This document shows, piece by piece, positions 1 through 64,000 of a stretch of DNA of 64,000 nucleotides (within the stretch, counting starts at the first letter, position 1; every line of letters begins with the position of its first letter). A program made the translations under genes and the position numbers. Origin of the DNA: Verrucomicrobiia bacterium (GTDB lineage Bacteria > Omnitrophota > Omnitrophia > Omnitrophales > Aquincolibacteriaceae); the NCBI GenBank assembly GCA_035495615.1, contig DATJFP010000051.1, forward strand, positions 364 through 64,363, written 5' to 3'. Under the pieces are notes generated by a model. That model saw only the letters and a list, made by a program, of their open reading frames with translations, made no database searches and was not told where the DNA came from.

Positions 1-1051
1 GCGCGCGCTTCATCAGATGGACCAGAACGCAGCAGGCACCATCCTTGTAGAAGACCCCGAGGCGCATGCTGGGGCACGTGAGCAATTCGTTATCAGTTCT
101 CTCATGGAAGAGGCCATCGCTTCGAGTCAGCTTGAGGGCGCTGCGACGACGCGCGACGTGGCCAAGGAAATGCTGAGAACGGGAAGAAAGCCCAAAAATA
201 CGGCCGAACGCATGATATTAAACAACTATGTCACCATGAAAGCGCTGAAAAAGTACATCAAAGAACCCCTTTCCCGAAAAATGATTCTCGAGATCCACAC
301 TCTTTTATCGAAAGACACCCATTCGGACAAGTCGATCGCGGGCCGCTTCCGGAGAAATGATGAGGAAGTCCGGGTCATCTGGAATGACGGCACGGTATTG
401 CACGTGCCGCCGCCCGCAGATGAGCTCGAAGAAAGAATGGCGGCCCTTTGTGAATTTGCCAATACCGAGGATCATCATTTTATTCATCCGGCCATCAAGG
501 GCATGATCCTTCATTTTTGGCTCGCTTACGACCATCCCTTCGCCGACGGTAACGGCCGCACAGCCCGGGCCTTATTTTACTGGTACATGCTCAAGAAACG
601 TTACTGGCTCATGGAATACATGTCCATTTCCAGAGTCATTAAAACGGCGCCCGCGAAATACGCGAAAGCTTATCTCTATTCCGAAAGCGCGGGGGAAGAC
701 CTGACCTATTTTCTCAATTATCACCTTAACGTGATCGAACGCGCGATGGCGGAGTTCCAGGGGTATGTCCGGTATAAGGCGGAGGAAGCGCGTGAAGCAA
801 AAGTGAAAATTTCGATGGTGGAAGATCTCAACAACCGCCAATCGCAGCTGCTCTATAAAATGCTGACTGAGCCGGAGGCGGCTATGACCATCCAGCGGCA
901 TAGGAATACTTTCGGAACGACGTATGAAACGGCGCGGACAGATCTTTTGTCTCTCGCCAAACGGGGATATCTCAGACAGCATCGAAAGGGAAAGCAATTT
1001 GTTTATACTGTTACCGATAAATTAAAACGAAAAGCCGGCCTGGAAAAATGA
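1..1051 (+). CDS. Fic family protein (Fic/DOC adenylyltransferase-like). The 5' end may lie outside the window.
   Basis: Canonical Fic motif HPFADGNGRTARA in the ORF ending at 1051. The frame is open to the window edge. The C-terminal basic region looks like a winged-helix domain. Confidence 0.8.
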   Translation, partial: RALHQMDQNAAGTILVEDPEAHAGAREQFVISSLMEEAIASSQLEGAATTRDVAKEMLRTGRKPKNTAERMILNNYVTMKALKKYIKEPLSRKMILEIHTLLSKDTHSDKSIAGRFRRNDEEVRVIWNDGTVLHVPPPADELEERMAALCEFANTEDHHFIHPAIKGMILHFWLAYDHPFADGNGRTARALFYWYMLKKRYWLMEYMSISRVIKTAPAKYAKAYLYSESAGEDLTYFLNYHLNVIERAMAEFQGYVRYKAEEAREAKVKISMVEDLNNRQSQLLYKMLTEPEAAMTIQRHRNTFGTTYETARTDLLSLAKRGYLRQHRKGKQFVYTVTDKLKRKAGLEK

Positions 1052-1455
1052 TGGGTTCCTCAAAGGGGAAGAAAATGAATAATAAGCTCACGGTGGAACG
1101 GCGTTTTGCCGCGTCTCTTTTTTTGCTCTCTTTTTTTTACCTCGGACATCTCTTGTTCTCTTCCCGCCTGCTGGCGGAGACCGCCAAGGAGAATCAAACG
1201 GTTTGCGACGCGGCGCGTGACGCGTGCACGGAAGAATGCGAGCCGGTTTATGACTTCGGGGACGACGTGGGCGCCCAGTGCGAGGTTGCCTGCAGCCAGG
1301 GCGCGCATGTGTGCAGCGATCATTCGCTCGACTGCGGCCGGTTTCAGGAAGAATGCGAGGCCGGATGTCCGACGAGCGACGGCAGCGGCAACGATGAAGG
1401 CTACTGGTGCCAGCACGCCTGCGAAGGCGGAGCCCGCGCGTGCCAGGGGCAGTGA
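1048..1455 (+). CDS. Small secreted Cys-rich protein (hypothetical)
   Basis: Hydrophobic signal-like N-terminus. 12 Cys arranged as four repeats of a Cys triad (C-x3-C combined with C-x5/6-C). Start overlaps the Fic stop (ATGATG). Confidence 0.5.
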   Translation: MMGSSKGKKMNNKLTVERRFAASLFLLSFFYLGHLLFSSRLLAETAKENQTVCDAARDACTEECEPVYDFGDDVGAQCEVACSQGAHVCSDHSLDCGRFQEECEAGCPTSDGSGNDEGYWCQHACEGGARACQGQ

Positions 1456-1547
1456 GGATCGAGAAGGGCGCGGCGGTGAAGATCGCCGAAAAAAGATGCG
1501 GACCGGATCGGGCGATTGTGATCGACAAGAAGACGGGCGAAATCTTT

Positions 1548-1961
1548 ATGATGGGAATGCGAAGGATGAAGGTCAGGTCTTTTGCCGCGGTGCTTCTGAT
1601 CGCGATGCAGGCCGCGCCGCTCGCAGGCTGCGGGGAAAAAGAGTTCAAGACCTTCGCGGAAATCGATCGGGAGAAGGAAGCGGCCCGGAATTATTCGAAG
1701 GGAAAGCTCGAACGTCTTGCGCGGAATGCTTCGGAGAAGCGGTACGAGAACATGAAGAAGTTCCGCGAGGTCGAAGCAAAGGTCCGGGACATTCCGCTCG
1801 AGAAGCAGTTTGATAAGCCCGCGTCGAAATTAAAAGATCAGATGCGATTTTATACCGACAAGGTCGCCGGATATAACATGCTTTACGACAGCTACATGTA
1901 TTTCTATCTCCAAAAGGGCGGCGATTACGAGAAGATCAAATTACGGCGAGACGAGGATTAA
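1548..1961 (+). CDS. Hypothetical lipoprotein
   Basis: Signal peptide with lipobox LAGC (MRRMKVRSFAAVLLIAMQAAPLAGC). Lys/Glu-rich mature part. Exact start among tandem ATGs at 1548-1566 is uncertain. Confidence 0.55.
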   Translation: MMGMRRMKVRSFAAVLLIAMQAAPLAGCGEKEFKTFAEIDREKEAARNYSKGKLERLARNASEKRYENMKKFREVEAKVRDIPLEKQFDKPASKLKDQMRFYTDKVAGYNMLYDSYMYFYLQKGGDYEKIKLRRDED

Positions 1962-1962
1962 C

Positions 1963-2511
1963 ATGAAAAAAAGCGTTCTGTGTTTCGTCTTTATGGCGGG
2001 AGGAGTTTTTTTCGCGGCGTCTTCGGCCCGGGCGGTGACCGTGAAGAATATATCGGACCAGCCTATAGCGGTCGAGCGCTACGGCGAAACCGTCACGATC
2101 CCGCCGCAGGGATACGAATTTGTTTCGGACGCCGCGGCCAACGAGCCCGGGTTCCGGCAGATGATCCGGTCCAAGCAGCTCATGATCGTGAGAGACCCGG
2201 CGAAACAGATCCAGCCCAAGCTCACGGAAGCCTACTGCCGGTCGGACGATTATCCGGACGATGCGCTTTACTGCTGGATGGATCTTGCCGAGCAGGACGG
2301 GGCGCCGCAGTACTGCGAAGCGTTCGATTCCTGGGGCGGAATGAAAGAATGTCTCTATTACGTGGACCGCAAGCGCAAGGTCACGGTCGCGGACTGCAAC
2401 TGGTTCGATCCGAAGAACCCGAATCGCCAGAACTGCATCGACTACGTGAACTCCGGCATTCCTTCCAAGCCGGGACGCAGTTATGAAGAGTCCCTCAAAC
2501 TTTCCAATTAA
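1963..2511 (+). CDS. Secreted hypothetical protein
   Basis: Starts 2 nt after the upstream stop. N-terminal signal peptide (AASSARA). Several Cys and Trp in the C-terminal half. Confidence 0.55.
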   Translation: MKKSVLCFVFMAGGVFFAASSARAVTVKNISDQPIAVERYGETVTIPPQGYEFVSDAAANEPGFRQMIRSKQLMIVRDPAKQIQPKLTEAYCRSDDYPDDALYCWMDLAEQDGAPQYCEAFDSWGGMKECLYYVDRKRKVTVADCNWFDPKNPNRQNCIDYVNSGIPSKPGRSYEESLKLSN

Positions 2512-2670
2512 GAGCCGGACGAGAGCGGGGGCCGAAGCGGGTTACAGTTTGCGCCGGGCGGCGACGATAGTTTTCCGTACGAGTTTCCTGCGCCTTCCGG
2601 CCGCCGGCATTTTCTCAGATCTTATTAAAAAGCGTCCCAAGGGCAGTCTTAATTCTCAGGAGAAAAACTT

Positions 2671-3330
2671 ATGAAGAAATTATTCGGAACGGTTTTGGCG
2701 GTGATGATGGCGTTGACCTTGCCGGTGCCCGCGGCTTTCGCGCGGCCCGCGATCCTGGACCGGCGCGCGCCGGAAAAACAGCGGGCGGATATCGAGAAGC
2801 GGTCGCGGGAAGTCCTGGATCTTCTTTATAAAACGAAACCCGAAACCAAAGCGGTCGTGGAATCCGCGTACGGCTATGCGACGTTCAGCAATTTCGGCGT
2901 GAAAATCTTTCTCGCGGGAAGCGGTTCCGGGCGCGGGGTCGCGGTGGAAAATGCCACCGGCAGGAAAACCTTCATGAACATGGCCGAAGTGCAGGCCGGG
3001 CTCGGGCTGGGCGTGAAGAAGTTCATGTTGGTCTGGATTTTTACCAACGACAAGGCGTTCAATCAATTCGTGAATTCCGGCTGGTCCATTGGCGGCCAGG
3101 CCTCGGCCACGGCGAAAGCCGGCGGCGTGGGCGGCGCTTACGAAGGCGCGATCCCGATTGCCTCGGGCATCTGGCTCTATCAGCTGGCAGGTTCCGGCCT
3201 GGCGCTGGAGCTGACGGCCAAGGGCACCAAGTATTACAAAGACAATGACCTCAACGCCTCCGCCGAAGCGCCCGCGTCCGCGGGAGGAAACGATCTTCGA
3301 GAAAAAATGCAAAAGGCCAAGAATTCTTAA
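2671..3330 (+). CDS. SYLF (Ysc84/DUF500)-like lipid-binding domain protein, secreted
   Basis: Signal peptide followed by Gly-rich blocks (FLAGSGSGRGVAVEN, GGQASATAKAGGVGGAYEG, YQLAGSGLALELTAKG) typical of bacterial SYLF domains. SD-like GGAGAAAAA precedes the ATG. Confidence 0.5.
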   Translation: MKKLFGTVLAVMMALTLPVPAAFARPAILDRRAPEKQRADIEKRSREVLDLLYKTKPETKAVVESAYGYATFSNFGVKIFLAGSGSGRGVAVENATGRKTFMNMAEVQAGLGLGVKKFMLVWIFTNDKAFNQFVNSGWSIGGQASATAKAGGVGGAYEGAIPIASGIWLYQLAGSGLALELTAKGTKYYKDNDLNASAEAPASAGGNDLREKMQKAKNS

Positions 3331-3387
3331 CTTTCCGTTCCGGAAAGTCATGGCCGCGCGCAAACGCCTGCGGTAGAATCCTCGCCT

Positions 3388-4674
3388 ATGTACTGCCAGA
3401 AATGCGACTCCTACATCCCCGACGGGCTGGGCCTTTCCGCGTGTCCCGCATGCAGCATTGATTTGAACGCCTTTCCGCCGAAAGCGCGCGTCCGTGCGGT
3501 TCAAGCGCCCGCGGCACCGGCGGCCAAAGCCGGGCCGGTTAAAAAGGCGGGGAAAAAACCCAGCCTGCTTTTATTCCTGATCGGCGGCGTGCTTTTGGGA
3601 ATTCCGGGCGCGGTGGTGCTGGTGAAGCTGCGGCCGGCGGAAGAAGTCAAAGCGCCGGCCGCGGATCCGGCGGCCACAGCCACGGCCGCAGTGACGGCGC
3701 CCGCGGCCGCCGCGCAATTCACATCGGTTCCCACGCCGCGCTCGAGCGGCGAGATTCCCTGGGACCGCTTCGAGCTGAAGCCCGATCTCGAAGGCGCCAA
3801 GCACGACATCCGCGTGATTCTCCAATGGCTTATCGACTCGGACTTTCCCGGCTCCGAAACCATCCTGAAAAATTACCTCGCGGCGGTCGACGTGATGGGG
3901 GAAATGCCGTCGCCTTTTATTTTTACGAAAACGCATTCGGCGATCGGCGTCAATGTCTACGTGGACCCGCAGGCGCTGTCGAAATTCCTGGGCGAGGCCG
4001 TGGAAAAAAGATCGCCGGATTATTTCTGTTACATGATCGCGTCTCTCGTCGTGCAGGAGGCCTGGGGCTACGAATATTTCCATACCCCGAAAGCGGCGAG
4101 GGAACTGGAGGAGCTGCAGAAAATTCATGACCGCAAATCGGACGATCCGCAGGTCTATGTCAATGCGGTCCGGTTTTTGATGGCGCCCTGGGGGAACCAG
4201 CAGCTGGTCAAAAGTTTCTTCGAGCGGGACGGGGACGACATCGTGAAGCGCGCGGCCATGACTTTCTCGATGGAGGCTTTTGAGCTGACGGAAAAAAAGG
4301 AATTCGAAGCCTGGGCCGTGCGCAAGGGATTGATTTCCGAAGGACGCCTAAAGCCCATCGTCGGCCCCGCCATTAACCAGTGGCTCCAGGGACGCCTGCT
4401 CATCGCGGACATGAACGACAACGAGAGAATCTGGTTCGGGTTGAGCCAGCTTATCCCGATCAACGTGACCGCTCTTCAAGGCGGGCAAATCAACGACGAG
4501 TCGTTCACCTACGGCTTGTACGGCATTTACGAGATCTGGCGCTTTGTGGTGTCCGGCGGCAGCGAAGGCGTGGATCCCAACGCCATTGCCTCCGCGCAGA
4601 CCAAAGGCCTGCCGCCTCCCTCGGCCTTCAAGACCATCTCACCCCAATTTTTAAAATACGTCAAAGAACCCTAG
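3388..4674 (+). CDS. Zinc-ribbon N-terminal, single-pass membrane protein (hypothetical)
   Basis: N-terminal CxxC-x13-CxxC (CQKCD...CPAC), one TM helix (LLLFLIGGVLLGIPGAVVLV), Ala/Pro-rich linker, then a ~300 aa globular domain with no recognised motifs. Confidence 0.55.
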   Translation: MYCQKCDSYIPDGLGLSACPACSIDLNAFPPKARVRAVQAPAAPAAKAGPVKKAGKKPSLLLFLIGGVLLGIPGAVVLVKLRPAEEVKAPAADPAATATAAVTAPAAAAQFTSVPTPRSSGEIPWDRFELKPDLEGAKHDIRVILQWLIDSDFPGSETILKNYLAAVDVMGEMPSPFIFTKTHSAIGVNVYVDPQALSKFLGEAVEKRSPDYFCYMIASLVVQEAWGYEYFHTPKAARELEELQKIHDRKSDDPQVYVNAVRFLMAPWGNQQLVKSFFERDGDDIVKRAAMTFSMEAFELTEKKEFEAWAVRKGLISEGRLKPIVGPAINQWLQGRLLIADMNDNERIWFGLSQLIPINVTALQGGQINDESFTYGLYGIYEIWRFVVSGGSEGVDPNAIASAQTKGLPPPSAFKTISPQFLKYVKEP

Positions 4675-4874
4675 GCCATAGCCCTACACGCAGATGGGCA
4701 TCCTCCGGACACCCAAAGAGCGTTTTTCCTCTGGGCCGGTTTTCTCTCCTCAGGCATGCTTTTTCATAGACGGAAGGTGAGGGGGAACGCCCTCTGAGAA
4801 AGACCGTCAGATTGCCTAAAACTCAGTTTTATAAAGGGTTACAAAAAATGGCGGGAACCGGTGGTTTTTGACGG

Positions 4875-4903
4875 TTGGATTTTGGGGGCGTTTTCCTTAT
4901 AAT
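4875..4903 (+). promoter_or_regulatory. Sigma70-like promoter candidate (TTGGAT-17-TATAAT)
   Basis: -35-like TTGGAT at 4875-4880, 17-nt spacer, perfect -10 TATAAT at 4898-4903, about 50 nt upstream of the ATG at 4955. It lies in a 280-nt intergenic gap. Confidence 0.4.
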
Positions 4904-4954
4904 ACGTGAATATTCCTGCCGTTTTGGACGCCACAGGCGCAGAGGGACCTTCTT

Positions 4955-5359
4955 ATGAATCAATCACACAATGAAATCTGGGACGAAGAATTGGCCGAGC
5001 GCCTGCTGATGAACAGTCAGGCCTGGGAGCTGCTTTTGGAAAAAGGCTACACTCCGGGGCAGAAGACGCGCGTCGAGTTTACGTTCGTAACCGAGAAGCG
5101 CGCCAATGCTCTGAAGCTCAAAGCGTTTTTGGAAACCAAGCCCGGTTACACGATCAAGGTCATCAATAACGATGACGAGTTCGAAGTCGCCTGCCACGCC
5201 GACATGGAGCTTTCGCTCGAAAGCCTGAACCCCTGGGTGACGATGATGGTGCAGGAGGCCCGCAAATGCGACAGCATGTTCGACGGCTGGATTGCGCCGC
5301 AAATCCTCATGGGCAAGGCCATGGAAGGCAAGCTCGAAATCGGGGCCGTTGATTTCTAA
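4955..5359 (+). CDS. Small cytoplasmic hypothetical protein (possibly RraB-like)
   Basis: 134 aa acidic ORF with balanced composition. Followed by a strong intrinsic terminator. The RraB resemblance is from memory only. Confidence 0.5.
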   Translation: MNQSHNEIWDEELAERLLMNSQAWELLLEKGYTPGQKTRVEFTFVTEKRANALKLKAFLETKPGYTIKVINNDDEFEVACHADMELSLESLNPWVTMMVQEARKCDSMFDGWIAPQILMGKAMEGKLEIGAVDF

Positions 5360-5379
5360 GGAATCCGCCCCGCAATAAA

Positions 5380-5418
5380 CCAGGAGAAAGGTCTTTGGAC
5401 CTGTCTCCTGGTTTTTTT
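5380..5418 (+). terminator. Rho-independent terminator
   Basis: CCAGGAGAAAGGTC-TTTG-GACCTGTCTCCTGG stem-loop followed by TTTTTTT. Confidence 0.8.
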
Positions 5419-5422
5419 ATGC

Positions 5423-5731
5423 CTAAATGCCGGGCTTGGGCTTGTTCGCGTAGTGCTCGCCGCGGAGATTGGTGCGGATGAAGACTCCGACCTCAGGGGC
5501 TTTCGGCGGACGCGGAGCGCGGGGTTTGCTATCCGGGCGGCGAAAATCCCGGCCGCGGTCTTTGCGGTGGAAGTGCGGCTTGGAATCCCGGGAGAAGGGG
5601 CGCGGCGCGCGTGAAGGCGCCTGCCGTGACGCTGCCGCCAGGAGATCGATCTTTTTCTCAAGGGCCGCGAGTTTCTGGAGGATGTCGCTAAGGGCGGCCG
5701 TCAAAGATTCTTTCGGGGAAGACTCGTTCAT
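5423..5731 (-). CDS. Small basic protein with N-terminal coiled-coil (hypothetical)
   Basis: Start MNESSPKE is supported by an AAAGGA SD 6 nt upstream on the minus strand. Arg/Pro/Lys-rich C-terminus. The N-terminal motif is shared with the divergent neighbour. Confidence 0.5.
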   Translation of the reverse strand: MNESSPKESLTAALSDILQKLAALEKKIDLLAAASRQAPSRAPRPFSRDSKPHFHRKDRGRDFRRPDSKPRAPRPPKAPEVGVFIRTNLRGEHYANKPKPGI

Positions 5732-5840
5732 AGGGTTCCTTTTAAGGCTGATTTGCGCTAGTGTATAGCGAAATGGCCGCGCAAGGGGATTTATTATGGC
5801 CGGGCCTGGTGCCAACGGCCACATCACAAAAAGGAAAGCG

Positions 5841-6363
5841 TATGAAAAAGAAAACGGCAAAAGCAAAAGTGTCGAAGAGCGGTTCCAAACGCTCCCAGGG
5901 CGGAGGGCTGGAATTGCCGAGCTTCGTGGACGCCATGACGAAACTCGTGCAAAGGCTCGAGTCGCTCGAAGGCAAGGTGGATGCTGTCATCAGCCGCGTA
6001 TCGAATCTGGCCTTCGAAGTGCGGAACGCGGGCCATGCGCCGCAGCGCGCCGAACAGAAGCAAAGCCCGGGCCAGCCTGAGCGCCGCGAACGCGTCATGT
6101 ATCAGGCCGTCTGCGCGGACTGCAAAAAAAGTTGCGAAGTCCCTTTTAAACCGAGCGAAAGCCGGGCAGTCTATTGTAAGGAGTGCTGGGCGCTCCGGAA
6201 ATCCGGCCACGCGCCGCAGGATCCGGACATGCGGAGCAAGGTCAGCCCCGAGCGCAAGGCGCAGTACATGCCGCCTGCCATGGATTACACGCCGGAAAAG
6301 TCCGGGGCCGTGGCCGTGCTCAAGGGCAAAAAGGCCGCGAAGGCGACGAAGAAGCGCAAATAA
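5841..6363 (+). CDS. CxxC-x17-CxxC zinc-ribbon domain protein with basic N- and C-termini
   Basis: AAAGGA SD 5 nt before the ATG at 5841. Central CADCKKSC...17 aa...CKEC motif. Lys-rich tails. Confidence 0.55.
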
Positions 6364-6389
6364 TCGCCCCCTCCCGAAAGGATTTATTC

Positions 6390-6539
6390 ATGAAGCGCTG
6401 CCCGAACTGCAACGAAGACATCGACGAAGACCTTCTCGACCTCGGCGTCTGCCCGCAATGCGGCGATCCTCTGGACGAAGATGAGGAAGACGACGAAGAA
6501 AAAGATGAAGACGAGGAAGGCAAGCCTGATGACGAATAG
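6390..6539 (+). CDS. Small acidic zinc-ribbon protein
   Basis: MKRCPNCN...CPQCG followed by a poly-Asp/Glu tail. AAAGGA SD upstream. Confidence 0.45.
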   Translation: MKRCPNCNEDIDEDLLDLGVCPQCGDPLDEDEEDDEEKDEDEEGKPDDE

Positions 6540-6798
6540 CCGCGGACGGAAACTCTGCCTGGGGATGCTTGCGCTAATGGTGTGCAGCTTGTTCGCGCCC
6601 GCCGGAATTTATGCGAGTGACTATACGAAATGCGTCAGCGAATGCCCGTCCAAAGGTGTGGGGCTCCATTGTGAAGACAATGACGCCCAGTGCCAGGCCA
6701 TCGACAAAGATTTCCGTACGTGCTACCAGAAGTGCAAGGACACGTTCTTGACGAAAACGCCGCCAAAGCCTCTGCCGAAGCCCCAGCCTTCCGTCTGA
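6529..6798 (+). CDS. Small secreted Cys-rich protein (hypothetical)
   Basis: Signal peptide (LCLGMLALMVCSLFAPAGIYA). 8 Cys in the mature part and a Pro/Lys C-terminal tail. Overlaps the upstream stop by 11 nt. Confidence 0.45.
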   Translation: MTNSRGRKLCLGMLALMVCSLFAPAGIYASDYTKCVSECPSKGVGLHCEDNDAQCQAIDKDFRTCYQKCKDTFLTKTPPKPLPKPQPSV

Positions 6799-6896
6799 TC
6801 CTCCCGCGCCTTCGCGATTTTCAGCCTTTCCCTGATCTGACCGCACCCGCGCGGCTCCTAAAATGGTTTCGACTTTCCAACCCGAAGGAGGCCGTC

Positions 6897-7034
6897 ATGC
6901 CGAACTCTCATCCGATCAAGCAGGAAGATCCCAGGAAAAAGCAGCAGGAAAAATCCCGTCCGCATTCGACCCGAACACCGGCTGTGGACACGAATCCGCC
7001 CCGGCCGTATCCGGAAACGGGCGCGCCCGCTTAA
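6897..7034 (+). CDS. Small basic Pro-rich protein (hypothetical)
   Basis: Strong SD GAAGGAGG 6 nt upstream of the ATG at 6897. 45 aa. Confidence 0.4.
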   Translation: MPNSHPIKQEDPRKKQQEKSRPHSTRTPAVDTNPPRPYPETGAPA

Positions 7035-7390
7035 GCCGCGCGCTTTTCCCGGTCGTCCATGATCGCATCGACTTTGCTTTCGATCCGCGCGATGGCCCGC
7101 TCCATTTTCTCGGAGCTGTCTTTGGACTGAGGGCTTCCTTTGTGGATGAGGAAAGAAGTCAGGATCACCATGCTGAAGAGCTGCAGGAATTCCGACTGCC
7201 AGTTTTCGAAGGTGGAGGACAGAAAGCGGGCGAGATATTCCGCGGTCTTGACCGCTTCGCCGTGAGCCGCTTGATCGGCGGCGAATTCCTTCCATTCGAA
7301 GAAGCCCTGCAGGAACCAGCTGACCAGGAAAAGCACGGCCAGCACGAGGCTGAGGCTGTAATCGCTGATTTTGAATGGTCTTTTTTTCAT
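7031..7390 (-). CDS. Hypothetical membrane protein
   Basis: N-terminal TM helix (SLVLAVLFLVSWFL) and a second hydrophobic segment. Clean, non-antisense composition. Confidence 0.55.
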   Translation of the reverse strand: MKKRPFKISDYSLSLVLAVLFLVSWFLQGFFEWKEFAADQAAHGEAVKTAEYLARFLSSTFENWQSEFLQLFSMVILTSFLIHKGSPQSKDSSEKMERAIARIESKVDAIMDDREKRAA

Positions 7391-7548
7391 GTCCCGATGC
7401 TAGCCCCTGCGAAGGGGAAATGACATAAGGGGAAATCGCGGACCAGGGTCGAAAATTCCCTCAAAATCCGGCGCGTGTCTTTTCCCTCCGCGCATCCGAG
7501 GGACTCATTGGTCTTGCCGGGCCGGCGAAGCCTGCCTATACTCTCTTC

Positions 7549-9498
7549 ATGTCGATCCCCGGCGCCGCAGTTAAACCCCAGGCCGTCCTCCCGAAATACG
7601 GGCTGATGATCGTCTTTCTCGCGGCTTTTCTCGGCCAGGGGCTTTGGGCCGCGTGGCGCGTGGGACAGACGACGGATGAAACCACTTACGTGGCCTCGGG
7701 ATATCCGCTCTTGAGGGGCGACCCCAGGTTTTTGCAGGAGCATCCGCCGCTTTCCATGGAATGGGGCGCGCTGCCTCTTCTTTTTTTTCGTCTCGATTTT
7801 CCCGACCAGGCTTTTGTTCCGCTTCCGCACGATGCGCGGCTCGTCGACTTGGCGCGCACAGGCGCGAAATTTCTGTACCAGATGGGCCACGATCCCTACC
7901 GCACGCTATTTCTCGGAAGGATGATGATCGTCTTTCTCGGCGTCCTGCTGGGCGTCTTCGTCTTCGTTTTTACGGAAAATCTTTTTGGGACGGGCGCGGG
8001 CCTCTTCTCCCTGGCGCTGTATGCCTTTTGTCCGGACATCCTGGCGCATGCCAGCCTTTACACGACGGACTTGCCGGTCACGTGCTTCTATTTCATCGCC
8101 GCTTATTTTACCTGGCGCGCGGCCGAGCGCAGAGATACGCGCAGCCTTGTACTGGCCGGCGTCACGACAGGGCTGGCGCTTCTTTCTAAAGTGAGCGCGA
8201 TCGTCGCGCTTCCGGCGCAGGCTTTTTTGTTCGCGGGAGATTTTTTCAAAAAACCGGCGGCGGGCGGGCCTGAGGATCCGCGCCTGGGCAAAGTTTTGAC
8301 GGGACTGGCTGTTTTTCATTTGGTCATGAGCGCGTCGAACCGGCTGATGATGGTCGGGCTGGGCCCGGTATGCCTTCTTTATCTCCAGCATTTTTCCGGG
8401 CTGCGCCGGCAAACATCCAGGCCGCTCCGTTTTTTGAGCTGGGCGCTCACGGGCATGTGGGCGGCGGCCGTCATCTACGTGGCGAGCTTTCCGAAGAAAT
8501 ATTCGCCGCTCATGACCGGGGCCGGAATGGGATGGCTCGTCATTTCGGCGGCGCTCTACGCGGCGCTCTTCCGTCCGGATTTCCAGGCCAAAGCAAGGCG
8601 CCCTTTCGAGGCGCTGAGCGCGATCTGGTTCATCGCGGCTACGGCTGTGGTGCTGGGATTCGCGGATTTTCCTCTCAAAATCCTGCGGTTTTGTCCCTAT
8701 GACGGCTACCTGGTTTCGTTCACGCTTTCCGTGTCGCACGCGGCGCGCTACCACATGCATTGCCTCGAAGGCTCGTTCATCAGCTGCGACTGGCGTTATT
8801 TTCTCGGCGTGATGTCCGTCAAAATTCCCCTGCTGGTTCTTGCCATGGCATTCACGGGCGCGGCGATCGTCCTGACCCGGCGGTCTTCGATCCGCGGGGC
8901 GAGGGCGGTCCTCTTCGGATTTCCGCTGGCGCTCCTTTTCGCCGCGAGCTTCATGAACAAGATCAACATCGGCGTCCGTCACGTGCTGCCGGTTTATCCC
9001 TTTCTTTTTGTGCTGGCCGGCGCGGCTTACGCGGCGCTTCGCGGGCTGCGGTCGGAAACGCTTCGCACGGGTTCCATCGCTTTCGTGAACACCGCGCTTT
9101 TCATGCTGATGCTTCGCACCGGAGCCCTGGCACCGGATTACCTGGTGTATTTCAATGAAGCCGTGGGAGACGCTGAGGCGGGCGCGCGCCTGGTCACGGA
9201 TTCCAACATCGATTGGGGGCAGGACAACAGGGCGCTGGCCGAATATCTCAAAAAAAATTTCTCCGGCAAGACCGTTCGCGCCGGCGTGATGAATTCGAAC
9301 AAAGAACTGTTCGACTACGTGGGCGTCTCCACTCCCATCATGGCGCCCGAAGAATACCAGCATCCCGCGCCCGGCCATTACGTGCTGGGCATCGAGAACT
9401 ACGTGATCGAGCAGCGCGACCCGCGTTCGTGGTTTCGCGGCAAGCGGCCCGATGCCGTCATCGGGAAGACGCGCTATTTGTTCGAAGTAAAGGAATGA
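7549..9498 (+). CDS. GT-C fold glycosyltransferase (PMT/ArnT family-like, GT39/GT83)
   Basis: About 12 predicted TM helices. The N-terminal loop motif DETTYVASGY resembles the DE-x-Y motif of ArnT/PMT. Putative promoter TTGCCG-17-TATACT upstream. Confidence 0.55.
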   Translation: MSIPGAAVKPQAVLPKYGLMIVFLAAFLGQGLWAAWRVGQTTDETTYVASGYPLLRGDPRFLQEHPPLSMEWGALPLLFFRLDFPDQAFVPLPHDARLVDLARTGAKFLYQMGHDPYRTLFLGRMMIVFLGVLLGVFVFVFTENLFGTGAGLFSLALYAFCPDILAHASLYTTDLPVTCFYFIAAYFTWRAAERRDTRSLVLAGVTTGLALLSKVSAIVALPAQAFLFAGDFFKKPAAGGPEDPRLGKVLTGLAVFHLVMSASNRLMMVGLGPVCLLYLQHFSGLRRQTSRPLRFLSWALTGMWAAAVIYVASFPKKYSPLMTGAGMGWLVISAALYAALFRPDFQAKARRPFEALSAIWFIAATAVVLGFADFPLKILRFCPYDGYLVSFTLSVSHAARYHMHCLEGSFISCDWRYFLGVMSVKIPLLVLAMAFTGAAIVLTRRSSIRGARAVLFGFPLALLFAASFMNKINIGVRHVLPVYPFLFVLAGAAYAALRGLRSETLRTGSIAFVNTALFMLMLRTGALAPDYLVYFNEAVGDAEAGARLVTDSNIDWGQDNRALAEYLKKNFSGKTVRAGVMNSNKELFDYVGVSTPIMAPEEYQHPAPGHYVLGIENYVIEQRDPRSWFRGKRPDAVIGKTRYLFEVKE

Positions 9499-9577
9499 TT
9501 ACGGCGAAAGGCCGTTCGTGTTATATTTGAACGGACTTATCGGGCCGTTCAAGATAGATCATCATGATGGAGGTTTT

Positions 9578-10006
9578 ATGAACGTGGACTCATTGACCGC
9601 GGCCGAGGTGATGAACCGGAACGTAAAGACGCTCTCCCGCAGCTCAAAGCTCAAGGAACTGATGCGGTTTTTGATGGAGAACCACATCTCCGGCGTGCCC
9701 GTCGTGGACGAGCAGAGCAAATTCGTCGGCGTGGTTTCGACTACCGACGTGCTGCGGCGCATCACGCTTCAGATCGCGCTCAAAGAAGAATTCGCCTCGA
9801 CCGACCTCGCGGAAGTCATCGACAAGACCATTGAGTCCATCATCAGCCGGCCGCTTTTCAATTTCAAGGAAACGGACAGGATCAAAGACATTGCCAAGGT
9901 CATGATGGAAAAAGGCATTCACCGCGTTTTCATCGTGGACGGCGGCAACAATCTCAAGGGTGTGATCTCGGCCATGGATTTCGTGAAGCTCGTGGGAAAG
10001 AGCTGA
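9578..10006 (+). CDS. CBS domain pair protein
   Basis: Two CBS motifs (ISGVPVVDEQSKFVGVVSTTDVL and GIHRVFIVDGGNNLKGVISAMDFV). GGAGG SD 5 nt upstream. Confidence 0.8.
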   Translation: MNVDSLTAAEVMNRNVKTLSRSSKLKELMRFLMENHISGVPVVDEQSKFVGVVSTTDVLRRITLQIALKEEFASTDLAEVIDKTIESIISRPLFNFKETDRIKDIAKVMMEKGIHRVFIVDGGNNLKGVISAMDFVKLVGKS

Positions 10007-10127
10007 TGAACCGCGCCTACGTCATTCTGACCGTGGGATTCTTGATCGTGGCGGCGACGGCCGGGGCAGATATAAAAATGGGGGCAGGTCCTGGGACCTG
10101 TCCCCGCTTCTTTCAGGCGGGTGGCTG

Positions 10128-10397
10128 ATGCCGGACCGGAAAAGGAAAGAAGCCGCGGCCTCCTACAAGGCGCAATTCGAAAAGATGCGCGGGCTGCTGG
10201 AAAAAAACGCGCTTCGCATGAAGCAGGATAAGAAACTGCACGAGGCCGTGACGCATTACCAGGTTCAGAAAAGCCTCGAGAGGATCGCTGAGGCGGACAA
10301 GCTGCTGGCGGCGGCAGCGGCCGCGCTGGCGGGCAGGGAAGCCCCGCCGGGCCGTAAGCATAAACTCATCATGCCGCGTCAGGGTGATTTGCTCTAA
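10128..10397 (+). CDS. Hypothetical small protein
   Basis: 89 aa Lys/Ala-rich helical ORF with a weak SD. Could be a chance ORF. Confidence 0.3.
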   Translation: MPDRKRKEAAASYKAQFEKMRGLLEKNALRMKQDKKLHEAVTHYQVQKSLERIAEADKLLAAAAAALAGREAPPGRKHKLIMPRQGDLL

Positions 10398-10605
10398 CTC
10401 CGTCCGCAACGAAATAGCTGATCACGCTGCCGTCCGGTAAACGTCTCATTTCGTAATGTCCGGGCGAGGAACGCCGGTTCAATTTCAACAGGTCGGCCTT
10501 GAACTCGTTCAAATGCTTCTGCGCGGCGGCCAAAATCCGCGAAGCCTGCGTAAAACCTTCCATCGCCTGATCCATCTGCGTCAGATATTCGTGATGAGTG
10601 TCCAT
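10369..10605 (-). CDS. Hypothetical small protein
   Basis: Strong SD GGTGGAGGG 7 nt upstream of the ATG on the minus strand. 78 aa. Confidence 0.45.
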   Translation of the reverse strand: MDTHHEYLTQMDQAMEGFTQASRILAAAQKHLNEFKADLLKLNRRSSPGHYEMRRLPDGSVISYFVADGVRANHPDAA

Positions 10606-10710
10606 GCGTTAACCCTCCACCTTTAAATTTCGCCCATCCGCTGGATTTCGGTATAGGACGAGTCCTTCTTTGAGTAGAGAGAATGGACGACGGAGGCGTA
10701 AGGATTTCCC

Positions 10711-11604
10711 TTAGGCGGCTTCGGCGCGCGGGACCGCGAATTCCTTGGGCGCTGCGCTGAGGCCGTGCCGGGCATTGTACGATTTCGTAAAGGATGCGCC
10801 CCAAAAAAGAATGACCGCCGAATAATAAACCCACAGCATGAGCACGACGATGGTTCCCGCCGCGCCATAAGTCGACGCGACATGGCTTTTTCCCAGATAC
10901 AGCCCGATCAGATTTTTTCCCACTTCGAAAAACAGCGCGGTCGCCAGGCCGCCGACCCAGGAACTTCGCCAGGGAATCTTTGCGTCCGGAAGAAACTTGA
11001 ACATGGAAGCGAAGAGAAGGCTCGTGATGCCCAAAGCAAAGGCCATTTCGAAGAATTTGATCGCGGCGGCGAACACTTCCGGCATGAACTGCGTCATGTA
11101 ATGCCAGAAGGAGGCAAGCAGCGCGCTCACCGCGAGCGAGACGAGGAGAAGGAAAGAGATGCCGAGCACCATGCCGAGCGACAAAAAACGCTGGCGGATC
11201 ATGAGCAGCCAGGCCTTGGCCTGCCGGGGTTTGGTTTTGACTTCCCAGATTTTGTTGAAGCACCGCTGCAGCTGCGTGAACACGCCCGTGGCGCCGACGA
11301 CGAGCGTGGCAAGGCCCGCGGCCGTCGCGATCCGGCTGGCCTGCGGATGGTAGGCATGCTCGATCATGGTCTGGATCGTGGCCGCGGCATCGTCGCCCAC
11401 GAGCCCGCGGATCTCGCCGAAAAGCGAGCCGGTCACCGCGTCCTGGCCGAGAAAAAGACTGGCCACCGCGATGATGACGATGAGCATGGGCGCCAGCGAA
11501 AAAATAGTGTAGTAGGCGAGAGAGGCGGCCATGTTCATGCAATCGGCCCGGCTGAATTCCCGGAAAGAGTCTTTGATGAGCTGAAAGACGCCCGGCTTTT
11601 GCAT
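10711..11604 (-). CDS. YihY/BrkB family inner membrane protein
   Basis: N-terminal AASLAYYTIFSLAPML motif and six TM segments typical of the YihY (ribonuclease BN-like) family. Confidence 0.75.
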   Translation of the reverse strand: MQKPGVFQLIKDSFREFSRADCMNMAASLAYYTIFSLAPMLIVIIAVASLFLGQDAVTGSLFGEIRGLVGDDAAATIQTMIEHAYHPQASRIATAAGLATLVVGATGVFTQLQRCFNKIWEVKTKPRQAKAWLLMIRQRFLSLGMVLGISFLLLVSLAVSALLASFWHYMTQFMPEVFAAAIKFFEMAFALGITSLLFASMFKFLPDAKIPWRSSWVGGLATALFFEVGKNLIGLYLGKSHVASTYGAAGTIVVLMLWVYYSAVILFWGASFTKSYNARHGLSAAPKEFAVPRAEAA

Positions 11605-11824
11605 GATTTCCTCCCGTTTCTAAAAGCAGCATTTCCGGTGCCAGGCGGGCGCGGCTGCGGCGGGCCCGGAAAAATTTTTTTAAAATTCCTCCCGGGGACT
11701 ACGCGGCCTTGCGCGATTGCCGAAAAAGGAAGCTGCCGGGTGTCGTAAAATTGGACAATCCCGGCATCCGCAGTCTTTGATCTTTTTCCGATTTGCGATT
11801 AAGATGGGGCCTGCGAGGAACGGC

Positions 11825-12391
11825 ATGACCGAAAAAACACGCTTTATCGAACTGAGGCTCCGCGGGATCACGCAGCTTTTCAATTCCATGGACCCTTCGC
11901 CTTTTCACGAAAAGGATCTGGACCATGACGCGGAGGAATTCATCGTGAGCTGGGCGCAGGAATATCCTTCCAAAGCCCCGCTTGCCTTGAGGATTTACCT
12001 GGACCAGGGCGCGGAAAACAAGGAAACGGCGGACTTGGTGTGTCAGGCTATCCAGCATTATTTCAACTACCGCGCCCAGCTCAGCCAGCGGGAATTCCGG
12101 CAGATGATGCGCAAGGCGGAGAAGAGCCTGCTGATCGGCATCGTCTTTCTCGCCGCCTGTCTCGCGGCCGCCGGGCTTCTCGACTCGGGCGCGGGGCCGG
12201 CTCGGAATTATTTTTTCAAGGAAAGCCTGACCATCGTCGGCTGGGTGGCCATGTGGCGCCCGATCGAGATGTATTTGTACGACTGGTGGCCCGTGGCGAG
12301 GCAGATCCGTACCTATAAAAAGCTGAGCGTGATTCCCGTGGAAGTCGCCAAGAATCCGTACGGCACGGCCCCTCAAGCCAAATTTCAGTGA
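11825..12391 (+). CDS. Hypothetical membrane protein
   Basis: GAGGAA SD 5 nt before the ATG at 11825. Two TM helices in the C-terminal half. Ends 8 nt before the MMPL gene. Confidence 0.5.
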   Translation: MTEKTRFIELRLRGITQLFNSMDPSPFHEKDLDHDAEEFIVSWAQEYPSKAPLALRIYLDQGAENKETADLVCQAIQHYFNYRAQLSQREFRQMMRKAEKSLLIGIVFLAACLAAAGLLDSGAGPARNYFFKESLTIVGWVAMWRPIEMYLYDWWPVARQIRTYKKLSVIPVEVAKNPYGTAPQAKFQ

Positions 12392-12398
12392 GCCTCCC

Positions 12399-14567
12399 GT
12401 GGCGGAACACGAAAATCCCGCGTCGCCCCGTTTCTCCCTGAAAGACAGCCTGCGCAGCTTCGGGCCGGTGATCGTATCACTCTTCGCGGCCGTGGGCATC
12501 CTCACGTTCCTGTTCCGCTACGTCAACCTGCAGCCCGCGGTCGAAGAAAACTTTTTCTTCTCCAACGAAGATCCCCAGCTCCGGGAAGACAAAAAAATCT
12601 CCGCCATTTTTCCGCAGACCGCCCAGATCATCCTGAGCGCCTCGGGCGATCTCGCGTCCGAATCGTACCAGCTCAAAGTCAAAGATTTGAGCGACGTCTT
12701 CGCGGCCATGCCTGAAGTGCTCGCGGTGCAGTCGCTCTCGCGGGGACCTGACAGTCTCGAGGACGCGATGGAGAGCGAGTTGTGGCGGCGCACCCTCATC
12801 GCCAAAGATAAGGACGCTTCCTTTATTTTCATCTTCCTGAAAGAAAATCCCACGGAAACTTTCATCACTCAGGTGCGGAAGCTGCGCGAAAAATATCAGG
12901 CCCCGGATTTCCGCCTCATGATTTCCGGAGGACCGTACATCGTGGAGATGATCCGCCGCAGCCTGTTCCGCGACCTGCAGGTCTTCAGCGTGACGGCGCT
13001 CGCCATGTTTTCGCTGTGCCTGCTTTTTCTTTTCCGCTCCTACTGGATCGTGGGCGGCACGGTCGTGTCGTCGCTCATCGCAAGCGCGCTCGCGCTGATC
13101 GCCAACCAGGCGCTGCGCATCCAGATGGGATTCCTGACGTCGAATCTTTCCACCATCGTTTTCGTGCTCACGCTCTCGCACATCACGTTCCTGACCGCGG
13201 ACTGGAAACAGATCATGGACGCCAGGAGCGGCGGTAAAAATCCGGGCTGGAAGGCGGCCCGGCAGACGTTCGAGGCCGCGCTCTGGAGCACGGCCACGGC
13301 GCTGCTGGGTTTTCTCAGCCTTTTTTTCGTGCAGGCCAAGTCGCTCCGCCAGTTCGGCGCGGCCGGCTCCATCGGCGTTTTTTTCTCGCTCATCGGGGCG
13401 TACGCCATTTACCCGTGGTTCCTCGACTGCCAGAAAACAAGGCCGCATTTTTTCAAGGCGCGTCCCCAGGTGGATGCCCGGATGGCCGCGTTTTTCAAAA
13501 AGCCGCAAGGGTGGGTGACGGCGGTGTTCGCGCTGCTCACGCTGCTTTCGGTTCCTGTCCTTTCGCGGCTCAACACGGACCCGAGCCTGTTCACGTATTT
13601 TCGCAAAGGCGGCGAGATCCGCGAAGGCCTCGAGTACATCGACAAGAACGGCGGCAGCAACATCCTGAACATCGTCGTGTCGGACCCCGGCGGCGCGGAG
13701 CTGAACACCCGCGAAGCCATGCGCCGCATGTGGGAACTCCAGGAAGCCCTGGAAAAAGATCCGGCGGTGGGCAGCGTGGTGTCGATCCCGCTGCTGCTGA
13801 ACGAAGCCAAGCGCTCGAAGCTCGCCAAGTTTCTGACCAACGAATGGCTGCTGGACATCATGGAAAGCCCGCGCTTCGGGGAAATCGCGAAATATTTCAT
13901 CACGTCCGACCGCAAACAGGCTTTGTTCACGCTGCGCATGAAAGAAGGGGGACTCCAGGAAAAACGGCTGGACGCGGCCGAGCGCGTGCGGCAGGTCGTG
14001 ACGGGGCAGCATTTCAAAGCGGATCTCATCGGCGGGATTTTCGTGCTGCAGGGCCGGCTGGCGTCGCTGGTCAACACGAGTCTGATCTCCGGCGGCATCC
14101 TGATGAATGCCGTGATCCTTTTGATCACGTGGTTTCTCTCGCGCTCGCTGCGCGTCGCGGCCGCGATGCTGGCCAGCCTTTACTTTGTCCCGGCCGTCAT
14201 GTTCGGAGTTTTCGGCCTTTTCCGCGTGCCCATCGACATTATTTCCGCGCCCGCCGTGAACCTGGCGCTCGGCATGGGCGTGGATTCCATGATCCACATG
14301 GTCATCCACATCCGGAGAAAAGGGGAAGACATCCGGGATTGGAAGTCCTGGGCCGGCGCGCGGGAACATCTGCTCGAGCCGATCCTGTGGTCCACGCTCG
14401 TCGTTTCCGCGGGCTTCGCGGTTTTCATGATGTCGAATTTTCCGCCCACGCAGCGTTTCGGCGCCGCGGTCATGCTCGGCACGCTTCTCACACCCGTGGG
14501 CGCGCTGTTCACCCTGCCGTACCTGGGCGGCGCGCCGCTGCCGTTCAACCTCAAAAGGAAAAAATAA
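12399..14567 (+). CDS. MMPL/RND superfamily exporter (HpnN-like)
   Basis: GTG start. 12 TM helices in two 6-TM bundles, each preceded by a large periplasmic loop. GxxxxF and SMxxH-like motifs. Stop TAA overlaps the next ATG (TAATG). Confidence 0.7.
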   Translation: MAEHENPASPRFSLKDSLRSFGPVIVSLFAAVGILTFLFRYVNLQPAVEENFFFSNEDPQLREDKKISAIFPQTAQIILSASGDLASESYQLKVKDLSDVFAAMPEVLAVQSLSRGPDSLEDAMESELWRRTLIAKDKDASFIFIFLKENPTETFITQVRKLREKYQAPDFRLMISGGPYIVEMIRRSLFRDLQVFSVTALAMFSLCLLFLFRSYWIVGGTVVSSLIASALALIANQALRIQMGFLTSNLSTIVFVLTLSHITFLTADWKQIMDARSGGKNPGWKAARQTFEAALWSTATALLGFLSLFFVQAKSLRQFGAAGSIGVFFSLIGAYAIYPWFLDCQKTRPHFFKARPQVDARMAAFFKKPQGWVTAVFALLTLLSVPVLSRLNTDPSLFTYFRKGGEIREGLEYIDKNGGSNILNIVVSDPGGAELNTREAMRRMWELQEALEKDPAVGSVVSIPLLLNEAKRSKLAKFLTNEWLLDIMESPRFGEIAKYFITSDRKQALFTLRMKEGGLQEKRLDAAERVRQVVTGQHFKADLIGGIFVLQGRLASLVNTSLISGGILMNAVILLITWFLSRSLRVAAAMLASLYFVPAVMFGVFGLFRVPIDIISAPAVNLALGMGVDSMIHMVIHIRRKGEDIRDWKSWAGAREHLLEPILWSTLVVSAGFAVFMMSNFPPTQRFGAAVMLGTLLTPVGALFTLPYLGGAPLPFNLKRKK

Positions 14568-15055
14568 TGCGTCTCACCGGCCTGCCGCCGCTCACTCCTG
14601 AGCGTCCCCGGCTGCTGCTCCTCGGAACCTTTCCCGGCGTGCTCTCGCTCCAGAAGCGGGAATATTACGGAAACCCGATGAACGGCTTTTGGAAAATCCT
14701 GTGCGGCGCGCTCGGCGTTTCCGAGGTGCCTGCCGCTTACGCGGAAAAAAAGCGGATGCTCCGCCGGCACGGCATTGCCTTGTGGGATGTTTTCGGCTCG
14801 TGCGAGCGAAAAGGTTCCGGCGATCACATGATCCGGAATTTCTGCGTGAGCGATGTGCCGGGATTTTTAAAAAAACATCCGTCCATCCGGAAAGTGATTC
14901 TCGAAAGCCGCACCGCGGAGAAAATCTGGAAAAGCCATTTCGAAAAGCACACGTCCGTTCCCGGCGTTTATGTGCCTTCGCCGAGCAGCCGCGCGCGGCT
15001 TCCGCTGCCGGAAAAAATCAAGTGGTGGAAAAGGGCTTTGGAGAACGGCAAATAA
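14567..15055 (+). CDS. Uracil-DNA glycosylase superfamily protein (DNA-deoxyinosine glycosylase/HDG-like)
   Basis: LLLGTFPGVLSL...YYGNPMNGFWKIL matches the family 6 HDG signature (GSFPS...YYAHPRNxFW). Confidence 0.65.
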   Translation: MRLTGLPPLTPERPRLLLLGTFPGVLSLQKREYYGNPMNGFWKILCGALGVSEVPAAYAEKKRMLRRHGIALWDVFGSCERKGSGDHMIRNFCVSDVPGFLKKHPSIRKVILESRTAEKIWKSHFEKHTSVPGVYVPSPSSRARLPLPEKIKWWKRALENGK

Positions 15056-15097
15056 GGCCCCGTTGACGGGGAACCCGGCGCTTTCTATACTGCACGC

Positions 15098-16123
15098 GTG
15101 AAAAAGTCCTTTTACCTTGTCGTATTCCTGGCGGCCCTCAATGCCGCGGCCGCTTCCGTGCCCGCGCATTTCCGGCCGGCCTGGTGGAGTCTCGGCGCGC
15201 ATCCCCAGACGATCTGGGCCTTTCTTCTGCGTCCCTATCCCGACGTCCCTGTCCATCGTGAGCAGCTCGCGGCGCCGGACGGCGATTTCTTCGACGTGGA
15301 TTGGATGCCGGGAGAAGCCGGCGCGCCGGTGGTGATTATGGTGCATGGCCTTGGAAGCTCGTCCGAATCCAAGAACATGCGCACGCTCATGAAGGCGGTG
15401 CACGACAAGGGATGGCAGGGCGCGGCCTTGAACTGGCGCGGCGCGCTCAGCCCGAACAAGGCGCCGATAATGGATAATTCCGGGCGCACCGAAGATCTTG
15501 CCCAGCTCGTGCGGGAGGTCTTGTCGCGTTACCAGGCCAAGGAAATTTACCTGGTCGGCTACTCGGCCGGCGGCAACAAAGTCCTCAAATACCTCGGCGA
15601 GAATCCCCAGGCCGTTCCGCCCGAAGTCAAAAAAGCCGTGGCGGTTTCCGCGCCCTACGACCTGGAAAAATCCGTGGATAATCTGGACAAAGGCCTGGAT
15701 AAAGTGCTGTACACCAAGCGCCTTCTCAAGGCGCTCAAAGCGCGAGCCGCGGCGAAAGAAAAACAATTTCCCGGGCTGATTCCCGTGGAGAAGGCGGAGA
15801 AAGCCGGGACGTTCCGCGAATACGACCGCCTGGTCACCGCGCCTCTGGCCGGCTTCATGGACGAAAAAGAATATTACACGGCCGCAAGCTGCGGGAATTA
15901 TCTCGAAAAGATCGACAGGCCCGCGCTCCTCGTGCACGCGCGCAACGATCCTTTTCTGCACGGCGGCCAGCTGCCCCTGGAAAAAATCAAAAATTCCGCG
16001 TTCCTTCACCTCATGATGACGCCCGACGGCGGCCATCTGGGTTTCGTCACGGGGTTTGTCCCGTTCCGGACCGGGAACTGGCTGGAAAAAACTATCGTCG
16101 AATTTCTGGGTACCGATGCCTGA
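15098..16123 (+). CDS. Alpha/beta hydrolase, YheT-type
   Basis: HGLGSSSES, nucleophile elbow GYSAGGN, conserved C-terminal PDGGHLGF. Confidence 0.7.
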   Translation: MKKSFYLVVFLAALNAAAASVPAHFRPAWWSLGAHPQTIWAFLLRPYPDVPVHREQLAAPDGDFFDVDWMPGEAGAPVVIMVHGLGSSSESKNMRTLMKAVHDKGWQGAALNWRGALSPNKAPIMDNSGRTEDLAQLVREVLSRYQAKEIYLVGYSAGGNKVLKYLGENPQAVPPEVKKAVAVSAPYDLEKSVDNLDKGLDKVLYTKRLLKALKARAAAKEKQFPGLIPVEKAEKAGTFREYDRLVTAPLAGFMDEKEYYTAASCGNYLEKIDRPALLVHARNDPFLHGGQLPLEKIKNSAFLHLMMTPDGGHLGFVTGFVPFRTGNWLEKTIVEFLGTDA

Positions 16124-17285
16124 GATCAGCAGCCGCACGCAGGCCTTTACCGAGTCCGTCATCCGCCGCATGACGCGCGTCGCGCATCAGACCGGCGCCG
16201 TGAACCTGTCGCAGGGATTTCCGGATTTCGATCCGCCGGCCAAACTCCTGGAAGCGCTGAAAAACATTGCGCTGAAAGGCCCGCACCAGTATGCCGTGAC
16301 CTGGGGCGCGCAGAATTTCCGCGCGGCGCTGGCCAGGAAGCAGAGCCGCTTCATGGGCATTCCCATCGATCCGGACGCGAACATCGTCGTGACCTGCGGC
16401 AGCACCGAAGCCATGATGGCGGCCATGATGTCCGTCACCAATCCCGGCGACAAGGTGATCGTGTTCTCGCCTTTCTACGAAAATTACGCGGCCGACGCGA
16501 TCCTGACGGGCGCGGTCCCGATCTACGTGCCGCTCGAGCCGCCGTCTTTCGAGATCAACCGCAAGGCGCTGCGCGCGGCGTTCGAGCAAAGGCCCAAGGC
16601 GCTTGTCCTTTGTAATCCCGGCAATCCCACGGGCAAGGTGTTCACGCGCGGCGAGCTGCTGGAGATCGCCGCGCTCGCGGAAGAATTCGACGTGTTCGTC
16701 CTGACCGACGAAGTCTACGAGCACATTGTCTACGCGCCGCACCGCCATACTTATTTTGCGTCGCTTCCCGGCATGTTCGAGCGCACCGTGTCGTGCAGCT
16801 CGCTTTCGAAAACGTATTCCATCACGGGCTGGCGGCTCGGCTACATCATCGCGCCGCCTAAAGTCGTGGACGCGGCGCGCAAGGTGCATGATTTCCTGAC
16901 CGTGGGCGCGGCCGCGCCGCTGCAGGAAGCCGCGGTCACGGCGCTGGAGTTTCCGGATTCGTATTATCTGGAGCTGCAGGCGCATTACACGAAAAGCCGG
17001 GACCTGTTCCTCGGGCTGCTGGCCGGCACGGGCCTCAAATATACGGTGCCGCAGGGCGCTTATTACGTGATGGTGGACGTCAGTGAATTTAAGCCGCAAA
17101 GCGACGTCGAATTCTGCGAATGGCTGGCCCGCGACGTGGGGGTCGCGGCCGTGCCGGGATCGAGTTTTTTTCGAGAAGACGTGCGCCATTTCATCCGTTT
17201 CCATTTCGCGAAAAAAGAAGAAACGCTGCGCGAGGCGGGAAAACGCCTGTCGTTTTTGCGCGAACGCGCGTGGAGGCGCGCATGA
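16116..17285 (+). CDS. ybdL: PLP-dependent aminotransferase class I, methionine aminotransferase YbdL-like
   Basis: NLSQGFPDFDPP, SLSKTYSITGWRLGY (PLP lysine region) and FCEWLARDVGVAAVPGSSF are recalled as close to E. coli YbdL. Overlaps the upstream stop by 8 nt. Confidence 0.75.
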   Translation: MPEISSRTQAFTESVIRRMTRVAHQTGAVNLSQGFPDFDPPAKLLEALKNIALKGPHQYAVTWGAQNFRAALARKQSRFMGIPIDPDANIVVTCGSTEAMMAAMMSVTNPGDKVIVFSPFYENYAADAILTGAVPIYVPLEPPSFEINRKALRAAFEQRPKALVLCNPGNPTGKVFTRGELLEIAALAEEFDVFVLTDEVYEHIVYAPHRHTYFASLPGMFERTVSCSSLSKTYSITGWRLGYIIAPPKVVDAARKVHDFLTVGAAAPLQEAAVTALEFPDSYYLELQAHYTKSRDLFLGLLAGTGLKYTVPQGAYYVMVDVSEFKPQSDVEFCEWLARDVGVAAVPGSSFFREDVRHFIRFHFAKKEETLREAGKRLSFLRERAWRRA

Positions 17286-17992
17286 TTCCCTGGGTCCTGA
17301 TCGACACCGCGCCCATGCCGGGCGGCAAAGACCTCAAGCTCTACCGGCACGACGCGGACTTCGCGATCCGTTCCGGCAACGTGGAAGTCATGAACAGCCG
17401 CATGCACGGTTCCGAAGAAGTGCTGTCGGACATGGCCTGCGCGCAGATCGCCAGGATCGAAGAGCCGCGCCTTTTGATCGGCGGGCTGGGCATGGGATTC
17501 ACGCTGAGGGCCGCGCTGAACAGGCTTCCGCCGAAGGCGAGAGTCACGGTCGCGGAGCTCGTGCCCGCGGTGGTGAAGTGGAACCGCGGCGTGCTGTCGG
17601 AGCTGGCCGGGCATGCGCTCAAAGACAAACGCGTCTCGGTGGTGGTGGAAGACGTGTCGAAACTCATCCGCGACGGCAAGAACGGGTATCATGCCATCAT
17701 TCTCGACATCGACAACGGGCCCGGAAGCGTGTGGCGGGACGAGAACAACGCGCTCTACAGCGAACGCGGGCTCGAGGCCGCGTTCCTGGCGCTTCAGCCC
17801 CGCGGCGTGCTGGCGGTTTGGTCGGCGGGACCGGACCGCGGCTTCACGCGCGCGCTCAACCGCGCGGGCTTTGACGTGAAAGAAGTGCCGGTGCGCGCGC
17901 GCATCGACGGCAAGGGCGGCGGCCACCATCATCTGTGGCTCGCGCGGCGTTTCACCGCGGCGCCGCCTCTCATCAATCCGAAACGGAGATAA
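17282..17992 (+). CDS. Spermidine/spermine synthase-like protein (short form)
   Basis: GGLGMGFTLRAAL (Gly-rich SAM/dcSAM loop) and HAIILDIDNGP (the D-S-S-DP position of SpeE). ATGA start/stop overlap. Confidence 0.55.
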   Translation: MIPWVLIDTAPMPGGKDLKLYRHDADFAIRSGNVEVMNSRMHGSEEVLSDMACAQIARIEEPRLLIGGLGMGFTLRAALNRLPPKARVTVAELVPAVVKWNRGVLSELAGHALKDKRVSVVVEDVSKLIRDGKNGYHAIILDIDNGPGSVWRDENNALYSERGLEAAFLALQPRGVLAVWSAGPDRGFTRALNRAGFDVKEVPVRARIDGKGGGHHHLWLARRFTAAPPLINPKRR

Positions 17993-17996
17993 GGGC

Positions 17997-18203
17997 ATGG
18001 AAAATACGGAAAAGCGCATCATCGAGCTCGAGAAAAAGATGGCCTTCCAGGAGCACACGATCGAGCAGCTCAACGAAGTCGTCATCCTCCAGCAGAAAAA
18101 GCTGGAAGCTCTCGAGCGCGAAACCAAACAGCTCAAGCAGCAGGCCGCGAGCGGCGCGTTCATCAAAAAGCCGGAAGAAGAAACGCCGCCGCCGCATTAT
18201 TAG
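17997..18203 (+). CDS. slyX: SlyX family protein
   Basis: RIIELEKKMAFQEHTIEQLNEVVILQQKKLEALERE matches the SlyX consensus. Confidence 0.8.
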   Translation: MENTEKRIIELEKKMAFQEHTIEQLNEVVILQQKKLEALERETKQLKQQAASGAFIKKPEEETPPPHY

Positions 18204-18208
18204 AAAGG

Positions 18209-18258
18209 CCCCTCTCCCTAACCCTCTCCCCAAGATGGGGAGAGGGAAGGGTGAGGGG
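18209..18258. terminator. GC-rich hairpin (CCCTCTCCCC-AAGAT-GGGGAGAGGG), probable terminator after slyX
   Basis: Perfect 10-bp inverted repeat with an outer imperfect pair. No T-tract follows, so it may act as a factor-dependent terminator or RNA stabiliser. Confidence 0.45.
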
Positions 18259-18266
18259 AATGAATC

Positions 18267-19061
18267 ATGAAAATTTTAAATCTTTCAATCGTCCTTATGC
18301 TTCTCGCGCCCGCGGCGTGGGCCGCGCCCGCCGTCATCGGCAAAGTGGAGCGCGTGCGCGGCCCGGTCGAATGCGCGGACGAGACGGGCGCCAAGCGCGA
18401 GCTCAAAAACGGCGGCGACGTTTACCTGCGCGACGTGATCGAGACCGGAAGCAGAGGCTATGTCAAAATCGACCTGCTCGACAAGACCAGCCTCACGGCC
18501 GGCGCCTCGAGCCGCCTTGTCCTCGACGAATTCGTTTATGACGCGGACGCGCGCTCGGGCAAGGCCGCGTTTTCCCTGGCGCGCGGCCTCTTCCGCCTGG
18601 TGACGGGCGAGATCGTAAAGCAAAATCCGGAGAACATGAAGGCCTCGCTCGCCGTGGGCGATTTCGGCATCCGCGGCACGGCCGTCCTCGCGCAGACTTC
18701 CGCGGACGGATCGCGCGTCGTCCTCGAAAGCCGGAGGCAGGACGCGCAGCTCGTGCGGCACGTCGTCGTCGGAGGCAGCGAAGCGAACGGCCGGCGGGGT
18801 GAGACCGCGCTGGAAAACGAAGGCGAGGCCTGCGACGTGAGGCCGGGGCAGCTGCCGGGCCAGAAATTTGCGCTCGGCGCGAAAGTCCTCGAAGCGATGC
18901 AGCAGGCTTTGGAACCGCCTTTGGAAGACGACGTTTTCGACCAGGTCGACAAGCTCAATGGGTCTCGTTCCGGCCGTCCGGGCGTGCAGCCCCGCGACAT
19001 GGAAGGCGGGCAGGAAAATGACGATTCGCAGCCTTCGCACGAAACCCGCTCCGGACAGTAA
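18267..19061 (+). CDS. FecR domain-containing secreted protein
   Basis: Signal peptide. GDVYLRD...TSLTAGASSRLVLDEF...ARGLFRLVTG...GIRGTAVLAQ follows the FecR beta-sandwich pattern. Confidence 0.55.
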   Translation: MKILNLSIVLMLLAPAAWAAPAVIGKVERVRGPVECADETGAKRELKNGGDVYLRDVIETGSRGYVKIDLLDKTSLTAGASSRLVLDEFVYDADARSGKAAFSLARGLFRLVTGEIVKQNPENMKASLAVGDFGIRGTAVLAQTSADGSRVVLESRRQDAQLVRHVVVGGSEANGRRGETALENEGEACDVRPGQLPGQKFALGAKVLEAMQQALEPPLEDDVFDQVDKLNGSRSGRPGVQPRDMEGGQENDDSQPSHETRSGQ

Positions 19062-19184
19062 AAAAATCTTTCGGATCCTCTTCAGTATCTGCTAGCACGA
19101 AGAAGCAAGACGACGCATCCCTGACCCGTCAAAATCGGGCTCTCTAGGCAGGCGCGGAAACAGTGGGTAAACTCTAACAACCCT

Positions 19185-22100
19185 ATGCGCCTCCTTACGT
19201 TCTGCAAAAAAACAACGGCCCTTTTTCTCTGCGCATCCCTGCTGCTTTCCGACGGCTCTCTTTATGCCGCGGCCACGGCCACGCCGTCCCAAGAGCTCGC
19301 GTTCCGGCTTCCCAAAACCTTCGCGGAGGTGCAGGAATCTTTCCGCGGGACTTCGGGGAAAACCATTTTTTATCTCCAGGACGCGCACGATTCGCTGGAA
19401 GCGCAGCGCAACATTGCCCGCAGCATCCGGTTTCTCGTCGAGAAGTACGGCGTGCGCACGGTTTTCGAAGAAGGCTACGAAGGCCCCGTGCCCACGGCGC
19501 GTTACTTCGGCTTCATGAAGGACGCGGCGGCGCGCAAAAAAGTCTCGGATTTCCTGCTCGACAAACTCAGGATCGGCGGCGCGGAGTACGCGCACATCAA
19601 CCGCGCGCACGACTTCAGGCTGATCGGCGCGGATGATCTTGCCAAATACAAAAAGAACCTGGCGGCTTACCGCGAATCCGCGCGGCATCAGAACGAAGTG
19701 GAGCGCGACCTGCGCGCGATTTCCGCCCTCGTCGAAGCGCTCGTCCAGCGCGATTTCCCGAAACCGCTCAAAGACTGGCTGAAGCTCCGCGACCGGCACG
19801 AAGCCGGGCAGGCGGACCTTCTGGATTACGTGAGGCGCGCCGTGAAGATGGCGGAGAATCCCGCGGGCGCGCCGCATCTCGCTCTTCTGGCCGAGGCTCC
19901 GGAATCTTCGGAAGCCGCGGCGGAACTTGCCGCCGTGGAGCCCCGCGCGATTTTCGAAGAGCTCGGCACGCTCGAGCAGGCCATTGCCGCGCCATTCCTG
20001 AAAACGCCCCGCGACCTCGAGCTTTTCCGGTACCGCGAGGCGCTTCACCTGCTGCTGCGGCTGAACCGGAGGGACGTGACGTCCTCGGAGTACGAGGCCT
20101 CGCAGCAGACGCTGGCCGACCTCGACACGCAGAAGCTTGCCGGATTTCTCGCGCGCGAGACCGGAAAATCCCTGGCGCTTTCCAGGGCCTGGGAGAAAAG
20201 CCTGCGGACCGCCTCGCTTTTTTACGAGACCGCGCTCGAGCGCGACGGCGCGGTCGAGGCCGCGCTTTCGAAGTTCCTGCGGGAGCCCGGCGAAAACGCG
20301 GCCGTCCTCGTCTACGGCGGCTTTCACAAAGACAACATCCTCGCCATCCTCAAAAAGCTGGGCGTTTCCTATCAGGTGGCCGCGCCCGCCATTCCCGCGC
20401 CGGATCCGGTGCATGAAAATTATTACCGGCAGCTCATGACGCTCGGCAGCCTCGCGTACGAACGGCCTTTCATGGCCGCGGGCGCGGCTGCGAAAGCCAC
20501 ACGCGCGCCGTCGTCGTTCGTGGAACCGTTCGGCGAAGCCGTGATCGGCGGCCTTTACCGCGCGGCCTCGCGCAATCCCCGCGTTTCCGCGGAGCTTCTC
20601 GACCGCGTGCTGGAAACATCGGGCAAATCCGAACTGCGGCGGCTGGACGACTTCAAGCTCAAGCGGCTGACCTACATCGATCTCGAGGGAGCCGAGATGG
20701 ACGAGCTCCTCGGCATTTACCAGCACATCCGCGAAAGCATGGAAGCTTCCGGCTATGAAGCGCTCGAGGAATTCGGGGACGACAGCCGTTTCCTTCATGT
20801 CGTCGAGAGTTTGAAAGAGACGAGTTACGGCATCACGAACGGGGAAGGCAACCTCGTCGGTTTTGTTTTGAATAACCCCTATCCCGCGGCAGGCGATGCT
20901 TACCTGGGCATCGAGCTCATCGGCATCGATCCGGAATATCAGCGGGAAGGATTTGGGCGCCGTCTTCTCGCCATGAGCCAGGTGCTCGGACGCAAGCTCG
21001 GGAAAAAGGCGCTCGCGATCGACGTGGATCCGCAGAATCTTCCGATGATCCGGCTTGCCCTCGGATTCGGTTTTCATTTCGTGGACCGGAACTGGAGGCG
21101 CCGGCGTTACGCGGGCATGATCAAGAACATTCCGCCGCTTAACGGCCACGACTCCAAAGCCGGCCGCGCGGAACTCCGCACCGGTGCCGATGCACCGGTA
21201 CAGCCAAACATTCCGCGCGCCGAACGCGCGGAATTGCGCCGCCTCAACGAGGCCCATACCGCCGCTGTCGTATCGATTTCCGATCTCGACGACGACGAGA
21301 CAGACGGCTTGCTGGGAGTTTATCAAGGCATCCGCGAAAATATGCTCCGCCAGGGCTTCGAACCTTATCAGGAATTTCAGGACGACGAAATGTTCGTTTC
21401 CGAAATGGAGAGGCTGGAGGAGGCAAGTTTCGCGGTGACGGATCAAGACGGAAACATGGCCGGCTTTATTTTGAACGATCCCGAGCCCGATGTGGGAGAG
21501 CAATATCTCGAAGTGGAGCTGATGGGCGTCGATCCCGGCCAGCGCCGGCAGGGCCACGCGCTCCAGCTTCTGGCCGCGAGCCAGTCGCTTGCCCGCCGGT
21601 GGGGAAAAACGGCGCTGTGGCTGGAAGTCGAGGCCAGCAACACTTCGGCCATCCGGCTTTATAAAGGCTTCGGCTTCAAGACCGCGGGCCGCGGCGAAGA
21701 GTCCGGTTACATTGTGATGAAGAAATACCTCCGGCATCACGCCCACGGCCAGCGTGAGGACAGATTCCGCGCGGAGCTGCGCTCGATCTATGAGCCCTGG
21801 CTTTTGAAACTGGCGGCCGACGCGCGTGTCGGCGTGAGGGATTTCGAAAGCACGGGCAAAGGTTTTCTCAAAATGACCGCCCAGCCGTTCGCGGACGGCG
21901 TGGTCGCGGCGTTTCCGGCGGATGCGCGGGGAAAAGTTTTTGTCGCGGGAAGCGGGCAGGGCCTTTTCGAAGTGAAGCTCGCGAAGGAGCGCCCGGGACT
22001 CTCGATTTTCGGCGTGGAATACGATCTCGGGCTTTTGGGCGACAGCCAGCGAATCGCGGCAAAGGCCCAGGAGCAGAAAATCATCAATCCCGGGCAGGTT

Positions 22101-25100
22101 ATTTTTCAGGGCGGCGACTTCAACGGCGCGGAATTCGGCGCCCGCATTGCCGAAGCGGATTATGTTTACTACTACGACGGCGGCACGAAAAAACCGGACG
22201 ACCTGGCGGAAACGCTTATCCGTTCCATGAAACCGGGCGCGCGCCTGATCGTGTTCGGTTCGCAGCGCTGGGAGCCGGATTTTGTGGACGCGCTGCGCCG
22301 CTCGGGCTCTTTCAAGCTCGAAACCGATGATCGTCCGGTTTATGTGCTCCTCCGGGAAGACCAGCCGTGGAAAACCGAAAACCGCGCTGAGCTCCGCTCC
22401 GGCGTCCCGCAGTGGCTGGAAGAGCTGATGCGCGAAAAGGGCATCGCGCTGCGGGCCGACGAAAGCACGGAGGCCGGAATTCTCGTGCCCACGGCGGGCC
22501 AGGCCGCGGCGCAGGTCATCAGTGCCGTGCCGGAAAAAACAAAGTTGAATATTTTTGCCGCGGGAAGCGGGCAGGGGATTTTCGAGCTGCAGCTTGCCAA
22601 AGAAAGGCCGGACGCGGAAATCTTCGGCGTCGAATATCATCTGGGCGCCCTCGGTGAAAGTCAGGCCCTTGCGGAAGAAGCAGAGAAAAGAAACCTCATC
22701 AAACCGGGGCAGGTCCAATTCGCAGGCGGGAATTTCAACAAGCCCGACTTTGCCGGCCGCATCGCGCAGGCGGACATTGTTTATTATTTTGACCAGGGAA
22801 CGAAGTTCCCCGAAGAATTCGCCGAAACACTTCAGCGTTCCATGAAAGCCGGCGCCCGCCTCATCGTCCTGGCCGCGGGCTCACGGGAGCCGCATCTTTT
22901 GGATGCGCTGCGCCGCTCGCTGGCGTTCGAAACGGAAAGCGCGGCCCATCCCGTCTATGTTCTCCGCCGTCTTGAAGCCGAAGGAGATGCCGCGCAAGGC
23001 CGCGCGCTTCTGAGGCAGTGGATGAAAAACGCGCCCGCCCTTCTCGAGCGTCCGGCGCTGGGCGCCGTGGTCGCGCTGCCTCCCGCGGGCACGAAACTGG
23101 ATGCCGATCCGGCGCGCCATGAACTCATGATGACGGCGCTTGTGGAGCGCCTCGTCGAAATCTACCGCGGCAATTTCCCCGATGCCTCTCCCGAAGAGAG
23201 AACGCCGGAGCATTGGCGCAAACAGCTGGAAGACCCGGACCTGCGCCTGCTCCTCAAAGTCGACACGCAGGGCCGCATCGAGGGCATGCTGGTGGCGCAA
23301 AATTGGGGAGTGGAACGCCCCACGCTGATGCTGAAAACCGTGGCGGTCACGTTCGAAGAGCAGCTGAAAAAGAAGGGGGCCATGCTCCTGGATGCTTTCC
23401 TGCGCGAAGTGCACGCGGCGGGCCTTGCCGCGGACATCTGGTGGCTGACCAACTTCAGGGTGATCTCGCTTTATAAAACCTATTTGTCCCGCCGCGGCAT
23501 TCCCTTTCGCTTTGATGATTACAACAAGTTCGAAGTCTCGGTCAAGGATCTGCGGGACTTCGTGAAGTCCAGCCGCTTTCCGCCTCCGAAACAGCCCGGC
23601 GATGTCGAGGCCCGTCTCGCCAAAAGAGTGCAGATCTGGGAAAAGACATATACGCTGGCCCACGTCGTGCGCGCGCTCGAGCACCGCTCAGGCCAATGGA
23701 GGCTGGGGCCCGCGATGTTCGAAGAGCTCGGCGAGGAAGACAAGGTCCTTGTCCTGGCCGCGCTTTCCGGAGAAACCCGCCGGCGTCTGGATTTTAATCT
23801 TTTGATCCAGGAATCGTGGGACGACGCCATCGCCCAGGCCGGCGGCGACGCGGGCAAAGCGCTGACGGCCCGCGAAAACGGCGCCGCGCTGCGGAAACTT
23901 TTGAGCACCCAGGTCTTCGAGGTTGGAAAACGTTTCGATGCGACCGGCATCGAAAACGGGTTCGACGACCTGGCGCAGATCATGCTGGAAGGCAAGGTGC
24001 GCTCGGACCATCACGGCTCTCTTATCGGCCATGCTCAATTCGGCGACACGGCCTCCGGGCTGCACGGCCCGCTCTACGTTGTGTTCAAAAAACGGACCGC
24101 GGATGAAACCTGGCGCGAAAGGGACAACCACCTTTATTACCTCGTTCCCGAATGGAGCGACGCGCGCGCCTACGTGATCCTGCTCCAGAAAGCCGCGGCG
24201 CGCCATTTGATTCTGCCGGAGCTCGCGGCCTCGATCGCGCAGAAAATCATCACCTACCGGCAGTTCGTGGACCGGAATTCAGAGCTGCGTTCCGCGGACC
24301 GGCGTTTGTCTCTGGAAGAAATTCTCGGGCCGGAACACGTTCAAATCATGGACCGCTTTTTCGCCGAAGGCTATTGGATCGAGCTCGAAGGCGCCGGCCG
24401 TGAAAGAAAGGTTCTTGTTCACCATCGTGATCCTTCGAAATTCCGCGCCTACCAGGAGCCGCCGGGAAAATATTCCCTCGTCGAGGCAGAAAATGGGACA
24501 GCCCAGCTCAGCGGCATTTATCCCGGCCTTCCTCAAAATACCCAATTCGGCCGCATTTTCATCGCGTTGTCGCTGCTCATGCTTTATGGGGACCGCGAGG
24601 CGCGCAAAATTTTTGAAATCCATGCTATCCAGAGCAAGACTTTGGCCGGAAGCCTGCAGAAGCTCGGGGCCTTCGGAACCGCATCGATCTACCCCGCGGC
24701 CGCGCACGGCGCCTATGCCGATGTCGCCATCCGCGGAAGCGTGCCATTAATCGACGAGGCCGGAGCCGCCGAGATCCGCCGGCGGAATGACCGCAATAAA
24801 TCTGCCGGGGAACAGCAACACCCCGAATTGCGCGGGTTGGAAGAGGTTCGCGCCTATCTGGACAGCCGGCCGCACGCGGTTTGGTATGCAAGCTACGACG
24901 AAGCCGGGCAGGAATCCGTCGAGTACGTGAATCCTGCGTTCGCGAAAATATTCGGCACCACCGCGGAGGACATCCTCGCCAAGAAGACGTATGCGGCGAT
25001 CAACCCTCCGGGTGCGCCCATCGACAAGTACAAGGCCGACGACCGGAAGGCGATGAAACGCGGCCTGTTCGCGGCGCGCGAAGGCGAGCCCGCCGTTACG

Positions 25101-28100
25101 GTGGTGAAAATCAAAATGGGAAAAGGCGTTTTGGGCATGTTCACGCCGGCCGCGTCCAAGGGAAAGCTTTCCTTTAAGAATCTGGAGCCGGAACTTGCCG
25201 AAACCCTGAGAGAATTCAATTACACTTCCGGAACTTTCCTCACGCGCCGCGAAAAAAAGATGATCGAGCATTCCTATCATAACGGCTTCCTGCGGCAGGG
25301 GGACGTCCCGAGTCGCCCGCTCTGGCTTTTCGGCGAGCATGAAGCGGTCATGCCGTTCGTGGCCAGTCAGTTCGGAGAATCAGAAGTGCCCGTCGTGGCG
25401 CCGGAACTTTACCGCGATAAGCGCGTTCTCGTGGCCCCTGGCTACGGTAATCTTCCATTCCTGGTGCGGATGCTCGGCGCGCGCGAGGTCGTGGCTGTTG
25501 ACAGTGATCCCGTGACGATCGCCTGGCAAAAATTGAAATGGAAAACCGGCGGCCGTGACGCGATGCAATGGCTTTTTACTTACGAGCATTCCGGGTCCAT
25601 CCCGCGCATGCATCATCGCGGGACCTGGTATGCCAGGCTCAACCGCCCTCAGGCGGCGGACGTGATGACCGGGCTTTCTTTTTATACGGACAACGTCCTG
25701 AAGCCTCTCGGCCGCGGCAAATTCGATTTGATCGTGACGCCTTATTTGTTCGGATTCCCGGGCGGCCTTGACATGGAAGAGCTGGCCAATCAGGCCCTGG
25801 ACAATTTCCGGGAAAGCCTGGCCGAAGGCGGCCGTATTCTGATCCTGCCGGGAAAAATCGAATCAGCTCAGATTGCGGAAAGCCGCTCGAAAGATATTTT
25901 TCAGCACTACCAGGAATGGCTGGAAGGCCTGAAGGCCAAAGGCTGGGATGTGCAGTACAGCGAGGCTTACCCGTTTTATGATTTCAGCCAGGGGAATGTC
26001 CAGGGCCGCTACGCGATCCTGACGCCTCCGAAATCCGAGCTTCGAGCGGCGCAGACCGCGCTCGAATTGAAGGGCTTCGACGACAGAGCGCCGCTCTGGG
26101 CTTTTCTCATGGCCTTCGGCATCGACCCGGCGCGGGCACGCGTGAAGCCTCTCGAGGATAAATGGGGACGCGTGGAAGTCGCGCAAGACGCAGTGTTCGG
26201 CGTGCCCGCGGGCAAGCCGCTTCAGGATGCCGTCTACGAAAGCGCCATGGGCATTTTCGGCGAACGCGAGATCGAGCCGCTGTTGGAAAAGAACGGGCAC
26301 TCGAAGGAAACGGCCCTCAACTATCTTTATCTTCTGACCTATGAAAATAAACCCGCGGCGCTGGTCTGGGCCATTCCGGGCGCGCCGTTTTCTCCCATCC
26401 CGTTTTATTCGTTTACCGTCCAGAGCCAGGCGTCTTTCTGGCAGAGTCCGGGCGGGGGACAAGCTCAAACTTTCGCTGACGCGCGTCTCGAGGAGTTCAT
26501 CCGCCGGCACCACAAAAAAGATTACGGCAAAAACCCTGTTCTGCAGGGAGGCATCCCTCTTGATGCGGCCAATAACGGCATCCGCGGGATTCCCTGGCTT
26601 CAATTGAGGGAATTCAAAAACGGCGTAGTCCTTCCGACCGTATTTACCCTGGACCATGATTCGACACAGGATCTTTGGACGTTCGTGCAGCGCGTCGAAA
26701 GTTTGGGGATCGTCAGCCTGGCCGGCAAAACGGTCTCCGAAGTGGGCGCCGGCGCGGGATGGCTCGGCGCGCAAGCCGCTTCGCGCGGCGCGCAGGCCGC
26801 GCTTTACGATTTGACTCTTATCAAGGCCGCAAGCGCGTGGCTGACGGCCAAACGGAACGGTGTCGCGGACAACGTCTCTTCTTTCCGCTCGAAGGACGCT
26901 TCCATCCTGCCGCCCAGCGATCTTTATCTGTGGAACATTCCCGATTTTTCAAATCAAGCCCCCGATCTTTCCAAGGGCGGGCCCATGACGCAGAATGACA
27001 ACATCGACGTCAACAACCGCGTCAGGCCGGAAGACGTCGAAAAAGTTTTCCGCGAAGTGCGCGCCAAGGCCAAGCCGGATTCGCTTTTTGCCGTGCGCAT
27101 TAACACCAAGGACAAATCCGCGTTCCGGCATTTGGCACGGGCCGCGGGATGGGAAATTCATCCCCGTGAATTGGACATCGATACCAAGGATTTGGCCGGC
27201 GGCCTGTATTTTGTGCTTCAGCCTTCGCGTCCGGAGCCCAAGGACATTCGAGCCGTGCTCCGCCAGGCAAAATCCGTAGAGGATTATGCGGGCTTGGGCC
27301 GCATGGTCGACGTGGAAGAGGTTCTGCGCCTTCTCCCGCTCGAGGAAGAAAGGCAGGCGCTCGGCAGCGCGCTTTTTGAGGTGAGTAAGACGGCGTTTGA
27401 AATGGACGTGGACGAGGACTTCGTGCCCGTGCCCCTGGTTTCCGATGCTTCTGCGCGGCGCTTCTTTTTCGTGGATGATACGGGCTCGATCACGGGATAT
27501 GTGAAGTTCCGCGTCAAAGAGGGCGAAGCCTTTCTCGATGACATCGAGACGCTGAAGATCACGGACCGGAAGCCCGGACGCGGGCAGATCCTGATGAACT
27601 ATGCATTGCGCCAGATGAGAAAGGAAGGGTTCGGCCGCGTGATTTTATATCCCACGGAAAAAGCGATGCCCTTTTACGACACTTATGCTCAGGCGCGCGG
27701 CCTGGTTTTCGGCCTGGTCGATCCGCTGCATGACCGCTACAAATTTTTCATCGATTTCTCCGGCGCGCCGGACACAGCCCTGCAAAAAATCGTCCTCAAG
27801 GAATCCGGCCATCCGGAGCTGCGCGCCGTTCCCGACGAGACTCTGGCTTCGATGCTGTCCGCGGCTTTCGAGCAGGCGTTCCTTGGGCATCAGGCCTTCC
27901 TGGCTCCGGAAGACGAACGGCGTTTCGAAGCCATGCCGGACATCGAAGTGGGCGAGGAAGAAGAGTTCCCGCGCTTTCCGTTCCGTTTCAACGGCCCGGA
28001 CACCGTGCGCGTTTCCCGCTCCTTTCTCCAGATGCTGCAAAATCCCGCGGGCGCCGGCCTCATGCCCGGCCCTGAGTGGCTCCGCGAAACCGCGAGCGTT

Positions 28101-31100
28101 ATCGAAAAGAGGCGGGCCAATCCTCTGTCGGAATACGTTTACAACACCGTGTTCATGGAAGCCTTGAACGCCTGGCGCCGCGCCACGGGCCGTGAGGTTC
28201 CCGAGATGGAAATCATCGAGATCGATCCGGGGCAGTTTCCTCCCTCGGAGCCGGCGGGACAACGAAAAGTCCCGGCGTCCGAAGACCTGGTCAGCGGGGT
28301 GGACGCCATGGTCGCGCGGGTCAATAAGCTTGCCGCAGAAGCCGCGGCGGAAATCGGCAGCGGCACCGTGACCGCTTATTATGATGGAAGCGAAGCGGGC
28401 GCCGTCCGGGTCCGGGGCGGAAAAGTTCCCGAAGGCATGACGCTCGGATGGAAGACCGCGCTTTTCGTGGGCGAGGAGATCGCGGGCTCGGGACAGACGG
28501 ACCGCCTGCCCGAAGCCGACGAATTCCTTCGCGTCACGCGCGAAGGTTCGGCGATCAAAGTGGAGCTGGTGAAAAGCGAACTGCGATCGACGAATGGCGA
28601 AAGCGAAACCGAAATCGAGACGTATGAATTGAAACGCCGAAGCGCGCCGGAGGATGATTTTGCCAAGGTCACGCTTTTTAAGGACGCGTCCGGCGTGATC
28701 CAGGAAGCGTACCTCACGTTTGCCGAGCGCAAGGTCGAGGCCGTGGTCAAACAAAAGACCGTGCAGGCCAAAGAAGTGCGCTGGATCAAGATGGACATCG
28801 AGAAAAAGCAGGCCGTCAATTTCGTGCGCCTGAAGAACGCGAAGAACGAAGTGATCGAAACGCGGCAGTTTCCGCACAAAGATTTGCAGCCGGATTATTT
28901 CGCGGACATTCAGGACGCGGTGCTCGCTCTTTCCGATCAGATCGACGAGCTCAAGGCGCGCCGCGTCGACGGCGACGACCAGAGCCCGGAAGCGCTTTCG
29001 CTCGAAGAATCCCTTCAGGCGCTCGTCCACGTGCGCCGGCTCGTGGGCAATGTTTTCCGCGCGGCGCCGGCGCCGGATTTTGTTTCCATCACGCTCGGGC
29101 CGCACCGCGAAATCAAAGTGCGCCTTATCCAGGACGAAGCCGCGGGCGAACTGCGCGCCGTGTTTCCGTTCTCGGAAGAGCCGGAGCATCACGAACAGCA
29201 TCAGTTCGTCATCACGATCAATCCCCACGCGCAGCCGGCGGTCGCGATTCACATGTACGTCCGCCGCGTCCACGAAGGCGAGCTGATCGATGCGCTCGAC
29301 GTGAGGCCCGGGCCGGGCGAGCCCGCGCACGCGGACACGGGCTTCAGCTTCGAAGACCCGGAAGCGGAAGAAGACCAGGATTACGAACTCAGCATGTCGG
29401 ACATCCAGATGGCGCTCGAAGACTGGTTCGAGAGCCTGCCCGCGGAGCAGCAGACGCCTTTCCTGCGCGAGCGCATTTTCGAAACGCTGGCCTCGCTTTT
29501 CAAGGAATCCGAAGACGCCGCGCCTTCGCGCACGCTTGCCGAACACGCGGCCCTTTACGCGCCGGCCTTTGAATTGATGTCGGCGGCGGGGCGGAAGGAA
29601 CAGATTGTCCGCGAGCTGCGGCTTATCGGGAACCGCGCCAAGGCGCTTTCGGCGCGCGCGAAAAAATACGAATGGCTGGAGAATCTTTCGCTGGTCGCAT
29701 TTCTCCTGAGCGTGCGCCTGGAAGAAGCGAGTGTCAACTTTACCTCACGGCATCCGGAAATCCTGGAAGTGACCGTGGGATTTTTCGAGCAGTTCGGCGA
29801 AGTCTTTCCCGCCCTGACCGAAGACAGCACCCTCCTGGGACGGCTTTCCAAAAATCCGGGGCAGGAATACGAGCTTCTCATCCAGCTCGCGGAGGTCCTC
29901 CGCAATGAATTGCGCGCGGAAGATCTCGACGAGGGCACGCTCCACAAGTGGATCAAGGGCAATTACGTGGGGGATCTGGCGGCCTGGATCCGCGACCCGA
30001 ACGCGGCGCCGGAAGTCCGGCTTGACCGCGCGCGGCGCTACCTTATCGGGGCCGGCCTCATCCCTCATCATGGCGCCGTGCTGTCGGCCGTCGCGGCGGA
30101 GACGGGGCAGCACGTGGAGAATTACGTGTACCGGATGAACGAAGAAATCTTCGATCGCCTGGAAACCATGGCCCGGGAAAAGAAAGGTTACGTTCCCGGC
30201 GTGATTTATTTCAACGACGAAGGCCTGCTGCGGAATTTTTCCGCGCCGCTGGCCGCCTTGCCGGAGGTGCATTCGGAGCTTGCCCAGCGGTTTTTCGGCG
30301 TCGAAGGCATCAAGCTTCTGCGCGAAGTCCTGCCGCCGCAATCCGAAGAACACTGGTGGAATACTCTGGGGACCCTTGAAAATCCCGAGGGCATGCGGCA
30401 GTGGATTCTGGACACGCTCGTGCCGTCTTTGCGCGAAGCCAATCGCCGGAAATTTCGCCCGGAACTGCGCTCCGCGAAAAGTGAAACCGCGGAGGCGGAT
30501 TTCGAAGCGTCGGTCCGGAAATTCGCTTCTCTTGTGCGCCGCGATACCATCCTGGCTCTGGGTGAAAATCCCGACGACGAGAAATCCATGCTGGAATGCC
30601 CGATGTGCGCCATGGCGACGCCGCTGATAAATAATCTGGCGGCCGAATTTTTCAAGAACGATCCCGCCGTCAAGGTTGAAAGCTGGGGCGGGCTGGTGAG
30701 GCAAGCGGGCTCCGAAGGGCAGGCGAATCCGCCTTCCTTTTTCCATTTCTGGACGGAGATCGAACGGGAAGGAAAACGTTTTTACGTCAGCGTGATGGAC
30801 GGCCAGATGGGCGTGAGGGAATGGGCCTTGGGACCGAACGTGACCGAGCTTCCGGCCGGAGACGGCAAATACGAATTCTTGAAAAGTTCCGGATGGCGAA
30901 TCGTCATGGCTGAAAAACAGGACATGATGCGCATCTACCGGTTTGTCGCGCGGCTTTCGAATCTCCAGCATTTCGAAGACGCCGGAAGCCCTCTCCACAG
31001 CGCCGAAGCCGTGCGGGACCACTTGGGGCGGATGGCTTCGCTGTTGATCAAGGAAGGTATTTTCCAAGGCAAGACGGAACTTCGCACTGCCAGAAACAAA

Positions 31101-31691
31101 GCTTTGGATGCCGTGGGGAAAAAATCCCTGGAGCAGTTTGCAATGCCTGCCGCCGTTTTTCTGGAGGCGCGCGAGCTGGTCCAGCTGACCCCGGCCCAGT
31201 CGAGCCGGCAATGGGAAGAAATCCTGACGCTCGTCTCCCTGCACAAAGGGCTCGACGTGTACATAACCGGCACGGACCGTTATCCTCTTTCGAACCTGAA
31301 ACTCCCCAAACTCCAGAAACTCCTGGCCGAACATTCGGACCGCCTCCATCTGGGCCTGCACGACCGCGCGAATCTCGCCAAAAAGAAAATTTTCATCCAG
31401 GCGTCTTTTATTTCCGGCGGCACGGCGAAGGACACGGAAAAGCTGCTGGCCTCGCTCAAGCAAAGCTATGGCATCCGCCAAGCCGTGTATGCGCTGGATT
31501 ACGCCCAGGCCGGCGCCTTGCGCGCTTTTCTCGGCATCGCGGAATCTTTCAAAGAAGCCGAGCTCATCCGGCAGATCGGCGAAGCCTACGCGGTCCGCGG
31601 GCCGAACGGGCGCTGGCAGATCGCGCAAACCTACCTGAACTCGGTCTGGACCGAGATGCAGAACCGCTACGCAGTTGCCTGGTCCGCGTAA
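19185..31691 (+). CDS. Giant secreted multidomain protein (4168 aa). It combines a possible Tiki/ChaN-like N-terminal domain, four GNAT acetyltransferase-like modules, four Rossmann SAM-methyltransferase-like modules, a PAS-like module and a ~1300 aa helical C-terminal region.
   Basis: A 12.5 kb open frame in a 64% GC genome. N-terminal signal peptide (MRLLTFCKKTTALFLCASLLLSDGSLYAAA). GNAT Q/R-x-x-G-x-G/A motifs: QREGFGRRLL, QRRQGHALQLL, PGRGQILMNYAL. Rossmann G-x-G-x-G motifs: VAGSGQG, AAGSGQG, EVGAGAGWLG, VAPGYGN. PAS-like stretch VEYVNPAFAKIFGTTAEDIL. Confidence 0.8.
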   Translation: MRLLTFCKKTTALFLCASLLLSDGSLYAAATATPSQELAFRLPKTFAEVQESFRGTSGKTIFYLQDAHDSLEAQRNIARSIRFLVEKYGVRTVFEEGYEGPVPTARYFGFMKDAAARKKVSDFLLDKLRIGGAEYAHINRAHDFRLIGADDLAKYKKNLAAYRESARHQNEVERDLRAISALVEALVQRDFPKPLKDWLKLRDRHEAGQADLLDYVRRAVKMAENPAGAPHLALLAEAPESSEAAAELAAVEPRAIFEELGTLEQAIAAPFLKTPRDLELFRYREALHLLLRLNRRDVTSSEYEASQQTLADLDTQKLAGFLARETGKSLALSRAWEKSLRTASLFYETALERDGAVEAALSKFLREPGENAAVLVYGGFHKDNILAILKKLGVSYQVAAPAIPAPDPVHENYYRQLMTLGSLAYERPFMAAGAAAKATRAPSSFVEPFGEAVIGGLYRAASRNPRVSAELLDRVLETSGKSELRRLDDFKLKRLTYIDLEGAEMDELLGIYQHIRESMEASGYEALEEFGDDSRFLHVVESLKETSYGITNGEGNLVGFVLNNPYPAAGDAYLGIELIGIDPEYQREGFGRRLLAMSQVLGRKLGKKALAIDVDPQNLPMIRLALGFGFHFVDRNWRRRRYAGMIKNIPPLNGHDSKAGRAELRTGADAPVQPNIPRAERAELRRLNEAHTAAVVSISDLDDDETDGLLGVYQGIRENMLRQGFEPYQEFQDDEMFVSEMERLEEASFAVTDQDGNMAGFILNDPEPDVGEQYLEVELMGVDPGQRRQGHALQLLAASQSLARRWGKTALWLEVEASNTSAIRLYKGFGFKTAGRGEESGYIVMKKYLRHHAHGQREDRFRAELRSIYEPWLLKLAADARVGVRDFESTGKGFLKMTAQPFADGVVAAFPADARGKVFVAGSGQGLFEVKLAKERPGLSIFGVEYDLGLLGDSQRIAAKAQEQKIINPGQVIFQGGDFNGAEFGARIAEADYVYYYDGGTKKPDDLAETLIRSMKPGARLIVFGSQRWEPDFVDALRRSGSFKLETDDRPVYVLLREDQPWKTENRAELRSGVPQWLEELMREKGIALRADESTEAGILVPTAGQAAAQVISAVPEKTKLNIFAAGSGQGIFELQLAKERPDAEIFGVEYHLGALGESQALAEEAEKRNLIKPGQVQFAGGNFNKPDFAGRIAQADIVYYFDQGTKFPEEFAETLQRSMKAGARLIVLAAGSREPHLLDALRRSLAFETESAAHPVYVLRRLEAEGDAAQGRALLRQWMKNAPALLERPALGAVVALPPAGTKLDADPARHELMMTALVERLVEIYRGNFPDASPEERTPEHWRKQLEDPDLRLLLKVDTQGRIEGMLVAQNWGVERPTLMLKTVAVTFEEQLKKKGAMLLDAFLREVHAAGLAADIWWLTNFRVISLYKTYLSRRGIPFRFDDYNKFEVSVKDLRDFVKSSRFPPPKQPGDVEARLAKRVQIWEKTYTLAHVVRALEHRSGQWRLGPAMFEELGEEDKVLVLAALSGETRRRLDFNLLIQESWDDAIAQAGGDAGKALTARENGAALRKLLSTQVFEVGKRFDATGIENGFDDLAQIMLEGKVRSDHHGSLIGHAQFGDTASGLHGPLYVVFKKRTADETWRERDNHLYYLVPEWSDARAYVILLQKAAARHLILPELAASIAQKIITYRQFVDRNSELRSADRRLSLEEILGPEHVQIMDRFFAEGYWIELEGAGRERKVLVHHRDPSKFRAYQEPPGKYSLVEAENGTAQLSGIYPGLPQNTQFGRIFIALSLLMLYGDREARKIFEIHAIQSKTLAGSLQKLGAFGTASIYPAAAHGAYADVAIRGSVPLIDEAGAAEIRRRNDRNKSAGEQQHPELRGLEEVRAYLDSRPHAVWYASYDEAGQESVEYVNPAFAKIFGTTAEDILAKKTYAAINPPGAPIDKYKADDRKAMKRGLFAAREGEPAVTVVKIKMGKGVLGMFTPAASKGKLSFKNLEPELAETLREFNYTSGTFLTRREKKMIEHSYHNGFLRQGDVPSRPLWLFGEHEAVMPFVASQFGESEVPVVAPELYRDKRVLVAPGYGNLPFLVRMLGAREVVAVDSDPVTIAWQKLKWKTGGRDAMQWLFTYEHSGSIPRMHHRGTWYARLNRPQAADVMTGLSFYTDNVLKPLGRGKFDLIVTPYLFGFPGGLDMEELANQALDNFRESLAEGGRILILPGKIESAQIAESRSKDIFQHYQEWLEGLKAKGWDVQYSEAYPFYDFSQGNVQGRYAILTPPKSELRAAQTALELKGFDDRAPLWAFLMAFGIDPARARVKPLEDKWGRVEVAQDAVFGVPAGKPLQDAVYESAMGIFGEREIEPLLEKNGHSKETALNYLYLLTYENKPAALVWAIPGAPFSPIPFYSFTVQSQASFWQSPGGGQAQTFADARLEEFIRRHHKKDYGKNPVLQGGIPLDAANNGIRGIPWLQLREFKNGVVLPTVFTLDHDSTQDLWTFVQRVESLGIVSLAGKTVSEVGAGAGWLGAQAASRGAQAALYDLTLIKAASAWLTAKRNGVADNVSSFRSKDASILPPSDLYLWNIPDFSNQAPDLSKGGPMTQNDNIDVNNRVRPEDVEKVFREVRAKAKPDSLFAVRINTKDKSAFRHLARAAGWEIHPRELDIDTKDLAGGLYFVLQPSRPEPKDIRAVLRQAKSVEDYAGLGRMVDVEEVLRLLPLEEERQALGSALFEVSKTAFEMDVDEDFVPVPLVSDASARRFFFVDDTGSITGYVKFRVKEGEAFLDDIETLKITDRKPGRGQILMNYALRQMRKEGFGRVILYPTEKAMPFYDTYAQARGLVFGLVDPLHDRYKFFIDFSGAPDTALQKIVLKESGHPELRAVPDETLASMLSAAFEQAFLGHQAFLAPEDERRFEAMPDIEVGEEEEFPRFPFRFNGPDTVRVSRSFLQMLQNPAGAGLMPGPEWLRETASVIEKRRANPLSEYVYNTVFMEALNAWRRATGREVPEMEIIEIDPGQFPPSEPAGQRKVPASEDLVSGVDAMVARVNKLAAEAAAEIGSGTVTAYYDGSEAGAVRVRGGKVPEGMTLGWKTALFVGEEIAGSGQTDRLPEADEFLRVTREGSAIKVELVKSELRSTNGESETEIETYELKRRSAPEDDFAKVTLFKDASGVIQEAYLTFAERKVEAVVKQKTVQAKEVRWIKMDIEKKQAVNFVRLKNAKNEVIETRQFPHKDLQPDYFADIQDAVLALSDQIDELKARRVDGDDQSPEALSLEESLQALVHVRRLVGNVFRAAPAPDFVSITLGPHREIKVRLIQDEAAGELRAVFPFSEEPEHHEQHQFVITINPHAQPAVAIHMYVRRVHEGELIDALDVRPGPGEPAHADTGFSFEDPEAEEDQDYELSMSDIQMALEDWFESLPAEQQTPFLRERIFETLASLFKESEDAAPSRTLAEHAALYAPAFELMSAAGRKEQIVRELRLIGNRAKALSARAKKYEWLENLSLVAFLLSVRLEEASVNFTSRHPEILEVTVGFFEQFGEVFPALTEDSTLLGRLSKNPGQEYELLIQLAEVLRNELRAEDLDEGTLHKWIKGNYVGDLAAWIRDPNAAPEVRLDRARRYLIGAGLIPHHGAVLSAVAAETGQHVENYVYRMNEEIFDRLETMAREKKGYVPGVIYFNDEGLLRNFSAPLAALPEVHSELAQRFFGVEGIKLLREVLPPQSEEHWWNTLGTLENPEGMRQWILDTLVPSLREANRRKFRPELRSAKSETAEADFEASVRKFASLVRRDTILALGENPDDEKSMLECPMCAMATPLINNLAAEFFKNDPAVKVESWGGLVRQAGSEGQANPPSFFHFWTEIEREGKRFYVSVMDGQMGVREWALGPNVTELPAGDGKYEFLKSSGWRIVMAEKQDMMRIYRFVARLSNLQHFEDAGSPLHSAEAVRDHLGRMASLLIKEGIFQGKTELRTARNKALDAVGKKSLEQFAMPAAVFLEARELVQLTPAQSSRQWEEILTLVSLHKGLDVYITGTDRYPLSNLKLPKLQKLLAEHSDRLHLGLHDRANLAKKKIFIQASFISGGTAKDTEKLLASLKQSYGIRQAVYALDYAQAGALRAFLGIAESFKEAELIRQIGEAYAVRGPNGRWQIAQTYLNSVWTEMQNRYAVAWSA

Positions 31692-31709
31692 CGCGGCTAC
31701 AATACGCCC

Positions 31710-32225
31710 ATGCTCGAAGGGCGCCTAAAATTCCTGCCGGATCTTCTGCGGGCCGTGCTTTTCTGTGCCGCCTTTTTGATGGCGGGCTCGATTCTGTACA
31801 CGGCCAGTTACTGCCAATCCGTCCTCGCGCATGACCTCCAGAAGTACGGCGTCCTGGTCCGCGGCGGGCAAGAGGATGCGGCGCCGAGAGTCGCGGCCTT
31901 CAAAGAAAAATTCCCCAACCGCTTCAACGATTCCCTGGAACTCCTGAGGCCCGAAGAAGTGCTGCATCACGCCACCTGGACCGTGATCGGCCGCTACGGC
32001 CTGATGCGCAGCCGCCCGCTCCTTTCTTATTATGAAAAGGACCTGGGCTTCGAACGCTACATGACGGGCGAACTCGCCGCGTTTACGCGGATCGATCTCT
32101 ACAAGCTGAAGAAACTGAAATCCAAGAAAGATTCCGTGCGGCTGATGGCCTATGCGGCGTACTTCCTCGCGGTGCTGGCCCCGGCCTATTATCTCTCCCG
32201 CGTCATCCCGCGCCTGAAATTCTGA
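31710..32225 (+). CDS. Hypothetical membrane protein immediately downstream of the giant gene
   Basis: Starts 19 nt after the giant ORF stop. N-terminal and C-terminal TM helices (AVLFCAAFLMAGSILY and AAYFLAVLAPAYYL). Confidence 0.55.
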   Translation: MLEGRLKFLPDLLRAVLFCAAFLMAGSILYTASYCQSVLAHDLQKYGVLVRGGQEDAAPRVAAFKEKFPNRFNDSLELLRPEEVLHHATWTVIGRYGLMRSRPLLSYYEKDLGFERYMTGELAAFTRIDLYKLKKLKSKKDSVRLMAYAAYFLAVLAPAYYLSRVIPRLKF

Positions 32226-32625
32226 AACTTCCTTCCTCGAAATTTTCCGCGAGACCTCCGCGAGGCCTCCGTGATTGTTTCTCCGGATTTGCGCGGGTAT
32301 TCTTGCGGCAGATCACAGAAAGCAAAAAATGAAACAAGGAGAGTGCAGCATGGGACAGGCGTGTGTCGTGGAACCGGAAGAGAACGTCTTCATCGAATAT
32401 CCAAGGACGGAAGTCATCGTCATTTTCAAAACCACGGTTTTGCCCGCGGTCGTGGTCCCGAAAAAAAGTCCCGGCCGGGTTTTCCTGAAAGCCTGCCTGG
32501 CGGGACTGCGCCTTGCGGCCGGGATTTTCTGGCTGGTTTTCATGGGCGGCTTTCTCGCGGCGGCGGGGGAGTTTCTCCTGGGGGAATCCAAGCCGCGCCC
32601 TGAAAAATCTTTTTTTGCCCTTGAG

Positions 32626-32645
32626 TACCATAAATTTTTATGGTA
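32626..32645. promoter_or_regulatory. Candidate LexA operator: TACCAT-AAATTTTT-ATGGTA
   Basis: Perfect 6-bp inverted arms with an 8-nt A/T spacer, 12 nt upstream of the lexA ATG. The position is consistent with autoregulation. Confidence 0.45.
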
Positions 32646-32657
32646 TATGAGTGCGGT

Positions 32658-33284
32658 ATGGAAAAGAAACCCCTGACCGATAACCAGCGCAAGGTGCTGG
32701 AATACCTGCTTAAGACCAAGGCGCAAAGGCATAACTTTCCTTCGCTCCATGAAGTGCAGGCGCATTTCGGGTTCAAAGCCGTGGGCACGGTCCAGGATTA
32801 TCTCTCCGCGCTCCAGCGCAAGGGCTACATCCGCAGGACGGCCAAGGCCCGCGACATCGAGGTGCTGGACTCGGACGGCATGGACATGGCGCCCGAAGGC
32901 CTGGTCCGGCTTCCGATCGTGGGACAGGTGGCCGCGGGAACGCCGATCCTGGCCGAGGAAAATATCGAAGGGCATTTCCTGGTGGACCGGGAGGCCGCGG
33001 TAAAAAACAGTTTCCTGCTGCGGGTCCGCGGAGACAGCATGACCGGCGCGCACATTCTAGACCGGGACCTGGTGGTGGTCCGGCCCCAGAAGGTCTGCGA
33101 AAACGGCGAGATCGCGGTGTGTCTCGTGGAAGGAGAAGCCACGGTGAAACGTTTTTACCGCCGGGCCGCGCACATCGAGCTCAAAGCCGAAAATCCGGCG
33201 TACCAACCGATCCTCGTCAAGCCGCAGCAGAAATTTTCGCTGGTCGGGAAAGTCTGCGGCGTTATTCGTCTGAACATGTTTTGA
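32658..33284 (+). CDS. lexA: LexA repressor (S24 peptidase)
   Basis: N-terminal wHTH (LTDNQRKVLEYL...GYIRR). Cleavage-site region VAAG. Catalytic GDSM Ser and a downstream Lys in VKRFY. Confidence 0.9.
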   Translation: MEKKPLTDNQRKVLEYLLKTKAQRHNFPSLHEVQAHFGFKAVGTVQDYLSALQRKGYIRRTAKARDIEVLDSDGMDMAPEGLVRLPIVGQVAAGTPILAEENIEGHFLVDREAAVKNSFLLRVRGDSMTGAHILDRDLVVVRPQKVCENGEIAVCLVEGEATVKRFYRRAAHIELKAENPAYQPILVKPQQKFSLVGKVCGVIRLNMF

Positions 33285-33370
33285 AATAAGATTAGTGGAA
33301 ACAGCCCCTCGCGGTTTTCCGTACCGCCAGAAGCTACCCCGAAGCTGGTCTCGCAACTAAAGGCCATCCC

Positions 33371-33952
33371 ATGGATCTGGCGCTTCTGAAAAATCTCGGC
33401 GTTCATGAAAAGGTCGTCCGTGCTCTGGAAAAAACAGCGGGCGAAAAATTCGAAGTCCTCGAAATCGAACAAAGCGCCTCCAGCCTCAGGCTCATCCTCC
33501 GCTGCCGCCCGGAAGCGGGAGTGAAACCCCACATCCTTACGCTCCGCGATTTTGTGCCTGTTCCGGCCGCGGGAACGGCCGAGCCCGAAGCGGCTTACGC
33601 GGCCGGGCGGCGGGAACATTATTTGTGCGCGGACCGCCTTCATCTGTTTCCCCAGCCCGGGTCCGGGCAGGCCAACCTTGCGATCAATGGACAAAAGTTC
33701 CGGATGGGTGAATCGCTTTTCCGGCTGCTCTTTCATCTGGCCCGGGAAATGAAAAGTAATGGAAGCGGGTGGATTTCGATCCAGGACCTGCGGCAGGCGC
33801 GCTGCATTCCCTCCGACGGGTATCAGGCGTTCAGCCGCCTGCGGAGCGTGGTGGCGGGGTATCTGCTGAAGAAGAACCCGAGGGAATTCCTGGAGGCGAA
33901 CGGCGGCAAACAGTACCGCGTTTCGCTGCCGCCGGAAAACATCGATTTCTGA
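33371..33952 (+). CDS. Hypothetical protein
   Basis: 193 aa. No recognised motif. Balanced composition. Confidence 0.5.
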   Translation: MDLALLKNLGVHEKVVRALEKTAGEKFEVLEIEQSASSLRLILRCRPEAGVKPHILTLRDFVPVPAAGTAEPEAAYAAGRREHYLCADRLHLFPQPGSGQANLAINGQKFRMGESLFRLLFHLAREMKSNGSGWISIQDLRQARCIPSDGYQAFSRLRSVVAGYLLKKNPREFLEANGGKQYRVSLPPENIDF

Positions 33953-33958
33953 AACGGC

Positions 33959-34729
33959 TTAGAACTTCAAAGGAACGCCGTTTTCAAAGGCGAGCAATTC
34001 TCCCGGCTTCATGGGAGTCCAGGTCTCGTTATCGGTCAGGGGAGCGGTCGCAATAATGGAGACGCGGTCCGTGGGACGCGCCAGCGCCTGGAAATCGACA
34101 GACAGGTCCTGGTCGATGAGGTGCGCGGAAGAAAAGGGAGACTGGCGTACCACGTAACAGAGATTATTCGACGAATGCGCGAAAAAGAAATTTCCATCCG
34201 AGAGCAGGTAGTTGAAAATCCCGTGGGCCGCGATGCTCTGGGTGATTTCCTTTAATACGGCGTGCACTTCCCGCACCGTGGCGCCTCCCGCGGGAAAAGC
34301 GGTGCGGAGCGCGTCCAGGATCAGGCAAAAGGCCCTCTCGCTGTCGGTCTGTCCCACGGGTTTGTAAAAGCGGCAGTCTCCGGCATGAAGGCCCGGCACG
34401 TCGCCGTTATGCGCGAAGACCCAGTAACGCCCCCAGAGTTCGCGCTGAAACGGATGGCAATTCTCGATCGCGACCGGGCCCACGCTCGCACGGCGGATGT
34501 GCGCGATCACGTGAGTCGCATGGATGGGATAACGCAGCACGAGATCGGCGATGGGAGAGTAAATGGAAGGGCGGTTGTCCAGGAAAAGCCGGCAGCCGGT
34601 GCCTTCGAAAAAGGCAATGCCCCAGCCGTCCTGGTGGTTGTCCGTTCTCCCGCCGCGGGCGGCAAATCCCTGGAACGAAAAACAAATGTCCGTGGGATAG
34701 TTACAATTCATTCCCAGCAATTGGCACAT
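33959..34729 (-). CDS. Class II (Ntn) glutamine amidotransferase, YafJ-like
   Basis: MCQLLGMN N-terminus with the nucleophile Cys after the initiator Met. GWGIAFF and HIRRAS motifs. Confidence 0.8.
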   Translation of the reverse strand: MCQLLGMNCNYPTDICFSFQGFAARGGRTDNHQDGWGIAFFEGTGCRLFLDNRPSIYSPIADLVLRYPIHATHVIAHIRRASVGPVAIENCHPFQRELWGRYWVFAHNGDVPGLHAGDCRFYKPVGQTDSERAFCLILDALRTAFPAGGATVREVHAVLKEITQSIAAHGIFNYLLSDGNFFFAHSSNNLCYVVRQSPFSSAHLIDQDLSVDFQALARPTDRVSIIATAPLTDNETWTPMKPGELLAFENGVPLKF

Positions 34730-34799
34730 GAGGATTCTCCAATCCATTATATTCCGCGGGGGGAGTTAGGGCACGGAAATTTCCCGCGCCCGTAAGGAA

Positions 34800-35555
34800 T
34801 CAGATCCGGACGGGCGGGTCTTCGTAGGGATCGATCGAGTACTCGTTCCCATCCTGCGTGTGGATGATGATCAGGATGGAGCGCATCGGCGGCTCCTCAT
34901 TGCTGTGCGGCGAGAGAATGGAGATTTCGAGGGTGATGCTGCAGCCTTCGTTGTTGACCAAATTTCTCATGCTCGGGGGCAAGTCATTGAGCCACTGCGC
35001 GTCACCCTGCTGGATCGTATAAGCCCAAACGCCCAAGTGCTGGGCGCCGTCGCCGGCATCGTTTTCCAGTTCCGTGCCTTCTCTCTGGACATCCGTGAAC
35101 CATTGGTCGCGGTTCGCATCCGTAATCTCTTCGTCCCACCACCAGTCATAGACGATACGTTCCAGGCGCGTGTACACGGGATCGGCCGGCGGTTCCTGCG
35201 CGCTGATGCTGATGCCGGGCATCGACGCTTCTTCGCTCGGTCCGGTTTGCATGGACACGCTGGCGGAAGGCGAGGGGCCGGGCTCATTCGCGTCTTCAGG
35301 AATGCTTTCTTCAGAAGAAGAGGGTTCGGGAACCGCCTGGTAAAGCACCGGCGCTTCGTCCTGGAATTCTTCGGGCGCCTCGGCCTGGGAAGGCACGGGC
35401 TGCGCCGAGGCTTCCGCTTCCGGCGCGTTTGTCACTTCCGTCACGGGAATATTTTTTTCCGGCTCGGGATATGGAGCGGGAGCCGCGCCGGCTGCAGGAA
35501 GTCCGGCCAGAAAAAATGCCGCCAGAATCAGGACGAAAGGGAGTTGCCGTTCCAT
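34800..35555 (-). CDS. Secreted protein with an acidic Pro/Glu-rich low-complexity region (hypothetical)
   Basis: AAAGGAG SD before the ATG at 35555. Signal peptide LPFVLILAAFFLAGLPAAGAA. C-terminal Trp-rich domain (YDWWWDEE). Confidence 0.55.
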   Translation of the reverse strand: MERQLPFVLILAAFFLAGLPAAGAAPAPYPEPEKNIPVTEVTNAPEAEASAQPVPSQAEAPEEFQDEAPVLYQAVPEPSSSEESIPEDANEPGPSPSASVSMQTGPSEEASMPGISISAQEPPADPVYTRLERIVYDWWWDEEITDANRDQWFTDVQREGTELENDAGDGAQHLGVWAYTIQQGDAQWLNDLPPSMRNLVNNEGCSITLEISILSPHSNEEPPMRSILIIIHTQDGNEYSIDPYEDPPVRI

Positions 35556-35736
35556 GGAGTCTCCTTTTTGCACTCCCTTAGAAAGTACCTCCCGCGCGGG
35601 ATAAAAACAAGCAGGGCCAAATTTCACTTCGCCTTTCAGGGGGCATTTGTAGTAAAATTCCTTTAACCCCACCGCTTTTTGCCGACAAAGCTCCAAGGCG
35701 CAGCCCATTGCGGAATTTTCGAATCGAAAGGATTTC

Positions 35737-36642
35737 ATGGCAGCTTTTCTCTCCATCCTGTTATCGGTCGTCCTCGTGCCGGCTTCCGGAATTTACAATA
35801 CTTACGTTTTCCAGAACATGCAAAAGGACGTGCCCGCCGCGATCTCAGGACCCAACGCCCCGATCCGCGATTATGCGAGGCCGATTCTTCTGAAAGGCAA
35901 CGGCAAAAAAGCCGTACTCATGGTCCATGGCTTCAGCGGCGCGCCGTCGGATTTCGGAAACCTGCCAAGGCTGTTCCAGGCCCAGGGCTATGACGTGATC
36001 GTGCCGCTCCTGCCCGGGCACGGGCGCGGCGCGCGCGGCCTGGAAAAAGTGACGGCCGGGGAATGGCTGGAATACGTTTCGAAGCTGTACGGGGAATTGC
36101 GTCCGGCCTACGGCGAGCTCATCGTGATCGGCCTGTCCATGGGCGCTTCGATGACCGTGGCTGTTTCGGTCCAATTCGCCAAAACGCCGCCTGACAAAAT
36201 CATCCTGATGGCGCCGTTTTTCAAAGTACGGCAGGAATGGTATTACCTTCTGCCTGTCGAAACCTACAACGACATTCTCGAAGGCTACGTGCCGTACCTG
36301 CAAAGCCTTCCCGGACAAACCGCGGTCTGCAAGGAAAGCGCGAGCGCGAAGACGTTCGTGCCGCGCCAGTACGTGGCCACGCATGCCTCCAGCGAGGCTT
36401 TCAAGGTCGCGAAGATCGCGCGCCGGTCCGTCAAAAGTTTTTCCCGCCTCAAGATCCCCGTGCTCGTGCTCCAAAGCAGGCACGACCGCGTGACCGACTA
36501 TGAGACAACCCGCCGCATCGTGGCGTCCCTGGATCCTTCCGTTACGAGGTTTGTGACGCTTACGCGCGCCAATCACGTGCTGCCGCGCGACTGCGAAGCC
36601 TCGGTGATCGAACAGGACATCATGGAATTCGCCGCGGCCTAA
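35737..36642 (+). CDS. Alpha/beta hydrolase (esterase/lipase-like)
   Basis: VLMVHGFSGAP, nucleophile elbow GLSMGAS, C-terminal His region. N-terminal TM/signal segment. Confidence 0.7.
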   Translation: MAAFLSILLSVVLVPASGIYNTYVFQNMQKDVPAAISGPNAPIRDYARPILLKGNGKKAVLMVHGFSGAPSDFGNLPRLFQAQGYDVIVPLLPGHGRGARGLEKVTAGEWLEYVSKLYGELRPAYGELIVIGLSMGASMTVAVSVQFAKTPPDKIILMAPFFKVRQEWYYLLPVETYNDILEGYVPYLQSLPGQTAVCKESASAKTFVPRQYVATHASSEAFKVAKIARRSVKSFSRLKIPVLVLQSRHDRVTDYETTRRIVASLDPSVTRFVTLTRANHVLPRDCEASVIEQDIMEFAAA

Positions 36643-36676
36643 TTTTCCCTTCCCTGAAATAAATCTTGACCCCGGC

Positions 36677-37327
36677 ATGCCTGCGCCTAAAATCGAATTT
36701 GTGCGGACCATCCTGAAAAATAAATTCTGGCTTGGGGCGGCGTTATTCGCGATGGCGGCGCAGCTTCCGCTTCTCGCGGCCACGTTTGAGCTGAAGGACG
36801 GCACGCATTACGAAGGCGCGCTTGTGGCGCAGGACGCGGCGGGTATCGTCGTGGAAACGCAGCAGGGCATGGTGAACCTGCGCAAAGCGGACTTGAAGCA
36901 GCTGCCGCCGGACGTCCAGCCGGATCCCGCGGCCATGCCGCAGGAAACCGAGCGCGTCGGGCCCGGCGCGTCTCCGCTGCAGGAGCCCGGGCAAGTCGAA
37001 AAGTTTTTTCGGTGGAATCCGCTCACGCGGTGGATGATTCTGTGGGTCGACGAAACCGCGGCCAAGTCCGAGCTCCGGAACATCAGCAATGCCATCGCGG
37101 TCTTCGAAGCCGACCGCGGCAAGATGCCGAAAAATTTCGGCGACCTGCACAAGGCCGGCCTGCTCGAGCCCCGGCCGCTGTCGCCGCTTTATCATTATGA
37201 ATTTGAACCCACGTCGAAAGGGGTCCGGATTACAGCCCGGCCCGCGGAGGAAAACGACGGGCATCATCCGATCATGATGGATGAGTCCGGCGTTTTTATT
37301 GTGGAATCCGAAGGAGGAAAATCATGA
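36677..37327 (+). CDS. Hypothetical secreted protein with a pseudopilin (GspG)-like C-terminal segment
   Basis: Signal peptide. ELRNISNAIAVFEADRGKMPKNFGDL resembles the GspG/type IV pilin globular-domain motif, but there is no prepilin N-terminus. Confidence 0.4.
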   Translation: MPAPKIEFVRTILKNKFWLGAALFAMAAQLPLLAATFELKDGTHYEGALVAQDAAGIVVETQQGMVNLRKADLKQLPPDVQPDPAAMPQETERVGPGASPLQEPGQVEKFFRWNPLTRWMILWVDETAAKSELRNISNAIAVFEADRGKMPKNFGDLHKAGLLEPRPLSPLYHYEFEPTSKGVRITARPAEENDGHHPIMMDESGVFIVESEGGKS

Positions 37328-38025
37328 AACCGAAACTTTATCAATATGCCGCGTGCCCTTTCTGCAATAAGGTGCGCAGCATTCTCCAGTACAAAGGCGT
37401 GGATTTCGAGACCATCGAAGTGCACCCTTTGAAGAAAAAAGAAATCGCTTTTTCCGAGTACAAGGCGGTGCCGATCTACGTGGATTCCAAAGGGACGCAG
37501 GTCAACGATTCCACGCCCATCATGCGGCGCATCGACGAAGAGTTCCCCGCGCCCGCGGTCTTCAGCCGCGAGCCCGCCGCGAAAGAGGAAGAGGACAAAT
37601 GGCTGGCATGGTCGGAGACGTTCGTAAAGGGGCTTCCCGCGGCCATCTATGATTCGGTCCCGAACGCGCTGCGTTCGTTCGATTACATCACGCGCGTCGG
37701 CAAATTCAGCTGGCTCGAGAAAATGACCATCAAATTTACGGGCGCTTTCGTCATGACGCTCGTCGCGGGAAAGATCCGCAAACGCGAAGGCATCACGGAT
37801 CCTGCTGTTTTCTTGAGACAGAAAGCGGCGGAGTGGGCCGAGGGGTTGAAGGGAAGGCCGTTTCTCGGCGGCATGAACCCCAACGGTGCGGACCTCGCGG
37901 TTTTCGGCATCACTCGCTCGGTCGCGGGACTTCCCGCGGGTAAAGTGCTGGACGAAAATCCCGTTTTCGAAGACTGGTGCCGGCGCATGTCGCTCGCGGT
38001 CTCCGGAATCAAATTGCCCGCCTGA
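37324..38025 (+). CDS. Glutaredoxin/GST-like thioredoxin-fold protein
   Basis: N-terminal CPFC active-site motif in a beta-alpha-beta context (LYQYAACPFCNKVR), followed by a helical GST-C-like domain. Confidence 0.55.
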   Translation: MKPKLYQYAACPFCNKVRSILQYKGVDFETIEVHPLKKKEIAFSEYKAVPIYVDSKGTQVNDSTPIMRRIDEEFPAPAVFSREPAAKEEEDKWLAWSETFVKGLPAAIYDSVPNALRSFDYITRVGKFSWLEKMTIKFTGAFVMTLVAGKIRKREGITDPAVFLRQKAAEWAEGLKGRPFLGGMNPNGADLAVFGITRSVAGLPAGKVLDENPVFEDWCRRMSLAVSGIKLPA

Positions 38026-38070
38026 TTTTTCCGGGTCCGGCCCTTGCAAGGCCGGAACCCGGGACTTCTT

Positions 38071-38472
38071 CTAAGCCGCCTTGCGGTACTCTTCCGGAAA
38101 GATGTCCGTCAGACTTCCCCTCCACATGCTCCGGTAATCTGTCAGCGACCACAACACAAGAACGACCGCGCCGGCAGCCACGTAAACATTCCGGGCAGCC
38201 TCCAAGGCCGAAAATCGAAAGAGCCACGGCGAGGCGAGCATAAATGCGGCCGCGGCCGCTTCAATCTTCGAATGGACCGTGAAAGGAATGGTCTTGGTAA
38301 TGCCCAGAGGATAAGCGGTCATTCCGCTCATGAGCAGATGGCCGATACCCAGGACATACAAGAGATTCGCCGGCAGTCCGTGGAAATGGAAAATCGCGGG
38401 CGCAAGCAGAACGAATACCCCGAAAAGATAATCCATTACGCCGTGCGTTTTAGGATCAATGGGCTTTTTCAT
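38071..38472 (-). CDS. SPW repeat membrane protein
   Basis: Four TM helices. Two carry the SPW-like motif (LLAPAIFHFHG and MLASPWLF). Confidence 0.55.
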   Translation of the reverse strand: MKKPIDPKTHGVMDYLFGVFVLLAPAIFHFHGLPANLLYVLGIGHLLMSGMTAYPLGITKTIPFTVHSKIEAAAAAFMLASPWLFRFSALEAARNVYVAAGAVVLVLWSLTDYRSMWRGSLTDIFPEEYRKAA

Positions 38473-38629
38473 GGTAACCTCCCGGTCTTAGAAGACCTGT
38501 AACCCTCATGATTCCCGTTCGTGTCCTTAGTCTAGACCGCCGGGTCTTTCCGGCAAATCCGGGAGGCGATCGAAAAAACGTACTCCTTCGCCGTGCCCGC
38601 TCAGGATAAATGCTCATGGCCGGGAAAGG

Positions 38630-39163
38630 CTACTTCTTATGCTTTTTGAGAATGTCGTAGAGAAGATTCAAGGCGTCGGAGATCGCGGAGACCGTGAAGA
38701 TGCTGGCGGTCGCGCGCGTGAAGCGGGGATAAAAAGTAAGCCCGAAAAAGGAGGCCATGGCCGTCCAGCCCCCAAAGCACCAGGGGCAGGTGATGAGATC
38801 GCCAAAGGCATTCATGAGGCCCCGGCCGCGGGACTTTTCGTAGATCTCGGCTGCGCCCATGGATTCGCCGTATTCGGTGAAAGGGCTTCGCAGCGGACTT
38901 GCCACCAGGCTTTTGGTGATCAGACGGCTTATTTTGTACGAGGCCGTGCCCAGGAGCGCCAGGTCGCGGGGGGAAAGCGCTTCCGGGATTTTTTTGCGTT
39001 TCAGCACCGCGGCCCGGTACAAGCCCGCGAACAAAACCGCATAAGAAGTCATCAGCACGGCATAGCCGCCGAGCGGAAAGCTCTCTTTGCCAGGGGCGTT
39101 CCGAAGATAAGATTGCCGGATTTTTTTCGTCACCGGGACTTTGAGGCTGCGGCCGTTTTTCAT
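38630..39163 (-). CDS. DUF1360 domain membrane protein
   Basis: CPWCFGGWTAMASFFGL matches the DUF1360 CPxCxGxW signature. Confidence 0.55.
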   Translation of the reverse strand: MKNGRSLKVPVTKKIRQSYLRNAPGKESFPLGGYAVLMTSYAVLFAGLYRAAVLKRKKIPEALSPRDLALLGTASYKISRLITKSLVASPLRSPFTEYGESMGAAEIYEKSRGRGLMNAFGDLITCPWCFGGWTAMASFFGLTFYPRFTRATASIFTVSAISDALNLLYDILKKHKK

Positions 39164-39334
39164 GCCCGTACCTTATCAGAAGGAGCGGCGGCGGCCATCG
39201 GGGCAGTTCTTTTTCGGCAGTCATCCCGCTCCGGGGGCGGGGAGTAAAAGCATTTGTTGAATCCTGCGCACCCGGATACAATAGCCGCTCATTCGCAAAG
39301 CTCCCGGTCGGGAGAAACCCTTTTGGAGATCGTC

Positions 39335-39805
39335 ATGAAACTGTCGAAGATCGTCTTTTTTCCGTGCCTTGTCCTCTTATTGGCTTCCGGCTGCGCCTCG
39401 TCTTCCTATTTAAAGGGTGTAACGCCCGACGGCAGGAAAGTCTACCTCGGCCCCACCCCCATCGAAAACACGCCGGAATTCAAAACCTACCAGCAGAGCA
39501 CTCGCAGCGAAGTGGACAAGCAGCGCTACCTTTTCCAGCGCCTGAAAAATGCGACCGAGCTGGTGTATTTTCACGACGGAGCCTGGTACACGCCGCTCGA
39601 GGCCTACCGCGGCGGCATGTGGCTGATGCGGAACCGTTATGAAAAAGGGCAGGACTCGCGCGCATTCATCCGCAAGTGGGTGGAACGCTCGGAGGCGGGC
39701 AACGTGCACCTGGTGAAGTATCCGGACGGGTCCGTTCAGTCCGGGGCGGACATCCTCTACAATGAACTGGATCTTCTGGAGCAGACGGCGGCGAAGCAGA
39801 GTTAG
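39335..39805 (+). CDS. Hypothetical lipoprotein
   Basis: GGAGA SD 5 nt upstream. Signal peptide with lipobox LASGC. Confidence 0.6.
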   Translation: MKLSKIVFFPCLVLLLASGCASSSYLKGVTPDGRKVYLGPTPIENTPEFKTYQQSTRSEVDKQRYLFQRLKNATELVYFHDGAWYTPLEAYRGGMWLMRNRYEKGQDSRAFIRKWVERSEAGNVHLVKYPDGSVQSGADILYNELDLLEQTAAKQS

Positions 39806-39925
39806 GTGCGCTTGAAGATGCGGCCATGCGGTATTCGAAGAATTCGATGAGCGGCGGCGCGAAGCAAGCCATTAGAAACTATTTGAATCTTTGGGCCGGA
39901 AACGCTAACCTGTCTGCCTAAATTC

Positions 39926-42334
39926 ATGGCAAAATCCTCTCTTCCCAGCACCCAAAATAATTTCGGCAAGGCCTTTGCGCGGTTTGTCTGCAGATACCCG
40001 CTTGGCATCTTGATTTTTTTCGCCGTTTCCACGGCGGCACTCGTGCCCGTGGCTGCCAGGCTCAAGCTCCACGCCAATTTCATGGATCTTCTGCCCGACA
40101 GCCATCCCAGCATCGTGAATCTCGAAGAACTGATGAGTCACGTGGGCGGCACAAGTTTTCTTATCGCGGTGATTGAATCGAAGGATGAAAAAACCGCGCT
40201 TGATGCCACAAATCTTTTCAGCGAAAAGGCTGCCCATTTCCAGCAGGTCGAGTTTGTCGACAACCGCACGAACGTCCCCGAATTTGCGAACCGCAAGCTG
40301 CTTTTCTTAAACCTCAAAAGCGTTGAAAAATTAAAAAGCAATATCAGCGACCTGCTCGGTTATTACCGCCGCAAGAACAATCCGTTGTATGTGGACCTCC
40401 TGGATGAAAAAGAGCCCAAGGTGGATGAGGGCCTCGAGCTTGAAGAAAAGGTTTCGAGGATCGGCGGGTTTTCGGCCAAGGACCAGGAATCGTACATGCA
40501 GGTCATCCTGATCAAGCCCAAGCATCCTGTGAGTGACTTCAATAAAACCGAACTGCTTTTTGCCGAGGCGCGCGCGGGTTTTGCCGAAGTCCAAAAACAG
40601 CTGAAGAAACCGGCGTCGCTCGGCCTCACCGGGCCTTACCGCACGCGCTACGAAGAATACCTCACGATCCACCACGACATCCACATGACGGGCCTGATCG
40701 TGACCGCGCTTCTTGTGATCATTAATCTGCTTGCGTTCCCGAACCTGCGGTCGCTCGCCTATGTCTATTTACCGCTCACTTTGGGAACGGTTTGGGTTTG
40801 GGGCTTTACGGAACTTACGATCGGCTATCTCAACTTGATTACGGCATTTTTGGCCGCGATTTTGTTCGGCATGGAAAGCGATTACAGCCTGCACTTTCTG
40901 GTCACTTTTGAACAAAACCTGAAAACCGAAGAAGGGAATGTTGAAAAAGCGATTGAGCTCGCGTTTGCCCAGCTTTGGAGCCCGATGTGGGCCAGCATGT
41001 GGACGACCGCCGTTGTGTTTTATTCCCTCATGATCAGCCAATTCGAGGGGTTCCGCCATTTTGGGTTTATCGCGGGCGTAGGCATCATGATTTCGTTTGT
41101 CATTATTTTGTTTGTCGAGCCCGCCTTGATTGTGCTCATTGAAAAATATTTTCCGATGAAGCGCTGGTCGCTTTTCAAGGAAATGCGCGTTTCCAAACCG
41201 CTCCTGCTCACGATTGTTCTGGGCGGCGTTCTTTTTTCGTTCTTTTCGCTCACGCAAATCCCAAAGGTCGGGTTTAACTACAACTTTATGGATTTGCGCG
41301 CGAAAAAAGACGATTCAGTCGACCTTGCCGAAAAAGTCGGCATGCATTTCGGCGTGCACCTTACGCCTGTTGTTTACATCACGCCCAACCGCGAGGTTGC
41401 CGGAAAACTTGCCGATGATCTCAATCGCTACATCGACAGCCATCCCGGCACTTTCTTCGATTTTGCCGCGGCCATTACTTCGCATGTGCCGCACGATCAG
41501 GAGCAAAAAATAAAAGTCCTCGGTGAAATCAACCAAATGATCGAAAGCCGCAAGGCGATTTTGAAAAATCTGGATGAAGAAAAACGGCAAAAAATAGACG
41601 ACCTGCGGGCACAGCTCGCGCCCCAGCCTTTCGTGATTAAAGACCTGCCCGACGGGATTGTGAATCAATACGAAGGCCATGATGGGGTTATTTCCGCGGT
41701 GTTTGTGTATCCCGCGGTGCGGATTTTAAACGGGGAAAAAGCGAAAAAATTTGTGCAGGAGGCCCGGGATTTTCCCAAGCCTCCGGGCGTCAAGCTTGCA
41801 GGCGAACCGCTTATTTATGCCGACATTTTGATGCTGATCGAAAAAGACACGCCGATTGCGATCGGTATCAGCACGTTCGTTGTTTTCTTTTTGGTCCTGC
41901 TTCATTTCCGCCGGCTTGACCACACGCTTTGGGTGCACGTTCCTTTGGCGCTCGCGGGGTTGTGGATGGTCGGCATGATGGGAATAACAGGCTTCAAATT
42001 TAATTTTTTCAACATGGTCATCATGCCGAGCATTTTGGGCCACGGCATCGACAACGGCATTTATATTTTTGACTGGTACAACCGCAGGAAAGACGAGAGT
42101 TTCCTCGAAACAATCCGAACCTCGTTTAAAGGAGTGCTCCTTGCCTCCGGCACGAGCATCGCGGCTTTTACCGGCATCATGTTCGCCACGCACCGCGGCA
42201 TGGCAAGCATGGGTAAGCTCGGAGTCATAGGTTTTTCAAGCTGTCTTTTAGCTTCCGTAATATTCCTGCCCGCCCTCCTCGGTTTTTTTGAACTGCGATA
42301 CAAGCACCTTTTTCACCGCGAAGGCGAATCCTGA
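39926..42334 (+). CDS. MMPL/RND superfamily exporter (second copy, HpnN-like)
   Basis: Same 1+5 / 1+5 TM topology with two periplasmic loops. Paralogous to 12399..14567 (shared LxxLxxG/SMxxH-type motifs). Confidence 0.7.
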   Translation: MAKSSLPSTQNNFGKAFARFVCRYPLGILIFFAVSTAALVPVAARLKLHANFMDLLPDSHPSIVNLEELMSHVGGTSFLIAVIESKDEKTALDATNLFSEKAAHFQQVEFVDNRTNVPEFANRKLLFLNLKSVEKLKSNISDLLGYYRRKNNPLYVDLLDEKEPKVDEGLELEEKVSRIGGFSAKDQESYMQVILIKPKHPVSDFNKTELLFAEARAGFAEVQKQLKKPASLGLTGPYRTRYEEYLTIHHDIHMTGLIVTALLVIINLLAFPNLRSLAYVYLPLTLGTVWVWGFTELTIGYLNLITAFLAAILFGMESDYSLHFLVTFEQNLKTEEGNVEKAIELAFAQLWSPMWASMWTTAVVFYSLMISQFEGFRHFGFIAGVGIMISFVIILFVEPALIVLIEKYFPMKRWSLFKEMRVSKPLLLTIVLGGVLFSFFSLTQIPKVGFNYNFMDLRAKKDDSVDLAEKVGMHFGVHLTPVVYITPNREVAGKLADDLNRYIDSHPGTFFDFAAAITSHVPHDQEQKIKVLGEINQMIESRKAILKNLDEEKRQKIDDLRAQLAPQPFVIKDLPDGIVNQYEGHDGVISAVFVYPAVRILNGEKAKKFVQEARDFPKPPGVKLAGEPLIYADILMLIEKDTPIAIGISTFVVFFLVLLHFRRLDHTLWVHVPLALAGLWMVGMMGITGFKFNFFNMVIMPSILGHGIDNGIYIFDWYNRRKDESFLETIRTSFKGVLLASGTSIAAFTGIMFATHRGMASMGKLGVIGFSSCLLASVIFLPALLGFFELRYKHLFHREGES

Positions 42335-42490
42335 TTTAAATTTCCGGCCCCGCGCGAAATTCGGGAATCGATTCCCATGGTTGGGACCCGCGCGGGGGAG
42401 CATCCGGGAAGAATGAAGCCTGCATAGCGGTGTGCGATCCGGGCAATTTCATCCCGATCGAATGAGGGGAACTGGATTTTCTTTTGGATA

Positions 42491-43096
42491 TCAGGCAGCC
42501 GGAGTCTGGGGATTTTTAGCGTCCGCGAGCCTTTTTTGCATCGTCTCGATCAGGCCGTCGAACTGCTTCTCGCTGATGATCTTGTCGAACTGGTATTTCA
42601 GGTCTTCGGTAATGCTGACGCCGTCCAGAAAAACGTCGTCGATCTTACCGGCCTGGGAAATGTGATAAATGACTTCGGCATCCAGCCCCTGTTCTTCCTG
42701 CTTGATGATGCTTTGGACGCGCGTGCCCGTCTCGTCGGGCGTGACCGAAGGATAAGTGATCTGGTAATTGCCCATGAAGCGGCGGCTTTTGGGATAGGCC
42801 ACGTGCTCGATGAGCTGGCCCATGAGGCCCAGGAAAGACTGCCGCTGTTCGGGCGTGAGGGAATCCCAATGCGCGTCCAGCGCCTTTTTGCTCATGGCTT
42901 CCAGGTCGAGCAGCGAATTGGCTTTGTCCACGATCGGCTTCTGGGCGGCTTCGTCCTTGGGGGGAAATTCCATGCTGCGGATCGAGGTCAGGAAATCTTC
43001 GACGATCTGCTGGGCCCCCGGGGCCTGGGCGGAAACCGGACGAGCGGCGGAAAAGAACGCGGCAAGAACGACGATCCCAAAAAAGGAAAAACGCAT
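42491..43096 (-). CDS. MlaC/Ttg2D-like (HpnM-like) periplasmic lipid-binding protein
   Basis: GGGAGG SD upstream. Signal peptide, then the helical MlaC-type pattern (DEAAQKPIVDKANSLLDLEAMSKKAL...WDSLTPEQRQSF). Confidence 0.55.
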   Translation of the reverse strand: MRFSFFGIVVLAAFFSAARPVSAQAPGAQQIVEDFLTSIRSMEFPPKDEAAQKPIVDKANSLLDLEAMSKKALDAHWDSLTPEQRQSFLGLMGQLIEHVAYPKSRRFMGNYQITYPSVTPDETGTRVQSIIKQEEQGLDAEVIYHISQAGKIDDVFLDGVSITEDLKYQFDKIISEKQFDGLIETMQKRLADAKNPQTPAA

Positions 43097-43217
43097 TTGA
43101 GCCTCCCAAAGTTGAAGCAACACTTTATGCTCCCCGGGAGATAATTTCAAGTGCTTTGACCCGCACCTCTCTGAGAAAAGAGTGGATGGAGCGGACGGAG
43201 ACGGTTAAAATCCCGCA

Positions 43218-43610
43218 ATGCCTCCCGGAAACAAAAAGCCTCTTTCCCGCATCGTGCTCGCCGTTTTTTTTATCGCGGCGGGCGCCGGTCATTTCTGGGA
43301 TCCGGAATTTTATCTCCAGATCATGCCGCCTTACATCCCTTTCCACCGTTTCATGGTGTTTCTCAGCGGCGCCTTAGAAATGGCGTTCGGCGCCATGGTC
43401 CTTTTCGAAAGCACCCGGCGTCCTGCGGCCTGGGGACTCCTTTTGCTTTTGCTGGCTGTCCTTCCCGCCAACGCGCACATCGCGCTTCATCCGGAGATTT
43501 TCCCGCGCATTCCTTCCTGGGTGGCGTGGGGGCGTCTGCCGTTCCAGGGGCTCTTCATGTTCTGGGTCTATGCGGCCGCGCTCAAAGAGAATCGTCCGCC
43601 TCAGGGCTGA
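43218..43610 (+). CDS. DoxX-like family membrane protein
   Basis: Four TM helices. FIAAGAGHF and VLPANAHIAL motifs typical of DoxX/DUF417-like proteins. Confidence 0.5.
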   Translation: MPPGNKKPLSRIVLAVFFIAAGAGHFWDPEFYLQIMPPYIPFHRFMVFLSGALEMAFGAMVLFESTRRPAAWGLLLLLLAVLPANAHIALHPEIFPRIPSWVAWGRLPFQGLFMFWVYAAALKENRPPQG

Positions 43611-43818
43611 CGAGTTTGTCCCGCTCGTAACCGCGCAGCGCGTCTTTGCCTCCGGGCTGCATCACGTTCTTTTTTTCCCGGCCGCGGCGGTTCATGGCCT
43701 GAGGGCTCACGTCATGAGGTTCGGGCTTGCCTCGGCCGTCTCCCGGTTCGTCACCCAGGGTGAAACGGATCGTGTCTTTTCCGGTCTTGTCGTCAGGGTG
43801 TTTGGTTTTTCGGCTCAT
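43582..43818 (-). CDS. Small hydrophilic protein (hypothetical)
   Basis: Strong AAAGGAG SD 7 nt upstream on the minus strand. Lys/Asp/Gly-rich. Convergently overlaps the DoxX 3' end by 29 nt. Confidence 0.45.
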   Translation of the reverse strand: MSRKTKHPDDKTGKDTIRFTLGDEPGDGRGKPEPHDVSPQAMNRRGREKKNVMQPGGKDALRGYERDKLVSPEADDSL

Positions 43819-43967
43819 AAGAGACTCCTTTAATTAATAAGAACACGGCCATCCTAATCCCGGCGGATCTCTCTTTCTATCGGGAGAGGACGTAATCGCT
43901 TGTGATCGCGGGGAGGTTGGCGCAGGGGCGGAGTTGTGGTACATTTAATACGAACAAAGGAGGAAGT

Positions 43968-44075
43968 ATGAAGCGCATTTGGCTGTACCGCGTTCTGCCG
44001 TTCCTGATCGTGTTTTCGACGCTCCGCTGGTTCACGGACACGATGATGGGCGGCCTTACCTGGTTCATGGGCTAA
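43968..44075 (+). CDS. Small 35-aa membrane peptide
   Basis: Perfect SD AAAGGAGGAAG 4-6 nt upstream. Single TM helix (LPFLIVFSTL). Below the size cutoff of the ORF track. Confidence 0.45.
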   Translation: MKRIWLYRVLPFLIVFSTLRWFTDTMMGGLTWFMG

Positions 44076-44270
44076 CCCCTTATTTTTTTTATCCTGGCTT
44101 TACATCCTGCCGGACTTCTCCAAGTCGAGTGAGCACGCTTTTATCCGGCGTCATTTTTTACCCGACCCGCAAACCCGCCTTTTCCCGATGTCTCCGCTTT
44201 TGATGATTCTCTAGACTTGGCGCGGCCCGTTGAATACAATCGGCCCGCAACCTAACCCAAGGAGAACGCC

Positions 44271-44888
44271 ATGAAGAAAGTTTTCTCGATCGCCCTCATT
44301 CTGTCCCTGTTTATCCTGCCCGGCCTGTCTTTCGCCGACAACCCGCCGGCTCAGGGCGGAGCGGCGCTTCCTCCGGGCGTGACGGCCGAAGACATGGCCC
44401 GCATGACCGAGATGACCACGCCAAACGAAAATCATCAGAAGCTCAACGCGCTGGTCGGAAAATTCAAAGTGAAGACGTCATGGCAGATGGCCGCGGACGC
44501 GCCGGTGCAGACTTCCGAAGGCGAAGCCGAAGGGAAATGGATCCTGGACGGGCGCTTCGTGGAGCAGCACTTCAAAGGCGATTTCATGGGCAAGCCTTTC
44601 GAAGGCCTGTCTCTCACCGGCTACGACAACATGAAAAAGGAATACAGCGCCGTGTGGCTGGACAGTGTGGCGACCGGCATGATGAAGTCCACGATGAAAT
44701 ACGATGACGCCACGAAGTCGTTCAGCGAAGAAGGCAAATTTTCCTGCCCCATGACCGGCGAGACGGACAAAGATTACCGCGCCGTCACGACGATCGTCGA
44801 CGACAACAACTATAAGTACGAGATGTATCAGAAGGGCAAGGACGGCAAGGAATTCAAGGCCATGCAAATCGATTATACGCGCGCCTGA
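44271..44888 (+). CDS. DUF1579-like secreted protein
   Basis: Signal peptide. Lipocalin-like beta-strand pattern with KxKxS/T repeats. AAGGAGAA SD. Putative promoter TAGACT-17-TACAAT upstream. Confidence 0.5.
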
Positions 44889-44913
44889 GCGCCGCGGAGC
44901 GGGAGCGTTCTAA

Positions 44914-44945
44914 AAACGCCGGGCCAAAAGCCCGGCGTTTTTTTG
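44914..44945. terminator. Bidirectional rho-independent terminator
   Basis: AAAAACGCCGGGC-CAAAA-GCCCGGCGTTTTTTTG. The stem is flanked by an A-run and a T-run. Confidence 0.85.
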
Positions 44946-45010
44946 TTCAGGAAGTCCGGGATCCCGGCCGTCAATCCCAGGGAAACCGGTTGAACCGCGG
45001 GAGGGATTTC

Positions 45011-45400
45011 ATGAAGCGCGAGACCTTGGCGCAGGCTATGGAGCGGCTCGGAATTAAAGAAGCGGACCTCGAAGAATCCTTTGTCGCGTCCGGCGGTCCC
45101 GGAGGCCAGAACGTCAACAAGGTGGCGACGTGCGTGGTGCTCAGGCACGCGCCCAGCGGCATCCTGATCAAATGCCAGCAGGAACGTTCGCAGGCGATGA
45201 ACCGTGAGGCCGCGCGGCGCATCCTCGTGGAAAGAATCGAAAGGCGGGAGCGCGAGCGCAAAGAAAAAGAAACCCGCCGTCTCGCCAAGATCAAACGGCA
45301 GAACCGCCGGCGTTCGAAAGCAGCCAAAGATAAAATGCTCGCGGCCAAGAAATTTCACGGCAGGAAAAAAGAGTACCGCAGGCGAGTCGAAGAAGATTAA
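45011..45400 (+). CDS. arfB: Alternative ribosome-rescue factor ArfB (peptidyl-tRNA hydrolase, GGQ family)
   Basis: [14 protein letters not shown] motif plus a basic C-terminal tail ([18 protein letters not shown]). Confidence 0.85.
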
Positions 45401-45406
45401 ACCGGT

Positions 45407-45490
45407 GAGCATGGACGGGGACAGGTCTTTAGCCCTGTCCCCAAGGCAGCGAGTGCAGGAGGCCTGTTGCAAGCATAGCGTTTGCGGTGG
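45407..45490. repeat. Intergenic repeated element, copy 1 (hairpin GGGGACAGGTC-TTTAG-CCCTGTCCCC plus conserved 3' tail)
   Basis: About 80% identical over ~85 nt to 58114..58200. Lies between convergent gene ends. Confidence 0.6.
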
Positions 45491-45493
45491 GAA

Positions 45494-47071
45494 TCACCAC
45501 TCGGTCGGTTTGTAGTCCTTGAGAAATTTTCCCCAGACGTGCCGGCCCGTCAGCAGTCCATCGAACAGCGGGTCGAGCAGGCGCGCGGCGCCGTCCACGA
45601 TGTCGAGCGGCGGCTCGAAGTCATGCATTTCCTTCTTGGCTTCGGAAAGATGCGCCGGATCTTCATCCGTCACCCATCCCGTGTCCACCGCGTTCATATG
45701 GATTCCGTTTTTCACGTAATCACGCGCGGATGTCCACGTCATCATGTTGAGCGCGGCTTTCGCCATGTTCGTGTGAGGGTGCTTGTCGGTTTTCGTGTAG
45801 CGGTTGAATTTGCCTTCCATGGCGGACGCGTTGACGATGTGCTGTTCGCCCGTGGAATGGCGCATCATGAGCGGCTTCAACTTGGCCGCGAGAATGAACG
45901 GCGCGACCGCGTTCACCAGATGCACTTCCAGCATTTCCGGCGTGGCCACGTCGGCCAGCGCCAGGCGCCAGGTATTGATCTGCCGCAGGTCTTTCTGCTG
46001 CAGATCCGCGTCCAGCTTTCCTTCCGGAAAAACTTCCAGGGTCGACTGCGTTTCCTCGTCGAAATCGTATGGCACCATGGCCAGCTTCGCGGACGCGCGG
46101 ATGCCGATGGCGGGGCTTTTGCCCGGCCAGGTTTTCAGCAGCGTGTTTTCCAGATTTTCCTGCTGGAGCGGCAGGAGCTTAGCCTCGAGCGCGTGGATGC
46201 AGTTTTCGTGAGCTTTCAAAAGCGGGCGCAATTCGGACGGAAGCTCGTCGACGTGCTTGGCCTCCCATTCCATCAGATGGCGGTAAAACCCGGGCGGCTT
46301 GCGCACGGTCTGCGCCGCGTTGTTGATGATGACGTCGAGCCGTTCTTCGGTGTTCAAAAGATAGCGCGCGAACATCTCCACGCTCGGCGAATGACGCAGG
46401 TCGAGCCCGTGAATCTGCAGCCGGTTCTTCCAGACGCCGAAATCTTCCTCGCGCGAAAAACGCAGGGCCGAGTCATTGGGGAAACGCGTGGTCACGATCG
46501 TTTTCGCGCCCGCACGCAGGAGTTTCAGCGAGGTCTGATAGCCGATCTTGATGCGTCCGCCGGTGACGAGGGCAGTGCGACCGTCCAGAGGCGCCGACTG
46601 GAAGCGCTTCTTATAATTAAGGTCGCCGCAGTCCACGCACATGGCGTCATAGAAAAAATGCACCTTCGTGAAGCGGACCTTGCAGGTATAACACTGGCGA
46701 GAGCGCAGGAATTCCGCGGCATGATCCTCCGGCGCCTCGATTTCCTTGGGCGCTTCGAAGACGGTCCGCTGGCGGGCCCGGCGGATGCCCGTCGTGTCAC
46801 GCACCGCCCAGTCGTGCTCCTTGCGCTTCTGGTTGCGCAGCTTCCGGGAGGCGCGCGCCGTGCGCCGCTGGTCTTCGATCACCGGATGGGCAAGACTGCC
46901 CGCCGCCTTCATCAGGCGAATGCGGTCCTGCTGCGAGATGGATGCCATGCTGGCCGGGTCCGCAGCCATGGCTTCGAGCGCGCGCAGACAGGCTTCGAAT
47001 TCTTCGGGGGAAAGCCGTGCCGTAGCCTGCGGTTTTTCGGGATTGACGGAAGGATCAGAATTGTCGGGCAT
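45494..47071 (-). CDS. SDR family NAD(P)-dependent oxidoreductase with a ~170 aa N-terminal extension
   Basis: TALVTGGRIKIGYQ Rossmann motif and a NNAAQT-like segment. The N-terminal extension contains C-x2-C...C-x2-C. Confidence 0.65.
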   Translation of the reverse strand: MPDNSDPSVNPEKPQATARLSPEEFEACLRALEAMAADPASMASISQQDRIRLMKAAGSLAHPVIEDQRRTARASRKLRNQKRKEHDWAVRDTTGIRRARQRTVFEAPKEIEAPEDHAAEFLRSRQCYTCKVRFTKVHFFYDAMCVDCGDLNYKKRFQSAPLDGRTALVTGGRIKIGYQTSLKLLRAGAKTIVTTRFPNDSALRFSREEDFGVWKNRLQIHGLDLRHSPSVEMFARYLLNTEERLDVIINNAAQTVRKPPGFYRHLMEWEAKHVDELPSELRPLLKAHENCIHALEAKLLPLQQENLENTLLKTWPGKSPAIGIRASAKLAMVPYDFDEETQSTLEVFPEGKLDADLQQKDLRQINTWRLALADVATPEMLEVHLVNAVAPFILAAKLKPLMMRHSTGEQHIVNASAMEGKFNRYTKTDKHPHTNMAKAALNMMTWTSARDYVKNGIHMNAVDTGWVTDEDPAHLSEAKKEMHDFEPPLDIVDGAARLLDPLFDGLLTGRHVWGKFLKDYKPTEW

Positions 47072-47127
47072 TGGGCGTATTATGCCTCAAAACCGCAGCG
47101 GAAAAAAGGACAAACCCGGCCCTCCCG

Positions 47128-48849
47128 TCAGATCGCCAGCATGCTTCCGGCCACGGCGGCGCCGCCGGAGATGAGCGCGGACGCGAACATCCACCACGCC
47201 GCGGCAGCGGCCGCGGAACGCGCGCGCTCGGCTTCTTCGATCACCGTCTGGCGCGCGTCTTCCAGTTTTTCCTTCACGGCCATCTCGAGCTCTTCCGCGC
47301 GCTGGATCGCGGTGCGCCGGGCTTCCTCAATTTTCGAGACGATTTTTTCCGCCTGCTCCGGGGAGATGTGCTCGTTCGACGAAAGAAGCGTGACCACGGA
47401 ATTGCGGTCATAGCGGGACAACCTGTCCCGCAGGATCTGGATCGAGCTTTTGGGGTCGTGCAGCATTTCCACGAGATCGGCCTTGATGTCCTCGTAATCG
47501 AATTCCGGTCTTTCCAGGGAATCCAGGAACGACGCGATTTTGGACTCGAAATGTTTCTTCGTCTCTTCCACGGACTGCGCGGCCTGCTGCCTGATGCTTT
47601 TGCCGCCATTGCCGCCGTTGCCCTGGAACGGTTCGGGCTCTTCCTCGATCTGATGGCGCAGCTCGCTCATCACGCTTTTGACGGTATTGACCGCTTTTTG
47701 CAGCTGCTCCCGGTCGATGTCGTGGCGCTCGGCGATCGCGGAGACCAGGTGCCCTTCATCGAGCGTCTTGAGGAAGTTCATCAGCACCTGCTTGGTGCTT
47801 TGCGGCTCGTGGATGATATGGTCGATATCCTGCTTGATCCGCTGCGGGTCCAGCTGTTCGAGCCGCGTGCTGCGCAGGTATTCCTCGATTTTGTGCTCAT
47901 ACTCCCGGGCTTTTTCCGCGGTCCCGGGGGCCAGGCTCTCAAATGCGGCATAAACTTTTCCCTGTGCCGACGGCTGTTCCGCGGCCGCGCGGCGTGCCTC
48001 GTCAAAGGCGCGCGTTATTTTTTTTACGCTTTCCTTGCTCAGGTGCGGTTTTTTCTCGGCGAGGTGGACGACGAACTGGCGCTGGGCGTCCTGATCCGGC
48101 TCGCGGAGCTCCTTGATCTCCACGCCTTCCAGGATTTTCGAAAATTCATGGCGCAGCTTGTCCGGGTCGAGTGAGGGCAGCTCCAGCTTTTTCAGGTACT
48201 TGTTCAGCTTTTTTTCGAAACCCTGGGTGTCGAAGTCCTGGAAAAGTTCTTCGCGGATGGCGGAAGCGCTCTTGCGGGCCGCGTCTTCAATGCGCGATTC
48301 CGGTTTCGGCGCGAGCGCGCCGAAAGCCGAGCGGAAAGCGGAACCCGCGGCGTGCGTGAGCCCGCCGACCATGGCCGAAGCCGAGCGCACTTCAAGCCAG
48401 GCCATGAGCATGTAAAAGCCGGCCCAGATGACGAGGCCGAGCGCGATGCTGATGCTCTGCACGGGCATGAGGCTGAGTTTCACGGCCAGCCAGCTGGCGA
48501 AAAAAAGCGAGATGCTCGCGGTCACGACCGACCAGAGGCCGAAGCCCGCGGTGATGCGCTGGCTGAGAGGCTTCGAGTTCTTCAGTTTTTCCCGGCCTTT
48601 GGGAGGCCGGTTCATTTTTTCACGGAGGTCGCCGGCCGCGGTGATGCCGAGCGCGAGCGAGAGATTCGTGAACAGGGCCTGGAAGCCGAAAGCAAGCAGC
48701 ACGCCGGCAAGTACCGTCATGAAAAAACTGCCCGATCCCGGGAAAAAGAAGGCCATTTCTTTGGGAGACGCTTCCTGCGCATGAGCAAGCGCAGGCATCA
48801 GAAGACAAAACGAAAACACAAGCAGGGATCGAGTGAAGATTTTTTTCAT
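47128..48849 (-). CDS. Membrane protein with three internal ~90-aa helical repeats (hypothetical)
   Basis: GGAGGAA SD. Signal/TM at the N-terminus, about 5 TM helices, then three Lys/Glu-rich repeats (…LDPDKLRHEFSKILEG…, …LDPQRIKQDIDHIIHE…, …FDYEDIKADLVEMLHD…) and a C-terminal TM helix. Confidence 0.6.
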   Translation of the reverse strand: MKKIFTRSLLVFSFCLLMPALAHAQEASPKEMAFFFPGSGSFFMTVLAGVLLAFGFQALFTNLSLALGITAAGDLREKMNRPPKGREKLKNSKPLSQRITAGFGLWSVVTASISLFFASWLAVKLSLMPVQSISIALGLVIWAGFYMLMAWLEVRSASAMVGGLTHAAGSAFRSAFGALAPKPESRIEDAARKSASAIREELFQDFDTQGFEKKLNKYLKKLELPSLDPDKLRHEFSKILEGVEIKELREPDQDAQRQFVVHLAEKKPHLSKESVKKITRAFDEARRAAAEQPSAQGKVYAAFESLAPGTAEKAREYEHKIEEYLRSTRLEQLDPQRIKQDIDHIIHEPQSTKQVLMNFLKTLDEGHLVSAIAERHDIDREQLQKAVNTVKSVMSELRHQIEEEPEPFQGNGGNGGKSIRQQAAQSVEETKKHFESKIASFLDSLERPEFDYEDIKADLVEMLHDPKSSIQILRDRLSRYDRNSVVTLLSSNEHISPEQAEKIVSKIEEARRTAIQRAEELEMAVKEKLEDARQTVIEEAERARSAAAAAAWWMFASALISGGAAVAGSMLAI

Positions 48850-49193
48850 GGCGGTTTCCTCCGTTGGATAACGCCATCTTAAAGACGGCCGGCCGCCGCG
48901 GCTATAAGTCCAATGCGCAAAAACCCCTGCCGCGGGCGAGGATAAAAAAGAAGTTTTCGTAGGGCGGCGCTGTAGTCGGTTCCGGGGAAGCTTTTTGTAC
49001 GGCAATCCAGGGTTTTTCGCGGGCTTGGTTAGCCCACGAAAAAGCCAAGGAAACCGGCAGCGTTAGGCCGGTTTCCCGAAAGGCAAGCCCCTGAAAACAG
49101 TCCCTCTTTTTTCACGACAGGAAATCCTTCCTTTCTCCGATTTGAAAAAGCGTCCGGGCGTATTAGGGTGAAGGGGAATTTACGGGAGGGAAC

Positions 49194-49667
49194 ATGCACA
49201 CGCCTGCCACGTTCATGAAACATCCCATTCATCCGATGCTGATCGCGGTGCCGCTGGGGATGTGGAGTTTCTCCGTCGTCTGCGACATCCTGTTCCGTTT
49301 CAGCAATTTCGGCTGGGCCTGGCATACGGCGCTCGTCACGATGATCGCGGGCCTTATCGGCGCGTTCATTGCCGCGGTCCCCGGGCTCGTGGATTACGTT
49401 TTCATCCGCAAGAGAAACGGGAGGGCCGCCAAAATCGGCGCCTACCACCTGGTCATGAACCTCATCGTCATGGCGCTCTACGGCGTGAACATCGTCCTGC
49501 GCCTGCGCGCCGATTATTCGCCGCTTCCGTTTTATCTTTCCCTCGGCGCCTTTGTTTTTCTCATCATCTCCGCCTGGCTGGGCGGGGAAATGGTTTACGT
49601 CGAACGGGTTTCCGTGGAAGAGCGCGACGAAGACGAAGGGGAAGTGGAGCTCCACAAGGTCGCCTGA
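49194..49667 (+). CDS. DUF2231-like membrane protein
   Basis: MKHPIHPMLIAVPLGMW N-terminal signature. Four TM helices. GGGAGGG SD. Confidence 0.55.
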   Translation: MHTPATFMKHPIHPMLIAVPLGMWSFSVVCDILFRFSNFGWAWHTALVTMIAGLIGAFIAAVPGLVDYVFIRKRNGRAAKIGAYHLVMNLIVMALYGVNIVLRLRADYSPLPFYLSLGAFVFLIISAWLGGEMVYVERVSVEERDEDEGEVELHKVA

Positions 49668-49733
49668 CCGTCCGGCCCGGAACTTGCGGGCGGCTTTATC
49701 CCGCGCTAAACTACCTCATCCACAGGACCCGGC

Positions 49734-50045
49734 ATGATGCTTCCCAGGAATGTTTTCAAAACCCTCGTTTTCGTTTTGTGCTGCTTCGCGTGCATCGCGC
49801 CAGGCTTTGCGCGCGCCGAAGTCGTGCGCCTGAAAGACGGCACCGTGATCGCGGGCCACACCGCCGCTAAAAGCGCCGTGTCGTTTTATTTCGTTCCCGA
49901 CGATGAAACGCAGAAACCGCGCTGGATTTCTCTCGCCGACGTGGAAAGCCTCCAGCTCGATGCAGTTCCGGTCTCGGTTTTAAACAAACGGCGCGAAGCC
50001 GCCGAAGCGAATCAAAAGTCTCCGCACGCACCGCCTTCCGTTTAA
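49734..50045 (+). CDS. Small secreted hypothetical protein
   Basis: Signal peptide (LVFVLCCFACIAPGFARA). 103 aa. Confidence 0.45.
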   Translation: MMLPRNVFKTLVFVLCCFACIAPGFARAEVVRLKDGTVIAGHTAAKSAVSFYFVPDDETQKPRWISLADVESLQLDAVPVSVLNKRREAAEANQKSPHAPPSV

Positions 50046-50088
50046 CCGCCGGATTTTTCCGTCCTATAACGCCTTTCCTCAATGCCTG

Positions 50089-50113
50089 TGATAGCTATGT
50101 TATTCTGCTATCA
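50089..50113. promoter_or_regulatory. Palindrome TGATAGC-N11-GCTATCA in an AT-rich promoter island
   Basis: Perfect 7-bp inverted arms inside a ~170 nt AT-rich stretch (50050..50220) upstream of the 50223 gene. Confidence 0.35.
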
Positions 50114-50222
50114 ACTTGTTGATTTTTTAATCATTCAATAACTTGTCTTTTCATAGGCGTGACTTTATCCTTGGAACGAACCTCTGTTTTGATTTTTAAA
50201 AATCCCGGACGAGGAGAACTCT

Positions 50223-51959
50223 ATGTTTCGAACCCCTTTCTTTAAAATGACCTCTTTGATCGCGGCGGTGGCCTGCATGACCACCGGAATGCCGGCGGCT
50301 CACGCCGACTATGTTCCCATCGGGGTCAACGACCAGCAGCCCGTGGCCACGACTTCCGCGTACGCGCAGCCGCAAAGTCCGACGGCGCCCGCGGCCTCGC
50401 CTTCGATTTCCGCGGCACGGCAAACGACGGACGAGTTCCAGATCGATGACGGAGGCATCGCCGCGCCCTCCGCGAATGCGCCCACGGCGGCGCCGTCTCT
50501 GGCGGAATCCCTTCCGGCTCCGGGCATCACCGAAAGCATGCCCACGGATGACGCCGTTCAAGAGCCGGTGATGCCGCAAAGCCTCTCCGAGACGACGCCG
50601 GCCGAAACGCTGGAAGAAGAACAGCCTGACTCCATGAGTGTCGAAGCTCCGGACGAGGGAAGCCTCAGCGTGGAGACGCTTACCGATGCTTCGGAGACGG
50701 AACAGATTTCTTACGTCAGCACGTCGTCCGAGCCTCAGATCGACGACCAGGAAATTTATGACGAAACCCGCATGCTGGTGGAATTCTCGAATGACCCTGA
50801 AGCTTATCTGGAGCTCCATCCCGAAGCCGGGCTTCCCGCGGAAATGTTCCAGATTTCTTACATGGAAGAAAAGGGCGAAGAAAAGCCCCGCGCCCGGAGT
50901 TTCGGCACGGCCCTCGACGCGGCCATGCAAGGCGAAAACCCGATTCTCGAGCGCACGGTGGTCGAAGGCCTGTTCCGGATCCTGGACCGGGAAGCTTTCT
51001 GGCCCCGCATACGGCAGGTCATTCCGTCAAATTATCTCGCGGATGTGGGCATTGCCAACCTGAGGGCCGACCGTTACGCGTCGCTGGATGCGCTGCTTGC
51101 CGACATTGCCACGAATCTCGCGGCCGCGCGCAAGGCCGCTGGAAACGCGGAACAGAGAAACGCGGTCGCGGCCAAAGAGCTGATCGTCGCGCAGTTCCTC
51201 ACACAGGAAGTCATTTACCGCACTTTCCATTATGATGCGGGCCGCGAACAGCCGGCCGAAGGGCAGAACCCTGCTCGCGAAACCCGGCTGTGCATGAACT
51301 GCGTGGGTGCGACGCTGGTCAGCAATGTCCTCGGGCTGCGCTCGGGATTGACGATGGGCGGCATCAGCGTGAGACAGAGCGCTGCCGCTGCGAATGGCCA
51401 CGCCTCGTCCGTCATCCGCATGACCAACGGCGATCTCTACATCATGGACCAGACCTCGCTCAAGAAGGTGACCTCAGATGAGCTCAACAGCAGGAAGGGG
51501 GATTTGGAGATCACGACGGAATTTACCGTCCGCATGGGCGAGCGGACGACTGCGCGTGTGACCACGCGCGCGCCCAATTATTACCGGCCGTCCATGCAGG
51601 TGCGCATCGACGATGACGGCCTCGGCGGGCTCAGGATGCGGGCCGCATATCACCGCATGGGCACCAGCATGACTGAATCCAACGAAGCCATCGCGGCTTT
51701 CAATCAGTTCGTCCCGATTTATAATGCGAACAACAACGACCCGGCGCGGCTTCCTCCCATCCGGCGGGCGCTCGAGAAAGCCCGGGCATCGCTGGCGCAC
51801 GTCACGTACCTCGAAGGGCTGGGGATCGGCGGGACCTTCGTCACCCGGGTCCGCAAACGCACGGCCCGCGCGGACGACCCGCCGGAGTTCTACACGCTGG
51901 CGGAATGGAAGGCCCAGCTGGAAGCGCAGATCAAGCGGTACGAACCTCTGGCCCGTTAG
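50223..51959 (+). CDS. Secreted protein with a Pro/Ala/Glu-rich N-terminal region and a possible transglutaminase-like Cys-His-Asp core (hypothetical)
   Basis: Signal peptide. Low-complexity acidic region. RLCMNCVGATLV ... GHASSVIRMTNGDLYIMD is compatible with a Cys-His-Asp papain-like triad. This call is weak. Confidence 0.45.
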   Translation: MFRTPFFKMTSLIAAVACMTTGMPAAHADYVPIGVNDQQPVATTSAYAQPQSPTAPAASPSISAARQTTDEFQIDDGGIAAPSANAPTAAPSLAESLPAPGITESMPTDDAVQEPVMPQSLSETTPAETLEEEQPDSMSVEAPDEGSLSVETLTDASETEQISYVSTSSEPQIDDQEIYDETRMLVEFSNDPEAYLELHPEAGLPAEMFQISYMEEKGEEKPRARSFGTALDAAMQGENPILERTVVEGLFRILDREAFWPRIRQVIPSNYLADVGIANLRADRYASLDALLADIATNLAAARKAAGNAEQRNAVAAKELIVAQFLTQEVIYRTFHYDAGREQPAEGQNPARETRLCMNCVGATLVSNVLGLRSGLTMGGISVRQSAAAANGHASSVIRMTNGDLYIMDQTSLKKVTSDELNSRKGDLEITTEFTVRMGERTTARVTTRAPNYYRPSMQVRIDDDGLGGLRMRAAYHRMGTSMTESNEAIAAFNQFVPIYNANNNDPARLPPIRRALEKARASLAHVTYLEGLGIGGTFVTRVRKRTARADDPPEFYTLAEWKAQLEAQIKRYEPLAR

Positions 51960-52450
51960 GAAAGGCCGAGCTCTTTCTTGTAGGCCTCGGTGATTTCGCG
52001 AGCGGTTTCTTCGGAAAGGGTGAAGGAGCCTGCCTCACCGCGGGGTTTTTTCTTCGCGGCTTTTCCCTGCCTCTGGCGTTCGAATGCCTCGACGCTCACG
52101 ACGTTCGCCTTGTAAGCGCGCGCGTGATTGCGCACGAAGTTGTCGTCTGAAACCACCCACGCCAGGGCCCGGTCGGGCATGCGCTCCAGCACTTCCACGA
52201 TCTTGTCGTCCGCGTCCTGCCCGGTTTCGGAAAAAACCGTCCTGATTTTCGGCCGTTTCATCTGCGGGAGGCCGTCGAATTCCGATTTTCCGTCGAAGAC
52301 CAGCACGATTTGGGCGATGTCGCCGCGCGCGCACGCGAACAGGCTGCAGGCTTCCGCGAGCGCTTCGCGGGCCGAGCGCAGATTTTTGTCCAGGAAGTCC
52401 GAAAAGCGCGTTTTGTGGATCACATTGTAGGCGTCGAGGATGAAAATCAT
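51956..52450 (-). CDS. NYN domain protein (YacP-like ribonuclease)
   Basis: MIFILDAYNVIH N-terminus and VLVFDG/VVSDD acidic motifs of NYN/PIN-like nucleases. A GTG at 52465 is an alternative start. Confidence 0.6.
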   Translation of the reverse strand: MIFILDAYNVIHKTRFSDFLDKNLRSAREALAEACSLFACARGDIAQIVLVFDGKSEFDGLPQMKRPKIRTVFSETGQDADDKIVEVLERMPDRALAWVVSDDNFVRNHARAYKANVVSVEAFERQRQGKAAKKKPRGEAGSFTLSEETAREITEAYKKELGLS

Positions 52451-52585
52451 GCGCGATTCTACCACGCGCGCGCGCCGCGGAGCGCCGTAAAAAATTTATT
52501 TCCCCGCGCCCTGGGTTTCCCGTTTCGCGTGTGTTACCTTTGCAGCATCGAAGGATCGTGCGTCCTTCCGATGAAGGAGGCGAGT

Positions 52586-52825
52586 ATGGCAGAAGGCGAG
52601 ATCACTGCGGAACAGCTTGCCGAACAGGAAGACCAGCGGCGCCGGCGCCAGGCCCTGGCACAAGGCGGCGGCACCCAGAGCATGAAGGAATTGAAAAACC
52701 GCAAAGAAAAGAACGACAAGAAGCAAAATCAAGGTTACGCCCTCATGATGGTGCTGGGATTTTTTATCATGGTAGCCACTTTGGGAGGCATGGCCGCCCT
52801 GATTCTCTCTCTCAAGCACAGCTGA
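52586..52825 (+). CDS. Small C-terminally membrane-anchored protein (hypothetical)
   Basis: GAAGGAGG SD 5 nt upstream. Charged N-terminus, single C-terminal TM helix. Confidence 0.4.
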   Translation: MAEGEITAEQLAEQEDQRRRRQALAQGGGTQSMKELKNRKEKNDKKQNQGYALMMVLGFFIMVATLGGMAALILSLKHS

Positions 52826-53078
52826 TCAAGAATGAAGTTGTTTTTCCAGGGATCATCCGTAAAATACCCGGGATCAAAGCCCGGCTCTTCCGGCCTGCTT
52901 CTTAGTGACGCATCCTGTGCGGCCGGGGAGCCCGGGCACATAACAGGGTCCCGGGGTATTCTGCGGATGATCCCGTTCCTCTCGATCCCCCTTTAAACTT
53001 CTTTTCTCCGAACCCCGAATCAGTTCCGCTCCGATGCGGCGGCACAGCGGGTTTACGTAAAATTTACCAACAACGCTC

Positions 53079-53147
53079 TTGCGCGGCGCCTGGAAAACCG
53101 TTACAATTTGGCGATTAGTTCAAAGATTTAACTATTAGGTGTTCTAA
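53079..53147 (+). promoter_or_regulatory. Promoter (TTGCGC-17-TACAAT) with downstream inverted repeats TAGTT-N9-AACTA and TTAG-N5-CTAA. Candidate MarR operator.
   Basis: The palindromes overlap the +1/5' UTR of the marR-like gene, the classic autorepression layout. Confidence 0.4.
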
Positions 53148-53151
53148 CTTT

Positions 53152-53607
53152 ATGCCTGAAACCCTGCAAAATTTTACGGCGACGTTCCGCAGCATCCAGC
53201 CGAAGTTTTCCCGGATGTTCACGCGCATTCTGAACCGCGCGGGCCTGACGCTGCCGCAGTATGCGCTCCTGACCGAGCTCGGCCACGCGACGCGCGCCAT
53301 GACCATGACCGAGATCAGCCGCAAGCTCTACATCACGAAGCCCGCCGTGACCAGCCTGGTCGACCGCCTGGAAAAGGGCGGGTACCTGCGCCGGGCCGCG
53401 CATCCGGATGACCGCCGGATTTTCCTGCTGGAAATCCTCGCCAAGGGGCGCAAGACCGTCGACTGCGTGCAGGGAATATTCCTCAACATGCTCCTGGCCA
53501 CCCTGAAAAATTTCAGCGCCTCCGACCGGAAGATCATCGAGAAATTTTACGCGCATTTTTCGATCACGATCGACGACACGCTTTGCAGCAAGGAGTGCCG
53601 TTCGTGA
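53152..53607 (+). CDS. MarR family transcriptional regulator
   Basis: wHTH LTLPQYALLTELGHATRAMTMTEISRKLYITKPAVTSLVDRLEKGGYLRR...DRR. Confidence 0.85.
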   Translation: MPETLQNFTATFRSIQPKFSRMFTRILNRAGLTLPQYALLTELGHATRAMTMTEISRKLYITKPAVTSLVDRLEKGGYLRRAAHPDDRRIFLLEILAKGRKTVDCVQGIFLNMLLATLKNFSASDRKIIEKFYAHFSITIDDTLCSKECRS

Positions 53608-54971
53608 AGAAAAGCCTTCCGGTTCTCATTCTTGTCTTGGGATTGTTTCCCGCTTCGGCCTGGGCCATGGCGCGAAAACCCCCGATGCCGGCCGAGGTGC
53701 TTCCGGCGGAAGCCTCGCCTCCGGTTTCGTTTGACCTGTGGAAATGCTACGAGATGGCGCTGAACCGCAGCGAGACCGTCGGCATCCAGAAACTGGAAGT
53801 CGCGCGTGCGCGCGCCGCTGTTCTGAAAGCGACCGGAGAAGCGATCGGCGACGTGGATTTCGTGATGACGGATTTGTGGCAGGAGCCCCAGGGCGGCGGC
53901 GGAGGGGAAGGATCTTCGGTCGGTTCCACGCTGTCCAAGCCGCAGCGCCGTGAAAACCGTTTTGAATACAGCCAGCCGCTCTTCCAGGGCGGCCGCTCGC
54001 TCGGCGCGCTGACCGGCGCCGGCAGCCTGAAGAAGCAGCGCATCGGCGAATGGCAGCGCTCCAAACAGGTGCTTTTCATGGACACGGTCAATGCTTTCTA
54101 CGATTACCTGAAACTGAGCCGCGACATCGAGATTATCAGCGGCATTCTCAAACTTTATGGGGACCGGGTGTCGGACTTGAAGGAGTGGGAAAAAATCGGC
54201 CGTTCCCGCGCCAGCGAATCCGCCACCGCGCGTTCGCAGCTGGAAATTTTTCAGGCGGATCTCGCGGACACGAAGGGTGATCTTGCCGTGGCCCGCGACA
54301 CGCTTGCGTATTTGACCGGGGTTGCCGTGGAACCTTCGGAGCTGCAGGATGAGAAGGAGCTGATCAAACCCGGGGAAGAGGACTGGGACCTGTTCGAAGT
54401 CGCGCATCAGCGCCCCGACGTGGAGGCCGCGCGGCAGGCCGTGACGACCGCGCGCGGCGCGCTCATCGTGGCCCAGAGCGAATTCTGGCCGGACATGACG
54501 CTCGACGTGAATCACTACGAGCACCGCGAAGGATTTCAATCCGGCATCACGTGGGACGCGCTCGTCACGCTGCGTGTGCCGCTGGGCAAAGGCGGGACGA
54601 CCTTCGGCGACGTGCTGGACAACGTGAGCAGGTGGAAACAGGCCAAGCTCGTTTATTCGCAGACCGAACGGCAGGCGCAGCGGGAGATCCAGGACGCGAA
54701 CGCGGAGCTGAAGAGCGCCATGGAGCGCTACGGCGCGCTCGACAAGGCCGTGCATTCAGCCCAGGAAAATTTCGATCTGCAGAAGGACGAGTATCAGAAG
54801 CGGCTCGTGACGAACATCGATGTTCTTTCGGCGCTGCAGACCCTTTTCGAAACCCAGCGCGACGCGAACGAAGCTTACTATGACGCGAAGAAAAATTACT
54901 GGAAACTGGAAGTCGCCAAGGGCGAGCTGACCGACACGCCGCATCCGGCGGTTCCCGGAGGCACGGCGTGA
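53604..54971 (+). CDS. TolC family outer membrane efflux protein
   Basis: GTG start preceded by an AAGGAG SD. Signal peptide. Two repeated coiled-coil/beta halves typical of OEP. Overlaps the MarR stop (GTGA). Confidence 0.75.
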   Translation: MKKSLPVLILVLGLFPASAWAMARKPPMPAEVLPAEASPPVSFDLWKCYEMALNRSETVGIQKLEVARARAAVLKATGEAIGDVDFVMTDLWQEPQGGGGGEGSSVGSTLSKPQRRENRFEYSQPLFQGGRSLGALTGAGSLKKQRIGEWQRSKQVLFMDTVNAFYDYLKLSRDIEIISGILKLYGDRVSDLKEWEKIGRSRASESATARSQLEIFQADLADTKGDLAVARDTLAYLTGVAVEPSELQDEKELIKPGEEDWDLFEVAHQRPDVEAARQAVTTARGALIVAQSEFWPDMTLDVNHYEHREGFQSGITWDALVTLRVPLGKGGTTFGDVLDNVSRWKQAKLVYSQTERQAQREIQDANAELKSAMERYGALDKAVHSAQENFDLQKDEYQKRLVTNIDVLSALQTLFETQRDANEAYYDAKKNYWKLEVAKGELTDTPHPAVPGGTA

Positions 54972-57900
54972 CGCTTTCCGATTATTCGATCAAAAATCCC
55001 GTGTTTGCGTGGGTGCTCATGGCCGGCATCCTGGTGTTCGGCTGGGTGGGCTACAAGCGCCTGGGCGTGAGCCAGCTTCCGGACGTGGATTTTCCCGTGG
55101 TAACTGTCTCGGTGACGTGGGAAGGCGCCGCGCCCGAAGTCATGGAGACCGAAGTGACCGACGTGATCGAAGACGCGGTCATGAGCGTGGAAGGCATCAA
55201 GGAAGTGACGTCCAATTCCCAGCAGGGCCAGGCCTCCATCACGATCGAGCTGAACCTGAACCGCGACATCGACGCCGCGCTGCAGGACGTGCAGACGAAG
55301 ATCGCGCAGGCGCAGCTCAACCTGCCCCGCGACATCGACCCGCCGATCGTGACGAAAACCAATCCCGAAGACCAGCCCATCATGTGGCTCGCGCTTTCCG
55401 GCGACAGGCCGTTCAAAGACCTTGTGCATTACGTGAGCGAGACGCTGAAAGACCAGTTCACGACCGTTTCCGGCGTGGGCGACATCCGGCTCGGCGGCTA
55501 CGTGGACCCGAACCTTCGCGTCTGGCTGGACGCGGCGAAGATGCGCGAAAAAGAATTGACCGTCGAAGACGTGCTGAACGCGATCACCACCCAGCACTCG
55601 GACCTGCCCGCCGGCTACATCGACACCGGCCATAAGGAGATCAACGTCCGCGTCTACGGCGAGGCCGCGACGGCCGAGGCGTTCTCAAATCTCATCATTC
55701 CCAGCCGCGTACGCGGAGGGCCCGTGTGGACAGACCTGCACATCGGCGACATCGGCAAGGTGGAAGACGGGCTCGCGGACGAACGGCGCATCTCGCGCAC
55801 CGGCGGCAAGCGCGCGATCGGCATCGGCATCATCAAGCAGCGCGGCACGAACGCCGTGTCCGTCGCCGAGGCCGTGAAGAAAAAGGCGGAAGCCCTGAAA
55901 CCCATGCTTCCGGACGGCATGCAGCTGACCGTCGTCTTCGACGCCACCAAGTTCATCGAACAGTCCGTGCATTCGCTCACGATGAACCTGGTTCTCGCGG
56001 CGCTGCTCACGTCGATCGTCTGCTATGTATTCCTGGGCAGCTTCAGCGCGACCTTTAACGTGCTGCTCTCGATCCCCGTGTCCATCATGGGCGCGTTCAT
56101 CATCATCTACTTCCTGGGTTTCACGATCAACACGTTCACCATGCTGGGGCTGACGCTCGTCATCGGCATCGTGGTCGACGACGCCATCATGGTGCTCGAA
56201 AACATTTCCCGCTATCACGAACAGGGCCTCGAGCGAAAGGAAGCGGCCATCATCGGCGCCCGGCAGATCACGTTCGCGGCGCTGGCCGCGTCCATCGCCA
56301 TTCTTGCGATTTTCGTCCCGGTCATTTTCATGCAGGGCGTCATCGGAAAGTTTTTCTTCCAGTTCGGCATCACGATTTCCGTCGCCGTGCTGTTTTCACT
56401 CCTGGAAGCGCTCACCATCGCGCCCATGCGCTGCTCGCAGTTTCTGACCGTGGGCCATTCGACGCGGCTGGGCAAATTCATGGACGACCGCATGCACGCG
56501 CTCTCGCGCCGCTATGAGCAGGCCCTGCGTTTTTGCCTCGATCACCGCAAGAAGGTCCTGGCGGTTTCTTTGGGGGTCTTCATCCTGTCGTTCCAGCTCA
56601 CCAAGGGCATCAAAAAAGAATTCGTCCCGTCGCAGGACCAGAGCCGCTTTCTCGTCCGCCTCGTCCTGCCGCTCGGGACGTCCATCGAAGAGACGGACGC
56701 GCTCTTCAAAAAAGCCGAGGCGTTTTTGATGACGCAGCCCGCGCTCAATAAATATTACAGCGCCATCGGCGGGTTCACCGGCGGCCAGGTGAATACGGGC
56801 ATGCTGTTCGTCACCATGAAAGACAAGAAGGACCGGCCCAAGGTGAACGGCCATCCCATGACGCAGCAGGAATTCATGGGTGTCGTGCGCAAAGAGTTCA
56901 GCGGCCTGCCGAACGTCGAGCGCGCCATCATCCAGGACCTGTCGCAGTCGGGCTTCACGGCCCAGCGCGGTTTTCCCGTGGAATTCACGCTGCGCGGCCC
57001 GGATTGGACAAAGCTCGCGGATTACGGCAAGCAGATCATGGACAAGATGAAAGAGTCAGGCCTGATGACCGACATCGACACCGACTATCAGCTCGGCATG
57101 CCGGAGCTGCGCGTCCTTCCGGACCGCACGAAGGCGTCCCAGCAGGGCGTGAGCGTTTCTTCCATCGCCACCACGATCAACGCCATGATCGGCGGCGTGC
57201 GCAACGGCAAATTCACCAACAACGGCAAGCGCTACGACATCCGCGTGCGCCTGAACCAGGCCGACCGCGCGAGCCCCGACGACGTGAAAGGCATCTGGGT
57301 CCGCAACCAGTACGGCGAGGTCGTGCCGCTCTCCGACGTCGTGACTTCGAACATCGAGCCGTCTCTTTTTTCCATCACCCGCAAAAACCGCGAGCGCGCG
57401 ATCAGCATTTTCGCCAACCCCGCTGCCGGCCATTCGCAGCAGGAAGCCATCGACTACGTGCGCACGATGTCGGACAAAGTCCTGGAAGGCGAATACCACG
57501 CGGTTTTCTCCGGCGGTTCGCAGGCTTTTGCCGAATCGTTCAAGAGCCTTGTCTTCGCGCTGCTCATGGGCATCTTCGTGGCCTACATGGTGCTCGCCAC
57601 GCAATTCGGCAGCTTCATCCACCCGTTCACGGTGCTGCTCGCGCTGCCGTTCAGCGTGACCGGCGCTTTTGCCGCGCTTTTCATCAGCCGCAATTCCATG
57701 AACCTGTACAGCATGATCGGGCTCATCCTGCTCATGGGCATCGTGAAAAAGAATTCCATCCTGCTCGTGGATTTCACCAACGAGCAGCGCCATCAGGGCA
57801 AGGCGCCGCGCGAGGCGCTCCTCGAAGCCTGCCCGGTGCGCCTGCGCCCGATCCTTATGACGTCCATCGCGACGGTCGCCGCGGCCATTCCCGAAGCGCT

Positions 57901-58099
57901 TTCCTGGGGCGCGGGCTCGGAAACCATGACGCCCATGGCCGTTTCCGTCATCGGCGGCGTGACCGTTTCCACGATCCTCACTCTTTTCGTCGTGCCCTGC
58001 GCCTACCTTGCTTTCTCACGTTTCGAGAAACAGGTCTATCAGAAGCCCGAAGACGGCGCGCCCGCGCCCTCCTCCGCGCCCTTACACGCGAAAAAATAA
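54968..58099 (+). CDS. RND efflux permease (AcrB/HAE1-like)
   Basis: 1043 aa. Canonical 12-TM AcrB architecture (NPVFAWVLM..., GLTLVIGIVVDDAI..., second half paralogous). GTG start overlapping the TolC stop. Confidence 0.9.
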   Translation: MTLSDYSIKNPVFAWVLMAGILVFGWVGYKRLGVSQLPDVDFPVVTVSVTWEGAAPEVMETEVTDVIEDAVMSVEGIKEVTSNSQQGQASITIELNLNRDIDAALQDVQTKIAQAQLNLPRDIDPPIVTKTNPEDQPIMWLALSGDRPFKDLVHYVSETLKDQFTTVSGVGDIRLGGYVDPNLRVWLDAAKMREKELTVEDVLNAITTQHSDLPAGYIDTGHKEINVRVYGEAATAEAFSNLIIPSRVRGGPVWTDLHIGDIGKVEDGLADERRISRTGGKRAIGIGIIKQRGTNAVSVAEAVKKKAEALKPMLPDGMQLTVVFDATKFIEQSVHSLTMNLVLAALLTSIVCYVFLGSFSATFNVLLSIPVSIMGAFIIIYFLGFTINTFTMLGLTLVIGIVVDDAIMVLENISRYHEQGLERKEAAIIGARQITFAALAASIAILAIFVPVIFMQGVIGKFFFQFGITISVAVLFSLLEALTIAPMRCSQFLTVGHSTRLGKFMDDRMHALSRRYEQALRFCLDHRKKVLAVSLGVFILSFQLTKGIKKEFVPSQDQSRFLVRLVLPLGTSIEETDALFKKAEAFLMTQPALNKYYSAIGGFTGGQVNTGMLFVTMKDKKDRPKVNGHPMTQQEFMGVVRKEFSGLPNVERAIIQDLSQSGFTAQRGFPVEFTLRGPDWTKLADYGKQIMDKMKESGLMTDIDTDYQLGMPELRVLPDRTKASQQGVSVSSIATTINAMIGGVRNGKFTNNGKRYDIRVRLNQADRASPDDVKGIWVRNQYGEVVPLSDVVTSNIEPSLFSITRKNRERAISIFANPAAGHSQQEAIDYVRTMSDKVLEGEYHAVFSGGSQAFAESFKSLVFALLMGIFVAYMVLATQFGSFIHPFTVLLALPFSVTGAFAALFISRNSMNLYSMIGLILLMGIVKKNSILLVDFTNEQRHQGKAPREALLEACPVRLRPILMTSIATVAAAIPEALSWGAGSETMTPMAVSVIGGVTVSTILTLFVVPCAYLAFSRFEKQVYQKPEDGAPAPSSAPLHAKK

Positions 58100-58113
58100 T
58101 CCGCTGCTTAAAC

Positions 58114-58200
58114 GTGAGAGCATGGACGGGGACAGGTCTTTAGACTTGTCCCCAAGGTTTTGAGAGCAGGAGGCCGGATGCAAGCGTGCAAGCGTTCGCC
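58114..58200. repeat. Intergenic repeated element, copy 2
   Basis: GTGAGAGCATGGACGGGGACAGGTCTTTAGACTTGTCCCCAAGG...GCAGGAGGCC...TGCAAGC. Matches 45407..45490 with stem-preserving substitutions. Confidence 0.6.
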
Positions 58201-58283
58201 GCAAAACGGCTTCCCGAAGAAACACGGCTCTTGCAATCCACGCATCTCCCGAGGACAATAGACCCCATTACTGGAGGTGTCCC

Positions 58284-59336
58284 ATGCTCACGATGCTGAA
58301 GACCAAAGGTTATGCCGCCACTTCGCCCACCGCGCCGCTTTCTCCTTTTTCCTTCGACCGCCGCGAGCCCGGCCCGCGCGACGTCCTGATCGAGATCCTT
58401 TATGCCGGCATCTGCCACTCCGACATCCACCAGGCGCGCAACGAATGGGGGAACGCGACGTACCCCATGGTGCCGGGCCACGAGATCGCGGGACGCGTGG
58501 TGCGCACGGGCGCCCAGGCGAAAAAGTTCAAGGCCGGAGACGCGGTGGGCGTGGGATGTTTCGTGGATTCTTGCCGCGCTTGCCCGAGCTGCAAGGAGGG
58601 CGAGGAGCAATTCTGCGAAAAGCATCCTTCCTTTACCTACAACGGCACCGAGCAGGACGGCAAGACGCCCACTTACGGCGGCTATTCGTCGCAGATCGTG
58701 GTCGACGAAGATTACGTGCTGAGAATTCCGGCGTCGATCCCGCTCGATAAAGCCGCGCCGCTGCTCTGCGCGGGCATCACGACCTATTCGCCTCTGCGCC
58801 GTTTTAAGGTGGGACCCGGCATGCGCGTCGGGATCGTGGGGCTTGGAGGCTTGGGGCACATGGCCGTCAAGTTCGCGGCCTCGATGGGCGCGGAAGTCAC
58901 GGTCTTCAGCACCTCCAAAGCCAAAGAGGCGGACGCGCGCCGCTTCGGCGCCAAAGATTTCGTGATTGCCAAAGACCCGAAAGCGCTCGAGCCGCTGGCC
59001 GGGAGTTTTGATTTCATCCTGGACACCGCGTCCGCCAACCACGACTTGGACGCTTATCTCAACATGCTGCGCCGCGGCGGAACGCTCGCGCTCGTCGGCG
59101 CGCCGGAAAAGCCGGCCGAGTTCCACGTATTTTCGCTGATCATGAAGCGCCGCGGGATCGCGGGCTCCTTGATCGGCGGCCTCCGCGAGACGCAGGAGAT
59201 GCTCGATTACTGCGGCAAAAAAAATATCGCGCCCGACATCGAAGTCATTCCCGTCCAAAAAATCAACGAGGCCTACGCCCGCACGGTCAAAGGCGACGTG
59301 CGCTACCGTTTCGTGATCGACCTGAAAACGCTTTAA
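58284..59336 (+). CDS. Zn-dependent NAD(P) alcohol dehydrogenase (cinnamyl-ADH/YahK-like)
   Basis: GICHSDIH, GHEIAGRV, structural-zinc CxxCxxCxxxxxxxC, Rossmann GLGGLGH. Confidence 0.9.
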   Translation: MLTMLKTKGYAATSPTAPLSPFSFDRREPGPRDVLIEILYAGICHSDIHQARNEWGNATYPMVPGHEIAGRVVRTGAQAKKFKAGDAVGVGCFVDSCRACPSCKEGEEQFCEKHPSFTYNGTEQDGKTPTYGGYSSQIVVDEDYVLRIPASIPLDKAAPLLCAGITTYSPLRRFKVGPGMRVGIVGLGGLGHMAVKFAASMGAEVTVFSTSKAKEADARRFGAKDFVIAKDPKALEPLAGSFDFILDTASANHDLDAYLNMLRRGGTLALVGAPEKPAEFHVFSLIMKRRGIAGSLIGGLRETQEMLDYCGKKNIAPDIEVIPVQKINEAYARTVKGDVRYRFVIDLKTL

Positions 59337-59450
59337 TTCCGCTGAGCATCAACAGGGAAGGCGTCTTTTTCCGGCACCTCGTTTTCCCTCCTCGAATGCC
59401 TCTTTAAAATGTCAGGGATTCTCTGAAAATGACCCATTTCCTTTCCTTCG

Positions 59451-59478
59451 CTTGACCCTTGCGCGGTTCGAAATAGAA
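59451..59478 (+). promoter_or_regulatory. Sigma70-like promoter TTGACC-16-TAGAAT
   Basis: Located 50 nt upstream of the MEDS gene ATG in a lower-GC intergenic region. Confidence 0.4.
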
Positions 59479-59528
59479 TAGAAAAAATCATTCCACATCA
59501 AGAACTCATTGTTAGGCTTCAGATCGCC

Positions 59529-60362
59529 ATGAAAACAGAATTGATTCCTGCTCAACTTTTAGAAGATTCCGGCGACATGCGGCACGTGGTGCAGCTGTAC
59601 CGCGGAGAGGATTTTCTTCTCCAGGCGCTGGAGTCTTTTGCCGACGCCGGCCTCCGCAAAGGCGAAACCGTCCTGATTATTGCCACCGGTCCTCATCTCT
59701 CCGCCTGTACCTCGGCCCTTGCCGCGAAAGGCCATAATCTTGCCGCCGCGGCCGGGAGCGGGCAGTGGCATGCCTACAACGCGGAAATCCTGCTGCCTCA
59801 AATCATGTCCGGAGACATGCCCGATGCCAAAGCCTTCGACGCGCTCGTGGGTGCGGCGATACGGCAGGCGATAGGGTTCCGGAAGAAACGCAAGATGCGC
59901 GCCTTCGGCGAACTGGTGAACCTGCTTTCGGAAAACGATAATCTCAAGGGAGCGGAAGCGCTCGAAGACCTGTGGAACGAGCTCGTCCCGCGTTACCGGT
60001 TCTCGCTTTATTGCGCCTATGCCATGGACGCGCTCGATCCGAAGAGGTATCACGGCGCGGTCCAGCAGGTCTGCAGGACGCATTCCCATTTCGTCACGGA
60101 CCTGGACAACGGCCAATTTGATAACCACTTGGGGCAGGCTTTGCGCGAAATCCTCGGCTCTGAACTTTCGCTCATGGTTCGCCGGATGGCCGTCTCCGAA
60201 CGCAATTTCACAGTCCGGATGACGGAAGCCGAAGCGGTCAAACATTGGCTGTTCAAAAACATGCCCCTCACTGCAGACAAGATACTGAACGCGGCGCGGC
60301 ATCACCTCGAAGCGCCGACAGGAGCTCCTGCCCTAACGCGGTTGAAACCGATGCTTGCCTAG
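59529..60362 (+). CDS. MEDS domain protein (DcmR-like sensory domain)
   Basis: HVVQLYRGEDFLLQALESFADAGLRKGETVLIIATGPHL matches the MEDS N-terminal signature. Confidence 0.55.
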   Translation: MKTELIPAQLLEDSGDMRHVVQLYRGEDFLLQALESFADAGLRKGETVLIIATGPHLSACTSALAAKGHNLAAAAGSGQWHAYNAEILLPQIMSGDMPDAKAFDALVGAAIRQAIGFRKKRKMRAFGELVNLLSENDNLKGAEALEDLWNELVPRYRFSLYCAYAMDALDPKRYHGAVQQVCRTHSHFVTDLDNGQFDNHLGQALREILGSELSLMVRRMAVSERNFTVRMTEAEAVKHWLFKNMPLTADKILNAARHHLEAPTGAPALTRLKPMLA

Positions 60363-60415
60363 GCTAAAATAGAGCATTCTAAGACCGTTGTTTATCCCCC
60401 CGGGAAGGAATTGCT

Positions 60416-62068
60416 GTGAACGTTTCGGATCTTTTTGTGAAGTGCCTGGAGAATGAGGGCGTCGAATACGTCTTCGGTCTTCCGGGTGAAGAAATCGAAG
60501 ACCTCCTTTTTTCGCTGGAAAAATCCACCATCAAATTCATCGCCACGCGCCATGAGCAGGGCGCGGCCTTCATGGCCGACGTGTGGGGACGCCTCACGGG
60601 CAAAGCGGGCGTGTGCCTCGCAACGCTCGGGCCGGGCGCCACGAACCTCGTCACCGGTGTCGCGGATGCGAACCTGGACAAAAGCCCGGTCGTCGCCATC
60701 ACGGGACAGGCCGGCCTGCACCGGGCGCACAAGGAAAACCATCAGTACCTCGACATCGTCAGCATGTTCCGCCCCATCACCAAGTGGAATGCCGCGATCG
60801 CGGATCCTGACACGGTTCCCGAGGTCGTGCGCAAGGCGTTCAAAGTCGCGGAAAGCGAGAAGCCGGGCGCCGCGCACATCGAGCTTCCCGAAGACGTCGC
60901 GGCAATGCAGGCCGATGGGGCCCCGATCCCCGTGGTCAAGGTGCGCCGGCCCGACCCGGACAACACGGCGCTGAAAGAAACCGTACGCCTCCTGAAAAAG
61001 GCGAAGCGTCCGCTCATCATCGCGGGCAACGGCGCCGTGCGCAAACCGGTGTCGCCGCACCTGGTCAAATTCGTCGAGAAATTCAACATCCCCTACGTGA
61101 ACACGTTCATGGGGCAGGGGTCTGTCCCGGACAACAGCCCGCAGTCGCTTTTCACGATCGGCCTCGGCTTCCGCGACCTCGTGATGGACGCGGTCGACGC
61201 CGCGGACCTGATCCTCACCATCGGCTACGACATCGCGGAATACTCGCCCGAGCGCTGGAACCCGCGCAACGATAAGACCATCGTGCACATCGACTTCACG
61301 GCCGCGGAGGTCTACACGCATTACCAGCCCGCGGTCGAGATCGTGGCCGACATCGCGGCAACGCTGCGCGAACTGACCGCGCTTTTTTCTAAGGAAGATA
61401 AGGTCTTCGAATATTTCTGGTACGTGCCCGTGCGCGAGAGCATCATCGCCGACCTCAAGAGCTACACGCTCAAAAAAGGCCGGCCGTTCACGGTGCCCGG
61501 CGTCCTGAACGTGCTTCGCGAAGTCATGGCCGACGAGGACCTTCTCATCAGCGACGTGGGCAGCCACAAGCTCTGGATCGCGCGCAATTTTCCCGTGAAC
61601 ACGCCGAACGGATGCCTGATCTCCAACGGGCTGGCGAGCATGGGCTTTGCGCTTCCCGGCGCCGTGGCCGCGGCGCTTACCGGCCAGAAGCGGAAAATTG
61701 TGGCGGCCATGGGCGACGGCGGCTTCCTGATGAATTCGCAGGAGCTGGAGACCGCGAAACGCCTGAAGCTGGGCTTTACCGTGCTCATTTTCAACGACAA
61801 CGATTACGGGCTCATCAGCTGGAAGCAGACCATGAGCCGCGGGCGCACGACGGGCACGCGCCTGACCAATCCCGATTTCAAGAAATACGCCGAGAGTTTC
61901 GGCATTCCCTGCTATTCGCCCCGCGATCTGGCTTCGCTCCACCGCGATCTGAAGAAAGCGGTTTCGTCCGGCGAGCTCTGCATCGTGGAAGTTCCCGTGG
62001 ATCCCAGCGTCAATCTCAAGCTGACGGGCAAACTGGCCGCGGCGCGCAAGGCAAAGAAACCCGCATGA
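60416..62068 (+). CDS. Acetolactate synthase, large subunit-type TPP enzyme (AlsS/IlvB-like)
   Basis: GTG start with a GGAAGGAA SD. TPP-binding motifs (GDGGFLMNSQELETA...NDN) and an N-terminal Pyr domain (GVEYVFGLPGEE). Confidence 0.85.
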   Translation: MNVSDLFVKCLENEGVEYVFGLPGEEIEDLLFSLEKSTIKFIATRHEQGAAFMADVWGRLTGKAGVCLATLGPGATNLVTGVADANLDKSPVVAITGQAGLHRAHKENHQYLDIVSMFRPITKWNAAIADPDTVPEVVRKAFKVAESEKPGAAHIELPEDVAAMQADGAPIPVVKVRRPDPDNTALKETVRLLKKAKRPLIIAGNGAVRKPVSPHLVKFVEKFNIPYVNTFMGQGSVPDNSPQSLFTIGLGFRDLVMDAVDAADLILTIGYDIAEYSPERWNPRNDKTIVHIDFTAAEVYTHYQPAVEIVADIAATLRELTALFSKEDKVFEYFWYVPVRESIIADLKSYTLKKGRPFTVPGVLNVLREVMADEDLLISDVGSHKLWIARNFPVNTPNGCLISNGLASMGFALPGAVAAALTGQKRKIVAAMGDGGFLMNSQELETAKRLKLGFTVLIFNDNDYGLISWKQTMSRGRTTGTRLTNPDFKKYAESFGIPCYSPRDLASLHRDLKKAVSSGELCIVEVPVDPSVNLKLTGKLAAARKAKKPA

Positions 62069-63429
62069 ATACCCCCACCGTGAATCCCGCGACCGGCGAG
62101 GCCGGCCGCGTTTATCCGGAAGTAACGCCGTCCGAACGCGCGGCGCTTCTTGCCTGCGCGGCGGCGGCCTTCGAATCCTGGCGCCTGCTTTCGCTCGGCG
62201 AACGCGCGGCGCGCTTCAAGTCCGCGGGCGAGGTGCTCAGGCGCGGCGCGCGGGAGCTCGCGGTGCTGATCGCCGCGGAAATGGGGAAGCCCGTGACGCA
62301 GGGGCGCAAGGAAATCGAAAAATGCGCGCTCGTCTGCGATTATTACGCGGAGCACGCCGAAAAATTCCTTTCTCCCGAACCCGTGAAAACCGAGGCCTCC
62401 AAAAGCTACGTGGCGTTCGAGCCGCTCGGCACGGTGCTGGCGGTCATGCCGTGGAATTTCCCCTTCTGGCAGGTGTTCCGCGCCGCCGCGCCCGCGATGA
62501 TGGCGGGCAACACGATGGTGCTCAAGCATGCGATCAATGTTCCGGGCTGCGCGGTAGCCATTGAAAAAGTTTTCATCGACGCCGGCTTTCCGGAAGGCGC
62601 CTTCCTCAACATCCATACCGATAATGCGGGCGTGGCCGCGATCATCGAGCATCCCGCGGTCAAGGCCGTGACCTTGACCGGCAGCGTAGCCGCGGGAAGG
62701 GCCGTCGCCTCGAAAGCGGGAAGCATGTTGAAAAAAACCGTTCTCGAACTCGGCGGCAGCGATCCTTATCTTATCCTGGCCGACGCGGACCCGAAAGAAG
62801 CGGCGTTTGTCTGCGGCCAGTCGCGGATGATCAATTCCGGACAGAGCTGCGTCGCGGCCAAGCGTTTCATCGTGGAAGAAAAAGTCTACGACGCGTTCAC
62901 GCAGGGGCTCGCCGATTACATGAAAGCGCTGAAGATGGGCAATCCGCTCGAAGAGGGCACGGAAGTCGGCCCTTTGGCCCGGCTGGACCTTCGCGACGGC
63001 GTGCACCGCCAGGTCGAGGAAAGCGTGCGCAAAGGGGCGCGCCTCGTGACCGGAGGCAAGCGGCCGGAAGGCCCCGGCGCGTTTTATCCGCCCACGGTGC
63101 TCGCGGACGTAAAAAAAGGCATGCCCGCCTTTGACGAAGAAGTCTTCGGCCCCGTGGCCTCGGTCATCAAGGTGCGAGACGAAAATGAGGCGGTCCGGAC
63201 GGCCAATGATTCGGTTTTCGGGTTGGGCTCGGCAGTCTTCACGCGCGATGTGAAAAAAGGCGAACGCATCGCCCGCGAATTGAAGGCCGGCATCGCATGC
63301 GTCAACGCGTACGTGCAGTCCGACCCGCGGCTTCCTTTCGGCGGCGTCGAACAGTCCGGCTACGGCCGCGAGCTCGGCATTTTCGGGATCCGGGAATTCG
63401 TCAACATCAAGACGGTCTACGTCAAATGA
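62065..63429 (+). CDS. NAD(P)-dependent succinate-semialdehyde/aldehyde dehydrogenase
   Basis: ALDH motifs VLELGGSDP (catalytic Glu region) and the GQSCVAAKR catalytic Cys. ATGA overlap with the AlsS stop. Confidence 0.85.
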   Translation: MNTPTVNPATGEAGRVYPEVTPSERAALLACAAAAFESWRLLSLGERAARFKSAGEVLRRGARELAVLIAAEMGKPVTQGRKEIEKCALVCDYYAEHAEKFLSPEPVKTEASKSYVAFEPLGTVLAVMPWNFPFWQVFRAAAPAMMAGNTMVLKHAINVPGCAVAIEKVFIDAGFPEGAFLNIHTDNAGVAAIIEHPAVKAVTLTGSVAAGRAVASKAGSMLKKTVLELGGSDPYLILADADPKEAAFVCGQSRMINSGQSCVAAKRFIVEEKVYDAFTQGLADYMKALKMGNPLEEGTEVGPLARLDLRDGVHRQVEESVRKGARLVTGGKRPEGPGAFYPPTVLADVKKGMPAFDEEVFGPVASVIKVRDENEAVRTANDSVFGLGSAVFTRDVKKGERIARELKAGIACVNAYVQSDPRLPFGGVEQSGYGRELGIFGIREFVNIKTVYVK

Positions 63430-63857
63430 AGCATGTCCTTCTCGTGGAGGATAGCGCGGCGCAGTCCAGGCTCATCGAAGAGGCCTTCAAGGTCGAAGGG
63501 GCCGGCTGCACGCTTGACCTGGCTGACGACGGCGGAAAAGTCCTGGATTATCTGAAGAGAAAGCCGCCCTTCGAGAAAAAAACATTTCCCGATCTCATCC
63601 TGCTCGATCTTCATCTTCCTCCGATGGGCGGCGAAGCGCTTTTAAAAATGATCCGCGAGGAAAATAGTTTCGAAGCGCTGCCCGTGCTTGTCCTCTCCAA
63701 CTCCGATTACGTCGAAAACGTTTCCCGCTGCTACCAGCTCGGCGCGAACTGCTATCTGATCAAACCTTCGAGCTTCCGCGATTTATGCGGCATGGTCAGG
63801 GGCCTCAGAAAATTCTGGCTCGACTCCAAAAGAGCCGGGAATCCCGTCCGCGTTTAG
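63426..63857 (+). CDS. Single-domain response regulator (CheY-like receiver)
   Basis: VLLVEDS, phospho-acceptor D in ILLDLHLPPMGG, conserved Lys in YLIKP. ATGA overlap with the ALDH stop. Confidence 0.85.
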   Translation: MKHVLLVEDSAAQSRLIEEAFKVEGAGCTLDLADDGGKVLDYLKRKPPFEKKTFPDLILLDLHLPPMGGEALLKMIREENSFEALPVLVLSNSDYVENVSRCYQLGANCYLIKPSSFRDLCGMVRGLRKFWLDSKRAGNPVRV

Positions 63858-64000
63858 GCGGCTCCTTCTTCCGTGCCCTCTTTTTAACCGCTTCTCCGAA
63901 GAACTCCTTTTCCCAACTTTCCTCTAAACGACCGAAGGATAAAAAATTGATATTTAATGATAGTTATTACTATTTAATGATATTACTTTTTTGCTAGTTA

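What the first reader, a model, noticed from the sequence alone, without database searches (positions are those of the whole stretch)
19185..31691. Uninterrupted 12.5 kb ORF encoding a 4168-aa secreted mosaic protein with multiple GNAT and methyltransferase-like modules
An open frame of 4168 codons is essentially impossible by chance, even at 64% GC. The translated product has a clear signal peptide. It also has at least four independent GNAT Q/R-x-x-G-x-G/A motifs, at least four Rossmann G-x-G-x-G SAM-MTase-like cores and a PAS-like stretch. The final ~1300 aa is helical and acidic with no recognisable motif. A secreted protein combining several acyl-transfer and methyl-transfer modules is not a family I recognise. 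It could be a giant surface/cell-envelope modifying enzyme, a polymorphic effector or a processed polyprotein. This is the strongest candidate for the undescribed system in the window.
Basis: partly seen in the sequence, partly recalled or inferred. Interest (0 to 1): 0.92.

Follow-up and report, generated by a model that had tools for sequence, protein, structure and literature searches.

The report
Secreted modular polyprotein with punctuation motif
The 12.5-kb gene is real and belongs to a very large, undescribed family of exported giant proteins in Candidatus Omnitrophota, in which a hydrolase-like head and a conserved tail bracket shuffled enzyme modules separated by a short motif (R-x-E-Φ-R) that may be the unknown cleavage code of this phylum's giant proteins.

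Summary
**Observation:** confirmed. ORF 19185-31691 (+) is one intact 4168-codon gene (P of chance about 6e-60).

broadly correct.
- Three GNAT modules pass Pfam thresholds and one is borderline.
- Two tandem class I methyltransferases are significant by profile, one passes Pfam, and one is weak.
- The PAS hit is sub-threshold.

- a Sec-type signal peptide
- a 480-aa N-cap with a Tiki/TraB/erythromycin-esterase/RRSP fold and an invariant D-x-H…E…GGFH catalytic-like set
- eleven cassette modules, each bounded by [R/K]-x-E-L-R (12 sites against 0.25 expected)
- a 200-aa C-cap ending …YAVAWSA

**The family:**
- It has more than 8,000 cluster representatives, and all retrieved loci are Omnitrophota.
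- The motif is about 100-fold enriched and absent from ordinary neighbouring genes.
- Motif sites mark module-shuffling boundaries.
- The middle residue of the motif is lineage-specific.
- Cysteine is depleted 9-fold.

**Best reading:** an exported polyprotein whose linkers are recognition, probably cleavage, sites, possibly for its own N-cap. It would release cofactor-dependent enzymes as effectors, analogous to MARTX toxins. Cleavage itself is not shown.

**Novelty:** a new variant of the known Omnitrophota giant multi-enzyme proteins.

The parts
19185..31691 (+). Complete gene, 4168 codons plus stop
   Evidence: no stop codon, uniform codon-position GC, P(chance) about 6e-60
19185..19274 (+). 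Sec-type signal peptide (about residues 1-30: MRLLTFCKKTT / ALFLCASLLL / SDGSLYAAA). The cleavage position is inferred, not shown.
   Evidence: Read from the sequence. AF2 predicts a helix at 2-22 followed by a disordered stretch. Equivalent peptides occur in 122 of 139 family representatives.
19314..20459 (+). N-cap (residues ~44-425): an α/β core of the Tiki/TraB/Ere/ChaN/RRSP superfamily with a ~215-aa helical insertion (residues ~150-365)
19377..19394 (+). Q65-D66-A67-H68-D69-S70: candidate catalytic acid-x-His, invariant in the family
   Evidence: 79 of 79 sequences. Corresponds by position to E3900-x-H3902 of RRSP (PMC6254334).
19464..19484 (+). F94-E95-E96-G97-Y98-E99-G100. E96 lies 28 residues after H68, the same His-to-Glu spacing as in RRSP and Bcr135.
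19575..19604 (+). GGAEYAHINR (residues 131-140): second invariant block (E134, H137, R140)
20316..20330 (+). G378-G379-F380-H381-K382: a GxxH motif carrying the distal candidate catalytic His
   Evidence: 79 of 79 sequences
20460..20624 (+). Disordered tether between the N-cap and the first linker motif (residues 426-480)
   Evidence: pLDDT below 50 over residues 426-482
20625..20639 (+). Linker motif 1, K-S-E-L-R (residues 481-485)
20640..21179 (+). M2: GNAT acetyltransferase (residues 486-665), with the acetyl-CoA motif QREGFG at 586-591. It ends in linker motif 2, R-A-E-L-R (nt 21165-21179).
   Evidence: PF00583 E 1e-10. Best NCBIfam resemblance is RimI, below its cut-off.
21180..21239 (+). 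M3: 20-aa spacer peptide flanked by two motifs. It ends in linker motif 3, R-A-E-L-R (nt 21225-21239).
   Evidence: Such short inter-site peptides make up 17% of family segments.
21240..21782 (+). M4: GNAT acetyltransferase (residues 686-866), a tandem duplicate of M2 (45% identity). It ends in motif 4, R-A-E-L-R (nt 21768-21782).
   Evidence: PF00583 E 8.7e-17; duplication
21783..22397 (+). M5: class I SAM methyltransferase (residues 867-1071), motif I GSGQG at 922-926. It ends in motif 5, R-A-E-L-R (nt 22383-22397).
   Evidence: Module profile A6 against the PDB: 5bxy 1.6e-8, PrmA-like 2.8e-7, aKMT 6e-7, DOT1L 1e-5
22398..24290 (+). M6 (residues 1072-1702): an MTase duplicate of M5 (53% identity, residues ~1072-1265), a borderline GNAT (~1321-1431) and an unknown C-terminal part. 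It ends in motif 6, N-S-E-L-R (nt 24276-24290).
   Evidence: Its sub-parts occur separately in P0139.
24291..24833 (+). M7 (residues 1703-1883): unknown module. It ends in motif 7, H-P-E-L-R (nt 24819-24833).
   Evidence: No Pfam hit and no homolog in the 220-protein family sample
24834..26045 (+). M8 (residues 1884-2287): a weak PAS-like N-terminal part plus an MTase-like core (VAPGYGNLP at 2083-2091). It ends in motif 8, K-S-E-L-R (nt 26031-26045).
   Evidence: PAS E 0.003-0.06. Profile A7 gives weak, MTase-only hits. Homologous cassettes occur in L002, L014 and P0139.
26046..27824 (+). M9 (residues 2288-2880): a conserved N-terminal part, an MTase core (GAGAG at 2521-2525) and a GNAT (~2749-2831, RKPGRG). 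It ends in motif 9, H-P-E-L-R (nt 27810-27824).
   Evidence: MTS 24.3 bits against GA 23. PF00583 E 1.9e-5. Cassette homologs in L002, P0139 and P0168.
27825..28586 (+). M10 (residues 2881-3134): unknown acidic module (pI 4.7). It ends in motif 10, K-S-E-L-R (nt 28572-28586).
28587..30470 (+). M11 (residues 3135-3762): unknown acidic module (pI 5.0). It ends in motif 11, R-P-E-L-R (nt 30456-30470).
30471..31085 (+). M12 (residues 3763-3967): unknown module holding the only two cysteines of the mature protein (CPMC, residues 3805-3808, nt 30597-30608). It ends in motif 12, K-T-E-L-R (nt 31071-31085).
31086..31688 (+). M13, the C-cap (residues 3968-4168): a family-defining α/β module, basic (pI 9.6), ending in the conserved tail R-Y-A-V-A-W-S-A (nt 31665-31688)
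   Evidence: Alignment of 24 C-caps. phmmer E about 1e-50 to the C-termini of P0153, P0143, P0158, P0102, L010 and P0088. Tail logo from 106 proteins.

Best explanation
The gene encodes one member of a very large family of exported, cassette-built polyproteins. Every retrieved locus is from Candidatus Omnitrophota.

**Shown**
- A Sec-type signal peptide is followed by a conserved ~480-aa N-cap. The N-cap has the α/β fold of the Tiki/TraB/erythromycin-esterase/ChaN/RRSP hydrolase superfamily and keeps an invariant acid-x-His … Glu (+28) … GxxH set.
- A variable string of enzyme cassettes follows. Here these are 2 tandem RimI-like GNATs, 2 tandem small class I methyltransferases, further GNAT/MTase/PAS-like units and four unknown modules.
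- A conserved ~200-aa C-cap closes the protein and ends in …Φ-Φ-x-x-[S/A]-A-COOH.
- Every cassette is bounded by a short motif in an exposed linker. It is R-[S/A]-E-Φ-R in the family and [R/K/H]-x-E-L-R in this protein.

**Inferred**
- The motif is the recognition site of a site-specific factor that co-evolves with it. That factor is most likely an endopeptidase that cuts the exported precursor into its modules.
- The most economical candidate is the protein's own N-cap, because Tiki and RRSP are sequence-specific endopeptidases of this fold.
- The cargo needs acetyl-CoA, SAM, ATP or UDP-sugars, yet the protein carries an export signal and avoids cysteine. The released modules would therefore act as effectors inside another cell (host or prey). 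This is analogous to MARTX multi-effector toxins, but built from unrelated parts.

**My confidence for each step**
- family and architecture: 0.9
- the motif is a recognised functional site: 0.75
- it is proteolytically cleaved: 0.5
- the N-cap is the protease: 0.3
- the modules act in another cell: 0.3
For: **Family**
- N-cap homologs come only from Omnitrophota records, with several paralogs per genome.
- The N-cap profile matches 8,412 representative clusters, with the N-cap always N-terminal, on proteins of 400-6,726 aa.
- 106 of 139 representatives end in the [S/A]-A tail.

**Motif**
- Window protein: 12 sites against 0.25 expected, with a maximum of 3 in 2000 shuffles.
- Family: 347 against 3.7 expected and 683 against 6.6 expected.
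- Arg at the unconstrained -1 position is present in 77% of sites.
- Codons vary between sites, so selection acts on the peptide and not the DNA.
- Ordinary neighbouring ORFs of 150-500 aa have 2 against 1.3 expected. Other motif-bearing ORFs mostly end in the family tail.
- Sites lie in hydrophobicity dips and S/T/P-rich linkers, and after the disordered tail of the N-cap.
- BLAST HSP starts fall within 15 aa of a site in 32% of cases against 6.5% for random positions. Cassettes occur in a different order in L002 and P0139.

**Co-evolution signal**
- The Φ residue is protein- and genome-specific: dominant fraction 0.666 against a null of 0.499±0.011.
- All paralogs of two genomes use Leu only (28/28 and 27/27). 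P0069 uses Val in 15 of 16 sites.
- Variant motifs such as RPEAR characterise other lineages.

**N-cap**
- QDAH, E95/E96, E134, H137, R140 and GGFH are invariant in 79 sequences.
- The His-to-Glu spacing of 28 equals that of RRSP and Bcr135 (PMC6254334).

**Export**
- Signal peptides are family-wide and there is no internal TM segment.
- Cys is 0.12% against 1.12% in neighbours, with Trp, Met and His unchanged.

**Cargo**
- GNAT and MTase in this protein.
- Across the family: GTs, kinase, patatin, NUDIX, HD, radical SAM and others.
Against: - No experimental or proteomic evidence of cleavage exists, and none could be obtained here.
- The residue equivalences rest on spacing, not on a 3-D superposition.
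- Superfamily members include esterases and a haem binder, not only proteases.
- A few members keep an intact N-cap but have no motif (L049, L064, P0169). That fits a second or different N-cap function.
- The genome-specific Φ preference could partly reflect shared ancestry of the linkers.
- No secretion or translocation apparatus is encoded next to the gene, and no mechanism for entering another cell is evident.
- Radical-SAM cargo in some members is hard to reconcile with Sec export and cysteine avoidance.
- The C-cap fold and role are unknown.
Confidence: 0.5

Rival explanations
1. The protein is an uncleaved beads-on-a-string enzyme. It functions as one giant exported or surface-associated polypeptide. 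R-x-E-Φ-R is then a structural or docking element of the linkers, for example a short motif bound by the caps, a chaperone or a scaffold, and not a cleavage site.
For: - Both preprints on Omnitrophota giant proteins treat them largely as single multi-domain products.
- Motif-less members exist.
- No processing data exist.
Against: - A purely structural linker would not need two invariant Arg and an invariant Glu.
- It would also not show lineage-specific co-variation of the middle residue across non-homologous cassettes.
- Short peptides of 15-60 aa bracketed by two sites (17% of segments) have no obvious role in a scaffold.
- Cofactor-dependent enzymes tethered outside the cytoplasm would lack their substrates.
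Confidence: 0.25
2. The protein is a polyprotein cut in trans by a separate Arg-directed protease, for example an S8 subtilisin/kexin-like or C39 peptidase as proposed for larger Omnitrophota giants. The N-cap would do something else, such as acting as an esterase or lipid hydrolase, binding a ligand or haem like ChaN, or anchoring the protein to the envelope.
For: - West-Roberts et al. propose C39 and S8 domains as processing proteases.
- R-x-x-x-R resembles basic-residue protease sites (from my own knowledge).
- The Φ preference is shared by all paralogs of a genome, as expected for one shared trans factor.
- N-caps remain intact in motif-less members.
- The Ere and ChaN relatives of the N-cap are not proteases.
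Against: - No protease gene is conserved next to family genes.
- Within the sampled loci the motif occurs only in proteins that also carry the N-cap or the family tail. That is the pattern expected for cis recognition.
Confidence: 0.2
3. The N-terminal hydrophobic segment is an uncleaved membrane anchor, and the bulk of the protein stays in the producer's cytoplasm. There the GNAT and MTase modules modify the cell's own proteins or envelope precursors.
For: - The cargo enzymes need cytoplasmic cofactors.
- Nielsen & Lui consider inner-membrane-anchored cytoplasmic architectures for many giants.
Against: - The N-terminus has the charge distribution, the short 10-residue h-region and the A-x-A-like site of a cleavable Sec signal. 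There are no further TM segments.
- Nine-fold cysteine depletion across 630,000 residues is typical of exported proteins, not cytoplasmic ones.
- In Nielsen & Lui's classification, signal-peptide-only proteins are read as fully secreted.
Confidence: 0.1
4. The ORF is an assembly chimera, or fused neighbouring genes, and not one gene.
For: - The window comes from an uncultured organism.
- The exact protein is not on record elsewhere.
- Read depth could not be examined.
Against: - The head, the 12 in-frame motifs and the tail with its stop codon reproduce the architecture seen in more than 100 independent complete family members from other assemblies.
- Codon-position GC and cysteine avoidance are uniform along the ORF.
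Confidence: 0.02

Closest known systems
Omnitrophota giant multi-enzyme proteins (West-Roberts et al. 2023, bioRxiv 10.1101/2023.11.21.568195; Nielsen & Lui 2026, bioRxiv 10.64898/2026.06.07.730766)
   Same: - Same phylum.
- Many unrelated enzyme domains are tiled on one polypeptide, including GNAT, methyltransferase, GT, NUDIX, PPDK_N, HATPase_c and radical SAM.
- An N-terminal signal peptide (their 'SP-only' class).
- N-terminal regions 'lacking identifiable domains'.
- Cleavage has been suspected for these proteins.
- The same PDB relative, 5BXY, is found for a methyltransferase domain.
   Different: - Those studies cover proteins of at least 10 kaa (2026) or at least ~30 kaa (2023). This family spans about 0.5-6.7 kaa.
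- Neither paper describes a conserved N-cap, a C-cap with an invariant tail, a linker motif or cysteine depletion.
- West-Roberts et al. state explicitly that cleavage points are unknown.
- This protein has no dockerin, TSP3, C39, S8 or TM content.
MARTX (multifunctional autoprocessing RTX) toxins
   Same: - A giant secreted protein with conserved ends and a variable, shuffled array of enzymatic effector modules.
- In MARTX the modules are released by an in-built protease cutting in inter-module linkers.
- One MARTX effector, RRSP, has the same fold as the N-cap.
- Paralogs and orthologs differ in cargo.
   Different: - No RTX repeats, no C80 cysteine protease domain (the mature protein has almost no Cys) and no T1SS-type architecture. 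It has a Sec signal peptide instead.
- The linker site is R-x-E-Φ-R, not a Leu-based site.
- Processing and delivery are not shown here.
- The resemblance is one of working principle, not of descent.
Tiki / TraB-PrgY / erythromycin esterase / ChaN / RRSP (TIKI) superfamily
   Same: - An invariant acid-x-His, a Glu 28 residues later and a distal GxxH His, matching the 2His/2Glu layout of RRSP and Bcr135.
- Tiki and RRSP are sequence-specific endopeptidases.
   Different: - No sequence-profile similarity.
- Asp replaces the first Glu.
- A ~215-aa helical insertion splits the core.
- It always heads a giant modular protein.
- The activity and the substrate are unknown.
Viral polyproteins and bacterial surface polyproteins such as the gingipain/HagA precursors (from my own knowledge)
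   Same: One translation product carries its own protease and a repeated short cleavage consensus between functional units.
   Different: - These are unrelated proteases and motifs.
- The bacterial examples have few modules and fixed architectures, whereas this family shuffles dozens of enzyme types.
- Cleavage is only inferred here.

Membership tests
TIKI (Tiki/TraB/Ere/ChaN/RRSP) superfamily - N-cap | α/β core with a central parallel β-sheet flanked by helices | tested here: met
   [not shown]
TIKI (Tiki/TraB/Ere/ChaN/RRSP) superfamily - N-cap | 2His/2Glu catalytic set (E-x-H, a Glu about 28 residues later, a distal His) | tested here: inconclusive
   D66-x-H68, E96 (H68+28) and H381 in GGFH are invariant in 79 of 79 sequences and match the RRSP and Bcr135 spacing. 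However, the first acid is Asp, and equivalence was judged by spacing because no 3-D superposition was available.
TIKI (Tiki/TraB/Ere/ChaN/RRSP) superfamily - N-cap | Sequence-profile match to a member family (Pfam TraB_PrgY_gumN, Erythro_esteras, Cofac_haem_bdg) | tested here: not met
   No such hit at E <= 1 in Pfam or NCBIfam. The profile search against PDB sequences was empty.
TIKI (Tiki/TraB/Ere/ChaN/RRSP) superfamily - N-cap | Hydrolase (peptidase or esterase) activity | not testable with these tools
   Needs biochemistry.
GNAT acetyltransferases (PF00583) | Profile match above the gathering score, plus the acetyl-CoA motif Q/R-x-x-G-x-G/A | tested here: met
   M2 42.4 bits, M4 61.9 bits and M9 25.3 bits, against GA 20.7. 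The motifs QREGFG (586), RRQGHA (787) and RKPGRG (2795) are read from the sequence. M6 is borderline at 20.3 bits with a poor motif.
Class I SAM-dependent methyltransferases | Rossmann-like core with the glycine-rich motif I, and a significant profile match | tested here: met
   M5/M6N profile against PDB MTases: E 1.6e-8 to 1e-5, GSGQG motif. M9 core: Pfam MTS 24.3 bits against GA 23. M8 core: only weak MTase hits, E 0.003-0.6, so that module alone is inconclusive.
PAS domain | Profile match above the gathering score | tested here: not met
   Best hit is PAS_8 at 18.0 bits against GA 21.8; the others are lower.
MARTX toxins | Glycine-rich RTX-type repeat regions at both ends | tested here: not met
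   No RTX or haemolysin-type repeat hit at E <= 1. The ends are the N-cap and the C-cap.
MARTX toxins | Internal cysteine protease domain (Peptidase C80) for autoprocessing | tested here: not met
   No hit. The mature protein has only two Cys.
MARTX toxins | Variable effector modules between conserved ends, released at inter-module linkers | tested here: inconclusive
   Variable cassettes between conserved ends are shown. Release at the linkers is inferred only.
Omnitrophota giant multi-enzyme proteins (as catalogued in 2023 and 2026) | An Omnitrophota protein tiled with many unrelated enzyme domains | tested here: met
   phylum; domains.
Omnitrophota giant multi-enzyme proteins (as catalogued in 2023 and 2026) | Length of at least 10,000 aa; TM helices, dockerin, TSP3, C39 or SecA content | tested here: not met
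   4,168 aa. No TM segment beyond the signal peptide. None of these domains was found.
Known C-terminal sorting signals (PEP-CTERM, T9SS CTD, LPXTG and similar) | Profile match at the C-terminus | tested here: not met
   No Pfam or NCBIfam hit in residues 3968-4168 at E <= 1.

The most novel reading that the evidence does not exclude
Omnitrophota possess a phylum-wide, self-processing secreted polyprotein system. A Tiki/RRSP-like N-cap protease would read a lineage-tuned R-x-E-Φ-R code and cut exported precursors into dozens of interchangeable, cysteine-free enzyme effectors (acetyl-, methyl- and glycosyl-transferases, kinases, lipases) that act inside host or prey cells. The same code may also punctuate the 10-150 kaa giant proteins of the phylum. 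That would supply the missing cleavage map and turn those proteins from curiosities into dissectable effector arrays.
Probability: 0.25. Interest if true: 0.88.

Novelty: new variant of a known kind. Interest (0 to 1): 0.7.

Why it matters
Omnitrophota are ubiquitous, mostly uncultured nanobacteria, and their giant genes are an open puzzle. West-Roberts et al. ask whether the products are cleaved, and state that the lack of known cleavage points blocked module-wise analysis.

This locus exposes three simple, checkable sequence rules that hold across thousands of proteins:
- a conserved hydrolase-like head and a conserved tail
- an R-x-E-Φ-R punctuation motif
- near-absence of cysteine

Together they make several things possible:
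- a parsing rule for cutting these proteins into modules for structure prediction
- a concrete candidate protease and substrate pair for biochemistry
- precise predictions for N-terminomics
- compositional evidence that the cargo leaves the cytoplasm

If processing and delivery are confirmed, this would be a bacterial multi-effector polyprotein system independent of MARTX. It would also open up a large reservoir of new protein-modifying enzymes.

Tried and rejected
**Searches and predictions that gave nothing**
- The whole-protein homology search timed out.
- A single-sequence search with the C-cap found nothing. A profile search found only 4 short fragments.
- AF2 on the C-cap with a 7-sequence alignment gave pLDDT 48, so no fold search was run on it.
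- The N-cap profile against PDB sequences found no hit.
- BLASTP of the C-cap against P0006 and P0019 was not significant on its own. Homology only became clear from the multiple alignment and phmmer.
- PDB sequence searches for M8C, M9 and M10-M12 as single sequences found nothing.
- The AFDB fold library was unavailable.
- The look-up of the exact protein found nothing on record.

**Hypotheses rejected**
- A DNA-level repeat or recombination signal behind the motif: the codons differ between sites.
- A conserved operon partner (protease or secretion system): the neighbours are not conserved across 80 loci. Only LexA and a 193-aa ORF are shared, and only with the two closest relatives.
- Loss of N-cap catalytic residues in motif-less members: the residues are intact.
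- A lipoprotein signal: there is no lipobox (read from the sequence).

**Literature searches**
- Searches for the pentapeptides, and for Omnitrophota with polyprotein, autoprocessing or cleavage motif, found nothing relevant.


Full report
**1.

Window 19185..31691 (+) is an uninterrupted ATG-to-stop frame of 4168 codons.
- From the ORF's own composition (60.4% GC, not 64%), the chance of no stop is about 6e-60. Shuffles of the window never gave more than 348 stop-free codons.
- Codon-position GC (about 0.66/0.42/0.73) is the same in all nine 500-codon blocks. The long antisense ORFs are GC-rich shadow frames.
- The strongest argument against a frameshift or chimera is architectural. The frame begins with a family-specific head, carries 12 in-frame copies of a family-specific motif, and ends with a family-specific tail directly before the stop codon (see below).

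**2.

*GNAT*
- Pfam finds GNAT (PF00583) in four stretches.
- Scanned module by module, three exceed the gathering score (residues 486-665, 686-866, ~2749-2831) and one is just below it (~1321-1431).
- The acetyl-CoA motifs are visible in the sequence.

*Methyltransferases*
- Single-sequence evidence was marginal.
- A profile built from homologous cassettes of other family members hits class I SAM methyltransferases in the PDB. The hits are 5BXY 'RNA methyltransferase' (E 1.6e-8), a PrmA-like protein, an archaeal protein-lysine MTase and DOT1L.
- That covers the tandem pair at 867-1071 and 1072-~1265, which are 53% identical to each other.
- The core at ~2519 passes Pfam MTS. The one at ~2083 hits only MTases, but weakly.

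*Other calls*
- PAS is sub-threshold.
- Residues 2881-3967 match nothing in Pfam or in PDB sequences.

**3. What the protein really is: a capped, punctuated, cassette-built polyprotein.**

'ELR' occurs 15 times against 3 expected. The pattern [SAPT]-E-L-R-[STAGR] occurs 12 times against 0.25 expected, with a maximum of 3 in 2000 shuffles. All 12 sit at boundaries between the Pfam-defined units. The codons differ between sites, so the conservation is at the peptide level.

Cutting at these sites gives 13 pieces:
- the N-cap (residues 1-485)
- GNAT, a 20-aa spacer, GNAT, MTase
- a 631-aa composite (MTase + GNAT-like + unknown)
- an unknown 181-aa unit
- PAS-like + MTase-like
- conserved unknown + MTase + GNAT
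- three unknown acidic units
- a basic 201-aa C-cap

The two GNATs (45% identity) and the two MTases (53% identity) are tandem duplications that include the preceding motif.

**4. The family.**

*Distribution and size*
- The first 482 residues have homologs only in Candidatus Omnitrophota records.
- A pattern scan of one genome per species found 165 loci. Those whose record names a phylum are Omnitrophota (many are titled only 'uncultured bacterium', one 'uncultured Planctomycetales'), and there are often 3-5 paralogs per genome.
- A profile search of 1.84 billion cluster representatives found 8,412 matches (2,863 at E <= 1e-30). The module is always at the N-terminus, on proteins of about 400 to 6,726 aa.

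*C-cap*
- Complete members end in a homologous ~175-200-aa module.
- Its tail is nearly fixed: …Y-x-x-[L/V]-[V/A]-[I/V/F]-[A/S]-x-[A/S]-A-stop. It is present in 106 of 139 mutually divergent representatives, and the rest look contig-truncated.

*Motif*
- Across the family the motif is R(77%)-S(68%)/A-E-[L 37, V 28, M 21, I 12%]-R.
- The strict form occurs 347 times against 3.7 expected in 81 proteins, and 683 times against 6.6 expected in 139 further representatives.
- In ordinary neighbouring ORFs of 150-500 aa it occurs 2 times against 1.3 expected.
- The few other ORFs that carry it mostly end in the family tail, so they are further, often tandem, family members cut by the locus edge.

*Linker character and shuffling*
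- Sites lie in hydrophobicity dips with S/T/P-rich, aromatic-poor flanks, and directly after the disordered tail of the N-cap model.
- Inter-site distances are bimodal: domain-sized (150-1000 aa) or short peptides under 60 aa (17%).
- BLAST alignments between different members start within 15 aa of a site in 32% of cases, against 6.5% for random positions.
- Cassettes of the window protein recur in L002, L014, P0139 and P0168 at other positions and in another order.

*Cargo*
- Cargo in 12 other complete members includes GT1/GT2/GT4, protein kinase, patatin, ARMT1-like phosphatase, PPDK_N, HATPase_c, HD, NUDIX, acyltransferase, B12/radical SAM and MTases.
- No neighbouring gene is conserved across the loci. 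The window around the gene holds ordinary chromosomal genes.

**5. The N-cap.**
- AF2 with a 19-sequence alignment gives pLDDT 81 and pTM 0.74. The model has an α/β core split by a ~215-aa helical insertion, followed by a disordered tail.
- The three best Foldseek hits are from the same superfamily but weak.
- No sequence profile detects the relationship.
- The RRSP structure paper defines the active members by a 2His/2Glu set: E3900, H3902, E3930, H4030. In Bcr135 the pair is H85/E113 (PMC6254334).
- The N-cap has D66-x-H68, E96 exactly 28 residues after the His, and H381 in a GGFH (GxxH) motif. All are invariant in 79 sequences.
- I therefore read the N-cap as a probably active hydrolase of this superfamily. 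Whether it is a peptidase (like Tiki and RRSP) or an esterase (like Ere) cannot be decided here.

**6. Evidence that the motif is read by a specific partner.**
- The middle hydrophobic residue is not random among proteins. The mean dominant-residue fraction is 0.666, against 0.499±0.011 in permutations (maximum 0.536).
- All paralogs of genome CAYSSX use only Leu (28/28), as do all paralogs of JAUYMS (27/27). P0069 uses Val in 15 of 16 sites, the JBAYGD paralogs favour Met, and the window protein uses Leu in 12 of 12.
- Some apparent 'motif-less' members use variants such as R-P-E-A-R (8 times in P0113) or R-A-E-N-R.
- The cassettes of these paralogs are mostly unrelated. A lineage-specific consensus maintained across them therefore points to co-evolution with a lineage-specific recognition factor. 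Shared ancestry of the linkers may contribute.

**7. Evidence for export.**
- Classical signal peptides head the family: a basic n-region, a hydrophobic run of at least 10 residues (about 10 in the window protein), and …SYA|A or AFA|Q type sites.
- The window protein has no further TM-like segment.
- Cysteine is nearly absent: 2 in 4,128 mature residues here. Across 630,000 family residues it is 0.12%, against 1.12% in neighbouring genes, while Trp, Met and His are unchanged.
- From established knowledge, such avoidance is typical of proteins that leave the cytoplasm unfolded.
- Neither preprint on Omnitrophota giant proteins mentions cysteine, a capping domain or a linker motif.

**8. Most likely mechanism.**

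*Shown*
- the architecture
- the motif and its family specificity
- cassette shuffling at the motif
- the lineage-specific motif variants
- the hydrolase-like, strictly conserved head
- the export signature

*Inferred*
- The exported precursor is cut at R-x-E-Φ-R, most economically by its own N-cap.
- The released enzymes need acetyl-CoA, SAM, ATP or nucleotide sugars, so they would act inside another cell. That fits the host-dependent or predatory lifestyle reported for the phylum.

This works like a MARTX toxin but is not one. There are no RTX repeats, no C80 protease and no T1SS-type layout.

*Rivals*
- an uncleaved scaffold whose motif is a docking element
- cleavage by a separate Arg-directed protease, with the N-cap doing something else
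- a cytoplasmically retained, anchored enzyme array
- an assembly artefact

Evidence for and against each is given in the Rival explanations section.

**9. Novelty and verdict.**

Giant multi-enzyme proteins of Omnitrophota are known, and cleavage has been suspected. West-Roberts et al., however, state that cleavage points are unknown.

The capped family, its R-x-E-Φ-R punctuation, the lineage-specific motif variants, the Tiki-like head and the cysteine avoidance appear undescribed. I class this as a new variant of a known kind.

Interest is high (0.7) because it turns an open question into direct tests. It is not higher because processing, the protease and the site of action are all still inferred.

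Noticed in passing
window 30597-30608 (residues 3805-3808, in M12): The only two cysteines of the mature 4,128-aa protein form a CPMC (CxxC) motif inside an otherwise unannotated module. It could be a metal or redox site.
   Followed up: no
window 21180-21239 (residues 666-685), and family-wide: A 20-aa peptide (TGADAPVQPNIPRAERAELR) lies between two linker motifs. Short peptides of 15-60 aa flanked by two sites make up 17% of inter-site segments in the family. In many members one follows the N-cap directly and is semi-conserved (R-A-E-L-R-A-I-A-S-S-V-E…). They might be released peptides or pseudo-substrates.
   Followed up: partly
L020 3-7817, L045 2-9688, L055 2-9664, L032 3-2789, L018 2-1879, L010 2-1387, L061 3-5408: In other genomes, the ORF directly upstream of a family gene is often the C-terminal part of another family member (motif-bearing, ending in the family tail). 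Paralogs are therefore frequently arranged in tandem.
   Followed up: partly
P0113, P0126, P0148 (variants); L049, L064, P0169 (none): Lineage-specific motif variants occur: RPEAR eight times in P0113, R[SAT]EAR in P0126, and RAENR/RAEAR in P0148. A few long members have no motif at all, and in the two of them checked (L049, L064) the N-cap catalytic-like residues are intact.
   Followed up: partly
window 18267-19061 (+): Directly upstream (124-nt gap) lies a secreted-looking 264-aa protein with a FecR domain and an acidic, low-complexity tail. It is not conserved next to family genes elsewhere.
   Followed up: partly
window 31710-32225 (+): A 171-aa ORF starts 18 nt after the stop codon. It has two hydrophobic segments and no Pfam hit, and it is not conserved next to family genes in the 80 loci.
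   Followed up: partly
window 32640-33284 and 33371-33952; L001 and L002: LexA and a 193-aa ORF of unknown function lie next to the family gene here and also, inverted and upstream, in the two closest relatives (77% and 60-62% identity). This is the only synteny found.
   Followed up: yes
window 17-1051; 53583-58099; 12399-14567; 39926-42334: The window also holds a Fic/DOC-domain protein at its left edge, a TolC-like OEP plus AcrB-type RND pump, and two MMPL-family transporters. These are ordinary chromosomal context.
   Followed up: no
window 19092-22718 (-), 27645-29546 (-), 29745-31628 (-): Antisense ORFs of 627-1208 aa lie inside the gene. They lack the sense frame's codon-position GC pattern: two did not pass the coding-pattern filter, and the third (27645-29546) has GC1 above GC3. 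I read them as shadow frames of a GC-rich gene, not as genes.
   Followed up: yes
M5/M6N (window 21783-22977): The best PDB relative of the tandem methyltransferases, 5BXY, is the same structure that West-Roberts et al. report for a domain of a >30 kaa Omnitrophota giant protein. This hints that the giants and this smaller family draw on one cassette pool.
   Followed up: no

Follow-up and report, generated by a model that had tools for sequence, protein, structure and literature searches.

Giant ORFs that encode several enzymes in a single polypeptide are known from Omnitrophota (West-Roberts et al. 2023, bioRxiv 10.1101/2023.11.21.568195; Seymour et al. 2023, PMC10066038; 2026 preprint, 10.64898/2026.06.07.730766). 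In the searchable text of these three sources, old domain duplication is the rule among giants of at least 10 kAA (10,000 aa): 65% of them carry internal Pfam repeats that are no longer similar at the nucleotide level. West-Roberts et al. (10.1101/2023.11.21.568195) themselves note a lack of information on cleavage points. The protein analyzed here has named relatives in the same phylum and, as far as those texts go, shares with the giants an N-terminal signal peptide and, at the level of its family, common methyltransferase (MTase), GNAT and PAS/signaling domains, with radical SAM domains in relatives. At 4.2 kAA it is smaller than the giants and too short to have passed the size thresholds used in those surveys. 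The R-[SA]-E-x-R punctuation, its lineage alternatives, the N-terminal domain and the x-[SA]-A terminus reported below are not described in the searchable text of the Omnitrophota papers.

MARTX toxins resemble the protein in being one large secreted polypeptide in which interchangeable enzyme or effector modules are strung together. In MARTX, a built-in protease frees the modules by cleavage at short inter-module sites, secretion relies on a type I C-terminal signal and repeats, and the TIKI domain is cargo rather than a processing enzyme. In contrast, the present protein has no RTX repeats or cysteine protease domain (Pfam) and carries an N-terminal Sec-type signal, and its processing is putative. 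RRSP, one of the MARTX effectors, belongs to the TIKI-family endopeptidases, and the set formed by Bcr135, HopBA1 and ChaN belongs to the TIKI superfamily, which includes proven endopeptidases (PMC6254334). Viral polyproteins share with the family domain-sized units split by a short, strictly conserved peptide of lineage-specific sequence, as well as short spacer peptides between paired sites. However, the gene described here is cellular and chromosomal, lies in an ordinary bacterial neighborhood, and encodes no recognizable viral-type protease, and cleavage of its product would be presumptive.

Results

The window, the whole 64,000-nucleotide stretch of DNA that was analyzed, contains a giant ORF (Table 1) that is uninterrupted across 12.5 kb and is neighbored by genes for RND/MMPL transporters, an aminotransferase and a glutamine amidotransferase. 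N-terminal homologues of its product are named as Candidatus Omnitrophota/Omnitrophica MAG proteins. The product belongs to a family of modular giant proteins, with named relatives from Omnitrophota MAGs, in which a signal peptide and a conserved N-terminal domain are followed by a variable number of shuffled, motif-separated cassettes and an x-[SA]-A tail. The signal-peptide-like stretch is the sole hydrophobic segment of the protein in a Kyte-Doolittle scan, and Pfam recognized GNAT (PF00583, E 4.5e-38) in four stretches of the whole product.

Table 1. Features of the giant gene, in window coordinates (aa, residues of its product).
Feature	Position	Strand	Basis
Giant ORF, 4,168 aa	19185..31691	+	ORF list and translation; GC3 0.73, coding-like
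Signal-peptide-like hydrophobic segment (aa 1-30, MRLLTFCKKTTALFLCASLLLSDGSLYAAA)	19185..19274	+	Kyte-Doolittle scan; relatives start alike
Conserved N-terminal domain (aa ~40-425; ~400 aa)	19302..20459	+	Alignment, AF2, Foldseek
GNAT cassette copy 1 (aa 481-660), opens with K-S-E-L-R at 20625-20639	20625..21164	+	Self-BLASTP; PF00583 E 9.9e-11
20-aa mini-interval, R-A-E-L-R (21165-21179) plus 15-aa spacer, motif on each side	21165..21224	+	
GNAT cassette copy 2 (aa 681-861), opens with R-A-E-L-R at 21225-21239	21225..21767	+	PF00583 best stretch 725-831
MT-fold cassette copy 1 (aa 862-1066), opens with R-A-E-L-R at 21768-21782	21768..22382	+	Self-BLASTP, AF2, Foldseek
MT-fold cassette copy 2 (aa 1067-1277), opens with R-A-E-L-R at 22383-22397	22383..23015	+	Self-BLASTP
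Decayed motif R-A-L-L-R, end of MT copy 2	23001-23015	+	
Motif N-S-E-L-R (aa 1698-1702)	24276..24290	+	
Motif H-P-E-L-R (aa 1879-1883), then PAS-like and MTase-like module	24819..24833	+	
Motif K-S-E-L-R (aa 2283-2287)	26031..26045	+	
Motif H-P-E-L-R (aa 2876-2880), immediately after fourth GNAT domain	27810..27824	+	
Motif K-S-E-L-R (aa 3130-3134)	28572..28586	+	
Motif R-P-E-L-R (aa 3758-3762)	30456..30470	+	
Last motif K-T-E-L-R (aa 3963-3967)	31071..31085	+	
C-terminal tail module (aa 3968-4168), end A-W-S-A at 31677-31688	31086..31688	+	Family-typical x-[SA]-A terminus

When the 4,168-aa product was compared with itself in chunks by BLASTP, only two sets of off-diagonal matches appeared. 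In one, aa 481-666 align with aa 681-867 (nt 20625-21182 and 21225-21785) at ~45% identity and a best E of 5.7e-32; in the other, aa 862-1079 align with aa 1067-1281 (nt 21768-22421 and 22383-23027) at 50-58% identity and a best E of 4.7e-43. The two tandem duplications, of a GNAT and an MTase-like module, that a sequence-only reading had proposed are recovered at agreeing coordinates, as is the off-diagonal similarity expected when the ORF is compared with itself at the protein level. That reading missed that each duplicated unit is an entire cassette with a recurrent E-L-R motif at its borders. Homology between copies begins at one [RKHN]-[SAPT]-E-L-R motif and stops at the next, and the duplication unit is one cassette (~180 aa for GNAT, ~205 aa for MT) together with its delimiter motif. 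Profiles built from each pair found no third copy of either module in the protein.

Global codon alignment gave 42.5% amino acid and 55.2% nucleotide identity for the GNAT pair and 51.4% and 60.3% for the MT pair, and BLASTN gave 59.6% over 411 bp and 61.5% over 587 bp, respectively. Both methods place the copies at 55-61% DNA identity, so the earlier figure of ~70% was an overestimate. The many synonymous changes claimed alongside it are borne out, with different codons at 34 of the 79 identical residues of the GNAT pair and 52 of the 111 of the MT pair (third-position identity 0.41 and 0.46). Nei-Gojobori estimates were dS ~1.38, dN 0.56 and dN/dS 0.40 for GNAT, and dS ~1.38, dN 0.42 and dN/dS 0.31 for MT. 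Cofactor motifs are retained in all four copies: GNAT motif A reads Q-R-E-G-F-G in one copy and R-R-Q-G-H-A in the other, and both MT copies have A-G-S-G-Q-G as MTase motif I, with an acidic G-V-E after it. Both pairs are true paralogues, and the substitution pattern indicates old duplications under purifying selection, as had been proposed.

Pfam confirms a GNAT domain in both copies of the first pair, including copy 1 when searched alone (E 9.9e-11). In the MT cassette no Pfam MTase model scored at or above its cut-off; the AF2 model of the domain (pLDDT ~90) matched class I SAM MTases in Foldseek with probability 1.0 and E 3e-9 to 1e-7. The MT cassette is thus predicted to be a class I SAM methyltransferase fold, and at fold level the original MTase-like label is appropriate. 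Like TrmI (m1A58), NovO/CouO, DOT1L and aKMT, it has a modeled Rossmann-type MTase fold, with motif I G-S-G-Q-G and then an acidic G-x-E, at an identity to these enzymes of just 13-21%.

The closest relative, P0001, has a single GNAT cassette and a single MT cassette, arranged in the order seen here, and the MT-type cassette is single-copy in all other family proteins that have one. It occurs mainly in the giant proteins of the family and in a few shorter ones; in at least eight relatives it has a motif on each side and a length of 200-220 aa. Internal paralogous cassettes are present in 16 of 116 family proteins, in tandem in most, and their usual offset is the cassette length.

The [RKHN]-[SAPT]-E-L-R motif recurs at domain-sized spacing along the whole giant protein. 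ELR is the most over-represented tripeptide (15 occurrences versus 2.9 expected), and [ASPT]ELR occurs 12 times versus 0.75 expected; none of 2,000 shuffles gave more than 5. The remaining 42 genes in the window contain the motif at a frequency near chance (4 versus 2.4, and 4 versus 1.4 for [SAPT]ELR). The 12 instances use synonymous codons throughout (GAA/GAG; CTG/CTC/TTG/CTT; CGC/CGG/CGT/CGA), with TCC/TCA/AGC/GCG/GCT/CCG/CCC/ACG at the second position, which argues that the motif acts at the protein rather than the DNA level. In an AF2 model of aa 676-1080, all three motifs lie in stretches with pLDDT <50 that adjoin the confident MTase domain.

Most relatives write the motif as R-[SA]-E-x-R, where x is gene- or lineage-specific. 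Among 186 kaa of relatives, an independent set picked by the N-terminal domain, it occurs 366-389 times versus 19.2 +/- 4.5 expected, and single relatives contain 5-24 instances of R[SAPT]ExR versus ~0.5 expected. Most scrambled or conservative variants occur 3-26 times, compared with 366 for R[SA]ExR (R.E[SA]R reaches 62, but this pattern overlaps true motifs such as RSEAR). Substitution of K for R or D for E is almost never accepted, and nearly all information in a sequence logo lies in the five motif positions, with almost none in the flanks. Inter-protein BLAST HSPs span the motif 178 times versus 493 expected, and 21% of HSP ends fall within 10 aa of a motif versus 6% by chance. The distances between motifs fall into two classes, spacers (10-60 aa) and cassettes (100-700 aa); double-motif spacers of the former size, which have no fixed sequence, account for ~13% of family intervals. 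In several relatives the motif directly follows the last MTase beta-strand, without a linker. Other lineages of the family lack the motif and have instead a different, equally enriched punctuation of 4-5 residues: G-A-R-L-[AST] in P0026 (18 times), GARLA in P0021 (5 times), G-x-S-L-G in P0022 and [AP]-E-[AQ]-A-M in P0106. GFGA, enriched in L015 and L028, is perhaps a further lineage motif of this kind.

The N-terminal domain has invariant residues D66-A67-H68, E95-E96-G97, R129, E134, H137 and R140 (alignment A1) and a GGFH near aa 380. A profile search of PDB sequences gave no matches to it. Its AF2 model (pLDDT 84) found Bcr135 (3b55/2rad), HopBA1 and ChaN as best PDB fold matches (Foldseek E 0.02, TM ~0.18); Pfam PF04187 is sub-threshold in homologues (23.9 bits, cut-off 27.7), and the sub-threshold ChaN Pfam matches cover the "ERD...GGFH" part. 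It resembles the TIKI/TraB/ChaN/erythromycin-esterase superfamily in layout: one beta-strand ends in x-x-H (D-A-H) and the following one in E-E, Arg residues are conserved, and G-G-F-H comes after a C-terminal strand. It differs in that its core is split by a ~200-aa helical insert and its scores are all under the family thresholds. The domain is possibly a weakly matching member of the TIKI/ChaN/EreA superfamily with this insert. The domain does not always go together with R[SA]ExR: P0023 and P0026 lack the motif although the domain is present, and P0008, P0009 and P0018 are motif-rich with no detectable N-terminal domain. At the family loci every gene copy has its own N-terminal domain, and no neighboring gene is conserved across ~80 loci, an arrangement that would fit the domain as a processing enzyme.

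Discussion

Taken as a whole, the locus is best explained by two ancient tandem cassette duplications in a motif-punctuated modular giant protein (probability about 0.8). That the repeats are an assembly artefact, an expanded or mis-joined repeat, is a general risk of metagenome assemblies, with nothing further to recommend it here; we regard it as extremely improbable. At 55-61% DNA identity the copies contain no long identical stretches to mislead an assembler, the frame stays open, and an independently assembled JGI contig (Ga0310810_10030194, L002), 99.4% identical over window positions 15594-22184, shows the same succession of GNAT1, GNAT2 and the beginning of MT1, and ends before the MT1/MT2 junction. 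Together with dS ~1.4 and dN/dS of 0.3-0.4, this argues for old, selected duplications and sustains the earlier view that they are not artefacts. Import of the second copies from another family gene, by recombination at the motif-coding borders, deserves more weight and is still improbable. The single GNAT of P0001 is nearer to GNAT1 (51.5%) and GNAT2 (53.8%) than these are to each other (46.7%), so that for the GNAT pair in-place duplication is probable rather than proven; cassette order in the window protein differs from that in P0001, and genomes carry several family genes each. However, like adjoins like twice running, no cassette elsewhere in the family comes closer to MT1 or MT2 than these two do to each other (52.7%), no other family protein has more than one MT-type cassette, and the tandem offset is the one usual among the 16 proteins with internal paralogues. 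The motif codons, moreover, are not conserved as DNA and would offer little substrate for homologous exchange. The same variation among the 12 instances, together with an Rfam search that gave no matches, makes it very improbable that the motif is a nucleic-acid signal (a recombination site or RNA element) instead of a peptide signal, even though it sits at the borders where cassettes shuffle.

Motifs that vary among lineages, with strict residues and free flanks, are what one would expect if a specific partner reads the site, and by its sequence statistics the motif behaves like a recognition site. We tentatively propose, at somewhat under even odds, that the motifs are recognition or cleavage sites and that the giant protein is a polyprotein; putative cleavage at the motifs would release the enzymes singly, along with short spacer peptides. 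A linker motif under such strict conservation could have a purpose other than cleavage, and it is quite possible that the protein stays whole, the motif being a structural or regulatory linker (a hinge, docking site or folding pause) in a tethered multi-enzyme scaffold. The motif abuts the last MTase strand in some relatives, no dedicated protease gene is conserved beside the family genes, and published work, in its searchable text, mainly regards such proteins as undivided giant polypeptides without settling whether they are cleaved. Against a scaffold stand the unrelated punctuations (RSExR, GARLA, GxSLG, AEAAM), since a structural element is expected to hold its chemistry across lineages, as well as the intolerance of K for R and D for E between unconstrained flanks, the position of the motifs in low-pLDDT stretches, and their frequent pairing around spacers of no fixed sequence. 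That the conserved, possibly TIKI-like N-terminal domain is the processing hydrolase is a further step, which we consider rather unlikely. A signal peptide in front of GNAT and SAM enzymes fits poorly with the cytoplasmic cofactors that these enzymes require.

The family genes appear to grow and diversify through duplication, swapping and reordering of cassettes at motif borders. In a one-piece scaffold, the duplications described here would merely add active sites. If the giant protein is instead a polyprotein, they would double the dose of two released enzymes or let them diverge.

Two pairs of tandem cassettes in the giant gene

The sequence-only reading had proposed two internal module duplications within the giant gene, a GNAT pair followed by a methyltransferase-like pair. 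Chunked self-BLASTP of the encoded protein returned exactly two families of off-diagonal matches, and since their nucleotide extents correspond to the segments named there, both the duplications and their coordinates were borne out. We refer to the copies as the acetyltransferase cassettes GNAT1 and GNAT2 and the methyltransferase-fold cassettes MT1 and MT2. Profiles built from each pair detected no third copy of either in the giant protein.

Features of the giant gene, its protein, and the surrounding window
Feature	Protein (aa)	Window (nt)	Detail
Giant ORF	4,168 aa	19185-31691 (+)	
Pair 1 (GNAT1, GNAT2)	481-666 vs 681-867	20625-21785	45% identity, E 5.7e-32 (chunked self-BLASTP)
Pair 2 (MT1, MT2)	862-1079 vs 1067-1281	21768-23027	50-58% identity, E 4.7e-43 (chunked self-BLASTP)
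Motif starts 1-6	481, 661, 681, 862, 1067, 1698		
Motif starts 7-12	1879, 2283, 2876, 3130, 3758, 3963		
20-aa interval between GNAT1 and GNAT2	661-685	21165-21239	bracketed by two R-A-E-L-R
Decayed motif after MT2	1273-1277	23001-23015	R-A-L-L-R
Best PF00583 stretch	725-831		GNAT2
Two further GNAT domains	near 1320-1430; near 2750-2830		
Regions with the remoter GNAT, PAS-like, and MTase-like segments of this table		23028-24281; 24825-26036; 26037-27815	
PAS-like stretch	near 1892-1960		
G-x-G-containing stretch	near 2100		spotted by eye only, in translation
Weak MTase-like Pfam match	2514-2566		
C-terminus A-W-S-A	last four codons	31677-31688	
Segment shared with contig L002		15594-22184	
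Antisense ORF	1,208 aa	19092-22718 (-)	
Antisense ORF	633 aa	27645-29546 (-)	
Antisense ORF	627 aa	29745-31628 (-)	
FecR-domain gene		18267-19061	directly upstream of giant gene
RND/MMPL-type transporter genes		12399-14567; 39926-42334; 54968-58099	

In codon alignments, the GNAT and MT pairs are 42.5% and 51.4% identical in amino acid sequence, 55.2% and 60.3% in nucleotide sequence, and 0.41 and 0.46 at third positions, respectively; BLASTN identities are 59.6% and 61.5%. The DNA identity of about 70% first proposed is too high and is corrected to 55-61%. With dS of about 1.38 for each pair and dN/dS of 0.40 (GNAT) and 0.31 (MT), the accompanying interpretation, old duplications maintained by protein-level selection, stands.

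The closest relative found, P0001 (1,807 aa, with an end that differs from the usual C-terminus of the family), carries a single cassette of each type, GNAT and MT, ordered as in the giant protein. GNAT1 and GNAT2 are 47% identical to one another and each 52-54% identical to the P0001 GNAT; MT1 is 53% identical to MT2 and 52% to the P0001 cassette, and MT2 is 43% identical to the latter. From these pairwise identities, both duplications are approximately as old as the split from the P0001 lineage, and the GNAT pair may, less probably, reflect an imported cassette instead of duplication in place. Internal paralogous cassettes, mostly tandem, occur in 16 of 116 family proteins, and every relative that has the MT-type cassette has a single copy of it.

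An independently assembled contig from a JGI metagenome, L002 (Ga0310810_10030194), aligns with 6.6 kb of the window at 99.4% identity, with 32 mismatches and 5 gaps. The two GNAT cassettes and the beginning of MT1 are arranged there as in the window, and the contig ends short of the MT1/MT2 junction. This matching order excludes an assembly artefact for practical purposes, as had been argued from the sequence, and the near identity indicates that the population represented by the window has been sampled elsewhere too.

Giant multi-enzyme ORFs, with methyltransferases and GNATs among their content, are known in Omnitrophota. Among proteins of at least 10 kAA, 65% are reported to contain a repeated Pfam domain, the copies of which are no longer similar in nucleotide sequence (2026 preprint, 10.64898/2026.06.07.730766). 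Taken alone, the duplications are a further example of the old internal repeats already reported for long Omnitrophota proteins.

Identity of the duplicated cassettes

The GNAT family profile PF00583 scored 130.5 bits on the whole giant protein (cut-off 20.7) over four stretches, and 42.4 bits (E 9.9e-11) on GNAT1 alone. The acetyl-CoA binding motif A of GNAT enzymes is Q/R-x-x-G-x-G/A, and the pair alignment shows it intact in both copies, as Q-R-E-G-F-G in GNAT1 and R-R-Q-G-H-A in GNAT2. By profile and motif A, both copies are classified in the GNAT acetyltransferase family.

For the second pair, an AlphaFold2 model of residues 676-1080 gave a confident MT1 domain (pLDDT ~90). Searched against the PDB with Foldseek, the MT1 model had more than 1,000 matches at E <=1e-3, led by TrmI, NovO/CouO, DOT1L, and aKMT (E 3e-9 to 1e-7, probability 1.0), and its PDB neighbors were all class I SAM methyltransferases. 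Two sequence hallmarks of this class are the SAM-binding G-x-G-x-G of motif I and an acidic residue that follows strand 2. MT1 and MT2 (51% identical) both have motif I as A-G-S-G-Q-G followed by an acidic G-V-E; in a 10-sequence cassette alignment, G61 and E84 never vary, and G63 and G65 almost never do. Both copies are thus predicted, by model and motif, to adopt the class I SAM methyltransferase fold.

Pfam methyltransferase models all scored the second pair below their cut-offs: Methyltransf_12 reached 22.4 bits (cut-off 30) and Methyltransf_4 21.0 bits (cut-off 24) in the giant-protein scan, and Methyltransf_4 14.1 bits on MT1 alone. From these scores, the MT cassette represents a divergent, unnamed methyltransferase-fold family. 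An exhaustive HMMER search with the cassette placed nearly all of the strongest matches (E <~1e-10) within giant proteins of 1,300-7,800 aa, with a few in shorter proteins. P0014 (462 aa) and P0015 (267 aa) are stand-alone homologs of the cassette that carry their own signal peptide and lack the punctuation motif described below, a composition that suggests, at the level of sequence, that the MT-fold domain works outside the cytoplasm of the producer.

Homologs were obtained through this exhaustive search together with pattern scans. Word-index searching, which is insensitive for this family, yielded no match at E <=1e-5 with residues 468-1292 and one generic UbiE/UbiG-like methyltransferase with the MT-cassette alignment. 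A look-up of the exact sequence of the giant protein found no record.

A five-residue motif delimits the cassettes

E-L-R is the most over-represented tripeptide of the giant protein (15 occurrences versus 2.9 expected). Its extension [ASPT]-E-L-R occurs 12 times versus 0.75 expected, 2,000 shuffles never giving more than 5, and the context of the 12 instances is [RKHN]-[SAPT]-E-L-R. Each of the four duplicated modules begins at one instance and extends precisely to the following one; the unit duplicated is a cassette plus its delimiter, within a punctuated modular giant protein. All three motifs covered by the AlphaFold2 model of residues 676-1080 lie in segments of pLDDT <50. Elsewhere in the window, the 42 other genes contain the motif at near-chance frequency (4 versus 2.4 expected; [SAPT]-E-L-R, 4 versus 1.4).

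The motif that follows MT2 has decayed by a change of E to L and is followed by Q-W, resembling the beginning of an MT cassette. Should the motif serve as a processing site, MT2 would remain joined to the next, GNAT-containing module.

A family of punctuated giant proteins in Omnitrophota

The giant relatives recovered with the MT cassette resemble the window protein in having a signal-peptide-like start, many unrelated cassettes, and a C-terminus of the form x-[SA]-A. A conserved N-terminal domain of ~400 aa was detected in 18 of 32 large matches. It has 37 homologs (E 1e-111 to 1e-33), those with names all being Candidatus Omnitrophota/Omnitrophica MAG proteins, and is also present in 80 metagenome loci and one GTDB Omnitrophota MAG. 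With this domain after the signal peptide, motif-separated cassettes, and the x-[SA]-A end, the giant protein is a member of the family. Members range from 941 aa (L073) to >7,800 aa; the first family gene of metagenome locus L001 encodes 1,259 aa, in which the N-terminal domain is accompanied by a single radical-SAM-like cargo cassette, a spacer, and the tail. Two family genes are present on L001 (5720-9496 and 12554-23983), and likewise on L013, L033, and L073, some in tandem and each with its own N-terminal domain.

R-[SAPT]-E-x-R occurs 3-24 times, versus ~0.5 expected, in the window protein and 25 matches, together 26 of 33 large proteins, at a median spacing of 287 aa. The motif logo is R (90), S (74) or A (18), E (100), x (L/A/M/V), and R (100), with flanks nearly devoid of information. 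A second set, selected by the N-terminal domain alone (83 non-redundant genes from 80 metagenome loci, 186 kaa), contains the motif 389 times versus 19.2 +/- 4.5 expected. Scrambled and conservative variants are scarce: against 366 R[SA]ExR there are 10 K[SA]ExR, 5 R[SA]DxR, and 8 RE[SA]xR, and the 62 occurrences of R.E[SA]R come from a pattern that overlaps true motifs such as RSEAR.

Intervals between motifs are bimodal in length, with spacers of 10-60 aa and cassettes of 100-700 aa; the short double-motif spacers, which lack conserved sequence, account for ~13% of all such intervals across the family. In BLAST comparisons of different family proteins, HSPs cross a motif 178 times versus 493 expected, and 21% of HSP ends fall within 10 aa of a motif versus 6% by chance. 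In at least eight relatives, the MT cassette, 200-220 aa long, lies between two motifs and at quite different positions in the protein. Cassettes are ordered differently in the window protein and P0001.

Two other accounts of the motif were considered and rejected. Against a role at the DNA level, the codons of the motif vary synonymously, so that selection acts on the peptide, not on the DNA. Compositional bias is ruled out by the near absence of information in the flanks together with the rarity of scrambled variants.

The punctuation word is lineage specific

Some members that share the C-terminal end lack R-S-E-x-R entirely, among them P0026, which has the N-terminal domain. In its place, P0026 contains G-A-R-L-[AST] 18 times (0.17 expected), P0021 GARLA 5 times, P0022 G-x-S-L-G about 8 times, and P0106 [AP]-E-[AQ]-A-M about 10 times; these alternative words are equally enriched and stand at domain-sized spacing. 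GFGA is enriched in L015 and L028, where enrichment alone was scored. Within R-S-E-x-R, the identity of x is specific to the gene or lineage, with RSELR found only in L005 and L074, RAEVR in L027, and RSEMR in L022. A strict word with free flanks that changes with lineage is what would be expected of a site read by a specific, coevolving partner. The protease sites of viral polyproteins behave in this way.

The N-terminal domain and the C-terminal end

The AlphaFold2 model of the N-terminal domain has a pLDDT of 84. Its best PDB matches in Foldseek are weak, namely Bcr135 (3b55/2rad; E 0.02, probability 0.77), HopBA1 (5t09), and ChaN (2g5g), with TM of 0.17-0.19. The set of Bcr135, HopBA1, and ChaN has been named as TIKI-superfamily structures in work on RRSP; among the members of this superfamily, Tiki and RRSP are proven endopeptidases that use a 2His/2Glu site with a conserved basic residue (PMC6254334). 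PF04187 (ChaN, Tiki superfamily) gave subthreshold matches in two homologs over the 'ERD...GGFH' part (P0002, E 4.9e-5, 23.9 bits, cut-off 27.7; and one of 27 homologs, E 8.5e-5). The same model did not match the domain of the window protein itself, no TIKI-clan Pfam model exceeded its cut-off on the domain, and searches against PDB sequences, with single sequence or profile, returned nothing useful. In the domain alignment, H68, E95/E96, E134, H137, R129, and R140 are invariant and G-G-F-H is present, a pattern compatible with a TIKI-type 2His/2Glu site.

The x-[SA]-A terminus is found in 33 of 42 complete genes of the N-terminal-domain set and in 27 of 34 large matches, versus 4 of 118 small proteins. 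Across the family proteins (P0002-P0107, L003-L081) it follows an amphipathic helix, and it is kept even in members with a different punctuation motif. By jackhmmer, the C-terminal tail of the window protein has no detectable homology to other tails; the terminal helix and x-[SA]-A are all that is common. This end may be a secretion or tail-recognition signal.

Gene neighborhood

Among ~80 loci there is no conserved neighboring gene, protease and transporter genes included, the best cluster occurring in 6 loci, and the window and L001 share no synteny outside the giant gene. The transporter genes of the window include a full AcrB-like pump (PF00873, E 2e-275); neither these nor the FecR-domain gene is conserved beside family genes elsewhere. 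The long antisense ORFs over the giant gene are GC-rich at first codon positions and most likely reflect high G+C content instead of being genes. Scans of the window for tRNA and Rfam families, and of the region upstream of the giant gene for promoters and terminators, found nothing.

A possible bacterial polyprotein

The enrichment, position, and lineage dependence of the punctuation make it plausible, at a little short of even odds, that the motif marks cleavage sites. The weak TIKI fold and PF04187 matches, together with the fitting invariant residues, put forward the N-terminal domain as a lead for the processing hydrolase. The domain stands in every gene copy, even where two family genes are in tandem; against such an activity, its presence and the type of motif are not strictly coupled, and we consider this assignment rather improbable. 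The combined reading, in which the giant genes encode true bacterial polyproteins whose lineage-specific punctuation is cut by a coevolving, possibly TIKI-like N-terminal domain, is given a probability of about 0.3. Under this model, the punctuation peptide (R-S-E-x-R here; GARLA, GxSLG, or AEAAM elsewhere) would be the cleavage site and the N-terminal domain carried by every copy the coevolving processing enzyme. One exported precursor would then yield enzymes in fixed proportions (GNATs, methyltransferases, radical SAM enzymes, and others) plus short spacer peptides, and tandem duplication of a cassette with its site would tune the set of enzymes released.

The closest functional analogy to such an architecture would be the MARTX toxins, in which a modular array is freed at short inter-module sites. 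The giant protein is not itself a MARTX toxin, since the whole protein has no Pfam or NCBIfam match to RTX/glycine-rich repeats or to the cysteine protease domain. Its punctuation also resembles the protease sites of viral polyproteins, with cleavage here being something we infer. In the literature that could be searched, neither the punctuation motifs nor the N-terminal domain nor the x-[SA]-A end is described, though they may have been elsewhere, and nothing relevant was found on the motif strings or on Omnitrophota with polyprotein or cleavage site. West-Roberts et al. (10.1101/2023.11.21.568195) state that information on cleavage points is absent.

The family follows a building rule in which cassettes delimited by a strict, lineage-specific five-residue motif are arrayed between a conserved N-terminal domain and an equally conserved type of C-terminal end. 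The motif helps to recognize members of any size from ~940 aa up and provides rational cut points for structure prediction and annotation of these unwieldy proteins. Giant Omnitrophota proteins might function uncut or as separate pieces, and to this question the motif contributes exact, testable candidate sites. Processing, if confirmed, would make these proteins a cellular parallel to viral polyproteins and MARTX-type multi-effector toxins.

Follow-up and report, generated by a model that had tools for sequence, protein, structure and literature searches.

Results

The window, a 64,000-nucleotide stretch of genomic DNA, contains an uninterrupted open reading frame on its + strand (19185-31691; GC3 0.73) that codes for a protein of 4168 amino acids, and all features described here lie on that strand. 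The sequence predicts a Sec-type signal peptide (aa 1-29, 19185-19271) with a basic n-region, a hydrophobic core and the ending LYAAA, an N-terminal pattern common to all aligned homologs. It is followed by a leader domain (aa ~40-425, 19302-20459) with a predicted TIKI/erythromycin-esterase/ChaN-like fold, and by a tail and linker (aa 426-480, 20460-20624) modelled with a pLDDT of 29-41 over residues 426-470. This linker ends at the first of twelve short junction motifs, GKSELR (aa 481-485, 20625-20639), which is aligned with RSEMR, RSEAR or RSAMR in homologs.

Motif 1 is followed by a GNAT acetyltransferase module (20640-21164; PF00583, E 1e-10) that is paralogous to a second one, in register with the motif. 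Between the two stand the tandem motifs 2 (GRAELR, aa 661-665, 21165-21179) and 3 (ERAELR, aa 681-685, 21225-21239), 20 aa apart, and the second GNAT module (21240-21767; PF00583, best stretch aa 725-831) runs up to motif 4 (FRAELR, aa 862-866, 21768-21782). The next module (21783-22382) is methyltransferase-like, with a weak Pfam match, and shares 53% identity, in register, with the start of the module that comes after motif 5 (NRAELR, aa 1067-1071, 22383-22397). The latter (aa 1072-1697, 22398-24275) combines methyltransferase-like, GNAT and unannotated regions without an internal motif and leads to motif 6 (RNSELR, aa 1698-1702, 24276-24290). Motif 7 (QHPELR, aa 1879-1883, 24819-24833) precedes a module with a weak PAS-like N-terminal part (24834-26030), and motif 8 (PKSELR, aa 2283-2287, 26031-26045) a methyltransferase-like plus GNAT module (about aa 2288-2880, 26046-27809). 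Then come motifs 9 (GHPELR, aa 2876-2880, 27810-27824), 10 (VKSELR, aa 3130-3134, 28572-28586) and 11 (FRPELR, aa 3758-3762, 30456-30470). Motif 12 (GKTELR, aa 3963-3967, 31071-31085), in a stretch with a pLDDT of about 49-57, stands directly before a conserved, Rossmann-like alpha/beta C-terminal domain (aa ~3984-4168, 31134-31688) whose chain ends in AVAWSA-COOH.

Enrichment of the motif at module junctions

The original prediction, made from the DNA of the window, was that an (A/P/S)ELR motif recurs at module boundaries between 20630 and 30490. The ten strings it quoted are all present, with their glutamates at aa 483, 663, 683, 864, 1069, 1881, 2285, 2878, 3132 and 3760, and two more sites of the same class can be added: NSELRS at aa 1700 (24276-24290) and KTELRT at aa 3965 (31071-31085). 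The latter lies beyond the quoted range and is aligned with RSEAR and RSEVR of the homologs P0037 and P0038. ELR is the top tripeptide of the protein, occurring 15 times against 2.93 expected from composition, and [APS]ELR occurs 11 times against 0.63 (17-fold). Both counts exceed the maximum of 5000 residue shuffles (9 and 6, respectively), and the recurrence is real.

Twelve sites match [RKHN][SAPT]ELR. All are placed between modules and outside every Pfam domain envelope, and a small residue (S/T/A/G) directly follows in 10 of them. The remaining three ELR (aa 3322, 3477 and 3575), the number expected by chance, are found inside a module, and their position 2 is G, R or N. AF2 gave low confidence at and before both sites modelled. 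In the other predicted proteins of the window, the looser [SAP]E[LMVIA]R appears five times in total and at most once per protein.

A family-wide RSExR motif

The motif of the window is a relaxed, local form of R-[SA]-E-[LMVIA]-R, which is present in 3-17 copies in nearly every member of a protein family that is essentially confined to the uncultured phylum Candidatus Omnitrophota. Its common architecture consists of a signal peptide, a leader of ~400 aa, variable enzyme modules (in relatives also NUDIX and SNF2) and a conserved C-terminal domain of ~185 aa ending in -[SA]A. Among 80 relatives retrieved by the conserved leader domain (216 kaa), there are 499 instances of RxExR where 98 would be expected, with Ser at position 2 at 58 times expectation and L, V, M, A or I at position 4. 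The two commonest 5-mers, RSELR (109) and RSEVR (86), outrank the conserved words of the leader itself. The density of the motif is 1.85 per kaa in the relatives vs 0.12 per kaa in other ORFs of at least 150 aa at the same loci, where a dozen long ORFs, each with at least two motifs, account for most of the matches. Three of these ORFs have their N-terminus within the locus, and all three possess the leader; those examined among the 5'-truncated ones have the C-terminal tail of the family at their end. When proteins were chosen independently, by the C-terminal domain, this architecture appeared again: ten long proteins that have a true N-terminus also have the leader, most of the selected proteins have a motif 195-211 aa before the C-terminus, and one of 6247 aa has 17 sites. 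The literature searched contained no description of an RSExR motif.

Codons differ between the copies in the window, as predicted, and the relatives use all six codons for each of Arg, Ser and Leu. Because all synonymous codons are used, selection on the motif acts at the protein level. Some recent internal module duplicates bring along the preceding motif, as would be seen if it were functionless, a compositional accident or a remnant copied with duplicated modules. We regard this as extremely improbable: the 17-fold and 58-fold enrichments, the codon usage, the non-homologous modules that the motif flanks and its retention across genomes with leaders only 35-50% identical all oppose it, and the enrichment, codon and cross-genome data effectively refute it.

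Linkers and cassettes

The flanks of the motif are unconserved and hydrophilic, the hydrophobic fraction falling from 0.33 to 0.19-0.23 within 5-10 residues and recovering by about 25 residues. Window modules aa 1884-2287 and 2288-2880 are homologous to modules 2988-3279 and 2325-2987 of L002, in reversed order; the motif marks the end of the first alignment in both proteins and the start of the second. Internal module duplicates are likewise in register with the preceding motif. Motif-bounded units behave as cassettes that are shuffled and duplicated. The predicted role of a protein-level motif as a linker or processing signal at module boundaries is thus borne out by phylum-wide conservation, hydrophilic low-confidence linkers and the mobility of the units.

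Such an exposed linker position, together with the likeness of R-S-E to basophilic or acidophilic kinase contexts, could also suit regulation of the modules by a post-translational modification, for instance Ser phosphorylation or a modified Arg or Glu. However, ~18% of family sites and about 7 of the 12 window sites have Ala, Pro or Thr in place of Ser, which is therefore neither an obligatory nucleophile nor an obligatory phospho-acceptor. The invariant positions are instead R, E and R, and neither the family nor its neighbourhood conserves a kinase or other modifying enzyme, which makes this reading very unlikely.

Linkers are not the only place for the word: RSExR-like sequences are also found within the final helix of the C-terminal domain and, in some relatives, at a fixed position where the leader ends. 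These occurrences suggest a possible contact surface and bear on a live rival reading, already raised in the original prediction, in which the motif serves recognition or docking and is not cleaved. A partner (an export chaperone, an adaptor, a segment-wise secretion or translocation machine, or one of the family's own conserved domains, leader or C-terminal) would bind it repeatedly and organise the modules without cutting the chain. The strict R/E/R, the genome-specific position 4 described below and the linker location fit binding as well as cleavage, and no dedicated protease was found nearby among the scanned window genes and 80 loci. On the other hand, the relatives have tandem sites separated by 11-50 aa of unconserved sequence (of 325 inter-site gaps, 50 are <50 aa). 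Such short spacers are typical of processing and difficult to reconcile with docking, and the one enzyme-like domain that the family conserves falls in a hydrolase superfamily that has site-specific endopeptidases. Little would be gained by tethering independent enzymes of unrelated activities, and we know of no chaperone or secretion signal of RSExR form. We consider docking possible but somewhat unlikely.

The leader domain

The sole conserved enzyme-like element of the family is the leader. Its model has an alpha/beta core with a helical insertion of roughly 190 aa and matches the TIKI/TraB-PrgY-GumN/erythromycin esterase (Ere)/ChaN superfamily, whose members include RRSP, a Ras/Rap1-specific endopeptidase, and the Wnt-cleaving Tiki; on this basis the leader is predicted to fold like these hydrolases. 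The insertion sets it apart from the superfamily, as does the profile search, which gave no match to the Pfam and NCBIfam models of that superfamily. D66-A-H68, E95-E96, R129, E134/H137 and R353 are invariant and G-G-F-H381 nearly so. The leader thereby keeps a His/Glu/Arg/His pattern with spacing that fits the published 2His/2Glu plus Arg pattern: H68 and E96 are 28 residues apart, as are H3902 and E3930 in RRSP and H85 and E113 in Bcr135, and the distance from R353 to H381 is 28 residues vs 29 from R4001 to H4030 in RRSP (PMC6254334). In the literature searched, fusion of a TIKI-like domain to the N-terminus of multi-enzyme polyproteins is undescribed.

Genome-specific position 4

The residue at position 4 depends on the genome. 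It is Leu in 28 of 28 sites of CAYSSX, encoded by all six Leu codons, and in 27 of 27 of JAUYMS; it is Ala in 16 of 21 sites of CAYGIT and 9 of 12 of MHFR. The mutual information between genome and position 4 is 0.89 (permutation maximum 0.45), and neither GC content nor amino-acid usage accounts for the pattern. The variant tracks the genome and not leader phylogeny: leader paralogs of one genome are 41-51% identical, no closer than those of different genomes, and share the motif variant. Such independence from leader phylogeny implies a putative reader that co-evolves with the motif, and because dissimilar leaders of one genome share the variant, a single trans-acting reader is easier to envisage than many cis-acting leaders.

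This reader could be a separate trans-acting bacterial protease, or a protease of a prey or host cell that receives the protein, with the leader in an unrelated role, for example that of an esterase, a binder of haem or other ligands, or a factor that attacks the target envelope. Besides the genome-specific variant, a leaderless family member (P0056), a stand-alone leader without cargo (P0008) and the non-proteases of the superfamily (esterases, a haem binder) are consistent with this. Yet no conserved candidate gene adjoins the family genes in 80 loci, where every motif-rich ORF with a visible N-terminus has the leader; the first motif lies within a constrained distance, 65-140 aa past GGFH, in 68 of 77 proteins; and a host protease would need to be conserved in widely differing hosts. 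A protease other than the leader is therefore unlikely.

Discussion

Based on the above data, we propose that the motifs are processing sites of a secreted multi-enzyme polyprotein and that the leader is the candidate protease, a combined reading to which we give an even chance of being correct. The pentapeptide would act as a sequence-specific recognition element in flexible linkers of Sec-exported proteins. After export, the chain, ordered as leader, cargo modules (GNAT, methyltransferase, PAS-like and unknown) and C-terminal domain, would be cut at the motif sites into about 12-13 pieces, probably after the terminal Arg and usually with a small residue next, and the cargo enzymes would then act as separate proteins. 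For the protease, the family's own leader is the strongest candidate; it could act in cis or, between paralogs, in trans. Although the cofactors of the cargo domains (acetyl-CoA, SAM, NTPs) are cytoplasmic, the proteins have signal peptides, which fits effectors that are released in a target cell.

Cleavage at the motif is thus plausible, as originally suggested, whereas the trypsin-like or subtilisin/kexin-like enzyme invoked for it finds no support: no S1 or S8 protease domain was found in the protein or the scanned window genes, and the motif is not dibasic. RSExR resembles kexin/furin (R-X-K/R-R) and trypsin sites in its basic end, second upstream Arg and frequent small residue after it. 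It differs in having a hydrophobic residue (L/M/V/A/I), and never a basic one, just ahead of the terminal Arg, an upstream Arg at -4 from the final one (P5 and not P4 if the cut follows that final Arg), and an invariant Glu at P3. The expectation that single GNAT and methyltransferase enzymes are released is correct only in part, since two or three domains share some of the inter-motif units (methyltransferase plus GNAT at aa 2288-2880, the same two plus an unknown domain at aa 1072-1702).

Other bacteria have surface or secreted polyproteins in which a single gene product is divided into several functional pieces at recurrent short motifs in exposed regions. Porphyromonas gingivalis RgpA, Kgp and HagA are processed after Arg or Lys, and Mycoplasma hyopneumoniae P97/P102 adhesins are cut at S/T-X-F|X-D/E in disordered regions. 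The gingipains show an Arg-directed cut like the one proposed here; both systems have looser motifs, yield adhesins and proteases rather than arrays of cytoplasm-type enzymes, and are unrelated to the Omnitrophota family in sequence, fold and taxon. MARTX processing sites are loose, Leu-containing sequences, as opposed to the strict R-S-E-x-R pentapeptide, and belong to a different phylum. The MARTX toxins of Vibrio and its relatives are secreted proteins of very large size in which conserved N- and C-terminal regions enclose a variable set of shuffled, unrelated effector enzymes, and an in-built protease cuts short linkers so that the effectors act separately in the target cell (PMC6254334). 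The Omnitrophota proteins are alike in their conserved ends, variable enzyme array and short linkers, and the leader fold is that of the MARTX effector RRSP, although in MARTX this domain is cargo and not the processing enzyme. They have no Pfam matches to RTX/glycine-rich repeats or the C80 cysteine protease, and carry an N-terminal Sec signal peptide where MARTX uses type I secretion.

The giant 'Archaeovorin'-type proteins of the same phylum also have signal peptides and methyltransferase, GNAT, NUDIX and HATPase-type cargo. Studies of these proteins, whose lengths reach tens of thousands of residues, have invoked C39 and S8 peptidase domains (West-Roberts et al. 2023, 10.1101/2023.11.21.568195; 10.64898/2026.06.07.730766). 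Their post-translational cleavage has been suspected already, with the cut points stated to be unknown (10.1101/2023.11.21.568195), and the words 'motif' and 'cleavage' are absent from the 2026 text (10.64898/2026.06.07.730766). The window protein differs in its 4168 aa, its TIKI-like leader and its explicit junction motif, and the RSExR sites would be the first concrete candidates for the points at which large secreted proteins of its own family are cut into separate enzymes.

The ELR sites of the window protein

The region 20630-30490, in which an (A/P/S)ELR motif had been proposed to recur at module boundaries of a giant protein, falls within a single unbroken ORF (19185-31691, + strand; GC3 0.73) encoding 4168 aa. 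Its N-terminus, MRLLTFCKKTTALFLCASLLLSDGSLYAAA..., has the typical form of a signal peptide and is predicted to be of the Sec type. Four domains of the protein are assigned to the GNAT acetyltransferases by Pfam, which also gives several weak matches to class-I methyltransferases and a weak stretch of PAS-like sequence; more than half of the chain is left without annotation.

ELR is the commonest tripeptide of this protein. It occurs 15 times, against 2.9 expected from composition and a maximum of 9 in 5000 shuffles, and [APS]ELR occurs 11 times against 0.63 expected (shuffle maximum, 6). The enrichment at the protein level thus holds, and so does the observation that codons vary among the copies. 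All ten strings quoted in the original prediction are present; two further sites of the same class had been overlooked, NSELRS (aa 1700) and KTELRT (aa 3965), the latter beyond the downstream limit of the region. The other three ELR tripeptides, preceded by G, R or N, lie inside a module, and three is the number expected by chance. The 12 true sites share the pattern [RKHN]-[SAPT]-E-L-R, followed in 10 of the 12 by a small residue. Burial of the motif in domain cores was checked, and none of the sites lies within any Pfam envelope. The other predicted proteins of the window contain five [SAP]E[LMVIA]R words in total, with a maximum of one per protein. Among them, a single KSELRN at aa 131 of a 216-aa membrane or secreted protein without Pfam match (36677-37327, + strand) is within chance.

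A family of Omnitrophota proteins sharing the pentapeptide

When the leader region of the window protein (the first ~440 residues) was used as query, virtually all homologs returned were from MAGs of Candidatus Omnitrophota, and scanning one genome per GTDB species gave 165 confirmed relatives, often several per genome. In alignments, the KSELR of the window protein faces RSEMR, RSEAR and RSAMR of other family proteins. The general form of the motif, R-[SA]-E-[LMVIA]-R (hereafter RSExR), is found in nearly all leader-bearing ORFs from 80 loci, with 3-16 copies in the long ones; the window motif is a relaxed version of it, in which position 1 may also be K, H or N, position 2 may also be A, P or T, and position 4 is always Leu. 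Over the 216,000 residues of these ORFs, RxExR occurs 499 times against 98 expected, with Ser enriched 58-fold at position 2 and L, M, V, A or I at position 4 in 427 of the 499 words, none of these listed residues being basic. RSELR (109 copies) and RSEVR (86 copies) are the two most frequent 5-mers of the whole set, outnumbering even the invariant words of the leader, the domain used to select these proteins. The motif reaches 1.85 per 1000 residues, versus 0.12 in other ORFs of at least 150 aa from the same loci. Most hits in these other ORFs come from a dozen long ones with at least two motifs each; the three that have their N-terminus inside the locus all bear the leader, and the 5'-truncated motif-rich ORFs examined end in the C-terminal tail of the family. 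All six Arg, all six Ser and all Leu codons are used in the motif copies of the relatives. Selection therefore acts on the peptide, and a DNA-level signal, such as a recombination site or an RNA element, is ruled out.

Family genes are frequently found in tandem, a second leader- and motif-bearing ORF lying directly after or before the first (L016, 18763-21354; L075, 17919-21524; L056, 3089-6865; L020, 3-7817; L numbers denote loci with family genes). The L016 and L075 ORFs belong to a divergent leader subtype (IQDAHVNxEAQ...LEGASGE).

The family layout is a signal peptide, the leader, RSExR, a series of cargo modules each followed by RSExR, and a C-terminal domain. The latter, a conserved domain of ~185 aa ending in hydrophobic-x-x-[SA]-A, closes 22 of 26 complete ORFs. 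In the window it occupies aa 3984-4168 (31134-31688, + strand), ends in AVAWSA-COOH, and also forms the C-termini of family members L004-L079 and P0037-P0064 (P numbers denote family proteins). A search with the last 419 aa of the window protein found two proteins only; an exhaustive profile search of 1.84 billion representative proteins then gave 28, with the domain always at the extreme C-terminus. This selection is independent of the leader, and the leader is present in ten long proteins of the set with genuine N-termini. When the C-terminal regions are aligned, RSExR stands out as the only sharply conserved column block upstream of the domain; in most of the proteins from the profile search it lies 195-211 residues from the C-terminus. 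One family protein of 6247 aa carries 17 sites, 16 of them RSELR and one RAELR. The predicted fold of the C-terminal domain is Rossmann-like alpha/beta with generic matches only; no specific fold match and no conserved catalytic residues were found for it. Its invariant C-terminal dipeptide may act as a secretion signal, an anchor or a recognition tail.

Among the cargo domains of the relatives are methyltransferases, GNATs, NUDIX domains and SNF2/DEAD helicases. Behind the Sec signal peptides of P0050 (3478 aa) and P0048 (1533 aa) lie an SNF2/DEAD helicase module and a NUDIX module. The cargo enzymes are users of cytoplasmic cofactors, yet the proteins carry a predicted export signal; exported enzymes directed at DNA and nucleotides suggest action inside another cell. 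Neither the motif nor the leader family or the C-terminal family was found described in the literature and databases searched. A full-text literature search for variants of the RSExR pentapeptide returned only unrelated alginate-lyase and modelling papers.

Flexible linkers and exchangeable units

The residues flanking the motif show no sequence conservation among relatives, with a mild excess of S, P, A and G upstream, of S, T and A right after the motif and of acidic residues further downstream. Close to the motif, at 5-10 residues or less, the hydrophobic fraction is down to 0.19-0.23 from 0.33; it is back at background by ~25 residues on each side. Both modelled termini of the window protein place the motif in or next to low-confidence segments. 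In the AlphaFold2 model of the leader (pLDDT 86.7), residues 426-470, just before the first site, have pLDDT 29-41, and in that of the last 234 residues (pLDDT 83.8), KTELR lies in a stretch of pLDDT ~49-57, the confident C-terminal domain beginning ~20 residues after it. For the internal sites, linker status rests on Pfam envelopes, hydropathy and module homology together with these two modelled termini; a query with the GNAT 1-GNAT 2 region gave no homologs at E <= 1e-3.

The units delimited by the motif behave as cassettes. GNAT 1 and GNAT 2 of the window protein are 45% identical, in register from the preceding motif, as are methyltransferase units 1 and 2 (53%). In L002, the closest long relative, the homologous counterparts of units 1884-2287 and 2288-2880 are units 2988-3279 and 2325-2987, which stand in reverse order, and the alignments begin or end at the motif in both proteins. 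Inter-site gaps are bimodal, 50 of 325 being shorter than 50 residues and the remainder having a median near 300; the window protein contains one such tandem pair (aa 663 and 683, a 20-residue gap). Some domain boundaries have no site, as units 1072-1702 and 2288-2880 hold two or three domains each. In the recurrence of a specific short motif in exposed inter-domain linkers, the window protein resembles proteolytically processed polyproteins.

RSExR-like words also occur in the final helix of the C-terminal domain, within the last ~20 residues (L004, L012, L043, L048, L065, P0007 and P0049), and, at many loci, at a fixed leader-end position 65-80 aa past the leader element GGFH, with a hydrophobic residue at +2 (RSELRMI, RAELRVL). 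The window protein has neither the final-helix word nor the leader-end word. Rather than linker sites, these words may be structural or pseudo-substrate elements.

The leader resembles TIKI-like hydrolases

The leader is predicted to have an alpha/beta core, a parallel beta-sheet flanked by helices, similar to solved members of the TIKI/EreA/ChaN superfamily. No match to the Pfam families TraB_PrgY_gumN, Erythro_esteras or Cofac_haem_bdg was obtained at E values up to 10, nor any NCBIfam match, and an HMM search of PDB sequences gave nothing relevant. Active members of this superfamily carry a catalytic set of two His and two Glu plus a conserved Arg, represented by E3900, H3902, E3930, R4001 and H4030 in RRSP and by the H85/E113 pair in Bcr135 (PMC6254334). 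Invariant in the leader are D66-A-H68, E95-E96 and R353, and G-G-F-H381 is nearly so. H68 and E96 are 28 residues apart, exactly as in RRSP and Bcr135, and R353 and H381 are separated by 28 residues versus 29 in RRSP. The model places the His and Glu residues at the C-terminal ends of parallel strands. By spacing and model position, these His, Glu and Arg residues are candidate equivalents of the catalytic set of the superfamily. The first motif follows GGFH by 65-140 residues in 68 of 77 proteins.

One relative, P0008 (L081, 10001-11296), is a stand-alone secreted leader of 431 aa with no cargo and no motif; the leader domain therefore exists independently of the polyproteins. Its gene lies on a 461-kb contig of 37% GC, with ATP-grasp, Peptidase_Mx-like and fasciclin genes as neighbours.

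Genomic neighbourhood

The genes around the giant ORF are ordinary chromosomal ones, encoding a FecR-domain protein, an aminotransferase, an alpha/beta hydrolase, LexA and a class-II glutamine amidotransferase. LexA is the only endopeptidase among the window genes scanned, and tblastn of 12 window neighbours against the 80 loci revealed no conserved neighbouring protease. Of these loci, only the two closest relatives share synteny with the window, which consists of LexA and its neighbour: LexA and the next protein, of 193 aa (32640-33952, + strand), are 77% and 60-62% identical to genes adjoining the family members L001 and L002, which identifies the corresponding genomes, CAYRBY and CAYSSX, as the nearest relatives of the source organism. 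A small secreted protein with a FecR domain, encoded at 18267-19061 (+ strand) immediately before the giant ORF, matches weakly a LapA-type 'retention module' and a Leptospira adhesin; its gene is not conserved beside family genes in other genomes. Two MMPL-family transporters (12399-14567 and 39926-42334) and an OEP gene followed by a 1043-aa ORF, likely an RND pump (53583-58099), are consistent with the ordinary envelope and efflux content of a diderm organism. In the region after the MMPL gene (13415-15055 / 14567-15100), gene boundaries are ambiguous: an overlapping ORF of 546 aa matches the uracil-DNA-glycosylase superfamily weakly in its C-terminal part, and a separate UDG-like gene may start near 14600.

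Position 4 is genome-specific

The residue at position 4 differs between genomes. It is Leu in 28 of 28 sites from three paralogs of one MAG and in 27 of 27 from five paralogs of a second, and Ala in 16 of 21 sites from three paralogs of a third and in 9 of 12 from a fourth genome. Genome and residue share 0.89 bits of mutual information, against at most 0.45 in 2000 permutations. All six Leu codons are used in the Leu-only genomes, and neither GC content (0.46-0.56) nor overall amino-acid usage accounts for the preference. The leaders of same-genome paralogs share only 41-51% identity and resemble one another no more than they do the leaders of other genomes; the position-4 variant is therefore kept uniform across old paralogs. 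Such uniformity is expected if a genome-encoded or genome-specific factor reads the motif, and mildly favours one shared trans-acting reader over many cis-acting ones. Associations between leader residues and the position-4 preference are weak, confounded by phylogeny and located at variable, surface-like positions; they were given no weight in either direction.

Proposed function of the junction motif

Based on the above data, the pentapeptide is very probably a specific functional recognition element at module junctions. Its most economical function, to which we give roughly even chances, would be site-specific endoproteolysis, converting an exported polyprotein into separate enzymes. This reading is favoured by the strictness of a short motif placed in flexible linkers, by tandem sites with unconserved spacers, by the cassette-like cargo of unrelated enzymes, and by the fused hydrolase-like domain, whose superfamily includes sequence-specific endopeptidases. 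That Ser can give way to Ala, Pro or Thr also speaks for it, as this argues against the residue being a phospho-acceptor or nucleophile. The main rival, an uncleaved docking or handling signal, is possible though rather unlikely. Intein-like or N-O acyl-shift self-cleavage was rejected, because there is no conserved nucleophile and the Ser may be Ala or Pro.

If endoproteolysis takes place, cutting of the bond that joins positions 1 and 2 is disfavoured by the Pro that three window sites have at position 2. A cut behind the terminal Arg, as in the original prediction, agrees with the small residue that comes next; alternatively, the chain may be cut on the C-terminal side of the invariant Glu, ahead of the hydrophobic residue. 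The trypsin-like or kexin-like protease first suggested does not agree with the site, which is not dibasic and contains no R-X-[KR]-R, nor is there an S1 or S8 domain in the protein or the scanned window genes.

The leader itself is a putative processing enzyme, an assignment we make only tentatively and at well below even odds. A strict cis model, in which each leader would act on its own chain, is at odds with a leaderless family member that has its own signal peptide (P0056) and with the cargo-free leader P0008; cleavage by some other protease appears improbable. A wider and more speculative proposal, which we regard as rather unlikely, is that Omnitrophota possess a phylum-wide system of self-processing effector polyproteins, with RSExR as its cleavage code and a TIKI-type leader as the protease. 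According to it, the leader protease at the N-terminus of each Sec-exported chain would cut every RSExR, releasing acetyltransferases, methyltransferases, NUDIX enzymes and helicases that would act in or on prey or host cells, and position 4 would be a lineage-specific specificity code co-evolving with the protease.

Comparison with known systems and implications

The closest functional analogue of the family is the MARTX toxin design. MARTX toxins combine glycine-rich RTX repeats and type I secretion with an inositol-hexakisphosphate-activated Peptidase C80 and are autoprocessed at inter-effector linkers. As in MARTX, conserved termini, here the leader and C-terminal domains, flank variable, shuffling cargo modules. 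In contrast to MARTX, Pfam scans of the window protein show no RTX-type repeats and no match to Peptidase C80 or another cysteine peptidase, and a predicted Sec signal peptide stands in place of type I secretion.

Omnitrophota are ultra-small, uncultured and apparently predatory or parasitic bacteria with extremely long multi-enzyme proteins. The window protein resembles their 'Archaeovorin'-type giants in being encoded by Omnitrophota and in combining methyltransferase, GNAT, NUDIX and other enzyme domains within the family, but at 4168 aa it differs from these proteins of tens of thousands of residues, and Pfam scans found in it none of the C39 or S8 peptidase and SecA-like domains that are 'Archaeovorin' traits. 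Under the wider proposal above, the RSExR code may mark cleavage points of these giants too. A 2026 survey of 916 long Omnitrophota proteins makes no mention of a motif or of cleavage (10.64898/2026.06.07.730766). For an Omnitrophota predator, a metaproteome is publicly available (PXD025008, cited in PMC12583861).

With hundreds of sites in dozens of genomes, the strict pentapeptide provides concrete candidate cut points, which make the question of how Omnitrophota polyproteins are cut directly testable, and a rational basis for splitting these proteins into units for structure prediction. It also defines a gene family (leader, RSExR-delimited cargo and C-terminal domain) that is absent from Pfam and NCBIfam, and its genome-specific position 4 offers a natural system for studying the co-evolution of protease and site. 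If the leader does the processing, the TIKI-like hydrolase superfamily would gain a new role and a new specificity, and the family would represent a counterpart to MARTX-type effector delivery with none of the defining domains of MARTX.
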